Source of the DNA: Candidatus Jordarchaeales archaeon
Lineage (GTDB): Archaea > Asgardarchaeota > Jordiarchaeia > Jordiarchaeales > Freyrarchaeaceae
Length of the DNA stretch: 22,741 nucleotides
Direction of reading: 5' to 3'
Assembly: GCA_038889235.1 (NCBI GenBank)
Contig: JAWAHN010000004.1
Span: 1-22,741, forward strand
How positions within the stretch are numbered: the first letter of the stretch is position 1; each line of letters opens with the position of its first letter. Below are positions 1-22,741 of the stretch, piece by piece. The position numbers were made by a program, and so were the translations under genes. A model generated the notes under the pieces. The model was not told the DNA's origin and made no database searches. It saw only the letters and a program-made list of their open reading frames with translations.

Positions 1-410
1 GGGACTGTTTTTGTTTCCTTGTGTTTTTTTGTTTGTTTTTTGTTTTTTAAGTTTTTTCTTTTTCTTTTTTTGTTTGGTTTTCGGAACATTGGTTTTTTGG
101 TTTGGGGTTTATAAGGATGTTCCGGAATTGGTTGTGTGTTTTTTGGTTTTGTTTTGTTTTTTGTGTTGTTTTTGTTGTTTTGTTTTGTTTTTTGGGTTTG
201 AGGGTGTTGTTTTTTGTTTTTTGTGTTTTTGTTTTTGGTTTTTTTGTTGTTTGGTTTTTTGTTTTTTGTGATTTGTGTTTTTTCGTGTTTTTTTGTGTGT
301 TTTTCTTTGTTTTCTTTGTTTTTTTGGTTTTTTGTTTTTGTGGTTTGGTTTTGGGTTTGTTGGTTTGGGGGGTGATGTTCCGGGTGGGTATTTATGTTTT
401 TCTGTTTTTG
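1..410. repeat. Low-complexity G+T-rich non-coding tract (possible CRISPR leader or upstream regulatory region)
   Basis: Hand count: 14 A and 12 C in the first 360 nt (about 93% G+T), with many T-runs. It lies directly upstream of the cas1 operon. The leader role is inference only, since no repeat is visible. Confidence 0.6.
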
Positions 411-423
411 AAATATATTTCCG

Positions 424-438
424 AAAAGTATTTATATT
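424..438 (+). promoter_or_regulatory. Archaeal BRE/TATA promoter of the adaptation operon
   Basis: AAAAGTA followed by TTTATATT (431-438), about 22 nt before ATG 460 with no RBS. This is typical leaderless spacing. Confidence 0.6.
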
Positions 439-456
439 GCTTTTTGCTCTTTTTTC

Positions 457-1389
457 GTGATGGGCTGTGGCGGGGTGGTTGCTGTGTTTGGGCGTGGTCG
501 GTTGGCTGGCTTTGTTGGTGGGGTTTGTGGTGGTGTTTCTTGTGTTGATGAGTGTTTTGTTGTGGTTGGTGGTTTTGGTTGGCGTCGTTTTTTCGATTTC
601 TGGTTGCCGTTTGTTGATACTGTTTCGCTTGTTGATGGTGGGGTTGAGTGGGGTGGTTTTCCTCTTTTTGGTGAGCATGTTTTTGTTTTTGGTGAGGGGA
701 GGCGTTGTGTGGGTTGTTTGGGTTCCGCTGTGGTTGATGGTTTTAGTCTTTGTGGGGGTTGTGCTTCTTCGGTTTGGGGGGCTAGGTGGATGTGTAGTGT
801 TAGGGGTGCTGGTGTCCCGTTTGGTTCTTCGTCTTGTAGCTTGGATGATCCTGCGTGTGGTTTGAGGGGGGCTGCTTCTAGGTGTGGTGGTGAGCACTAT
901 GTTTACCTTGCGGGGTTTGGCTGGGTTTTGAAGGTTGGTGTTGTTGCTGCTGAGAGGCGGGATGGTTTTGTTTCTCGTTTGTTGGAGCAGGGGGCTGACT
1001 GGGCTGCTGTTTTTTCTGGTGGGTTTACGCTTCCCGAGGCTCAGCTTGTTGAGAGGGAGGTTTCGAGGGTTTTTGGTGTTGCTGAGAGGGTTGGGCTTGG
1101 GGAGAAGGTTGAGGTTTTTCGTTCTGGTGTGGTGTGTGACTGGGGTGGTGTTGTGGGGGAGGTTGCGGACTATTTTGGTCTTAGGCTTGTAGGCTGCTAC
1201 GATTTTTCGGGCGTGTATGGTTGCTGCCCGGAGTTTGAGGTTGCTGGTGTCGTGCGTGGTCCTAGGGTGTTTGGGGGGAGGCTCGTCTACGCTAGGGGGA
1301 ATGTGGCGTTCTTCGATGTCGGCGGGGAGGGGGTTTACGCTCTCGACCTTTCTTCTCTTCAGGGTTTGCCTGTCGAGTGTGAGGTTTGA
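457..1389 (+). CDS. DUF2797-like protein: Cys-rich Zn-binding region plus GIY-YIG-like motif (putative nuclease)
   Basis: C84xxC87, C99xxC102, C113, C127, C134, then C143xxxH147-YVYLA...K159VG...R174LLEQGA...E194AQLVE, and a C-terminal GRLVYARGNVAFFD. This matches my recollection of the DUF2797 pattern. Start at GTG 457 or ATG 460. Confidence 0.75.
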   Translation: MMGCGGVVAVFGRGRLAGFVGGVCGGVSCVDECFVVVGGFGWRRFFDFWLPFVDTVSLVDGGVEWGGFPLFGEHVFVFGEGRRCVGCLGSAVVDGFSLCGGCASSVWGARWMCSVRGAGVPFGSSSCSLDDPACGLRGAASRCGGEHYVYLAGFGWVLKVGVVAAERRDGFVSRLLEQGADWAAVFSGGFTLPEAQLVEREVSRVFGVAERVGLGEKVEVFRSGVVCDWGGVVGEVADYFGLRLVGCYDFSGVYGCCPEFEVAGVVRGPRVFGGRLVYARGNVAFFDVGGEGVYALDLSSLQGLPVECEV

Positions 1390-1402
1390 AGGGGGTGTTA
1401 GT

Positions 1403-2428
1403 GTGGAACTTGAGGTTTTTACTTCGGGGTGTAGGGTTGGGCGTAGGGGTAGGCTTATTAGGGTTACGCGTGGCGGCGAGGTGGTTTGTGAGGTTCCGGT
1501 GTCTAAGCTTAGCATGGTTATTGTTTCGGGTAGGGTTTCGGTTTCGAGTGAGGCTGTCCGTCTTCTTGCTGAGAACGGGGTTCCGGTTTTGTTTATGTGC
1601 GGGTGGAGGCCTGTTGCTTTGCTTCACGGCTTCTTCATGCATGGGACTGTTTTGACTAGGAGGGAGCAGATTGCGGCTTACCGTGACTGGAGGGGGGTTC
1701 ACCTGGCTAAGGGGTTTGTTAGGGGTGGCCTTGTAAACAAGGCTCAGCTCCTCCGCTACTTTGCGGCGAGTAGGGGTAGGAGTGATGGAGGGGTTGCGAG
1801 GGTTCTCGAGGAGGCCGCGTCCGAGATTTTCAGGGTAGCGTGCGAGGTTGACGGGGTTGAGGGCGAGTCTGTGGATGAGGTTAGGTTTGAGATTATGGGT
1901 TTGGAGGCTGAGGGGGCTAGGTTGTACTATGAGGCTTTGCGCCTACTGCTTCCGGAGGAGGCTGGGTTTGAGAGGCGTGAGAGGAGGCCTCCTAGGGACC
2001 CTGTGAACGCGTGTCTGAGCTATGGTTACAGTTTGCTTAACGCGAAGTGTTTGGCTGTGGTTGCTGCTTGCGGGCTTGAGCCTTACGCTGGCTTCCTTCA
2101 CGCTGACAGGTCTGGTAAGCCTTCCCTCGTCCTGGACTTGTCTGAGGAGTTTAGGCAGCCTGTGGTGGACAGGACTGTTGTCTCGCTTTTCTCTAAGGGT
2201 GAGCTTAGGAGGGAGGATTTCTCGTTTAAGGGTGGCTTTGTCGTGCTTGAGAAGAGAGGGAGGGAGGTGTTGCTGAGGGCTTTAAACGAGAGGTTTAGGG
2301 GGGAGGTGAGGGTTGACGGGGGCTCGGCCCAGCTTGGGAGCGTTATTTCTAGGCAGGCGAGGATGGTGGCGCGCTTCCTCCTGGGGAAGGCGCCTAAGTA
2401 CGAGCCTTTCTTCTTTGACTGGCACTAG
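1403..2428 (+). CDS. cas1: CRISPR-associated endonuclease Cas1
   Basis: GLEAEGARLYY, RRPPRDPVNACLSYGY, GFLHADRSGKPSLVLDLSEEFR (catalytic E/H/D-E). Start reassigned from 1217 to GTG 1403 after RBS GGGGGTG, giving 341 aa. Confidence 0.97.
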   Translation: MELEVFTSGCRVGRRGRLIRVTRGGEVVCEVPVSKLSMVIVSGRVSVSSEAVRLLAENGVPVLFMCGWRPVALLHGFFMHGTVLTRREQIAAYRDWRGVHLAKGFVRGGLVNKAQLLRYFAASRGRSDGGVARVLEEAASEIFRVACEVDGVEGESVDEVRFEIMGLEAEGARLYYEALRLLLPEEAGFERRERRPPRDPVNACLSYGYSLLNAKCLAVVAACGLEPYAGFLHADRSGKPSLVLDLSEEFRQPVVDRTVVSLFSKGELRREDFSFKGGFVVLEKRGREVLLRALNERFRGEVRVDGGSAQLGSVISRQARMVARFLLGKAPKYEPFFFDWH

Positions 2429-2438
2429 GAGGGGTTGG

Positions 2439-2720
2439 ATGTTCGTGGTGGTTTACGACATCACTGATGACAGGTTGAGGGAGCGGGTTGCCTTGACGCT
2501 CATGGAGTACGGTTTTAGTAGGGTGCAGAGGAGCGTGTTTGTGGGAGATGTTAGCAGGAATGTGGCTGAGATGCTTGCCATCGAGCTTAGGAGGCTTGTC
2601 GAGGGGAGCCCCTGTGACCTGAGGATAATACCGGTGTGCGCGAGGTGCTACATGGGGGTGATCATCGTTGCAAGGTATGGTGAGCCCTCTGAGGCTGAGA
2701 GGGAGGTTGTGGTGACGTGA
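2439..2720 (+). CDS. cas2: CRISPR-associated endoribonuclease Cas2
   Basis: MFVVVYDITDDRLRERVA...RVQRSVFVG. Start at ATG 2439 after GGAGGGG, 93 aa, directly downstream of cas1. Confidence 0.96.
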   Translation: MFVVVYDITDDRLRERVALTLMEYGFSRVQRSVFVGDVSRNVAEMLAIELRRLVEGSPCDLRIIPVCARCYMGVIIVARYGEPSEAEREVVVT

Positions 2721-3256
2721 AGGCTCTCTTTACCGTCGACGACGTGAGGCAGTACGCTTACTGCAGGAGGAAGATCTATTTCAGGTATGTTTTGAGGGTT
2801 AGGGTTAAGCCGACGGTTAAAATGGAGCGCGGGAGGGAGGAGCACTCGAAGTGGAAGCCGAGGGGTGAAGGATACTTTAGCGTTTACCTTTCTTCTGAGG
2901 GGCTTGGGCTTGCCGGTTTGGTCGACTACTTCATTTATGGCGGCGGCGTCGTGGTCCCCGTTGAGGTGAAGTTTGGTGGCCGTGGGAGGGTACACGCCAG
3001 CCACTACCTGCAACTGGTGGCTGAGGCCCTCCTGCTGGAGGAGTGCTTCGGCGTGAGGGTCGAGAAAGGGGTCATAGAGTACCCTGACACGGGTGTGAGG
3101 GTGGAGGTGAGGGTGACCGACGGAGCTAGGCTTAGGGTTCTCAGAATGCTGGAGGAGATGAGGGAGATCGTGGAGGGAGAGGTTATCCCTCCCCCGGCGC
3201 GGAGAAGGGCAAGGTGTGAGGCTTGTGAGGTTTACAAGGTTTGCATGGGGGTTTAA
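2717..3256 (+). CDS. cas4: CRISPR-associated exonuclease Cas4
   Basis: N-terminal YCRRKIYF, RecB-like GLVDY...PVEVK and QLVAE, C-terminal CEACEVYKVC (four Fe-S Cys). GTGA overlap with cas2. Confidence 0.95.
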   Translation: MKALFTVDDVRQYAYCRRKIYFRYVLRVRVKPTVKMERGREEHSKWKPRGEGYFSVYLSSEGLGLAGLVDYFIYGGGVVVPVEVKFGGRGRVHASHYLQLVAEALLLEECFGVRVEKGVIEYPDTGVRVEVRVTDGARLRVLRMLEEMREIVEGEVIPPPARRRARCEACEVYKVCMGV

Positions 3257-3310
3257 TACTCGCCTGGCTCCACGGCGGCTTCAGCCGGCATGTTCTTCCT
3301 CGGCGTGGTG

Positions 3311-3337
3311 CTTCTTTTTCACTTTTGAAGACTTTTT
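3311..3337 (+). terminator. Putative oligo-T terminator of the adaptation operon
   Basis: CTTCTTTTTCACTTTTGAAGACTTTTT about 55 nt after the cas4 stop, preceded by a CGGCT-TC-AGCCG inverted repeat. Confidence 0.35.
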
Positions 3338-3407
3338 GGAAAGCCGCTGTTTCAACTGGCTTGTTTTGTTTCAATTGAATTTTATTTTTTCTTTACAATT
3401 TTTTCTT

Positions 3408-3430
3408 TTCTATGAAACGTAAAATATATT
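3408..3430 (+). promoter_or_regulatory. Promoter/operator upstream of the AAA+ operon, near-identical to the csa3 promoter
   Basis: TTCTATGAAA-CGT-AAAATATATT, compared with TTCTATGAAA-TG-AAAATATATT at 13028-13049. Confidence 0.55.
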
Positions 3431-3465
3431 AGGGGGAGGTTGCTGAATTTACGTAAGGTGGTTGT

Positions 3466-3675
3466 ATGGCAGGACTTCCCCCGTCGCTTCATACTTTCAC
3501 CCGTCTCTCCGGTGACTCGATGCAAAAACAGCCCCCACGAAGGAGGGTTGAGGGCATGCTTGCGGCATGCTTTCTCGTTGGTGTTGAAGCAGTCTGTCTG
3601 CGTTGTCAGTTTTCATGTTGCTCTGTGTCCAGTTTGTGTTTCCCGATAACTGGGTTCTCCGTGTTATGTGAGTAG
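3466..3675 (+). CDS. Possible small Cys-rich protein (69 aa)
   Basis: ATG preceded by AAGGTGG and about 35 nt downstream of a TATA-like element. The stop codon abuts the GTG of the next ORF. No recognisable family. Confidence 0.3.
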   Translation: MAGLPPSLHTFTRLSGDSMQKQPPRRRVEGMLAACFLVGVEAVCLRCQFSCCSVSSLCFPITGFSVLCE

Positions 3676-4854
3676 GTGGCCCTATACTCTTCTCTTAGGT
3701 TTCAGGAGGTGGATTTGTTGAAGGCGGATTTGAGTGTTTTGAGTGAGTCTCCCTTATCTTTAACACAGGTGGTTAGTGACGAGACTTTAATGAAGTTTTA
3801 TGGGAAAAGCTTGCTGCTGCTCGGTCCCCCCGGTGTGGGGAAGAGTGAGACTGTCAGGCGTGTTGCGGAAAAACTTGCTGAGCGGATGGGGTTGAGGTTT
3901 GTGGAGCTGGTGGACGAGGTCGAGGTCGACGGGGATGTTTTCTTGTTTTACGATTTGAGGTTGACGGAGGTTGAGCCGACGGATCTTGTCGGGTTCCCGG
4001 TGGTTGGGGATTGCGTGGTTTACAAGCCTTTGAAGTGGGCGGTGCTCTTCAGCAGACATCCGGGTGTCCTGTTTTTGGACGAGTTGACTAATGTGAACCG
4101 TGAGGATGTTTTGACTGCTGCTTACAGGATTATTCATGAGCGGCGGGTTGGGGATGTCAGGTTTCACCCTGGGGTTTGGGTTATCGCTGCTGGTAATGTG
4201 CCGGAGCATAGTAGTGTGGCTAGGATGCTTCCGGCCCCGTTGGTTAACAGGATGATTGTGGTTAAGTTTCCGGTGCCTAGTGTTGACGAGTGGGCGAGGT
4301 ACATGGATGAGAAATATGGGCAGGAGTGGGATAGGAGGGTTTTAGCGTATCTTAAAGTGTTTCCCAGGGATTTTCTCCATGTTCCGGGTTCGGAGACTTT
4401 GGATAATTTTCCGACGCCGCGTTCTTGGACGGAGGTGGCTTTGTTCTTGCCGAAGGTTTGGGGGGATCCGCACGCTGTGAACGTGCTCTGTAGGGGGTGT
4501 CTTGGGGAGAGTGTTGGAGGAAAGTTCCTTGCTTTCCTTAAGATGGAAGTGCCGGATATCGATGAGATTTTGGAGAAGCCTCAAGTGTTTGGTAAGCTTG
4601 GGGTTGAGCAGCGCCACTTGTTGTGCACCGCTTTAGCCGACTGGTTGAAGGCTGACTTTAACAGGAGGGCTGTGAGGGCTCTTCCCCTCTTGAAGTTGAT
4701 GCTCTCTGAGAGCAGGGAGATGTTCATGTTCCTCGCCTCTGTTATGGGTAAGAGGTATGCCGAGAAGCTTTACAGGTTTCTGCACCACGAGGCTAGGGAC
4801 CTCTTGATGCCGCTTCTCGAGCAAGTTGCGGAGTTTGCTGATCCTATTTTGTAG
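3676..4854 (+). CDS. MoxR/AAA_5-type AAA+ ATPase
   Basis: Walker A GPPGVGKS, helix-2 insert YDLRLTEVEPTDLVGFP, Walker B VLFLDE, sensor-1 IAAGN, Arg finger LVNRM. The real start may be TTG 3715 or 3718 after RBS GGAGGTG. Confidence 0.9.
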   Translation: MALYSSLRFQEVDLLKADLSVLSESPLSLTQVVSDETLMKFYGKSLLLLGPPGVGKSETVRRVAEKLAERMGLRFVELVDEVEVDGDVFLFYDLRLTEVEPTDLVGFPVVGDCVVYKPLKWAVLFSRHPGVLFLDELTNVNREDVLTAAYRIIHERRVGDVRFHPGVWVIAAGNVPEHSSVARMLPAPLVNRMIVVKFPVPSVDEWARYMDEKYGQEWDRRVLAYLKVFPRDFLHVPGSETLDNFPTPRSWTEVALFLPKVWGDPHAVNVLCRGCLGESVGGKFLAFLKMEVPDIDEILEKPQVFGKLGVEQRHLLCTALADWLKADFNRRAVRALPLLKLMLSESREMFMFLASVMGKRYAEKLYRFLHHEARDLLMPLLEQVAEFADPIL

Positions 4855-4897
4855 GGTGGTGGGTGCTGGGCTGCGCAGTTTTAAGGGGGTGGTGGGT

Positions 4898-6115
4898 GTG
4901 AAGTATTGGGACGTGGCTGAGGATCTGCGTTCTATATGCACGGCGCTGTTTGGGGTTGTCCCGTGGATTTCCGCCTTTCTTATGAAGCTTAGGGTGGTCG
5001 GTGTAGAGGACATGCCGTGCGATGGGGCGGTCAACGATATGGGTGTGTTGTTCATAAACGTTAGCTCCTGGCGTAGGGCTTCGATGAGTGAAAAGGTGTT
5101 CATCTTGCTTCACGAGGCGTTGCACGTCGCGCTTAAACACTTTGCCAGGGCGAGGAACATCCTCGACAGGGAGGGAAAGGTAAACCTCGTGCTTTTCAAC
5201 GTGGCTTGCGATCTAGTGATTGATGACATGCTTATCATGGACCGCGCGCTTACGAGGTCGCTCGCGAAAGTCTCCGGGAAACACTTTTACTCGCTCTTGT
5301 CGAAGGTGGCATGCACAGACGTGAAGTATCGTTTTGGTATGTCGTGCGAGGAAATTTACCACTTGTTGCTTAGGAAGGTTAAAGTGGTACCCGATATCAC
5401 CATCGACCTCTGCTTTGACACAACGTATGGAGAGGAGGACGTCATACAGGAGGGGTCGCCTGAAATCTATTCCAAGCCAAGCTGGATGGATGTTGCAAGT
5501 AGGATTGAGAGCGTGTTGAGGAGCATAGAAGTATGCTTTGGAGGTCTTAGTGGCTGTGGGGGGTATATGGTCGCCGAGGAGTTACTGAAGCCGAAGATTA
5601 ACTGGAGGGCTGAGCTCAGGGAGAGCATACGCCGCGGGGTGGGGCGCAATGTTGTGTCGACTTGGACTAAGCGGCACAGAAAGCTTCCCGGGCTCGCACC
5701 GGGGATAGTTATGCTCAGGCGCCCCGACATCTATTGCTTGGTCGACGTTAGTGGGAGCATAAGCCAGAATATGGTGAACCAGTTTTTCACCGAGATTTTC
5801 ACCGCTGCGCGTCTTTCCAAGGTTCACGCCGTGTTCTTCGACGAAAAGGTTAGAGGGGTTTTCAGGGTGAGGCCCGGCATTATACCAAGGGTGGAGGGGG
5901 GAGGCGGCACGGTGATCAGCCCGGCTCTCAGTCTGGTCTACAAGAAGGCGCGCCGAGGCGACATAGTCGTCGTGCTCACGGACGGGCTCGTCTCCGACGA
6001 GCGGAAGCAGGATAAATGGCTGAGGAAGTTGGCTTCAAAGGTGGGGGAGGTGATTTATTGTTCAACAGCAAGGTTCCCCAATGTTGAGGTTAAAAAGGTG
6101 AAGTTGGAGGTGTAA
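4898..6115 (+). CDS. HExxH metallopeptidase plus vWA domain protein (DUF2201-like), partner of the AAA+ ATPase
   Basis: FILLHEALHVALKH and NVACDLVID at the N-terminus. vWA MIDAS residues LVDVSGSIS, GGGGT and VVLTDG at the C-terminus. Start reassigned to GTG 4898 (the track ORF from 4826 overlaps the ATPase). Confidence 0.88.
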   Translation: MKYWDVAEDLRSICTALFGVVPWISAFLMKLRVVGVEDMPCDGAVNDMGVLFINVSSWRRASMSEKVFILLHEALHVALKHFARARNILDREGKVNLVLFNVACDLVIDDMLIMDRALTRSLAKVSGKHFYSLLSKVACTDVKYRFGMSCEEIYHLLLRKVKVVPDITIDLCFDTTYGEEDVIQEGSPEIYSKPSWMDVASRIESVLRSIEVCFGGLSGCGGYMVAEELLKPKINWRAELRESIRRGVGRNVVSTWTKRHRKLPGLAPGIVMLRRPDIYCLVDVSGSISQNMVNQFFTEIFTAARLSKVHAVFFDEKVRGVFRVRPGIIPRVEGGGGTVISPALSLVYKKARRGDIVVVLTDGLVSDERKQDKWLRKLASKVGEVIYCSTARFPNVEVKKVKLEV

Positions 6116-6120
6116 GGGGT

Positions 6121-7050
6121 TTGTCGTCCTCTTATTTCCATACCGGAAACACACGTAAACGGGACGAGTTCGACCCACACTTCGAGCGACTCATGGCCCG
6201 CCTCGGAATGAGCTTCAGGTGCAGTGTGTGCGGGCGCAGGCACGAGAGTGACTGGAATGCATGCTACGGGAAGGCAATCAAGATCATAGACCAGTATCTC
6301 TTAATGGAGAACGTTCTTCAAATGATTACGTGTGTCAGAAAATTGAAAGAGATGGGTGAAAGTGAGGGCGACAATCCCGCCGGCAATTTCTGGAGTATTT
6401 TCAACCCGCTTAGCCAGCGCGTTGCCCCCGTGCTCTTGAGGGGTGTAGCGGGGTTGAACGTCGCAATTAAGGTGGCTAGTGAAGTGGCTGCGGAGTATGC
6501 TGCGTCCTTCGGCGTCAAAGCCGAAGAGCTTGTCAGTTACCTTGAAGACCCGTGGAGGTTCCGTGAGAATTTCCTGAGCAACGCTATAATAGATTTCACA
6601 CTCCTCGTAGATCTACCAAGTATGGTCAATCTTGTCAAGAAGTACGCTGAAGTTGTCGAGGTTGTGAATAAGAGGATTTTAGAGGCGGTTGAAGCACTCC
6701 CTGAGGCTAGAGTTGAGGAAGTGAAGAGGAGCAAAAATGGGTATATAAGCATGGTTAAGTTTGGCGGCCTGACCCTGCCGAGCAAGGTGATCATCAAATG
6801 CATATTCCCTTCTGTTTTTGAAGCCGACCTGCCGGTGAGACGAGTGAGTCTCCTCCAGGTTGATGAAGGGTTGAAGCATGCTGTAGTCTGGAGGAGCCTT
6901 GGGAAAAGGAAGCAGGTGAAGAAAGGTTGGCTGCTTGTCTCGCGAAGCAGAGTGGTTGCAGAGCTGAGCAAAGAAGAAGCAAAACTCGACATTTCAACTC
7001 TCGTTTCAAAGTATTTGCGCTCAGAACGTGTGCAGGGTGAGTGTTTGTAG
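6121..7050 (+). CDS. Hypothetical protein with N-terminal CxxC-x3-H-x6-C zinc-finger-like motif
   Basis: 309-aa ORF 5 nt after the vWA gene, with CSVCGRRHESDWNAC and natural amino-acid composition. No family recognised. Confidence 0.75.
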   Translation: MSSSYFHTGNTRKRDEFDPHFERLMARLGMSFRCSVCGRRHESDWNACYGKAIKIIDQYLLMENVLQMITCVRKLKEMGESEGDNPAGNFWSIFNPLSQRVAPVLLRGVAGLNVAIKVASEVAAEYAASFGVKAEELVSYLEDPWRFRENFLSNAIIDFTLLVDLPSMVNLVKKYAEVVEVVNKRILEAVEALPEARVEEVKRSKNGYISMVKFGGLTLPSKVIIKCIFPSVFEADLPVRRVSLLQVDEGLKHAVVWRSLGKRKQVKKGWLLVSRSRVVAELSKEEAKLDISTLVSKYLRSERVQGECL

Positions 7051-7059
7051 GGGGTGCGG

Positions 7060-8187
7060 CTAGCTTCGAGCAATCACTTCGGCCAGCACGCGCCCCCAGC
7101 GCGCCACCCGGTATTCGTCGTCCAGCTCGTTTCTGGCAAGCTTTGATGCCTCCACTCTGGAGGCTCTTAGGAGGAGTTCAGCTCTCTCCCTCTTACCTCC
7201 CTGCAAGGCGAGGAAGAGAAGCTTAACCAATTCGACAGCCCTATCGTGCGCCTTATCTCCGATGGCAGGCGTGAGAGCCCTTCTGAGCAGGCTATTTAGA
7301 ATGTTGGCAACTTCACCCCTTTGCTTTAACGCCTTGAGCGCTCTACCAGACTTGGCGACGAATGAACTTAGCGGGAGGTAGTGTGTGACGCCGACTTCAG
7401 CCGCCTTTTGTCCTCCCGGGTCCTTCATGCTCACCAGTATGATGTCTGGGGCGTCGTCCGGTGCGAGCATGGCGAACCATATTATGAGTGCCTCTTCGGG
7501 CCTTAGCCCCGGGGGCAGCCACCCCTCTTTGCTGGAAAGGGATTCGGTGAGCATCTTGTATTCAAGCGTGCTTGCTCCGAGCTCATATGGGAAAACGTGG
7601 AGGGTGTGCCACGTCTGCTGCCCTCCCCCAACCTCGTACTTCACTCTGCCAACTCTTGAGAGGACGTAGCCTGAGAGGAGCAGCATGAAGTAGTCTAGGT
7701 TCACTTTTACGTCGTACCTCTCTTTGTCTTTCATGAACGGGGCCCTTGTGAGAGCGTACTGCTCTGGCTTGAATATGCTTGGGAGAGATAGGTCTCCTTC
7801 TCCGAAGCTGGAGAAGGAGGCGGCTAGGTCTTGCGGCCTATAGTTCCTGAGGTTATTGGAGTAAGCGGTCAAAGCGTCGGAAAACGTGCTTCCTGCAGGG
7901 ATGGAGAGCCTCTTCATGACTGAAGAGAATATTTTCTTGTCGTTGCCCGAAGCCGGAATCTCAGTACCCTTCCACCGCTCAACGTACTTTTTCAGCACGA
8001 AGGCCGCGCTGCTGACTCCATCTGCGAGGAGGGCGGCCGCGCTCCCCACAGCTTGTATCTCGACGCTGTCTCCCTGCATGGTTATCCTTTCTCTTTTTAC
8101 TTCATCAAGGAAGGAGATGAAGGTTAGCACGTAGTACCTCGCTATTCCCGGCGGTAGGACGATGCGCACGCGCTTCGCGTCTAGCAA
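7060..8187 (-). CDS. cas8a: Type I-A Cascade large subunit Cas8a (CsaX/Csa4-like)
   Basis: 375 aa, last gene after cas3'' in the csa5-cas7-cas5-cas3'-cas3'' order typical of type I-A. RBS GGAGGTGG. Contains LSLPSIFKPEQY. The call is mainly positional. Confidence 0.75.
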   Translation of the reverse strand: MLDAKRVRIVLPPGIARYYVLTFISFLDEVKRERITMQGDSVEIQAVGSAAALLADGVSSAAFVLKKYVERWKGTEIPASGNDKKIFSSVMKRLSIPAGSTFSDALTAYSNNLRNYRPQDLAASFSSFGEGDLSLPSIFKPEQYALTRAPFMKDKERYDVKVNLDYFMLLLSGYVLSRVGRVKYEVGGGQQTWHTLHVFPYELGASTLEYKMLTESLSSKEGWLPPGLRPEEALIIWFAMLAPDDAPDIILVSMKDPGGQKAAEVGVTHYLPLSSFVAKSGRALKALKQRGEVANILNSLLRRALTPAIGDKAHDRAVELVKLLFLALQGGKRERAELLLRASRVEASKLARNELDDEYRVARWGRVLAEVIARS

Positions 8188-8915
8188 AATACCACCTCCT
8201 CAATTTCCTTCACAAACATTTTTCTCATTTCGTTCATCCCCCCTCTTCTCCTCGCTTCTAGGTTGTCCGCCACGATCAGGGGGTACATGACTAGTATGTA
8301 GAGTTTCATCCACCTTCCAGCTTTTTGCGCTTGCCTTAGGCCGTTCAGCCACGAGTGGAAGCTTTCGACGTCGCTGCCTCTCAAGACGAGGCCCCTCAGG
8401 TTGATGTTGAACCTTCCGAAGACGGGTTGGAGGTCTCCTTCGCAGAACCCACTTTCGACCAATTTGAGCACCTTGGCTTTTGCGTCGCTCTCCCTTTCAC
8501 TCATCATCTTGATCGAGTTTCTCGAGGCGTGGTGGTGGTTTAGGATGCTTAGCGCGAGTAGGGCTTTTTCGACCATACTCCACGCGTCACCCTGAGAGTT
8601 AAGGAACTTGTAGCACATTGCCGCAGATGCAACCTCGTGGTATTGGAAGCCCCCTTCTTTGACTTGGGAGCAGTTGTCGTCGAACCGCGCCTGAAACTTG
8701 TTGTAGGCTTTCCCGACGTCGTGGAATAGGATGGCGAGCCTAGCAATCTCTTCAAGTCTCTCCGGCGGCACAGTTGTGTCTTTAAGGGCGGACCTTAGCC
8801 TCCTCGAGGCCACCTCGAAGTAGTTTTCGTTTTTCTCTGCGAATGACTTGAACACGGCGAGGCATCCTTCAATGTGGCTTGAAAGAGACTGTCCTGCGAA
8901 CGCGCACGGCTTCAA
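8181..8915 (-). CDS. cas3'': Cas3'' HD nuclease
   Basis: HIEG, ILFHDVGK, YHEVAS, NHHH and VADN motifs. 4-nt overlap with the cas3' stop. Confidence 0.93.
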   Translation of the reverse strand: MKPCAFAGQSLSSHIEGCLAVFKSFAEKNENYFEVASRRLRSALKDTTVPPERLEEIARLAILFHDVGKAYNKFQARFDDNCSQVKEGGFQYHEVASAAMCYKFLNSQGDAWSMVEKALLALSILNHHHASRNSIKMMSERESDAKAKVLKLVESGFCEGDLQPVFGRFNINLRGLVLRGSDVESFHSWLNGLRQAQKAGRWMKLYILVMYPLIVADNLEARRRGGMNEMRKMFVKEIEEVVFC

Positions 8916-10609
8916 TCTTCAACCCCCACATATCCCACCTCTCGGTCTATCTTGTCGACTACCAGTCCATCGTAGCCCTTTTTCAGAAGTTCAAGCGACA
9001 GGTTTTCTGCGCTGATGAAACCTTTCCTTTCTCTGTCACTTGGAACAACTATTTTTCCGTCCTTGACCAAGTTTGCCCCTTGCTTTAACGCGTTCTTCGC
9101 CATTTTCTCCGACAACGCCACGGGGTTTTGCAAGTAGACCCCGCTTTTGACGTCCTCGGCGGCGAAGAGAGGTACTATGCCGAAGGACGGGGTGATCTTT
9201 CCGACGTGCTCGATGAAGTCCCTCGCATCACTACTTGTTATGAACGGGTAAGCGTCGAGGTAACCGAGCGACTGCTCGAAAACTTTGAAGTACCGGCGGA
9301 GCTCGTCGGCGAACCCTTCACTGTAAACCTTGTCCATCACAGTTCTAACCTCATCTTCCACTTCACTCCTCGAGCGGAAATCGCTGTGCTCACCGAGAAG
9401 CTTCCAGGTTTCGTCGACCACTCTCTGGTCGTAGACGCCCTTCGATACGCGAGCGACAACCACAACCTCCCCTTCATCGTGCCCCTCCCTCCTGGCGACG
9501 CGGCCCATCCTCTGAAGGAGCCTGTCTGGCGGACACACCTCGCTCACCAAAACGTCGAAACTCTCGTCTATTCCAGCCTCCACGACCTGCGTGGCAACCA
9601 GAACCCTAGTCTTCTTTATCGCCTCCGATCTCTCCCTCTTAAGCAACTCCGGCAGCCTCCCATGGAGGAGAACTGGACTTAAACCAGCAGCCTTCAGCTC
9701 CCCGTAAGCGTCGACAGCGGCCTTCACGGTGTTCAGCACAACCATAACCCTCTTGCCCCGCCGATGGCATTCGGCCACTTCCTCCAAGATTCCCTTCAAG
9801 GAGTTTCCGTCGAGTTTAACCAACTTAAGCATCTTCTTTCTCCTCCTCTCCTCGAACTCCTTGTCATCGGACGGCGAGTAGGATTCCTCCTCGAACCTCA
9901 GTCCAGACTCCTCAACATGTTCCTTCAGGAACTCTTTGAGCGTTTTTGGCATAGTTGCAGTCATTACGACTACTGGGACGCCGACGCACGCCATTTGGAT
10001 TATTGCCCTCGTCGCGGAGCAGAGGGCTCTCGCCTCGTCTTCGAGCGAGGAGAGCTCCCCGGCGGACTGAGGCGAAAGGAGGTGGAATTCGTCGAAGACG
10101 ACTATCGAGGAGTAAATGTTGCCCCTCGGAAACTCGTAGTGCGACACGTCGTACTTGAAGAGCTTCGCCAGCTCGTATGCGGGTGCCTTGTAGAAGTTGA
10201 GCAGGAAGGTGTCAAGTGTGACGACGACACACTTCTTGGCGAAGAAGGGGGAGCCGGGGGACCCCATGTGCTGGACGCCGACAAAGCTTGATCTATAGCC
10301 GAGGATCTCCATCCAGCAGCGCAGTCTTTGACCGAGGTCGTCGACTATAGTCCTCATGGGGAGCACGTGGATAACCCTTAGGAAGAAAGGGTTACCGTCG
10401 ACGGCCGCCTTGGCGAGGGTGAGCGTCATCGTTGACTTACCGTAGCCCGCCGGGTACTCCATTAAAACCACCCCCTCCTCCCCCCTGTCGAGGAGCTCGT
10501 CGAGACGGCCCAGCACTTTTAGCACTCCCGGCCTCGGCTTCCATCCAAGCTTCTCCCCAAGCACGTTACACGCTTCAAGGTATTTGTTTTGGAGTAAGCC
10601 TTCAGCCAT
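8912..10609 (-). CDS. cas3': Cas3' SF2 helicase
   Basis: PAGYGKS, VFDEFH, VMTAT, LLHGRL, ATQVVEAGID and QRMGRVAR motifs. No HD domain (split Cas3). Confidence 0.95.
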   Translation of the reverse strand: MAEGLLQNKYLEACNVLGEKLGWKPRPGVLKVLGRLDELLDRGEEGVVLMEYPAGYGKSTMTLTLAKAAVDGNPFFLRVIHVLPMRTIVDDLGQRLRCWMEILGYRSSFVGVQHMGSPGSPFFAKKCVVVTLDTFLLNFYKAPAYELAKLFKYDVSHYEFPRGNIYSSIVVFDEFHLLSPQSAGELSSLEDEARALCSATRAIIQMACVGVPVVVMTATMPKTLKEFLKEHVEESGLRFEEESYSPSDDKEFEERRRKKMLKLVKLDGNSLKGILEEVAECHRRGKRVMVVLNTVKAAVDAYGELKAAGLSPVLLHGRLPELLKRERSEAIKKTRVLVATQVVEAGIDESFDVLVSEVCPPDRLLQRMGRVARREGHDEGEVVVVARVSKGVYDQRVVDETWKLLGEHSDFRSRSEVEDEVRTVMDKVYSEGFADELRRYFKVFEQSLGYLDAYPFITSSDARDFIEHVGKITPSFGIVPLFAAEDVKSGVYLQNPVALSEKMAKNALKQGANLVKDGKIVVPSDRERKGFISAENLSLELLKKGYDGLVVDKIDREVGYVGVED

Positions 10610-11435
10610 ACCCTACCACTACCTCGCCGTTAGCCTTGAAGGCGCGCCCCTCCACTGTGAGGGAGACCTCAACCTCCTCGCTTTTGAGGGGAACCTTCGA
10701 CCCGGGGATGATGTACTCCTCGCGCATCAGACCCGTACTCCTACCCCACCCTCCCCTCCAAAATGACTCCCTGAAGAACCTTCCCTCGACTTCTCCGAGC
10801 CTCGCGGGGAAATAGTAGCGTGTCCTAACCCTCCTTTCTTTGAGGGGTTTTGCCTCGGATAACTGGACTTCTTCGACGGAAATTATGGACTCTTTGCTTC
10901 CAACCCTTGTTATCTGCCAGGCCGCCATCCTCAGCTCGTCTTCAAGCTTACCGGGTACAATTTCCCTCAGTCTCTCGTCGACCAGCAGTACCATGGATAG
11001 CACCCCGGACGGGTAGTAGACTTTTCCGGCGGGTAGGGCTCCCGTCCTGTACTTCATGAGGTACCTTCTCCCCCCAACTGCTTCCTCTTCATCGGTGCCT
11101 TTTGTCGTCTCCTGGAATAAGAGGGTGACGAACTTGTTTAGGTCATCCCACATGTAGCCCATTGACTGGTCTATGTCGAAGCTAGCGGTGGCGTAAATGT
11201 ACTTCTCCAGTAGTCCGGCTGGGCTCATGGGGCCTAGCTTCTTGTCGAGGAGGACTTCGCCCTCCCACCTCACGCCCTGGTACGATAAAACCCCTCTTCT
11301 AGCCAGAGGGTATGCTAAGGCTCCTATGATTGTGGTTGGGGGTGGTATTGGGAGGGTGGCCTGGAACTTGCTTGTCCCAGGGACTCTCACCCAGAACCCC
11401 CAGTGGTAGCGCGCCTTAATAGTTAGAGCTAGCAA
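10602..11435 (-). CDS. cas5: Type I-A Cas5 (Cas5a)
   Basis: HWGFWVR...TLPIPPPTTIIGALA and QITRVGSKES. Lies between cas7 and cas3'. Confidence 0.92.
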   Translation of the reverse strand: MLALTIKARYHWGFWVRVPGTSKFQATLPIPPPTTIIGALAYPLARRGVLSYQGVRWEGEVLLDKKLGPMSPAGLLEKYIYATASFDIDQSMGYMWDDLNKFVTLLFQETTKGTDEEEAVGGRRYLMKYRTGALPAGKVYYPSGVLSMVLLVDERLREIVPGKLEDELRMAAWQITRVGSKESIISVEEVQLSEAKPLKERRVRTRYYFPARLGEVEGRFFRESFWRGGWGRSTGLMREEYIIPGSKVPLKSEEVEVSLTVEGRAFKANGEVVVGYG

Positions 11436-11486
11436 CTTGAAGCCCCCGGCACTAAACTTTTAAGCAAGGGAAAAAAGGGGGTTTGT

Positions 11487-12512
11487 TTAGCGTGTCCAGC
11501 TTTTCACTGTTGCAGCGACGCGCCTTGCAAGTTCTTCTAGGTTCCCTGAAACGTCGATGCCCTCCACTCCTTCCGCCGCCTTCTCCTTGTCCATTGCGAA
11601 GAGCTTTATTTCGGCGTCGTTTCCTCCGCGCAGCTCTTTTGTGAGGGATTGGAAGCTCTCCTTCCTCTTGGCGGTCTCGGCGATGTAGTTTTTGGAGTTT
11701 CCCGGTGAGACCACGAAGAACGTGTTTTTCGAGACGGCTGCAACTGCTGAGAGGGGTTCCACGTTTGGCAGGAACCTGCTCCTCTTAGCCCCGAGTCTTA
11801 GCTGAGATAGGAATGTGCTCAGCGCTGAGAGGGCTGCGGTCACACGCTTCTCCCTCTCGCCTTCCAATCGCTTCTCAAGTGACTCGTCACGTTTGCCGAA
11901 GCCGGTCGAGGGCCTGGATATCTGGGAGACGTCCATGTTGAAGGTGAACGTGTAAACTGCTGAGCCTACCTCAACATTGTAGGGTTGTTGCAGGTCCATG
12001 TAGGAAGGTGAGAAGCGCACGTGGAACTGTGCTTCTAGGGCGGCGGCTTCTACGTCGAATACCGCTGGAACCATGTATCCGACCTGGAACGTGGAGGTCC
12101 TCTTCACGGGGTACCTTCCAGCGTAGAGGAAGCCGCCCACGTCGCACACGTAGTCTATCAGCATTATTTCAACTTCAGCCCTGCGTATGTCGTCCTCGCT
12201 ATTCGGCACCTTCACCCCGTACTTTGTAAGGAATTTTTCGTCCGCGAACTTTATGAACTCCCCTCTCTCCGACTCTTCGCTCAGCGATAGCCCAGCCCTC
12301 TTGGCCTCCTCAGCAAGGTGGACTTGGTAGGCGTGCGCGAGCGACTCGCCGGAGATAGTTGGCACGAACCTTATGGAGTAGCCTCCGTCGCCGCTTGGGA
12401 CAACTATAGGCGCCGTCCTGTGCCTTACGAGGTTTCCAACAGTCTCCACGCTGTTAAGGCTTTCAACGTTGACGAGGAGCCTGCATGCAACACTCAAAAA
12501 CACGTCAACCAT
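11487..12512 (-). CDS. cas7: Type I-A Cas7 (Csa2/DevR family)
   Basis: VNVESLNSVETVGNLVRHR, VPTISGESLAHAYQ, CDVGGFL and VKRTSTFQVGY. Confidence 0.95.
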   Translation of the reverse strand: MVDVFLSVACRLLVNVESLNSVETVGNLVRHRTAPIVVPSGDGGYSIRFVPTISGESLAHAYQVHLAEEAKRAGLSLSEESERGEFIKFADEKFLTKYGVKVPNSEDDIRRAEVEIMLIDYVCDVGGFLYAGRYPVKRTSTFQVGYMVPAVFDVEAAALEAQFHVRFSPSYMDLQQPYNVEVGSAVYTFTFNMDVSQISRPSTGFGKRDESLEKRLEGEREKRVTAALSALSTFLSQLRLGAKRSRFLPNVEPLSAVAAVSKNTFFVVSPGNSKNYIAETAKRKESFQSLTKELRGGNDAEIKLFAMDKEKAAEGVEGIDVSGNLEELARRVAATVKSWTR

Positions 12513-12527
12513 TCAAACCACCTCTCT

Positions 12528-12953
12528 TCACGTGGATTTTTTAGAGGCCGCAGACATACACGAGGCGACCATGGACATAGCGTAGCTCGCCACGCTCCTA
12601 GCAAGCCTAATGTCCCTGGAAACATCCTCCAGGAAGGCTTTCACCTGCTCGCTGTCGGCGAGGTACCCTTCAACGAAGTACTCCCCCTCGTCCGAGACGA
12701 TGCGCACCCTTGTTAGCTCCTTACCACCGCTCTCAAACTTCTCCTCGCAGACCCCCTGTCTCCCCCCGGTCTCACGGTACCTTCTCAGTAGGGTTTCGAG
12801 CATCCTCGCGTTCTCGTATATCGCTCTGCTCACGCTGTCCAGGGAGAGGGCGTTGGCCACCCTGTCGATAACAGAGTAGCTTCCCGACGCCACGCAGACC
12901 GTTGCTAGGGCAGTCGCGATCCCCCTATATTTCGAGAGTTCAAGGGATTGCAT
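12528..12953 (-). CDS. csa5: Type I-A small subunit Csa5 (Cas11)
   Basis: 141 aa with YSVIDRVANALSLDSVSRAIYE. First gene of the operon, upstream of cas7. Confidence 0.88.
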   Translation of the reverse strand: MQSLELSKYRGIATALATVCVASGSYSVIDRVANALSLDSVSRAIYENARMLETLLRRYRETGGRQGVCEEKFESGGKELTRVRIVSDEGEYFVEGYLADSEQVKAFLEDVSRDIRLARSVASYAMSMVASCMSAASKKST

Positions 12954-12993
12954 ACAGCAAACCCCCTAGACTAATCTTTTAGCGGTTTACGGT

Positions 12994-13007
12994 CTTTTAA
13001 ATTTTTT
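12994..13007 (-). promoter_or_regulatory. BRE/TATA promoter of the type I-A operon
   Basis: Minus strand reads AAAAAATTTAAAAG about 40 nt upstream of the csa5 ATG, with RBS GGGGGT in between. Confidence 0.55.
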
Positions 13008-13027
13008 GTTCTAAGAAAAAGTTTTAA

Positions 13028-13078
13028 TTCTATGAAATGAAAATATATTCTTGAAGGTTGAGTTTCACTATAGCGAAA
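13028..13078 (+). promoter_or_regulatory. csa3 promoter with a 16-bp palindromic operator candidate
   Basis: TTCTATGAAATGAAAATATATT (13028-13049), then TTTCACTA|TAGCGAAA (13063-13078; arms match 7/8) just before RBS GGGGTG. Confidence 0.5.
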
Positions 13079-13093
13079 GTGGGGTGTTTTGGC

Positions 13094-13723
13094 TTGGCGG
13101 GTGTTGGTAGGAGCACGGTGATAGTTGCGTCGCTTGGGTTTGAGGAGCGCTTCCTTCTAAGGGCGGTCGTGAGGAGGGGTGTTAGGGAGCGCGACAAGGT
13201 TGTTGTCTTTATGCCTGAGAGGGGGGATCCACGGGGGGAGAAGGCGTTCCAGACGTTGAGGGAGCTCGTGGAGAAGGCGTTTCCACAGGTGGAGGTTATC
13301 AAGTACGAGGTTGACGTCCAGGATTTTTATGGTGCGGTGAGTAAGATTAGGGGTATTCTGAAAGAGTTAGCCTTGGAGGGAGACTTGGTGTTCAACTTGA
13401 GTGGGGGCCAGAGGTTGTTGATACTCGAAATACTGGCGGCTGCGCTAAGCCTTGGGGTTAACGCGGAGCTTGAGGTTGAGACCGAGGACTCCTCTGGCTA
13501 CGTGGCTGTCCCGTTGAAAGTCATGCACCCGTTGGATGTGGACAACGTTGACCAGGAAATACTGAGGAGGGCCGTGAGTGGGGTGAGGCTCAAGGACTTG
13601 GAGCATTTGAGTGTGTCGAAGGCGACCCTTTGGAGGAAGCTAAAAAGGCTGACGGAGGAAGGGCTCCTTGAAATGGATAGGGACAAGTACAAGCTAAGCG
13701 ATTTAGGGCGGATGTGGATATGA
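13094..13723 (+). CDS. csa3: Csa3 CARF-wHTH transcriptional regulator
   Basis: VASLGFEERFLLRAV, FNLSGGQRLLI and a C-terminal wHTH (SKATLWRKLKRLTEEGLL). Divergent from the I-A operon. Start at TTG 13094 (RBS GGGGTG) or GTG 13118. Confidence 0.9.
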   Translation: MAGVGRSTVIVASLGFEERFLLRAVVRRGVRERDKVVVFMPERGDPRGEKAFQTLRELVEKAFPQVEVIKYEVDVQDFYGAVSKIRGILKELALEGDLVFNLSGGQRLLILEILAAALSLGVNAELEVETEDSSGYVAVPLKVMHPLDVDNVDQEILRRAVSGVRLKDLEHLSVSKATLWRKLKRLTEEGLLEMDRDKYKLSDLGRMWI

Positions 13724-13949
13724 AGCATAGGGGGCGAGTGAAAGTGGGGCTTTGGGCTTGCTGTGGATTGGTGTCCAAGCACGCTGGTTTTGGAGGTCTT
13801 ATTGGGAGGGCTGTTCGCTTTAAGCTTCGCGTGAGCTGGAGGGGTGGTGTTTTTCGGAGGCGTTGTGTCGGGGTTTGTTGAGGGAGGTTGGGTGGTTGAG
13901 GTGGTGGAAGGGCCGGCTGCAGGTGTTATCCTGTTGAGCGTGTGTGCGG

Positions 13950-13957
13950 TTTATAAG
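13950..13957 (+). promoter_or_regulatory. TATA box of the RNA ligase gene
   Basis: TTTATAAG 23 nt before ATG 13981, a leaderless spacing. Confidence 0.5.
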
Positions 13958-13980
13958 TGTTGGCTGACTTTTACTTCTTG

Positions 13981-15015
13981 ATGAGCGCTGAGGATGTTTT
14001 GGCTAAAGCCTTAAGCTACTTGAAGAAGTGCGGTTGCAGGGTTGAAGTCGCTGGTAGTGAAGTGGAGAGGGTGGTTGAGCTTTTCAGGAAGGGGTTTGGG
14101 GGGCGGCCGAGGATTAAGCCATACCACATAGACCCTCCGAGCCCGGCGCTTTACTCCTACCTTGATGAGGTTAGGCCCGTTGTTTACGCCGAGCAGAAGT
14201 TTGATGGCACCCACATTCAGGTCTCGGATGTCGGGCTTTTCAAGCATGATGGGGGTCCTCTGTCCAACGACCAGCTTGGCGGGCTGCTGTACGTGGCCGC
14301 GGTGGAGCCGAGGAAGGCTGGAAGTGTTCTTGACATGGTTGAGGAGGGTTACGTTGTTGAGCTAGAACTCTTTGGCAGCAAGTACACTCCTATGGGCTTC
14401 CATAGGGATTACGAGAAGCCGTTCGACTTGGTGGTTTTCGAGGTGGGGTTAGAGGGCAAGTGGGTTCCCCCACCGGAGAAGTACGATGTTCTGAAGAGGT
14501 TTGGTGTTCCATGCCCGCAGAGCGTTAGGGTGGACTACAGGGATGCCTACCACTTAAAGGAGGAGGCTGAGAGGATAGCTGAGAGGCCGGACTGGTTTGA
14601 GGGGGCGGTTTTCAAGGCTCCTTTCAAGCCGACTGTCGGCTTATACTTGAAGGAGTACGTTAAGACTGGGAGCATGATAGTGTTCAAGGTGAAGAAAAGG
14701 GTGGAGAAGAGGGAGGAGAGGGCGAAGCCGAGAGTGGAGGAGGAGAGGAGGGTTGCCCCCGTGTCTGAGGTTTACCGGGAGTTGAGGGATGAGGCTTTGA
14801 ACGAGGCTGCGAAGATAGCGGTGGAGAGGGGGGAGGATTACGTTGGAGACGTGCGAAACACGGGTGTGCTCATCGAAACCATAGTGAGGAGCATATGTGA
14901 GGCCCACCCGGCTCTCGTTGAGAGGTTCAAGGCTGACGGGTTCACGGAGAGGGACCTAAGGAAGGTTGTAGGGGAAGCATTGATGGAAGCTAGGAGGAGG
15001 ATGGCGAGGCGCTGA
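13981..15015 (+). CDS. ATP-dependent RNA ligase-like nucleotidyltransferase (Rnl2-like)
   Basis: Motif I EQKFDG, III ELELFG, IIIa LVVFEV, IV FEGAVFK, V FKVKK. The helical C-terminal domain (KIAVERGEDYVGDVRNTGVLIETIVRSICE) resembles the Rnl2 C-domain. No OB-fold DNA-ligase domain is evident. Start moved from 13957 to ATG 13981. Confidence 0.8.
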   Translation: MSAEDVLAKALSYLKKCGCRVEVAGSEVERVVELFRKGFGGRPRIKPYHIDPPSPALYSYLDEVRPVVYAEQKFDGTHIQVSDVGLFKHDGGPLSNDQLGGLLYVAAVEPRKAGSVLDMVEEGYVVELELFGSKYTPMGFHRDYEKPFDLVVFEVGLEGKWVPPPEKYDVLKRFGVPCPQSVRVDYRDAYHLKEEAERIAERPDWFEGAVFKAPFKPTVGLYLKEYVKTGSMIVFKVKKRVEKREERAKPRVEEERRVAPVSEVYRELRDEALNEAAKIAVERGEDYVGDVRNTGVLIETIVRSICEAHPALVERFKADGFTERDLRKVVGEALMEARRRMARR

Positions 15016-15094
15016 CAGGTTTTCGTGAGGGGAAGGGGCCCTTTCAGACCTTGAGTATGCACACGTGCGCCTCCACTTAGGGGTCCAGCTTGGG

Positions 15095-16345
15095 CTAAGT
15101 GAATATCCTAATTTTTTCTATTTCTTGCGCCCTCTCTTCTCCTAGGAGCATTCTCACTATTTCCATGGCTTTCTCGACGGCTTTCTTCGCGTTTTCCTCG
15201 TCTACGCTCGCGTACCCGTGCTCGAGCTTCGAGTTGTTTCGGAGGTTTGACACGAACTGGAGGTTCTTCACGACCTCATCTATCTGGCTTATCGGGTTGA
15301 TGATGTTGAGCAGCTGAAGACCCTTCCACAGCGTCAGGTGTTCAGGCGGGTTTTCTTCGCACTCCAGCTTCCTGAGGACCTCCCGGCTGTTTGGTATCTG
15401 CTGCCAGTTTACGTTCCAGGGATTCACCTTGTTCTCGAGCAGCCTCAGCTGAACGGCGGCTTCGACCGCTCTGTAGGCTCTGAGGACTGCTTCAGCGTAC
15501 TGCCTCGTCTTAAGCCTCCTCTCAGCGTTCGCAAGGAACTCGAGTGGGGCGAGGTGCCCGTCCTCGGTGCTGAGCTCCGCTCCCCTGTTCTGGCAATCCT
15601 TCAGCGCCTTCAAGGCTTTGACGAGACGGTTTCCTATGCTTCTAAGCTTGACCACGTTTTCCGGTATCCTGCCTAGGGCCTGGAGCGGTAGGAGCGCTTC
15701 TGCTTCGCTGCCGATTTCATTGATTATTTTCACAGCCTCCTCGTGTTCGAACGAGTCCCACAGCCAGAGGGCGGTGCACGCCTTTTTGAGGAACGTGTAT
15801 GTGTCAGGGAGCTCCTTCGAGCGCTCGAGCGCGAGGTAGAACTGGTAGCTTTCCACGTACGCCACAACCCTGTCGGCGACCTCTTCAACAGCCGTTTTGT
15901 AGTCTTTCTTGACAACCATGCGTCCACTGACGCGCCCTCTATCGTCCCTGACTGCTCCCCCAACGTACTCGAAGACCACCTTGAAGGGGGCCCTAGTGGC
16001 GAACACGTGGAAGGCTGCAGCAGACAGGGGCTTCGTTCCGCCGGTGAAGTTGACTATCACTTCGCCCGCCTTCATGTCCGCCAGCTCTTTGACCAATTTT
16101 TTGAACGCCTCAACACATAAACTAACGTCTTCGGGGTCTTCCACCTCAAGCCGCACTACCTTCTTCTCCATGGCCCCAGCGTAGTCCAGCACTCTCCTAG
16201 CCACGTCTAAAGGGCTTGGATGCTGGCCGGGGAACGGGCGGCCGTGCACGAGGTAGACGAGGTCAACGTCGTTGGTTTTGACCGACTCTACTATCGGCTC
16301 GTGAGTCGTTCCGACCGTTGCAACTAGCACCCTCACAGAACCCAC
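15095..16345 (-). CDS. CARF-HEPN cOA-activated ribonuclease (TIGR02710/Csm6-like)
   Basis: CARF motifs LVATVGTT and VNFTGGTKPLS, a helical middle region (ANAERR...AVLRAYRAVE) and the HEPN motif RNNSKLEH (Rx6H). Alternative start GTG 16336. Confidence 0.88.
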   Translation of the reverse strand: MGSVRVLVATVGTTHEPIVESVKTNDVDLVYLVHGRPFPGQHPSPLDVARRVLDYAGAMEKKVVRLEVEDPEDVSLCVEAFKKLVKELADMKAGEVIVNFTGGTKPLSAAAFHVFATRAPFKVVFEYVGGAVRDDRGRVSGRMVVKKDYKTAVEEVADRVVAYVESYQFYLALERSKELPDTYTFLKKACTALWLWDSFEHEEAVKIINEIGSEAEALLPLQALGRIPENVVKLRSIGNRLVKALKALKDCQNRGAELSTEDGHLAPLEFLANAERRLKTRQYAEAVLRAYRAVEAAVQLRLLENKVNPWNVNWQQIPNSREVLRKLECEENPPEHLTLWKGLQLLNIINPISQIDEVVKNLQFVSNLRNNSKLEHGYASVDEENAKKAVEKAMEIVRMLLGEERAQEIEKIRIFT

Positions 16346-16384
16346 CTCAAACCTACCTCGCCCAGGAGTGCGCTAAAACTCTAC

Positions 16385-17053
16385 CTACCCCTTTTCCTGG
16401 AGGAGGTCTCTCTTGAGGTCGTCCGGTGAGATTATCCAGATTAGCTTTTTCTGTTTTTCGTAAACGTACACGAGTGGAACCTTGAGGGCTGTGGCCATCT
16501 TGTAAAAGGCTATAGTGGCAGGCTTCGTTGCCGCCGTGCAGTCCATGACAACCTTGTAGTCTCTCATCAACTCCTCAAGCTTCCCGCGCACCCTCTCCTC
16601 AACCGAGTCCACGTTCGTTATCTCCTGGTCTGACAACAGCACCCACTCAGCCCTAACGGACGCTTTCTCCCAGTCCGAGGCGGCCCTGTAAGTCGTGACC
16701 ACAACAACCTTAGACGGTTTAACCCCCTCCATCTCCAGGAGCTTGACCGCTGTGTCGGTCTCAGCTTCCTTCCTCTCACCCCTCTCGCCGAGAAGCCCGA
16801 AGTAAGCGTACTCGCACGGCGCATCAAAAAGATAAAATAAGGGGGTCTTGACGGCGAGCTTGATGAAGCCACGCCCAACCCTAACCACAAGTCCACCTTT
16901 CTCGAGCAGCCTAAGGTTGTACTCCAACGTCGACCTAGGAATCCCCGTCTCCCTTGCCACCTGGCTGAAGTTCGCCTCGCCCCCGCTGAGCGCCAACGCT
17001 TTCAGGATGGCTCTAGCCTTCCTTCTGAGAAGTAGGTTGTAATCCACCCTCAA
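16385..17053 (-). CDS. N-terminal ArsR-like wHTH plus C-terminal CARF domain protein
   Basis: wHTH FSQVARETGIPRSTLEYNLRLLEKGGLV. CARF-like AYFGLLG...KVVVVTT...VMDCTAATKP...PLVYVYE. Confidence 0.8.
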   Translation of the reverse strand: MRVDYNLLLRRKARAILKALALSGGEANFSQVARETGIPRSTLEYNLRLLEKGGLVVRVGRGFIKLAVKTPLFYLFDAPCEYAYFGLLGERGERKEAETDTAVKLLEMEGVKPSKVVVVTTYRAASDWEKASVRAEWVLLSDQEITNVDSVEERVRGKLEELMRDYKVVMDCTAATKPATIAFYKMATALKVPLVYVYEKQKKLIWIISPDDLKRDLLQEKG

Positions 17054-17133
17054 GGAAAGACCTCCCTGAACAAGTGTGAGCGGCGTGACTGGACTTCCAA
17101 GCTAGAAAGGGGGTGCTGTGTCCCGTTAGGGGT

Positions 17134-17979
17134 TTAGGTCTGGCTGGGCTTCTTCGACCCCCAGAAGTCTTCAACGGACTTCCAGAGTACTTTCCCCATC
17201 TCGGTTGGGTACACCTCCCCTTCCTTCTCTTCAGCCCATCCGAGCCTTATAGCGTGGTCCACTATCTTCTTACCGTACTGTCTTTCGAGCGCGGTCCTCG
17301 CGGTAGACCCGACGGTGACAAGGCCGCCTATGAGGGATGTTAAATTCTCCCACCTTCTAAACTTGACAGGCATCGCCGGTATGCGTATCACCTTCCTGAA
17401 GTGCTCGTGAACGTAGAACACCGGAGCACCTGTTCCAGGAGAGTTTGCCGCGAGGATAGCTATCGCCGCCTCGGGTTTGAAACCCCCAGTCGCGTGGACG
17501 TACACCCTGTCCCCCTCCTCCTTGTGGTATCTTATGATGTTGGTTATCATGCTGAACAAGTTCGCTAGCCCGTCGTTGAAAGTGTCCGGCTTACCTAGCC
17601 CTAGAACTTTGGCGGTTTTCACTGACACCCTCCCGCCGTACTCCTCTGACGAAAGCTTCTCCAGGCACAGCTTCAAAACCTCGGAGCACACTTCTCCTAT
17701 CATGGTGTCCGAGAATAACAGGTAAACCCACTGCTGCATTTTAGACTCGTAGCCTTCCACCAGCAGGTCGAATATGGTGTTAAGCTCGGCGCTCGCATCC
17801 CTCGGATTCTTCAAAACGAAGTCTACCAGCTTATCGACAAGCTCTTCCTTGCTCAGCCTCCCGTCAGCGAGCATTTTCTCGACTTCCGGCAGAGCTGCAC
17901 TGATGACCCCAACCCTTTGCGCGTTCGTAACTATCGAGGCGCCAACAAGAACAACGTGCGCTAAACCCGCCAAAAACAA
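17134..17979 (-). CDS. APE2256/SSO1393-family CARF protein (putative cA4 ring nuclease) with C-terminal wHTH
   Basis: VGASIVTNA, SAELN, LLFSDT..GEVC, FNDGLANL, HATGGFKPE and YVHEHF motifs. SSO1393 is a characterised ring nuclease. Probable start TTG 17973. Confidence 0.88.
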   Translation of the reverse strand: MFLAGLAHVVLVGASIVTNAQRVGVISAALPEVEKMLADGRLSKEELVDKLVDFVLKNPRDASAELNTIFDLLVEGYESKMQQWVYLLFSDTMIGEVCSEVLKLCLEKLSSEEYGGRVSVKTAKVLGLGKPDTFNDGLANLFSMITNIIRYHKEEGDRVYVHATGGFKPEAAIAILAANSPGTGAPVFYVHEHFRKVIRIPAMPVKFRRWENLTSLIGGLVTVGSTARTALERQYGKKIVDHAIRLGWAEEKEGEVYPTEMGKVLWKSVEDFWGSKKPSQT

Positions 17980-18012
17980 CCCCCCAACAAAACTAACTGA
18001 GAGAAGACTCCC

Positions 18013-18022
18013 CTTATATATT
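18013..18022 (-). promoter_or_regulatory. TATA box of the CARF operon
   Basis: Minus strand reads GAATATATAAG about 35-40 nt upstream of the start, with a GGGGGG RBS in between. Confidence 0.45.
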
Positions 18023-18344
18023 CAGCTGGATTTCTCGAAGCCGGAACACCTCGCCTTCCACGAAAACACCCAAAAACTCCCCGGGGAGACTCATAGCCAT
18101 GCGAACACACGCCCGTGAACACCCCGGGTCTGAGAGCACCGTTCACGCTTGATGCTTCAACGGTCGACCGCAGCGACGCAAACACCAGGATACGAGTTGG
18201 AAAATAGTGCCAAAAATTCGGTCCATTATTGAACAATTATACAAAAATTTTTCTATCAATGATTTTTTGTTCCAGCAATCTTTATATTTGTAAAAATAAC
18301 TTATACTACTCTGTTTGAGATCCATCCCTCTTGGAGGAGAAGAT

Positions 18345-21300
18345 ATGGATTACTGGGATGGTAAGATAGCAGGCCTTCTCCATGACCCTCTCGACAAAGT
18401 TTTCAGGGCAAACCACGAGGTTTTCGCGGAAAATGTCGCGTCAATGGTTCTGGCTGGATCTAAGGTTGACGTTAATGGTATTGTAAAGGCGATTAAAACC
18501 CACCACTTGGGTGGATACTTGAGATTCCCCGATATGGCTGCGTCCGCATCTAACAGGACTCTTATCCCCTCTGTCAATCCCAGCAGGGTTCTGCTTCAAA
18601 ACCCATTCTCCGGGGTCTTGTTCGACTTAGGTCTCTTACCCCCATTCTCGCTGAGTAGCAACGTTCAGTCTGTCACAAGCCTAGCTGCTGGCGCCACTGG
18701 GAAAGAGGCTGCACTCCGCGTGCTGAGTAGACTTATCAATGTTTACATGAACATTTGGAAGGGCGGGGTTAAAAGCGTCGAAAAATCGCTTCTTTTGATC
18801 CCCGAGGACACGCGTATTCCCTCGTCGCCCATGATTTCCCACCTTCAGATGACCAGCGCGCTGACGGACGTCGCCGAGACCCTGGGCTTCTACATGGTCT
18901 ACATTGACATAGGCGGGGTCCAGGAGTTCATCTCTGTTTCGAGGAGGACTGTTGACTTTTGGGCCTCAAGCTACCTTGTGTCCCTCGTCAGCCTCTCAGC
19001 ACTCCTCCCGCTCGTGAGAAAGTTTGGCCTCCAGCAGGTTATCATCCCGTGGTGCCTCCGCTCACCCCTCGTGGAGACCTGCCTTTCCGGCGAAAAGATA
19101 AGCTTGGACGACGTTTTGAGCTCAACTATCCCAAACTCCGCGCTGGTGCTACTCAAGGGTACACCGGACGGCGACTTAAATGAAGAAGAGATAAGGAAAA
19201 TGATCCATGACGGTATGACCGAGTTTTGGAGCGGTGTTTGCGACGTTTTCCTCGAAAAGCTAAGAAATGATTACGGTGTTAGTGAGGAGGTGGAGAGGCA
19301 AATCAGGAGACAGATGGAGTTCTCATCCATTTTCACCAGGATTAGAGTGGCTGTTTTAAACACTAGAGACCTTTTAGAAGGTAAGGGGGAGGTGTGTGTT
19401 AGAGATGTTTACAAGAGGGCGCGCGAGGAGGGAGGGTTTGACCGGCTGGCCGAGCTCAAGAACAAGCTTGCAGAGCTCGGGTTGGGTTATGAAAGCTACC
19501 CGCTTGAGGATTTCGAGGCCATAATGAAAACCCTCACCGTAGTTATGGGGTCGCGGAAACAGTATGAGGCTTTTAGCGCGGAGACTGTTCCCAGGGGGAG
19601 GGTTAAGTGCAGCCTGTGCGGCGTACGCGACCACCTTGGGTTCAGCGATGAAGCGTGGAGCAAGATGGAGGAGAAGGTAGTCGACCGTGGTGAGCGGCTC
19701 TGCGCTATCTGCCTACTGAAGAGAGTTTTCAGGGACATTCTGCCAAAAGTCATAGAGAAGCTTGGTGGAAAGATGGATGCTAGTGGGAGCAGGTTTAAGG
19801 TACCATCTGTGAGCGACGTCGCGACAACTTGGTTCAGGGCTTCGGTGCTCTCACTCATCCTAGCAGCCGTCGAGCTCAACCGGCTTGACGAAGTCCAAGA
19901 AGCGGCCAAAAAGATTTTAGAATACCTGGATAAAGCCGGCGAGCTCGCCGGGGAGAAGTGGGAGACGAGTGAGCGAGTCTTCCCGAACAAGCTGATCGAG
20001 CAACTCTACGACAAGATTTTAAAGAAGCTCTCCAAGGTGGCCGAGAATAGGGATTTGCAGGCTAAGGTGGGTGTTCTTTCGAAGCTTGCGGACGCGATGT
20101 GTTTTGCAAGCTCCTCGATCCTGCTGTTAGAAGAGCTGACCGCGAGAGCCATCCGTTCAGGTATGCCGAGGCAGATGTTGGAAGGGGTCGAGGAGAGCCA
20201 TAATGATGCGATCAGAGCACTCAGGAAGCTTTACGAGAGGAAGCCGGATCTCCTCGAGGCGGCGTCCAAGAAGCTCTTTGAGCAGGTTTGCTCCCTCCTA
20301 AAGCTAAGCGGCTCTGGTCAACAAGTTAGCTCGAAGATTGCTGAAGTCATACTATCGCCCATCCAGAGGAATTGTGAAATTCTCGCGAAAAAGGCTGCGA
20401 AACAAGAACAGCCCCCATTGATGGGGATTGAAAAGAAAAAGGAGGTTAAGAAGCTCCCAGTGCCGGTCAGCTTTCTCCCACAGAACAGGTTTGCCCTCCT
20501 TAGAATGGACGGTGACGACGTTGGGAAGTGGATTAGCGGCGAGCTCCTCCCGCCATGGCAGATACTGATTGCACCCACCAACGAAGACCAGACGACAGAA
20601 CATCGAAAAATGCTTAAGAGGAAAGCTGGCGACGACTTTGGCGACGTTTACTCCAGGCATAGGACTATCTCGCCCTCAACGCTCTCCGTCCTCTCTATGG
20701 TCATCTCCTCCAACGTTCCAGTCGTGAAGTCTGTGGTGGAGGCATTCGGCGGCTTCCTAGTTTACACTGGAGGGGACGACGTGCTGGCTTTCCTCCCGCC
20801 AGAGGTCTGGCACTACGTCTACCTGCTTCTCAGGTTCCTCTACTCCAGGGAGATAATGGACTGCTTCAAGCTAGACAATGATTGGCTCTACGTTTACGGA
20901 ATGGGAGCGAGGGCGACTGCATCATTCTCTGTGATCGTGGCACACCACAAGGCGCACTTGAAACAGGTCATAAGACGCTCGCAGGAACTGCTCGATCGCC
21001 TGGCAAAGGAGCTGGTGAGGAAGGGGGCAGAGGGGGGCGTCAAGGTGAAGGATGGGCTCTCCGTGGTTTTGATGTCTAGGTCGGCTCCAACAGTGACGGC
21101 CCGCGCCATACCAAACATGCTGGTTAGGAGCGGGGGCAGAAATCTTTCCATCAGGGAGCTCGACGAGAGGGCCAAAAGGGAAGCTAAGGGTAAGATCACG
21201 GCGATGGATAGTGGTGTTGTGGAGTTATGGAAGGACACGTTTACCCCTATAATCAAGGCGGTTTACGGGCAAGATGCACGCACGAGCGCGTACAGGGACG

Positions 21301-21773
21301 TCTACGGTAAGGCTTCGGACCTTTACTTCGCCGGGGTGGCGCCAGACCCAGGCGGAATAATAGACTGGGAGACGGTTAGTGCTCCCGGCGGAGTGACGGA
21401 CGGCGTTGTTTACACACCGCTATCGGACGCTATCGCCTTATGCGACCTCGTCGCGTCTGGAACTGTGAGCTCGGAGGCATTCTACAAAATACACGAACTT
21501 TACGAGGAAATAACGAGCGGAAAGATAGGGCAGGAGGACTTGAACGCTAGGCTCACCGTTCTTCGCGCCGAAATCAAACACAAGCTTAGGAAGAAGGACG
21601 AGGAGGGATATCCGGTGGCAGAAGTGCTCTTAAAGTCTGTGGAGAAGTTTATGTCCGAAGAGTTCCTTATTGGTGAAGGGGGGGAGGCATTGAGTCTTCT
21701 CGAGGTTGTCCCGCTTTCGCTTGTGCTTTCAAGGTGTTTGGAGAACACAGTTTTAAGTCTCGGAGGGTGGTAG
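18345..21773 (+). CDS. cas10: Type III-B Cas10/Cmr2 (HD, Zn finger, two Palm domains, intact GGDD)
   Basis: H13D14 (LLHDP), C422xxC425 and C453xxC456, RMDGDD (D722), YTGGDD (809-812). ATG 18345 after GGAGGAG, 1142 aa, followed by cmr3. Confidence 0.96.
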   Translation: MDYWDGKIAGLLHDPLDKVFRANHEVFAENVASMVLAGSKVDVNGIVKAIKTHHLGGYLRFPDMAASASNRTLIPSVNPSRVLLQNPFSGVLFDLGLLPPFSLSSNVQSVTSLAAGATGKEAALRVLSRLINVYMNIWKGGVKSVEKSLLLIPEDTRIPSSPMISHLQMTSALTDVAETLGFYMVYIDIGGVQEFISVSRRTVDFWASSYLVSLVSLSALLPLVRKFGLQQVIIPWCLRSPLVETCLSGEKISLDDVLSSTIPNSALVLLKGTPDGDLNEEEIRKMIHDGMTEFWSGVCDVFLEKLRNDYGVSEEVERQIRRQMEFSSIFTRIRVAVLNTRDLLEGKGEVCVRDVYKRAREEGGFDRLAELKNKLAELGLGYESYPLEDFEAIMKTLTVVMGSRKQYEAFSAETVPRGRVKCSLCGVRDHLGFSDEAWSKMEEKVVDRGERLCAICLLKRVFRDILPKVIEKLGGKMDASGSRFKVPSVSDVATTWFRASVLSLILAAVELNRLDEVQEAAKKILEYLDKAGELAGEKWETSERVFPNKLIEQLYDKILKKLSKVAENRDLQAKVGVLSKLADAMCFASSSILLLEELTARAIRSGMPRQMLEGVEESHNDAIRALRKLYERKPDLLEAASKKLFEQVCSLLKLSGSGQQVSSKIAEVILSPIQRNCEILAKKAAKQEQPPLMGIEKKKEVKKLPVPVSFLPQNRFALLRMDGDDVGKWISGELLPPWQILIAPTNEDQTTEHRKMLKRKAGDDFGDVYSRHRTISPSTLSVLSMVISSNVPVVKSVVEAFGGFLVYTGGDDVLAFLPPEVWHYVYLLLRFLYSREIMDCFKLDNDWLYVYGMGARATASFSVIVAHHKAHLKQVIRRSQELLDRLAKELVRKGAEGGVKVKDGLSVVLMSRSAPTVTARAIPNMLVRSGGRNLSIRELDERAKREAKGKITAMDSGVVELWKDTFTPIIKAVYGQDARTSAYRDVYGKASDLYFAGVAPDPGGIIDWETVSAPGGVTDGVVYTPLSDAIALCDLVASGTVSSEAFYKIHELYEEITSGKIGQEDLNARLTVLRAEIKHKLRKKDEEGYPVAEVLLKSVEKFMSEEFLIGEGGEALSLLEVVPLSLVLSRCLENTVLSLGGW

Positions 21774-21774
21774 T

Positions 21775-22741
21775 CTGCCGGATAAAGGGACATTCTTGGA
21801 AGTGGTGATGAAGCCGCGGGGGGAGCTGCTCTTCAGGACCCCAACCCCCTTTGCCCTCGGAGGATACGCTGAGACGCAGCCGCGTCCATCCGAGTTTAGT
21901 GTGGCCGGAATGCTGCGCTCAGCCATAATGGACCTATCGGAGGAGAAGGACATTCCCAAGGACGTTTTGGAGGAAATCCTAGGGAAGGCGAAGGGGTACA
22001 CTACCTACGACTTCTGCTGGAAACTAGTTGGGCCATACTTCCTAAAAGGTGACAGTGAGGTCTTCTATCCGATCCCACTAGACGTGTTCGTAATCGAAGA
22101 AGAGGGGGCACGCATACGCCTAGCTGACTGGCTTATCCCACAACTGGAGGAGGTGAATGGAGGGTTCAGGGAGTTACTGGCCCCGTCGGCGTTTAAGGGT
22201 GAGAGCGCACGAAAAAGGTACTGGCTTGTCAGCTCGAAGTTCATGAAGAAGTACCTTGACGGAGAGAGGGGGTTTGACGAGAAGGAGGCGGTTAGAGGCG
22301 GAGACGTCTACAGGCTGAAGACGCACCCCCACGTGAAGCTGAGCAGAGAGACTAAAACGGTTGAGGTGGTAGGCGGGGAGGGAATGTACTTCGCTGTTGA
22401 GAGGCTAGTCCTCAGGGATGGCTGGTCTTTCATAGCCGGGGTGCAGCTCGACAACTGCGGGAAGCCGGATAAAGTTAAGGAGGTATTCCTCAACTTAAAC
22501 GGAACTATTGCCAGGCTTGGCGGAGAGGGCGGGCTAGTGGAGTTAGAGGTTAGGGAGGCCAAATCACTTCTAGAGGCGGAAGCAGGGGGTAATGTTGGAG
22601 ACGGGGGTAGGGTCAGGCTTGTGCTGACTTCTTCGGCGGTCTTCGGGGACGGCAGCAGGTCCTCGTTCCTACCAAATCTGAGTGGTGTGAAGGGCTGCGC
22701 TTGCGCACGTGTTGCCGTCGGGGGTTGGGATTATGTGGCTA
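21775..22741 (+). CDS. cmr3: Type III-B Cmr3 (partial; runs off the window end)
   Basis: Manually translated open frame absent from the ORF track: FLEVVMKPRGELLFR, KLVGPYF, YPIPLD, RLGGEG, LVLTS, GGWD. Start uncertain (CTG 21775, TTG 21796 or ATG 21808). Confidence 0.92.
   Translation, partial: MPDKGTFLEVVMKPRGELLFRTPTPFALGGYAETQPRPSEFSVAGMLRSAIMDLSEEKDIPKDVLEEILGKAKGYTTYDFCWKLVGPYFLKGDSEVFYPIPLDVFVIEEEGARIRLADWLIPQLEEVNGGFRELLAPSAFKGESARKRYWLVSSKFMKKYLDGERGFDEKEAVRGGDVYRLKTHPHVKLSRETKTVEVVGGEGMYFAVERLVLRDGWSFIAGVQLDNCGKPDKVKEVFLNLNGTIARLGGEGGLVELEVREAKSLLEAEAGGNVGDGGRVRLVLTSSAVFGDGSRSSFLPNLSGVKGCACARVAVGGWDYVA

Follow-up and report, generated by a model that had tools for sequence, protein, structure and literature searches.

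The proteins that help Cas1-Cas2 to take up spacers form a short list, in which we found no GIY-YIG member. Cas4, Csn2, DnaQ-type exonucleases and reverse transcriptase are encoded beside cas1 or cas2, or are fused to them, and they supply, trim or position prespacers. To our knowledge, none of these adaptation accessory proteins is a GIY-YIG or a DUF2797 protein. Our literature search found no paper tying either to CRISPR adaptation (Makarova et al., 2020, on Asgard CRISPR, lay outside that search and may show the gene). In the accessible portion of the 2025 classification, "GIY" does not occur in the text, nor DUF2797 in two of the supplements (PMC12669027). Among described adaptation operons, the same layout is seen in the type I-A systems of Sulfolobales, where the gene for Csa1 (PF06023, TIGR01896), a nuclease of the Cas4 family, stands first, before cas1-cas2-cas4. 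A palindrome beside the BRE/TATA element of the csa1 promoter is bound by Csa3a (PMC4333418), and PAM, length and orientation are set by Csa1 and Cas4 (bioRxiv 10.1101/486738).

Here, we consider an operon of this layout with a different protein at its head. The window, by which we mean the whole 22,741-nt stretch of DNA that was analysed, is the start of contig C4 in a genome of 2.14 Mb. In it, a gene of the DUF2797 branch is followed at close spacing by cas1, cas2 and cas4 (Table 1), all three of which score above the Pfam/NCBIfam cut-offs. The first gene ends 13 nt before the GTG of cas1 at 1403, as the sequence-only reading had stated; that reading also had the gene carry the operon promoter, but the predicted promoter lies upstream of it, at 421-436. 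Further downstream in the window are type I-A genes, csa3, CARF genes and the type III-B genes cas10 and cmr3.

Table 1. Features of the adaptation operon and of its first gene (window coordinates; residues counted from GTG457).
Feature	Position	Strand	Basis
First CRISPR repeat, 5' part (36/37-nt family ending ATTGAAAG)	1..17	-	repeat of arrays on C1, C2, C3, C5
T-rich CRISPR leader and intergenic region	18..405	.	sequence, comparison with relatives
12-bp palindrome (410-421) abutting BRE/TATA-like element (421-436); predicted	410..436	+	kept in L001, L182, L183
cas1-linked DUF2797-branch gene	457..1389, likely start 484	+	homology, fold match, tree, dN/dS
N-terminal beta strands, residues 35-78, pairing with C-terminal strands	559..690	+	DSSP
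Two predicted Cys4 metal sites: C84, C87, C99, C102; C113, C127, C134, C143	706..885	+	alignment
GIY-YIG-like core: Y150 (YVY strand), K159/G161 (KVG strand), R174 helix, linker strand, E199 helix	895..1074	+	DSSP on model, alignment, structure matches
C-terminal beta strands closing barrel (G281, LxG303)	1240..1383	+	DSSP on model, alignment
cas1	1403..2428	+	Pfam/NCBIfam; catalytic E168/H233/E248 intact
cas2	2439..2720	+	Pfam/NCBIfam
cas4, 4-nt overlap with cas2	2717..3256	+	Pfam/NCBIfam

Counted from GTG457, the first gene encodes 310 aa. Residues 1-31 show no conservation and are disordered in the model (pLDDT <50), and the start common to relatives is GTG484, which gives 301 aa and has an SD-like GGGGTGG 5 nt upstream. 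GTG484 is likely the true start; R174 and E199 then become R165 and E190, while Y150 and all other residues named in this text are numbered from 457. The gene is under purifying selection, with a dN/dS of 0.15-0.16 against four relatives (0.14-0.22 for cas1), and because this value is like that of cas1 we regard the gene as real despite the G/T-rich DNA. An extreme G/T skew over positions 1-1400 extends into the coding sequence and gives a Gly/Val-rich protein in these related genomes. The nearest proteins come from genomes named Jordarchaeales (Asgard), and 69 relatives were found among 50%-identity representatives.

The array to which the repeat at the window start belongs sits on another contig; in three relatives (L001, L016 and L183) it is in place. 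Judging from the ATTGAAAG end of the repeat, array and operon probably point away from each other. Positions 1-127 are the reverse complement of the array start on C2 and are identical to the start of C3, where the same leader core precedes a thiolase-like gene (by sequence reading) and not cas genes. Repeats in the arrays of this genome have either four or five C at one place, and spacer lengths are alike in its two systems (132 spacers, median 40; 7 spacers, median 38). The element at 410-436 is predicted to be the operon promoter with a possible regulator site; the palindrome is present as a single exact copy in the genome, with none at the other cas promoters. An Rfam search gave no match. 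Between cas4 and the type I-A genes, an AAA+ ATPase, a metallopeptidase-vWA gene (DUF2201) and an unknown gene (3676-7050, +) were found, all absent from the corresponding place in the relative L001. An RNA ligase-like gene (PF09414; 13957-15015, +) adjoins a CARF-HEPN gene at 15095-16345.

From profile comparison, the family assignment was not immediate. The protein matches Pfam DUF2797 (PF10977) at E 4.5e-4 and 20.6 bits and does not reach the gathering cut-off of 25, but 54 of 59 aligned relatives match it at E up to 0.05 (best 3.4e-16), and the relatives P0007 and P0008 are labelled PF10977. The predicted structure (pLDDT 88) superimposes on an Atlas DUF2797 model over residues 33-310 (TM 0.68; 251 residues, rmsd 3.1), and by full-length homology and the fold shared by the two models we class the protein as DUF2797. 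No Csa1 or Cas4 match (PF06023, PF01930, TIGR01896) was found with Pfam, NCBIfam or PADLOC, PADLOC, PHROGs and NCBIfam returned no match at all, and a sequence search of PDB chains gave nothing significant.

When 400 genomes of the phylum were searched with a profile, 160 yielded homologues, in two score groups that are also separate branches of the tree (our trees are of a quick kind, with support by SH-aLRT alone). The upper group, or short form, comprises 41 loci in 38 genomes and 13 families. In 39 of the 41 a Cas1-like ORF lies directly downstream; of the other two, one lies at the end of its contig and the other has a divergent cas1 upstream. The linkage to cas1 reported for this genome from its sequence is thus not unique to it. 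The gaps from stop to start are mostly -16 to +15 nt. None of 49 inspected loci from the lower group has cas genes within ~2 kb, and their sampled neighbours are of housekeeping type (radical SAM, RNase E/G-like, aminotransferase and HEAT-repeat genes). A tree rooted with bacterial DUF2797 gathers all linked forms into one clade (SH-aLRT 98). With the long forms described below, this clade is found in 50 of the 400 genomes, spread over 15 families, and a Cas1 match in 96; among the sampled Asgard genomes that have cas1, about half have the branch directly before it. When 122 full-length cas1 loci were inspected, 53 were linked to the DUF2797 clade, 8 to csa1 and 33 had cas4 upstream, the rest having another gene or too short a flank. 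The named members of the clade come from Jord-, Freyr-, Njord-, Thor-, Odin- and Heimdallarchaea or from bins assigned to the same phylum by GTDB.

Being related, the genomes do not count as independent, and the numbers above amount to a single old association, not to many. The correlation between DUF2797 and Cas1 distances (rho 0.76) may likewise be plain co-inheritance. The DUF2797-cas1-cas2-cas4 module is intact beside I-A, I-B and I-D effectors, with cas4 in most clade loci, and stop and start codons continue to abut across 15 families and these three effector types while other neighbours change. Five metagenomic members of the clade were picked blind by tree: four (P0112, P0119, P0027 and P0096) are followed by cas1, and in the fifth (P0109) the next gene encodes a helicase that includes a Cas1-like domain. 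An out-group DUF2797 protein (P0055) has no cas gene following. P0030 is not taken as an exception to the linkage, since in its close relative P0109 the following gene is the helicase just described. Thus far, no clade member with flanking DNA has been found away from a Cas1 domain. A related-locus search (alignment A1) gave three close loci only, none in metagenomes. Eleven genomes have both the linked copy and an ordinary DUF2797 paralogue, which favours duplication and specialisation. By the tree and the gene neighbourhoods, a duplicate of the widespread DUF2797 gene was fixed once before cas1 and has remained in place.

Several loci of the clade depart from the common arrangement. On one Logan contig (L192, 6927-10349), the clade member overlaps with the beginning of the gene for a DEAD-box helicase of 1140 aa, whose C-terminal part is a Cas1-like domain (residues 916-1100); housekeeping genes and a TnpB-like gene lie around it, and no cas2 was called within 6 kb downstream. 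In L046, L048 and L049 (genomes G056, G053 and G054), a degenerate Cas1 paralogue, cas2 and cas4 come after the clade gene, with a better-scoring cas1 upstream that points away, and in L051 a 794-codon ORF takes the place of the degenerate paralogue. Three loci (L186, L187 and L188) read cas6-DUF2797-cas1-cas2, with no cas4 adjoining. One clade gene copy has an in-frame TAG and one linked cas1 an in-frame TGA (L017 on G324:C113 and L042 on G012:C234). In two distant genomes (L035 and L039), a HerA-like ATPase gene and a partner of 470-490 aa lie beyond the array or leader, upstream of the operon.

The predicted structure has a beta barrel split over both ends of the chain, two Cys4 clusters and a central domain. 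The barrel is SH3/Tudor/KOW-like, with weak VIA matches across both ends (Z 3.0-4.1). Among the short forms, 42 of 43 keep each Cys of both clusters, as do all 11 long forms; both clusters are predicted to bind metal. In a few metagenomic members (P0010, named Njordarchaeum, and P0014, P0021 and P0023), the second cluster is absent and the nuclease residues are kept.

The sequence-only reading had noticed several Cys pairs and a YVY-KVG-R174-E199 pattern like that of GIY-YIG nucleases, and alignments show both to be present and conserved. The definition of the GIY-YIG core comprises the GIY tyrosine, the YIG residue (Lys in Hpy188I), a glycine, and one helix each for the arginine and the glutamate (PMC3045582), features to which the positions of Y150, K159, G161, R174 and E199 correspond. 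The secondary structure elements of the model also come in GIY-YIG order (strands 147-154 and 157-164, helix 170-178, strand 182-190, helix 192-206), with pLDDT >90 there. All 43 short forms carry these five residues without exception, and so do 49 of 49 non-cas paralogues, so their conservation is not CRISPR-specific. Four residues after R174, an invariant Gln (Q178) is found where GIY-YIG enzymes have Tyr or His as a proton shuttle; the position is His in a set of 24 Asgard GIY-YIG proteins, and another residue may substitute.

Against solved structures, the resemblance is modest. The best solved matches of the central domain (VIA) are GIY-YIG enzymes, namely HIGLE (Z 5.1), Slx1 (4.8 and 4.6), I-TevI (4.0) and UvrC (3.8), with 79-91 residues at rmsd 3.0-4.0 for the Slx1 and HIGLE matches (Z 4.6-5.1). 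When the core was folded alone, the same order of matches was obtained, with Z from 4.9 to 3.5. Z-values of 3.5-5.1 are low and within the range which the tool calls common. Foldseek against the PDB, with the whole model and with the domain, found no match at E 0.001 (UvrC at probability 0.54, E 0.45), and HHalign against a profile of the 24 Asgard GIY-YIG proteins gave 0.4%, which is not significant. We therefore call the core GIY-YIG-like, a description of the model that rests on the order of its elements and on its residues. The fold itself is not new, since a 2026 preprint reports a GIY-YIG-like fold for DUF2797 by another method (bioRxiv 10.64898/2026.10.10.758204); the accessible passages of the preprint that name DUF2797 mention nothing on CRISPR. 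In the five genomes of family f1 (G000 and G112-G115; 73-95% complete), we found neither a canonical GIY-YIG domain (PF01541, including that of UvrC) nor an ordinary DUF2797 paralogue.

Taken together, the genome comparison shows a linkage that is specific and old, and from this we infer the function: it is probable that the linked DUF2797 gene has a role in CRISPR adaptation. How it would act is a more tentative matter. The protein would be transcribed and translated with Cas1, in keeping with the gene spacing. The barrel and the two zinc sites, which all forms retain, would bind DNA or the Cas1-Cas2(-Cas4) machinery. In most lineages, the GIY-YIG site would act like that of Slx1-type enzymes and nick DNA with branches or flaps, and nicking would make or trim prespacer ends, so that the protein would serve as a second nuclease beside Cas4, like Csa1 with Cas4 in Sulfolobales. 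We consider this full sequence of steps, from co-expression through binding to nicking, plausible at somewhat less than an even chance, and the substrate cannot be read off from the resemblance to Slx1. A complex prediction with two Cas1 copies and the DUF2797-branch protein scored 0.01 (mark 0.32) and is counted for neither side. The sequence-only reading had proposed that an uncharacterised nuclease family may have been recruited to generate or process prespacers. The recruitment has gained from the linkage beyond this genome and from the GIY-YIG-like core, but prespacer processing stays a proposal, and a long form of the protein lacks the catalytic residues.

This long form occupies 13 loci, spread over 12 genomes of families f20 and f18, is 435-570 aa in length, and likewise precedes cas1-cas2-cas4. 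It is homologous to the short form (HHalign 99%, E 9e-18) and falls in the linked clade. Neither the eight Cys nor the barrel glycines are lost in any of the 11 full-length long forms, whereas Y150 and G161 are found in 0 of 11 and R174 in 3 of 11; the Cas1 beside them has all three catalytic residues intact. Since the long form holds the slot without catalytic residues, cutting is not the sole job of the family and is dispensable in those lineages. The degenerate site comes with an expanded helical middle (L129, L133, L138, L139, L150, L152, L153, L155, L161, L165 and L180). L130 (G143) looks like a further long form and L181 (G134) is doubtful. Pfam gave no match in the two long forms tested, and a search for longer or fused forms of 574-2000 aa found none, which is weak evidence.

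A first alternative is an adaptation factor that acts by binding and not by cutting. The protein would then be a scaffold or DNA-binding subunit with a nuclease site of secondary importance; it might position Cas1-Cas2 at the leader-repeat junction or on prespacers, or stabilise or regulate Cas1. Such a factor would account for a long form in the same slot that keeps the eight Cys and the barrel glycines around a degenerate active site, and for a gene that abuts a Cas1 domain even where that domain is degenerate or fused to a helicase. However, with a median identity of 24% among them, the 43 short forms all retain the same active-site residues, and if they did not catalyse a reaction this would be difficult to account for. 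We judge binding in place of cutting to be unlikely, although it is a serious contender, and the same holds for its positioning and regulatory variants.

Cutting may also take place at a later step. Here, the protein would be an endonuclease for flaps or branches. Its task after integration would be to resolve or repair the gapped repeat that Cas1-Cas2 leave behind, or to remove faulty half-site products. The nearest solved folds, Slx1 and HIGLE, are structure-selective repair nucleases, a repair origin would suit a family which elsewhere is a conserved non-defence gene, and Cas4, present in most loci, could trim alone. Two metagenomic loci without cas4 beside cas1-cas2 suit a trimming role equally well, and we regard a post-integration role as improbable. 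The same low standing is given to a passenger, an independent defence or repair gene fixed once at the operon head and merely co-regulated. A single origin with vertical descent can yield wide linkage, the residues are as conserved in the non-cas paralogues, and close cas1-cas2-cas4 operons without the DUF2797 gene exist: a sister group of such operons (L140, L142 and L157), on the csa1-side branch, has neither this gene nor csa1. Yet both the clade's confinement to Cas1 domains, seen in all members with flanking DNA, and the abutment maintained through changes of family and effector speak against it. Finally, that the ORF is an artefact of G/T-rich, low-complexity DNA at a contig start, as the strong skew, the Gly/Val-rich product, a 468-aa ORF on the opposite strand (109-1515, dismissed as a shadow of the skew) and a gene call of merely 199 aa in the collection could suggest, is refuted by the homologues and the selection signal (69 relatives, dN/dS 0.15, model pLDDT 88) and can be set aside almost with certainty.

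Returning to the preferred reading, the DUF2797-cas1-cas2-cas4 operon, whose linkage is well supported, would constitute a variant adaptation module. Its first gene may represent an unnamed Cas family and the first GIY-YIG-type adaptation protein. The protein would belong to the Cas1-Cas2-Cas4 machine of Asgard archaea as a subunit processing branched DNA, either of prespacers or of integration, and its binding role would be important enough to have persisted in one large lineage whose active site was lost. We offer this wider description tentatively, as one that falls a little short of an even bet. A DUF2797 family tied to cas1 would bring a further gene into the adaptation toolkit and assign a function to a DUF widely conserved in bacteria and archaea. 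It also makes two open questions testable, namely how prespacers arise and are trimmed, and what completes integration, with natural active and dead forms and a thermophile having both this operon and a csa1 operon as ready controls.

How, then, does the protein compare with what is known? Ordinary DUF2797 proteins (PF10977) have the same overall model, Cys cluster and Y/K/G/R/Q/E/K residues as the linked form, but they make up a separate clade and are found among housekeeping genes, while the linked form is found at a Cas1 domain; a flavobacterial DUF2797 gene is linked to a GH3-family gene (PMC9425974). Compared with the GIY-YIG nucleases (Slx1, At-HIGLE, the UvrC N-terminal domain, I-TevI and Hpy188I), the DUF2797 branch has a GIY-YIG-like core that is inserted, together with two Cys4 sites, into a split barrel. 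In place of the shuttle Tyr or His it has Gln, there is no significant profile match, and its activity is predicted. With respect to Csa1, the operons are alike in having a palindrome beside BRE/TATA elements and a second nuclease beside Cas4, both predicted in the present case, but Csa1 is of the PD-(D/E)XK type whereas the DUF2797-branch protein is GIY-YIG-like. The two genes never occur together in one of the inspected loci, and the Cas1 linked to csa1 belongs to another branch of the tree. This genome even has a separate csa1-cas1-cas2-cas4 operon on C2, with a 25-nt repeat. Therefore, the "csa1 slot" of the sequence-only reading is accurate as to position before cas1-cas2-cas4; with both operons in one genome and their Cas1 proteins in different branches, it describes a positional parallel and not a homologue of Csa1.

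Follow-up and report, generated by a model that had tools for sequence, protein, structure and literature searches.

The window analyzed here, a 22,741-nt stretch of a contig from a Candidatus Jordarchaeales archaeon, contains three co-directional open reading frames at positions 3676–7050 that encode a MoxR-like AAA_5 ATPase, a DUF2201 protein and a third protein, referred to as X (Table 1). The module is flanked by cas1, cas2 and cas4 on the left and by a type I-A cassette on the right, where csaX, cas3'', cas3', cas5, cas7 and csa5 lie on the opposite strand, followed by csa3. The initial annotation had described three tightly spaced co-directional genes with cas genes on both sides, outside the canonical type I-A and III-B gene sets, and each of these points was confirmed. 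The start of the DUF2201 gene was placed where its orthologues begin, which leaves a gap of 43 nt after the ATPase gene and one of 5 nt before the gene for X. Since the module and csaX are convergent, the two are not co-transcribed.

A short cysteine-rich reading frame may precede the ATPase gene. Its ATG follows a GGTGG sequence and its stop codon directly abuts the ATPase start codon; it matches no Pfam or NCBIfam family, and its sequence was not seen to be conserved in relatives when the leaders were compared by eye. Rfam models identified no RNA family within the window.

Table 1. Features of the module and of the csa3 gene, in window coordinates
Feature	Position	Strand	Basis or remark
Promoter element of the module: TTTC-TAT-GAAA dyad, then TATA-like AAAATATATT	3407..3430	+	Sequence; putative function
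Possible Cys-rich upstream ORF, 69 aa, status uncertain	3466..3675	+	ORF list
MoxR-like AAA+ ATPase (AAA_5 clade, phrog_1297 type), 392 aa	3676..4854	+	Pfam, PHROG, alignment
DUF2201 protein, 405 aa: N-terminal HExxH zincin-like domain (predicted), C-terminal vWA domain with full MIDAS	4898..6115	+	ORF opens at 4826
Protein X, 309 aa: N-terminal zinc knuckle, helical middle, C-terminal beta-sheet domain	6121..7050	+	
csa3 promoter: two TTCTANGAA dyads and the same TATA-like box as the module	13009..13049	+	
csa3 (CARF + wHTH regulator)	13058..13723	+	Csa3_N domain from ORF residue 21

Families and motifs of the three proteins

The family assignments made in the initial annotation were correct. 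The ATPase scores 33.9 bits against Pfam AAA_5 (cut-off 22), and the DUF2201 protein scores above the cut-off for both of its Pfam domains, with 46.6 bits for DUF2201_N (cut-off 23.2) and 36.7 bits for DUF2201 (cut-off 26.4). The motifs that had been called intact are also invariant among orthologues: Walker A (G50/G53/G55/K56), Walker B (D135/E136), N139, sensor-1 N174, R192 and R249 across 11 aligned ATPase sequences, and H76, N101 and the MIDAS residues D283/S285/S287/T338/D362 across 17 DUF2201 sequences, with the HExxH motif present as HEALH. By score and motifs, the ATPase, whose gene is single copy in the genome, belongs to the AAA_5 (MoxR/dynein-related) clade. Pfam AAA_3, which represents MoxR proper (the MRP subfamily), is absent from the 15 families listed, bpMoxR matches only the P-loop and below its cut-off (20.3 vs 27 bits), and no NCBIfam MoxR model matches the protein. 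We therefore call the ATPase MoxR-like by partnership and clade, and not MoxR proper. Its sole match among PDB sequences was ComM (E 0.005).

A PDB sequence search with the DUF2201 protein returned no match. A vWA fold is recognized in its AlphaFold model (Z 14.7 over 133 residues), and this domain dominated the fold searches; the N-terminal domain is a predicted zincin-like peptidase, as judged from its motif and family. Complex prediction for the DUF2201 protein with X, which was run without controls, scored 0.00 and is read neither for nor against an interaction.

Protein X belongs to no Pfam, NCBIfam, PHROG or PADLOC family. Its orthologues share an invariant C-x2-C-x3-H-x6-9-C knuckle, present here as C-x2-C-x3-H-x6-C, and the four residues (C34, C37, H41 and C48) are retained down to 24% identity. 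As a whole, the protein evolves fast: X and its orthologues share 38% identity, compared with 85% for Cas7 in the same comparison. Structural comparisons using the model of X (pLDDT 75.7) gave unconvincing matches: a best E of 0.1 by Foldseek against the PDB, a best E of 0.03 against AFDB clusters, and a best Z of 5.3, to helical bundles, in a VIA-wide fold search. A look-alike search of the Atlas placed X near CDC45/DHH-CID at 0.91, but with just 136 shared features, which lies in the range expected by chance, and we treat this likeness only as a lead. Scanning genome and metagenome contigs with an X alignment recovered only already known loci plus one fragment resembling the locus of genome G004; a wider alignment of X was too diverse for scanning contigs.

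Viral kin and distant relatives

The initial annotation had raised a viral origin as a possibility, and at the level of gene families this is well supported. The ATPase matches phrog_1297 (2e-50) and the DUF2201 protein matches phrog_1314 (4e-43), a common phage pair for which 174 phage records match. In Vibrio phage D520, the sole record inspected, the ATPase gene is adjacent to its partner, beside a helicase and a DNA polymerase. An ATPase–DUF2201 pair has also been described in group 2.2 jumbo phages (Iyer et al. 2021, PMC7824862). A mobile-element-like contig (L030) has MoxR, DUF2201 and X-like genes in one block, and in a small ATPase tree this copy groups with the phage copy on a deep branch of their own (100/100). 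Read in frame, spacer 2 of this genome's array at C3:466353-470025 gives LDELTNVQREDVL, which corresponds to the Walker B block of the ATPase family; it has 11 mismatches in 40 nt to the resident ATPase gene and 8 in 40 to that of G004. The spacer stems from a relative of the ATPase gene that has not been sampled, so such relatives are carried by invaders. No source was found for it at up to 3 mismatches in 400 Asgard genomes, and IMG/VR scans with DUF2201, distant X-like proteins and a degenerate Walker B pattern found nothing.

The linkage to cas genes does not extend to more distant relatives. No cas gene was identified within ~10 kb of 25 such DUF2201 loci by a tblastn check of limited sensitivity, covering Archaeoglobaceae, other Asgard, bacterial-like and mobile-element-like contigs. 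In five other Asgard genomes, Cas1 is on other contigs than the module relative, and in Asgard family f10 the relatives are located away from cas1 in 12 of 12 genomes. The distant relatives are found instead in a haem operon (three Archaeoglobaceae contigs), next to mraZ/rsmH, or in mobile-element-like runs of small ORFs. Cas linkage did not recur across several unrelated lineages and was seen only in Jordarchaeia family f1 and its close metagenomic kin. PADLOC, which the initial annotation had recommended as a check, has no model for the module: the ATPase has only P-loop-length matches (E 5e-4 or weaker), while the DUF2201 protein and X have none. A literature search on DUF2201 with CRISPR, vWA CRISPRicity, or Asgard CRISPR with MoxR returned nothing relevant.

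Recurrence, selection and promoters in Jordarchaeia

Within the family, the trio was found at six further loci of Jordarchaeia/Freyarchaeia. These show three layouts, and in every case csaX or csa3 is the neighbor. In the first layout (G001, whose locus is L006, plus L015 and L042), ATPase, DUF2201 and X converge on csaX, and the neighbors on the far side all differ (csa1, ABC/cobW genes, or unknown at a contig end), those of L015 not being cas genes. In the second, the module of G004 is divergent from csa3 and lies between genes for a CARF protein, an RNA ligase and HD-Cas10, with a second X in tandem; a short G004-like contig (L058) has DUF2201-X-X only. In the third (L029), the order is permuted, with csa3 divergent from X and the ATPase gene behind it carrying its own copy of the promoter motif. 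The module is kept across two genera, and none of the Jordarchaeial-clade copies detected among the genome and metagenome loci searched lay outside a cas context. The position in the cas island is conserved within this archaeal family, and not accidental. The proposal of a CRISPR-linked system, made in the initial annotation, stands to this extent; as a general link it finds no support outside the family, where relatives sit away from cas genes, as the initial annotation's own condition for refutation had specified. The genus g1 loci are kin, so their shared synteny does not count as independent evidence.

In the class, the module occurs only in family f1 (G001 and G004 of the 4 relatives besides G000) and in 0 of 6 genomes of family f2. 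A comparison of G001 with L015 gave dN/dS values of 0.17 (ATPase), 0.16 (DUF2201) and 0.31 (X), with five cas genes at 0.20–0.25; the module is under purifying selection like that on the neighboring cas genes. One congener, G003 (92% complete), has kept csa3 and the whole I-A cassette, with the module replaced by two secreted, glycosylation-site-rich proteins and a 37-residue remnant of X left at the site. We considered whether these replacement genes could be diverged copies of the module and rejected this, since their products are secreted or anchored and rich in N-x-S/T sites.

The promoter motif that the initial annotation had noticed at both the module and csa3 is real. Positions 3408–3430 and 13028–13049 have TTCTATGAAA plus AAAATATATT in common. 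The 2.14-Mb genome has 85 copies of the dyad TTCTANGAA, the three on this contig all being within the module and csa3 promoters, and the combination of the 10-mer with the TATA-like box is found in the genome only at these two promoters. Counterparts of the module's element precede the ATPase gene in G001, L015, G004 and L029, which makes five genomes with a TTC-N3-GAA dyad beside a TATA box in front of the module. In G004 and L029, csa3 is itself the divergent neighbor of the module. From these patterns, the module is probably co-regulated with csa3, with Csa3 as a candidate common regulator and TTC-N3-GAA as a defined candidate operator for an Asgard Csa3.

Interpretation and comparison with known systems

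Our tentative reading, with a probability of roughly 45%, is that a remodeling and protease module of virus or mobile-element type has been domesticated in the csa3/type I-A/type III-B island by one Jordarchaeia/Freyarchaeia (Asgard) family. All three are intact single-copy genes under purifying selection, and the module stays beside csaX or csa3 through three rearrangements. A core part in CRISPR is made less likely by the replacement of the module in G003, which kept type I-A, by the lack of cas neighbors at the 25 distant loci, by the commonness of the pair in phages and by the missing PADLOC match; the narrow distribution, the kinship of the genus g1 loci and the convergence with csaX also weigh against our reading. 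An action on Cas1-Cas2 or Cascade, as raised in the initial annotation, is pure speculation. The interpretation in the initial annotation, of an ATP-driven machine working on Cas complexes or an independent antiviral module, is partly supported.

As a working mechanism, the MoxR-like ATPase would form a ring onto which the DUF2201 protein docks through its vWA/MIDAS domain, by analogy with NorQ-NorD and other pairings of MoxR with vWA, and ATP hydrolysis would unfold a bound protein or present it to the HExxH site, where it would be cut. Protein X, with its zinc knuckle and fast evolution, could be a target-recognition adaptor or a substrate. A dimeric wHTH regulator, most simply Csa3, may bind the shared dyad and so couple switching of the module to the CRISPR response. 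The module is kept in G004 and L029, where no type I-A cassette is adjacent, and for this reason an invader or host-shutdown target seems to us likelier than recycling of Cas. The most specific form of this model is a virus-derived, ATP-driven metalloprotease machine recruited as a Csa3-controlled ancillary CRISPR effector, induced by type III cyclic-oligoadenylate (cOA) signaling via the CARF regulator and cleaving an invader or host protein chosen by X; we think it unlikely that all of these parts hold together.

The module might instead be a mobile-element passenger at a variable site within the cas island, kept for a job unrelated to CRISPR, such as protein quality control or complex assembly, with its linkage explained by inherited synteny and a common strong promoter type. 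The unrelated contexts of the distant relatives (haem operon, mraZ/rsmH, and family f10 away from cas1) are in line with this, as are the replaceable site in G003, the non-cas far flank in L015, and the presence, before a proteasome alpha-subunit gene, of a sequence nearly matching the TATA-proximal half of the motif. It accounts less well for an adjacency to csa3 or csaX that outlasts three rearrangements, including the permuted order of L029, for the full dyad and TATA combination being restricted to the module and csa3, and for the absence of Jordarchaeial-clade copies outside cas contexts, and we consider it possible but on the doubtful side. A stand-alone antiviral system, in which X senses a viral protein and triggers proteolysis independently of Cas, being merely clustered in a defense island, would fit the fastest evolution being that of X (38% identity vs 85% for Cas7; dN/dS 0.31), its tandem duplication in G004, and the analogous MoxR-vWA conflict systems, vWA systems having been reported near CRISPR (PMC7159879, PMC10910872). 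We judge it unlikely, given that PADLOC has no match, most of its relatives reside in phages and mobile elements and not in hosts, and no other defense gene was noticed at the annotated non-cas flanks. A decaying remnant of an integrated virus or plasmid, or counter-defense cargo left in the island, could explain the viral gene families, the spacer against a relative and the loss in G003, but is highly improbable with motifs intact in every copy, dN/dS at 0.16–0.31, retention across two genera, and no integrase, transposase, att-like repeat or other viral gene within the 22.7-kb contig.

CRISPR-linked proteases are a current frontier, and all those known to us are switched directly by a fused sensor domain; to our knowledge, the immune systems of Asgard archaea are almost unstudied. 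If the domesticated module is controlled by Csa3, it would be an example of a transcriptionally wired, ATP-driven CRISPR-linked protease in these archaea, and would give the very common, uncharacterized phage ATPase-DUF2201 pair its first testable cellular context. Should the module be only a passenger, it would still show cleanly how selection can keep a phage module in the chromosome of an archaeon.

Among cellular systems, NorQ-NorD, CbbQ-CbbO and RavA-ViaA likewise combine an AAA_5-type ATPase with a vWA/MIDAS adaptor, and the vWA domain of NorD aligns with the DUF2201 model at Z 13.2 and an rmsd of 2.5 over 133 residues. Their adaptors differ from the DUF2201 protein in having no peptidase domain and a known metalloenzyme client, and the module ATPase has no PDB sequence match to their ATPases. 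The phage pair of phrog_1297 and phrog_1314 has the same two families, gene order, tight spacing, and intact HExxH and MIDAS motifs. In contrast to it, the module is chromosomal, archaeal and resident in a CRISPR-cas island, with X as a third conserved gene and a csa3-like promoter, and the role proposed for the phage pair, virion assembly and processing, cannot apply to it. The p618/p892 pair of Acidianus two-tailed virus is an archaeal-virus example of MoxR plus vWA that acts in tail development. According to Iyer et al. 2021 (PMC7824862), this viral pair lacks a peptidase domain. The vWA-MoxR-VMAP ternary conflict systems (Kaur et al. 2020, PMC7159879), which Altae-Tran et al. 2023 (PMC10910872) reported close to type III CRISPR loci, are similar in uniting a MoxR ATPase, a vWA protein and a variable third protein in a CRISPR neighborhood. 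The module falls outside them, as none of its three proteins has a VMAP or bpMoxR-type family, its peptidase is fused to the vWA domain as DUF2201_N, and X is an unrelated zinc-knuckle protein; by PADLOC-DB it also belongs to no known anti-phage defense system. CalpL/Lon-SAVED, Craspase and SAVED-CHAT are CRISPR-associated proteases that are activated directly by cOA or target RNA via a fused sensor. The module resembles them as a putative protease in a CRISPR island that is possibly switched by a CRISPR signal. Pfam identifies no CARF or SAVED domain in any of its three proteins, and unlike in those systems, any link of the module to CRISPR would be transcriptional, via Csa3.

Gene content of the contig and of the module

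The contig (C4), complete at 22,741 bases, belongs to a 2.14-Mb Asgard MAG (G000), and its gene map was built from Pfam and NCBIfam matches.

Features of contig C4, of the CRISPR arrays of the same genome and of related loci
Feature	Sequence	Position	Strand	Basis
Repeat end and GT-rich stretch	C4	1-450
DUF2797-like gene, then cas1, cas2, cas4	C4	457-3256	+	Pfam/NCBIfam
69-aa Cys-rich ORF	C4	3466-3675
Module, three genes	C4	3676-7050	+	Pfam/NCBIfam
csaX, cas3'', cas3', cas5, cas7, csa5	C4	7060-12953	-	Pfam/NCBIfam
csa3	C4	13058-13723	+	Pfam/NCBIfam
RNA ligase, three CARF proteins, cmr2, cmr3	C4	after csa3 (ligase 13957-15015)		Pfam/NCBIfam
CRISPR array	C1	1-1567
CRISPR array	C2	110-3888
CRISPR array	C2	459061-460302
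CRISPR array	C3	466353-470025
CRISPR array	C5	28-1265
RNA ligase, G004	L007	4691-5725
Second X-like gene, G004	L007	7750-8637
Two surface-protein genes, G003	L040	7893-10395
Remnant of X, G003	L040	10572-10781

The initial annotation described the module as encoding an ATPase, a protein with HExxH and MIDAS motifs and a zinc-finger protein, and family matches and alignments bear this out. The first gene encodes an AAA_5 ATPase in which every catalytic motif is invariant in the alignment. The second, whose start at 4898 is backed by orthologues, encodes a protein that combines DUF2201_N and DUF2201, in which HEALH is present and the MIDAS complete; the vWA fold is clear in its AlphaFold model (pLDDT 80), at Z 14.7 and rmsd 2.3 over 133 residues. 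The third protein, X, has no family match in any of the four libraries searched, and its model (pLDDT 75.7), a helical bundle with a beta-sheet domain, gave no convincing structural neighbour in fold searches. X is the fastest-diverging, at 38% identity vs 65-67% for the ATPase and 81-85% for Cas7, and its knuckle F-R-C-x-V-C-G-R-x-H...W-x2-C is invariant down to 24% identity. The 69-aa ORF lies directly ahead of the module: a GGTGG precedes its ATG by 5 nt, and its TAG stop abuts the GTG start of the ATPase gene. A small ORF with a like TAG-GTG ending seems to be present at locus L015, and its sequence does not align to the 69-aa ORF.

The contig opens with the last 17 nt of the CRISPR repeat of this genome (GGGACTGTTTTTGTTTC), followed by about 400 nt of unusually GT-rich sequence (GC skew 0.62), presumably an array leader, ahead of the DUF2797-like/cas1 operon. 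Four of the five arrays share one repeat family and lie at contig ends; the remaining one, built on another repeat, is part of a second type I locus. At each of its ends (1-127 and 22615-22741) C4 shares exactly 127 nt with an end of contig C2, so that in the assembly the two contigs form a closed circular path of about 524 kb. On it lie the CRISPR island, an array of 49 repeats and, at C2:460-470 kb, the second type I locus; this path may represent a large replicon of its own or an effect of the assembly graph. The RNA ligase gene adjoins CARF genes, and its counterpart in G004, from another genus, is 63% identical and also lies beside a CARF protein, so the ligase-CARF pairing is conserved across genera.

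Context within the lineage and the promoter motif

Within the lineage, the cas context of the module is more than an accident. Among the loci compared, of which those from genus g1 are kin, the trio of ATPase, DUF2201 and X is convergent on csaX in G001, L015 and L042, with a varying far flank (csa1, ABC and cobW genes, and the contig end, respectively). In G004 the module is divergent from csa3, amid a CARF protein, RNA ligase and HD-Cas10, with no type I-A cassette beside it. A second, diverged X-like gene follows X there in tandem, and the DUF2201-X-X portion recurs on L058, a short G004-like contig; two X-like copies are likewise present on contig L031. At locus L029, X lies next to csa3 and runs the opposite way, and the ATPase gene comes after X with its own promoter. 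Within the class the module is found only in family f1. The congener G003 retains csa3 and type I-A, in a locus whose left flank is syntenic with L015, and the module's place is taken by two genes whose products are secreted or membrane-anchored and rich in N-x-S/T sites; beside csaX lies a 37-residue remnant of the C-terminus of X.

In G000, G001, L015, G004 and L029 the ATPase gene is preceded by a TTTC/TTC-N3-4-GAA(A)-type dyad that stands beside an AAAA(A)TATAT box. The csa3 promoter of G000 has two such dyads and an identical box, and TTC-N2-3-GAA dyads are also found in the csa3 promoters of G001, G002 and G003. TTCTANGAA occurs in 85 copies in the G000 genome, and all three on this contig fall in the module and csa3 promoters. 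The dyad would suit a dimeric wHTH regulator, for which Csa3 is the obvious candidate, its binding being predicted from these sites.

We put the probability that the module is functionally tied to the CRISPR response at roughly 45%, and the most likely form of such a tie is transcriptional, through Csa3 as candidate regulator. Recycling of Cas1-Cas2 or Cascade, as raised in the initial annotation, has no support and fits poorly, because the adjacent sequence in G004 and L029 is without a type I-A cassette.

Relatives outside the lineage and on foreign DNA

The link to cas disappears outside the lineage. Of 400 Asgard genomes, 20 encode DUF2201_N, among them all 12 from family f10, and tblastn with all Cas proteins of the window found no match within about 10 kb of 25 outside DUF2201 loci; five of the Asgard genomes behind those loci have Cas1 on other contigs. 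The nearest outside relatives lie in a haem-biosynthesis operon (three Archaeoglobaceae contigs), next to mraZ/rsmH, or, together with an MCM-like gene, in runs of small ORFs that lack annotation. In the Archaeoglobaceae contigs (L016, L017 and L019) the haem/sirohaem operon is interrupted midway, between ALAD and GSA aminotransferase, by genes for the ATPase, a 133-aa protein and DUF2201, an arrangement that is conserved in all three and recalls AAA/vWA chelatases.

Viral relatives are numerous. The ATPase matches phrog_1297 (2e-50) and DUF2201 matches phrog_1314 (4e-43); DUF2201 is matched in 174 phage genomes that include podovirus-size (~70-78 kb), ~145-kb and jumbo phages, cyanophages and one Thermus phage. 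Vibrio phage D520, the single record inspected, has the two genes side by side, with a helicase and a DNA polymerase as neighbours. A profile search with X matched about 20 proteins, one of them in the mobile-element-like contig L030 (faint integrase match, many small ORFs, a 910-aa Laminin_G protein), where MoxR and DUF2201 proteins are encoded in the same block. A small ATPase tree unites the Jordarchaeial copies as a clade (91/98) within a poorly supported group with Archaeoglobaceae, bacterial-like and mobile-element-like copies, and places the phage copy and L030 on a separate branch.

Spacer 2 of the C3 array (40 nt, C3:466466-466505), at the leader-distal end, translates in frame to LDELTNVQREDVL, which is the Walker B block of this family of ATPases. 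Compared with the resident gene (near window position 4075) it differs at 11 of 40 positions, against 8 for the G004 gene and 9 for the mobile-element-like copy L020. The spacer was therefore taken up from a relative of the module outside those sampled, and such relatives thus reach these cells on foreign DNA. Neither IMG/VR, scanned with a degenerate Walker-B pattern, nor 400 Asgard genomes, at up to three mismatches, yielded the source of the spacer.

Alternative readings and known systems

A passenger with a role unrelated to CRISPR would be in keeping with the cas-free outside loci, while the recurrent cas neighbourhoods and the csa3-like dyads speak for a tie; we consider this reading unlikely. 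A defence system that works independently and does no more than cluster with cas genes would account for the same neighbourhoods; it seems to us rather improbable. A decaying remnant is very improbable, since dN/dS between G001 and L015 is 0.17, 0.16 and 0.31 for the ATPase, DUF2201 and X, near the 0.20-0.25 of five cas genes, and shows that the module is maintained.

The ATPase-DUF2201 pair is of a known kind, the MoxR-like ATPase with a metallopeptidase-vWA partner of phages and mobile elements; the pair exactly as here has been described in jumbo phages, with a proposed role in virion assembly and processing (Iyer et al. 2021, PMC7824862). New here are the third gene X, the stable residence in an Asgard CRISPR-cas island and the csa3-like candidate operator.

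Follow-up and report, generated by a model that had tools for sequence, protein, structure and literature searches.

The ligase gene and its surroundings

The window analysed here, a stretch of 22,741 nucleotides, carries a predicted RNA ligase gene next to a type III-B CRISPR module. As the first-pass annotation had described, the gene is positioned between csa3 and the gene for a CARF-HEPN RNase. The features of the locus are as follows.

13058..13723, + strand: csa3, a regulator with CARF and HTH domains (Csa3_N, 4e-29), the upstream neighbour of the ligase gene
13950..13956, + strand: TATA box TTTATAA of the ligase gene, 25-31 nt 5' of the ATG
13981..15015, + strand: ATP-dependent RNA ligase gene, 344 aa counted from the ATG
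15095..16345, - strand: CARF-HEPN RNase gene (TIGR02710, 8e-36; Csm6 HEPN, 8e-13)
16385..17053, - strand: HTH protein with a weak CARF-like C-terminal part (HTH_20, 6e-10; weak matches to Cas_APE2256 and TIGR02710)
17134..17979, - strand: Cas_APE2256 CARF protein, candidate ring nuclease (PF09651, 1e-32; the ring nuclease family NF040951, 2e-16, under its cut-off)
18315..21773, + strand: cmr2/cas10 of the type III-B module (Cmr2_N, 1e-19; Cas10 palm2, 1e-16)
21796-22740: cmr3, after cmr2/cas10 (Cmr3, 2e-32)

The ligase and CARF-HEPN genes are convergent and separated by a gap of 79 nt. The ligase gene has no integrase or other mobile-element gene as a neighbour in the window, and no end-healing enzyme (kinase or phosphatase) was found either in the window, as noted at first pass, or in the orthologous loci. 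In none of the loci examined did the ligase gene lie within a cas operon.

An alternative in-frame start of the ligase ORF, a GTG at 13957, would overlap with the TATA box, and in the relatives the protein always starts at MS(A/V)EDVL. The TATA box proposed in the first-pass annotation was borne out by the orthologues of the G003 type and of genome G004, in which TTTATA(A/T) occurs at the same distance and the other upstream DNA is not conserved. The ligase mRNA is predicted to be leaderless or near-leaderless. Contigs of a metatranscriptome library overlapped the ligase gene at 14149-14592 and 14828-14991; such contigs, which carry no strand information and are assemblies rather than reads, were present for the ligase, CARF-HEPN and APE2256 genes, and csa3 was uncovered. 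The number of raw reads on the locus was zero in metatranscriptome run X6, which is thus uninformative, and zero in run X8.

Catalytic core and C-terminal domain

The predicted protein consists of two N-terminal helices (aa 1-40), a nucleotidyltransferase (NTase) core (aa 41-242), a disordered linker rich in Lys and Glu (aa 243-260) and a helical C-domain (aa 261-344). Residue conservation was scored in a 25-sequence family alignment, in which all five NTase motifs named in the first-pass annotation proved to be invariant or nearly so.

14197..14208, + strand: motif I, K73-F-D-G76; K73, D75 and G76 invariant, K73 being the putative adenylylated lysine
14365..14376, + strand: motif III, E129-L-F-G132; E129 and G132 invariant
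around F153-E154: motif IIIa; F153 nearly invariant
14599..14616, + strand: motif IV, E207-G-A-V-F-K212; E207, G208 and K212 invariant
14686..14694, + strand: motif V, K236-V-K238; K236 and K238 invariant
14761..15012, + strand: family-specific helical C-domain, 85 aa; E271, E275, K278, H309 and P310 invariant

The sole Pfam match of the ligase was RNA_ligase (PF09414), with 27.6 bits against a cut-off of 27, and no family match was obtained in NCBIfam or PHROGs. The AlphaFold model (pLDDT 90.6) contains no OB domain, and its NTase core matched best to NgrRnl (5cot; Z 14.1 over 177 aa, rmsd 3.0), with T4 Rnl2 (1s68) and TbREL1 (1xdn) both at Z 12.5 (range of the Rnl2 family, 12.4-12.5). A Foldseek search with the whole chain gave 96 matches at E<=1e-3, with ligases leading; the top matches were 5d1o, 2vug and 8uce at E about 1e-6 with TM scores of only 0.33-0.38, and 5d1o and 8uce aligned through the NTase core alone (Z 10.2-10.3). 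Because the motifs are invariant in 25 relatives, a confident model matches RNA ligases and PF09414 is reached at threshold, the protein is, as judged from its sequence and model, a covalent nucleotidyltransferase of the ATP-dependent RNA ligase type, encoded by an intact gene.

No solved structure is significantly matched by the sequence of the ligase; with a profile as the query, the matches were weak only (8uce, E 0.004), and some of them are deposited as DNA ligase. The entry 8uce is deposited as 'DNA ligase', yet is titled RNA ligase in the fold library. FliG, the one match in a single-sequence search of solved structures, was set aside as a chance match. Profile searches with the protein detected no signal-sensing domain (CARF, SAVED). 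The C-domain was modelled with a pLDDT of 97.2 and, when searched alone against solved structures, had no significant match by Foldseek or VIA. Its top Foldseek row was T4 Rnl2 (2hvr_A), at a non-significant E of 1.9 and TM of 0.43-0.49, and 2hvr_A was outside the top 50 VIA rows, where the best Z was 7.3 and the matches were unrelated helical proteins. In the Pfam scan, PF18043 (T4_Rnl2_C) and PF18330 (Lig_C) were absent, and no dimerisation domain was seen.

RNA ligase families are told apart by the domains appended to a common catalytic core (PMC6379707). The core of the present ligase matches best to Rnl5 (Naegleria gruberi NgrRnl, Deinococcus DraRnl), with which it has the KxDG form of motif I in common; Rnl5 carries an N-terminal domain and lacks a C-domain (PMC4408790, PMC7261155), whereas the ligase here has two short N-terminal helices (~40 aa) and an 85-aa helical C-domain. 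The order of NTase core, flexible linker and all-helical C-domain of ~85 aa is that of Rnl2 (T4 Rnl2, trypanosome REL1), but the ligase has about 38 additional N-terminal residues, and the conserved C-domain residues E271, E275, K278, H309 and P310 are peculiar to its family. Motif I of Rnl2 has the signature KxHGxN, which the motif I of the ligase, KFDGTH (K73-F-D-G-T-H78, D75 invariant), fails to match. The first-pass designation as an Rnl2-like RNA ligase with an Rnl2-like helical tail therefore holds for the enzyme class and for the domain order, which is the same as in T4 Rnl2, but it is too specific, given the KFDGTH motif, a core that resembles Rnl5 no less than Rnl2, and a C-domain whose fold likeness to that of Rnl2 is non-significant. 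The Rnl3 family (Pyrococcus Pab1020, MthRnl), archaeal homodimeric ligases that circularise RNAs (PMC4797309), is similar in being archaeal, in its comparable length and in providing the top whole-chain Foldseek matches, but this similarity is confined to the NTase core, and the ligase has no Lig_C (PF18330) match. In Rnl3, an N-terminal, a dimerisation and a C-terminal (PF18330) domain surround that core. Its own N- and C-terminal modules and the lack of a significant sequence match to solved structures suggest that the ligase probably marks a further RNA ligase clade. In our reading the enzyme class is a known one and the clade, archaeal and rare, is new and so far undescribed; its origin in thermophiles makes it attractive both for enzymology and as a heat-stable tool.

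Distribution of the family and its genomic neighbours

The ligase family was rare, with 26 representatives at E<=1e-3 among 1.84 billion proteins, and the ligase occurred in 6 of 400 genomes of the phylum. Related loci were searched with an 11-row ligase alignment as the query; tblastn and phmmer with the Cas proteins of the window were too low in sensitivity for distant loci. Adjacency to a type III CARF RNase was found in two independent lineages (tree clades A and D) of about 16. In clade A, to which the present ligase belongs, the neighbour is a CARF-HEPN protein in the window and in G003, and a CARF-PIN protein in the sister-genus genome G004 (PADLOC, E 3.6e-144); in the distant clade D, the ligase of locus L034 lies 2 kb from Csx1. 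The ligase-CARF adjacency of clade A is kept across genera, with synteny otherwise scrambled. Compared between the window and G004, the intergenic DNA that separates the two genes shows no conservation, and an in-situ exchange of the cassette is unsupported.

In the 14 other lineages, PADLOC found no Cas or CARF proteins among 118 neighbour ORFs within 5 kb, its matches near the ligase being TnpB, pAgo, MADS and bare HTH proteins. Two PADLOC matches to neighbours were not counted as CRISPR links, namely a 'Csx1' that is a TnpB/Cas12f-like protein and a 'Csa3' in which the HTH alone was covered. Lineages D, E and F have small HEPN or PIN toxin genes in the vicinity of the ligase. By a rough estimate, the probability of finding a CARF gene by chance at a distance of a few kb in two of 16 lineages is about 0.03-0.1, which is suggestive, and the association of the ligase with CARF RNases in two independent lineages is weak. 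The linkage survey called for in the first-pass annotation found the orthologues mostly unlinked to CRISPR (14 of about 16 lineages), the outcome set there as refuting; with two phylogenetically separate lineages placed next to three different CARF RNases, the functional proposal is neither established nor refuted.

No match to Cas10 was obtained in the ligase carriers G401 and G403 (completeness not given), and G002, a genome of the same genus as the window (83% complete), has Cas10 and no ligase match. In the L007/G001 sub-lineage, which is nested in the CRISPR-linked clade, the ligase lies amid housekeeping genes (DUF72, ECF transporter); the copy in G001, which has no CRISPR setting, is apparently broken, and a search of that genome (73% complete) yielded no Cas10. 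Taken together, the 14 unlinked lineages, the carriers without Cas10, the ligase-less G002 and the housekeeping setting in L007/G001 argue against an obligate CRISPR link. Further, in the orthologous locus of the G003 type, csa3 and the ligase are separated by katG and an MNT/HEPN pair, indicating that this slot takes up unrelated cargo. That insertion, the convergent orientation of the ligase and CARF genes and the ligase's own promoter indicate that the ligase does not form an operon with cas genes. The ligase compares with its L007 orthologue at 64%, and the flanking housekeeping genes at 62-80%; a divergence within the housekeeping range agrees with vertical inheritance in the family. Two dedicated surveys of type III accessory proteins (PMC6546367, PMC11229360) make no mention of a ligase in their main texts.

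Possible functions in RNA repair

The genome encodes RtcB, a Clp1-type 5' kinase and a 2H phosphoesterase, all away from the locus. Tpt1 was not found in the genome, which makes a yeast-type 2'-phosphate pathway unlikely. A six-frame search of the genome with PF09414 missed this ligase itself and is no evidence that a second RNA ligase or an Rnl3 is absent. HEPN RNases produce 2',3'-cyclic phosphate and 5'-OH ends, which are not substrates of this ligase class, and RtcB fits such ends directly. The first-pass caveat on end chemistry therefore stands, with the kinase, the phosphoesterase and RtcB available in trans and none of them co-encoded with the ligase.

The best explanation, to which we give about an even chance, is that a general RNA-repair ligase is carried in a defence island. 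The ligase is presumed to be active as an ATP-dependent polynucleotide ligase. By analogy with the superfamily, Lys73 would attack ATP to give ligase-AMP, the AMP would be moved to a 5'-phosphate end, and a 3'-OH would attack the adenylylated 5' end, sealing the break. Since the core is nearest to the nick-sealing Rnl5, Rnl2 and REL1, the likeliest substrates would be nicks in structured or duplex RNA (tRNA, rRNA), and we infer nick sealing of RNA rather than DNA, with no dedicated role in CRISPR. The gene, monocistronic with its own TATA box, would encode a general, dispensable repair enzyme. Patchy accessory genes are often located in variable defence islands, and the csa3/CARF-HEPN setting may reflect co-location in such an island, inherited within one archaeal family, rather than membership of a cyclic oligoadenylate (cOA) pathway. 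The class, intact catalytic motifs, fold, rarity and neighbourhoods of the ligase are shown by the analysis; the evidence for the enzyme class, the rare and patchy occurrence, the absence of an obligate CRISPR link and of a cas operon, the presence of RtcB and the silence of the surveys were counted for the general-repair explanation. Counted against it were the position of clades A and D beside CARF RNases, the adjacency across genera, the changing CARF effector, the broken G001 copy and the nearby HEPN/PIN toxins.

These same neighbourhoods lend some credit to the damage-recovery arm put forward in the first-pass annotation, which we regard as possible but less likely. Here, the candidate ring nuclease (17134-17979) would first clear cOA, and the ligase would then reseal host tRNA, rRNA or mRNA in which the adjacent CARF RNase has made nicks. 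If PIN-type cleavage leaves 5'-P and 3'-OH ends, the ligase would join these without further treatment, and HEPN-type cuts would first be healed in trans by the Clp1-type kinase and the phosphoesterase, both of which the genome encodes. Just as tentatively, the ligase would be a true type III ancillary enzyme that is paired interchangeably with CARF-HEPN, CARF-PIN or Csx1 and reseals nicked structured RNAs. The occurrence of the ligase beside these three unrelated RNases in two independent lineages, and the persistence of the adjacency between genera despite scrambled synteny, are consistent with this role, and the metatranscriptome contigs on the ligase, CARF-HEPN and APE2256 genes and not on csa3 weakly so. 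On the other side stand the 14 lineages without Cas or CARF proteins within 5 kb, the carriers without Cas10, the Cas10-bearing but ligase-less G002, the lack of an operon link or a nearby healing enzyme, the unlikelihood of the yeast-type route without Tpt1, and HEPN products that are unsuitable for this ligase class and for which RtcB is on hand. A precedent joining CARF and RNA repair is RtcR-RtcB, in which a CARF sensor is tied to an RNA ligase repairing RNase damage in bacterial RtcB/RtcA operons (PMC4012209, PMC7790460). In that system, RtcB is GTP-dependent and joins 3'-P/2',3'>P to 5'-OH ends, and the CARF protein RtcR is a transcription activator, whereas the ligase here is ATP-dependent and part of no operon, and the CARF proteins in question act as RNases. 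T4 Pnkp-Rnl1 and bacterial Pnkp/Hen1 (Rnl4) likewise reseal RNA cut by a conflict RNase, but they encode a healing kinase/phosphatase with the ligase, and none lies beside this ligase in the examined loci. That the ligase serves specifically in repair during CRISPR immunity is thus possible but unproven. For the question of what, besides ring nucleases, lets cells recover from the collateral RNA cleavage activated by cOA, a true CARF-partner ligase would offer a testable answer; it would then be the first RNA ligase of the ATP-dependent type with a tie to CRISPR signalling, as well as a new RNA ligase clade.

T4 Rnl1 repairs RNA cut by host RNase toxins, and the present family could likewise be mainly viral or plasmid-borne, its chromosomal copies being captured or integrated remnants of mobile-element counter-defence. 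The members of a distant branch (P0020, P0021, P0028) are found on contigs densely filled with small ORFs that run in one direction and have no Pfam match, and one of these contigs encodes a DNA methyltransferase; the distribution of the family is patchy, and its protein-atlas neighbours, taken as a lead only, are mostly viral PF09414 clusters. However, no relatives were found in IMG/VR or GenBank phage records, no integrase or mobile-element gene lies beside the ligase in the window, and its divergence from the L007 orthologue fits vertical descent, so that we consider this origin unlikely.

DNA nick sealing, or adenylyl transfer to another acceptor, is very improbable; the weak profile matches to structures deposited as DNA ligase and a KxDG motif I common to DNA ligases point towards it, but the model has no OB domain, its best structural matches are RNA ligases, RNA_ligase is the sole Pfam family matched, and the 'DNA ligase' entry among the matches bears an RNA ligase title. 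The idea, partly put forward at first pass, that the ligase adenylylates, joins or circularises crRNA or linear oligoadenylates gained no support and is the least probable of all, since the protein has no cOA-binding domain (CARF, SAVED), its core is closest to nick-sealing ligases and not to Rnl3, most relatives have no CRISPR neighbours, and ring-nuclease and Cas10 products, to our knowledge, have the wrong ends, without the pair of 5'-monophosphate and 3'-OH needed by ligase chemistry. What spoke for it was the position in the locus, with the circularisation of RNAs by Rnl3 as a parallel (PMC4797309).

Gene order of the locus

The window constitutes the entire 22.7-kb contig C4 of a 2.14-Mb genome in 8 contigs, and the sequencing runs containing its DNA originated from hot-spring metagenomes. 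The gene order, derived from Pfam and NCBIfam matches, was as follows.

First genes: cas1, cas2, cas4
3676-7050: MoxR-type AAA ATPase, DUF2201/VWA protein (DUF2201 metallopeptidase/VWA) and unknown 309-aa protein, between cas4 and csaX, inside the I-A locus
Next, minus strand: csaX, cas3'' (HD), cas3' (helicase), cas5, cas7/csa2, csa5
Plus strand: csa3, directly before the ligase
13981-15015, plus strand: ligase, between csa3 and the CARF-HEPN gene
15095-16345, minus strand: CARF-HEPN gene (TIGR02710, 8e-36)
16385-17979, minus strand: HTH protein with a weak CARF-like tail, then Cas_APE2256 CARF protein, beside the CARF-HEPN gene
Last genes, plus strand: cmr2/cas10 and cmr3

This order indicates that modules of types I-A and III-B are joined in the locus. 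Positions 900-22741 contain no CRISPR array. The MoxR ATPase, DUF2201/VWA protein and 309-aa protein form a candidate conserved CRISPR-associated module, and the Cas_APE2256 protein is, judged by its sequence, a candidate for a ring-nuclease-like role, its match to the ring-nuclease model being sub-threshold. The contig start (positions 1 to ~1000) is T/G-rich and of low complexity (GC skew 0.62, AT skew -0.78, degenerate TGTTTTT-like repeats) and may be an assembly artefact at the contig end; ORFs in it, such as 109-1515 (minus strand), are probably spurious.

Family and fold of the ligase

The first-pass annotation had placed an RNA ligase gene in a CRISPR cluster, and this was confirmed for the ORF (13981-15015; 344 aa), its motifs, its TATA box and its csa3 and CARF-HEPN neighbours. 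The sequence TTTATAA lies at 13950-13956, 25-31 nt upstream of the ATG, and TTTATA(A/T) was found at the same distance in orthologues of two other species, the remaining upstream DNA being unrelated. The sole Pfam match, RNA_ligase (PF09414), scored 27.6 bits and so just reached the cut-off of 27; NCBIfam and PHROGs held no family for the ligase, sequence searches found no solved structure, and one orthologue is labelled 'hypothetical protein' at NCBI. Among 1.84 billion representatives, a complete HMMER scan yielded only 26 relatives at E<=1e-3, and when 400 genomes of the phylum were searched with a profile, 6 carried the family; no relative was found in virus collections. In a 25-sequence family alignment, K73, D75 and G76 (motif I), E129 and G132 (motif III), E207, G208 and K212 (motif IV) and K236 and K238 (motif V) were invariant, as were Y48 (with P47 and H49 beside it nearly so) and H141 outside those motifs, and E271, E275, K278, H309 and P310 in the C-terminal part.

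The AlphaFold model (pLDDT 90.6) had four parts.

aa 1-40: two N-terminal helices
aa 41-242: NTase core
aa 243-260: disordered Lys/Glu-rich linker
aa 261-344: helical bundle

When the model was aligned against 48,161 PDB representatives, only the NTase core aligned, most closely to NgrRnl (Rnl5; 5cot; Z 14.1, rmsd 3.0, 177 aa), followed by T4 Rnl2 (1s68) and TbREL1 (1xdn), each at Z 12.5, T4 Rnl1 (Z 11.7), and Rnl3, Trl1 and DNA ligases (Z ~10). The C-domain, folded by itself (pLDDT 97.2), gave no significant structural match, the best (VIA Z 7.3) being to unrelated helical proteins; Foldseek placed T4 Rnl2 in its top row at a non-significant E of 1.9. What defines an RNA ligase family is the set of domains appended to its core (PMC6379707), and the ligase is therefore best described as a distinct clade: its domain order is like that of Rnl2, its core is Rnl5/Rnl2-like, its motif I has the form KxDG, and its end modules are its own. 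The enzyme class assigned earlier stood, but the label 'Rnl2-like' proved too narrow.

Neighbourhoods of ligase relatives

We gathered ~50 ligase loci, falling into ~16 lineages with mutual identity <=45%. The tree of clade A, the window's own family, was (G004,(L007,(window,G003))). The window and the G003-type genomes (the latter in at least 6 assemblies) share one arrangement, in which the ligase adjoins III-B and converges on the same CARF-HEPN gene. In the G003-type locus of a sister species (L001:6484-9588; six assemblies), csa3 and the ligase are separated by inserted genes, namely katG (catalase-peroxidase, 729 aa) and a small MNT/HEPN-like pair, indicating that the slot takes unrelated cargo. 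In G004, a genome of another genus, the gene converging on the ligase, 77 nt away, encodes a different effector (L082:103-1602), identified by PADLOC as CARF-PIN (E 3.6e-144) and matching the window CARF-HEPN only marginally by BLASTP, in the CARF domain alone (E 0.052; 27% identity, 86 aa aligned). Beyond it lie homologues of the MoxR-VWA-unknown set, which adjoin csa3 in this CRISPR island (L037 13060-17915; the unknown protein twice), and HD-Cas10 and RAMP genes ~11 kb off. Elsewhere the synteny of G004 with the window genome is scrambled, and the intergenic DNA of the ligase-effector slot is unconserved. An exchange of effectors seems to have taken place at this one position, which holds CARF-PIN in G004 and CARF-HEPN in the window.

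At locus L007 and in G001, a genome of the window's genus, the ligase stands amid housekeeping genes (DUF72, ECF transporter), with cas genes absent from 10 kb upstream and the available 3-7 kb downstream; the window genome carries the matching block, lacking the ligase, on contig C3. The G001 orthologue (L042; G001:C68:13010-14032), which contains in-frame stops and is divided among several frames, is a pseudogene or the product of an assembly error. The search for Cas10 in G001 (73% complete) gave no match, and G002, of the same genus, has Cas10 and no ligase match.

In clade D, the distant L034 lineage (38% identity), Csx1 (TIGR01897, 3e-49) and a type III module lie 2 kb from the ligase, separated from it by a VapB gene. 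The survey of orthologue linkage proposed earlier thus placed the ligase beside type III CARF RNases in clades A and D; in the 14 other lineages PADLOC detected no Cas or CARF protein among 118 neighbour ORFs within 5 kb. The apparent Csx1 match in the latter was rejected as a TnpB-like protein and the apparent Csa3 match as a bare HTH. Two ligase-carrying genomes gave no Cas10 match, and in two further ones Cas10 and the ligase are on separate contigs. Recurrent neighbours were a DUF3782/PD-(D/E)XK protein and, in lineages D and E, PIN or VapB genes; these, like MNT/HEPN, are abundant families, and the window genome has ten small HEPN genes. In lineage F, the ligase is followed at a distance of 0.1-0.7 kb by an MNT/HEPN toxin-antitoxin-like pair (L039:11115-11851, L049:11335-12059), after which a TnpB-like gene comes next in L049. 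Distant relatives (L084, L086, L087; 26-30% identity) occur on contigs where small ORFs that match no known family are densely packed in long co-directional runs, one of which includes a DNA methyltransferase; these contigs look like fragments of viruses, plasmids or other mobile elements.

Ligase function and the possible CRISPR link

Ligase-CARF linkage arose independently in 2 of ~16 lineages. If the chance that a gene falls no more than a few kb from a CARF gene is put, roughly, at 1.5-3% per lineage, the overall chance probability is ~0.03-0.1. Variable islands are favoured by patchy accessory genes in any case, and the likeliest reading, to which we give about an even chance, is that the ligase serves in general RNA repair and is carried by a defence island. 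The annotation's proposal that the ligase reseals host RNA after HEPN activation is testable and, in our estimate, less likely than not. Three unrelated CARF RNases are involved, in two independent lineages, and the adjacency is retained across genera; against this, the ligase has no operon link, carriers exist without type III, and the same slot holds katG.

The end chemistry also argues against it. Cleavage by HEPN RNases produces 2',3'-cyclic phosphate and 5'-OH ends. The ligase's class cannot join such ends, and the window genome encodes RtcB, which can. The search for healing enzymes found a Clp1-type kinase and a 2H phosphoesterase elsewhere in the genome, making end healing in trans conceivable, but no Tpt1. 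Metal-dependent PIN nucleases generally leave 5'-P and 3'-OH ends, although this is debated for some VapC toxins; if CARF-PIN does so, its products would be direct ligase substrates. CARF is already known to be linked to RNA repair through RtcR-RtcB (PMC4012209, PMC7790460). Two surveys devoted to type III accessory genes (PMC6546367, PMC11229360) do not mention a ligase in their main texts.

Contigs from one metatranscriptome library (strain ~97% identical) left csa3 uncovered and partially covered the ligase, CARF-HEPN and APE2256 genes, with the greatest depth at APE2256; these strand-blind contigs weakly hint that the three genes are transcribed.
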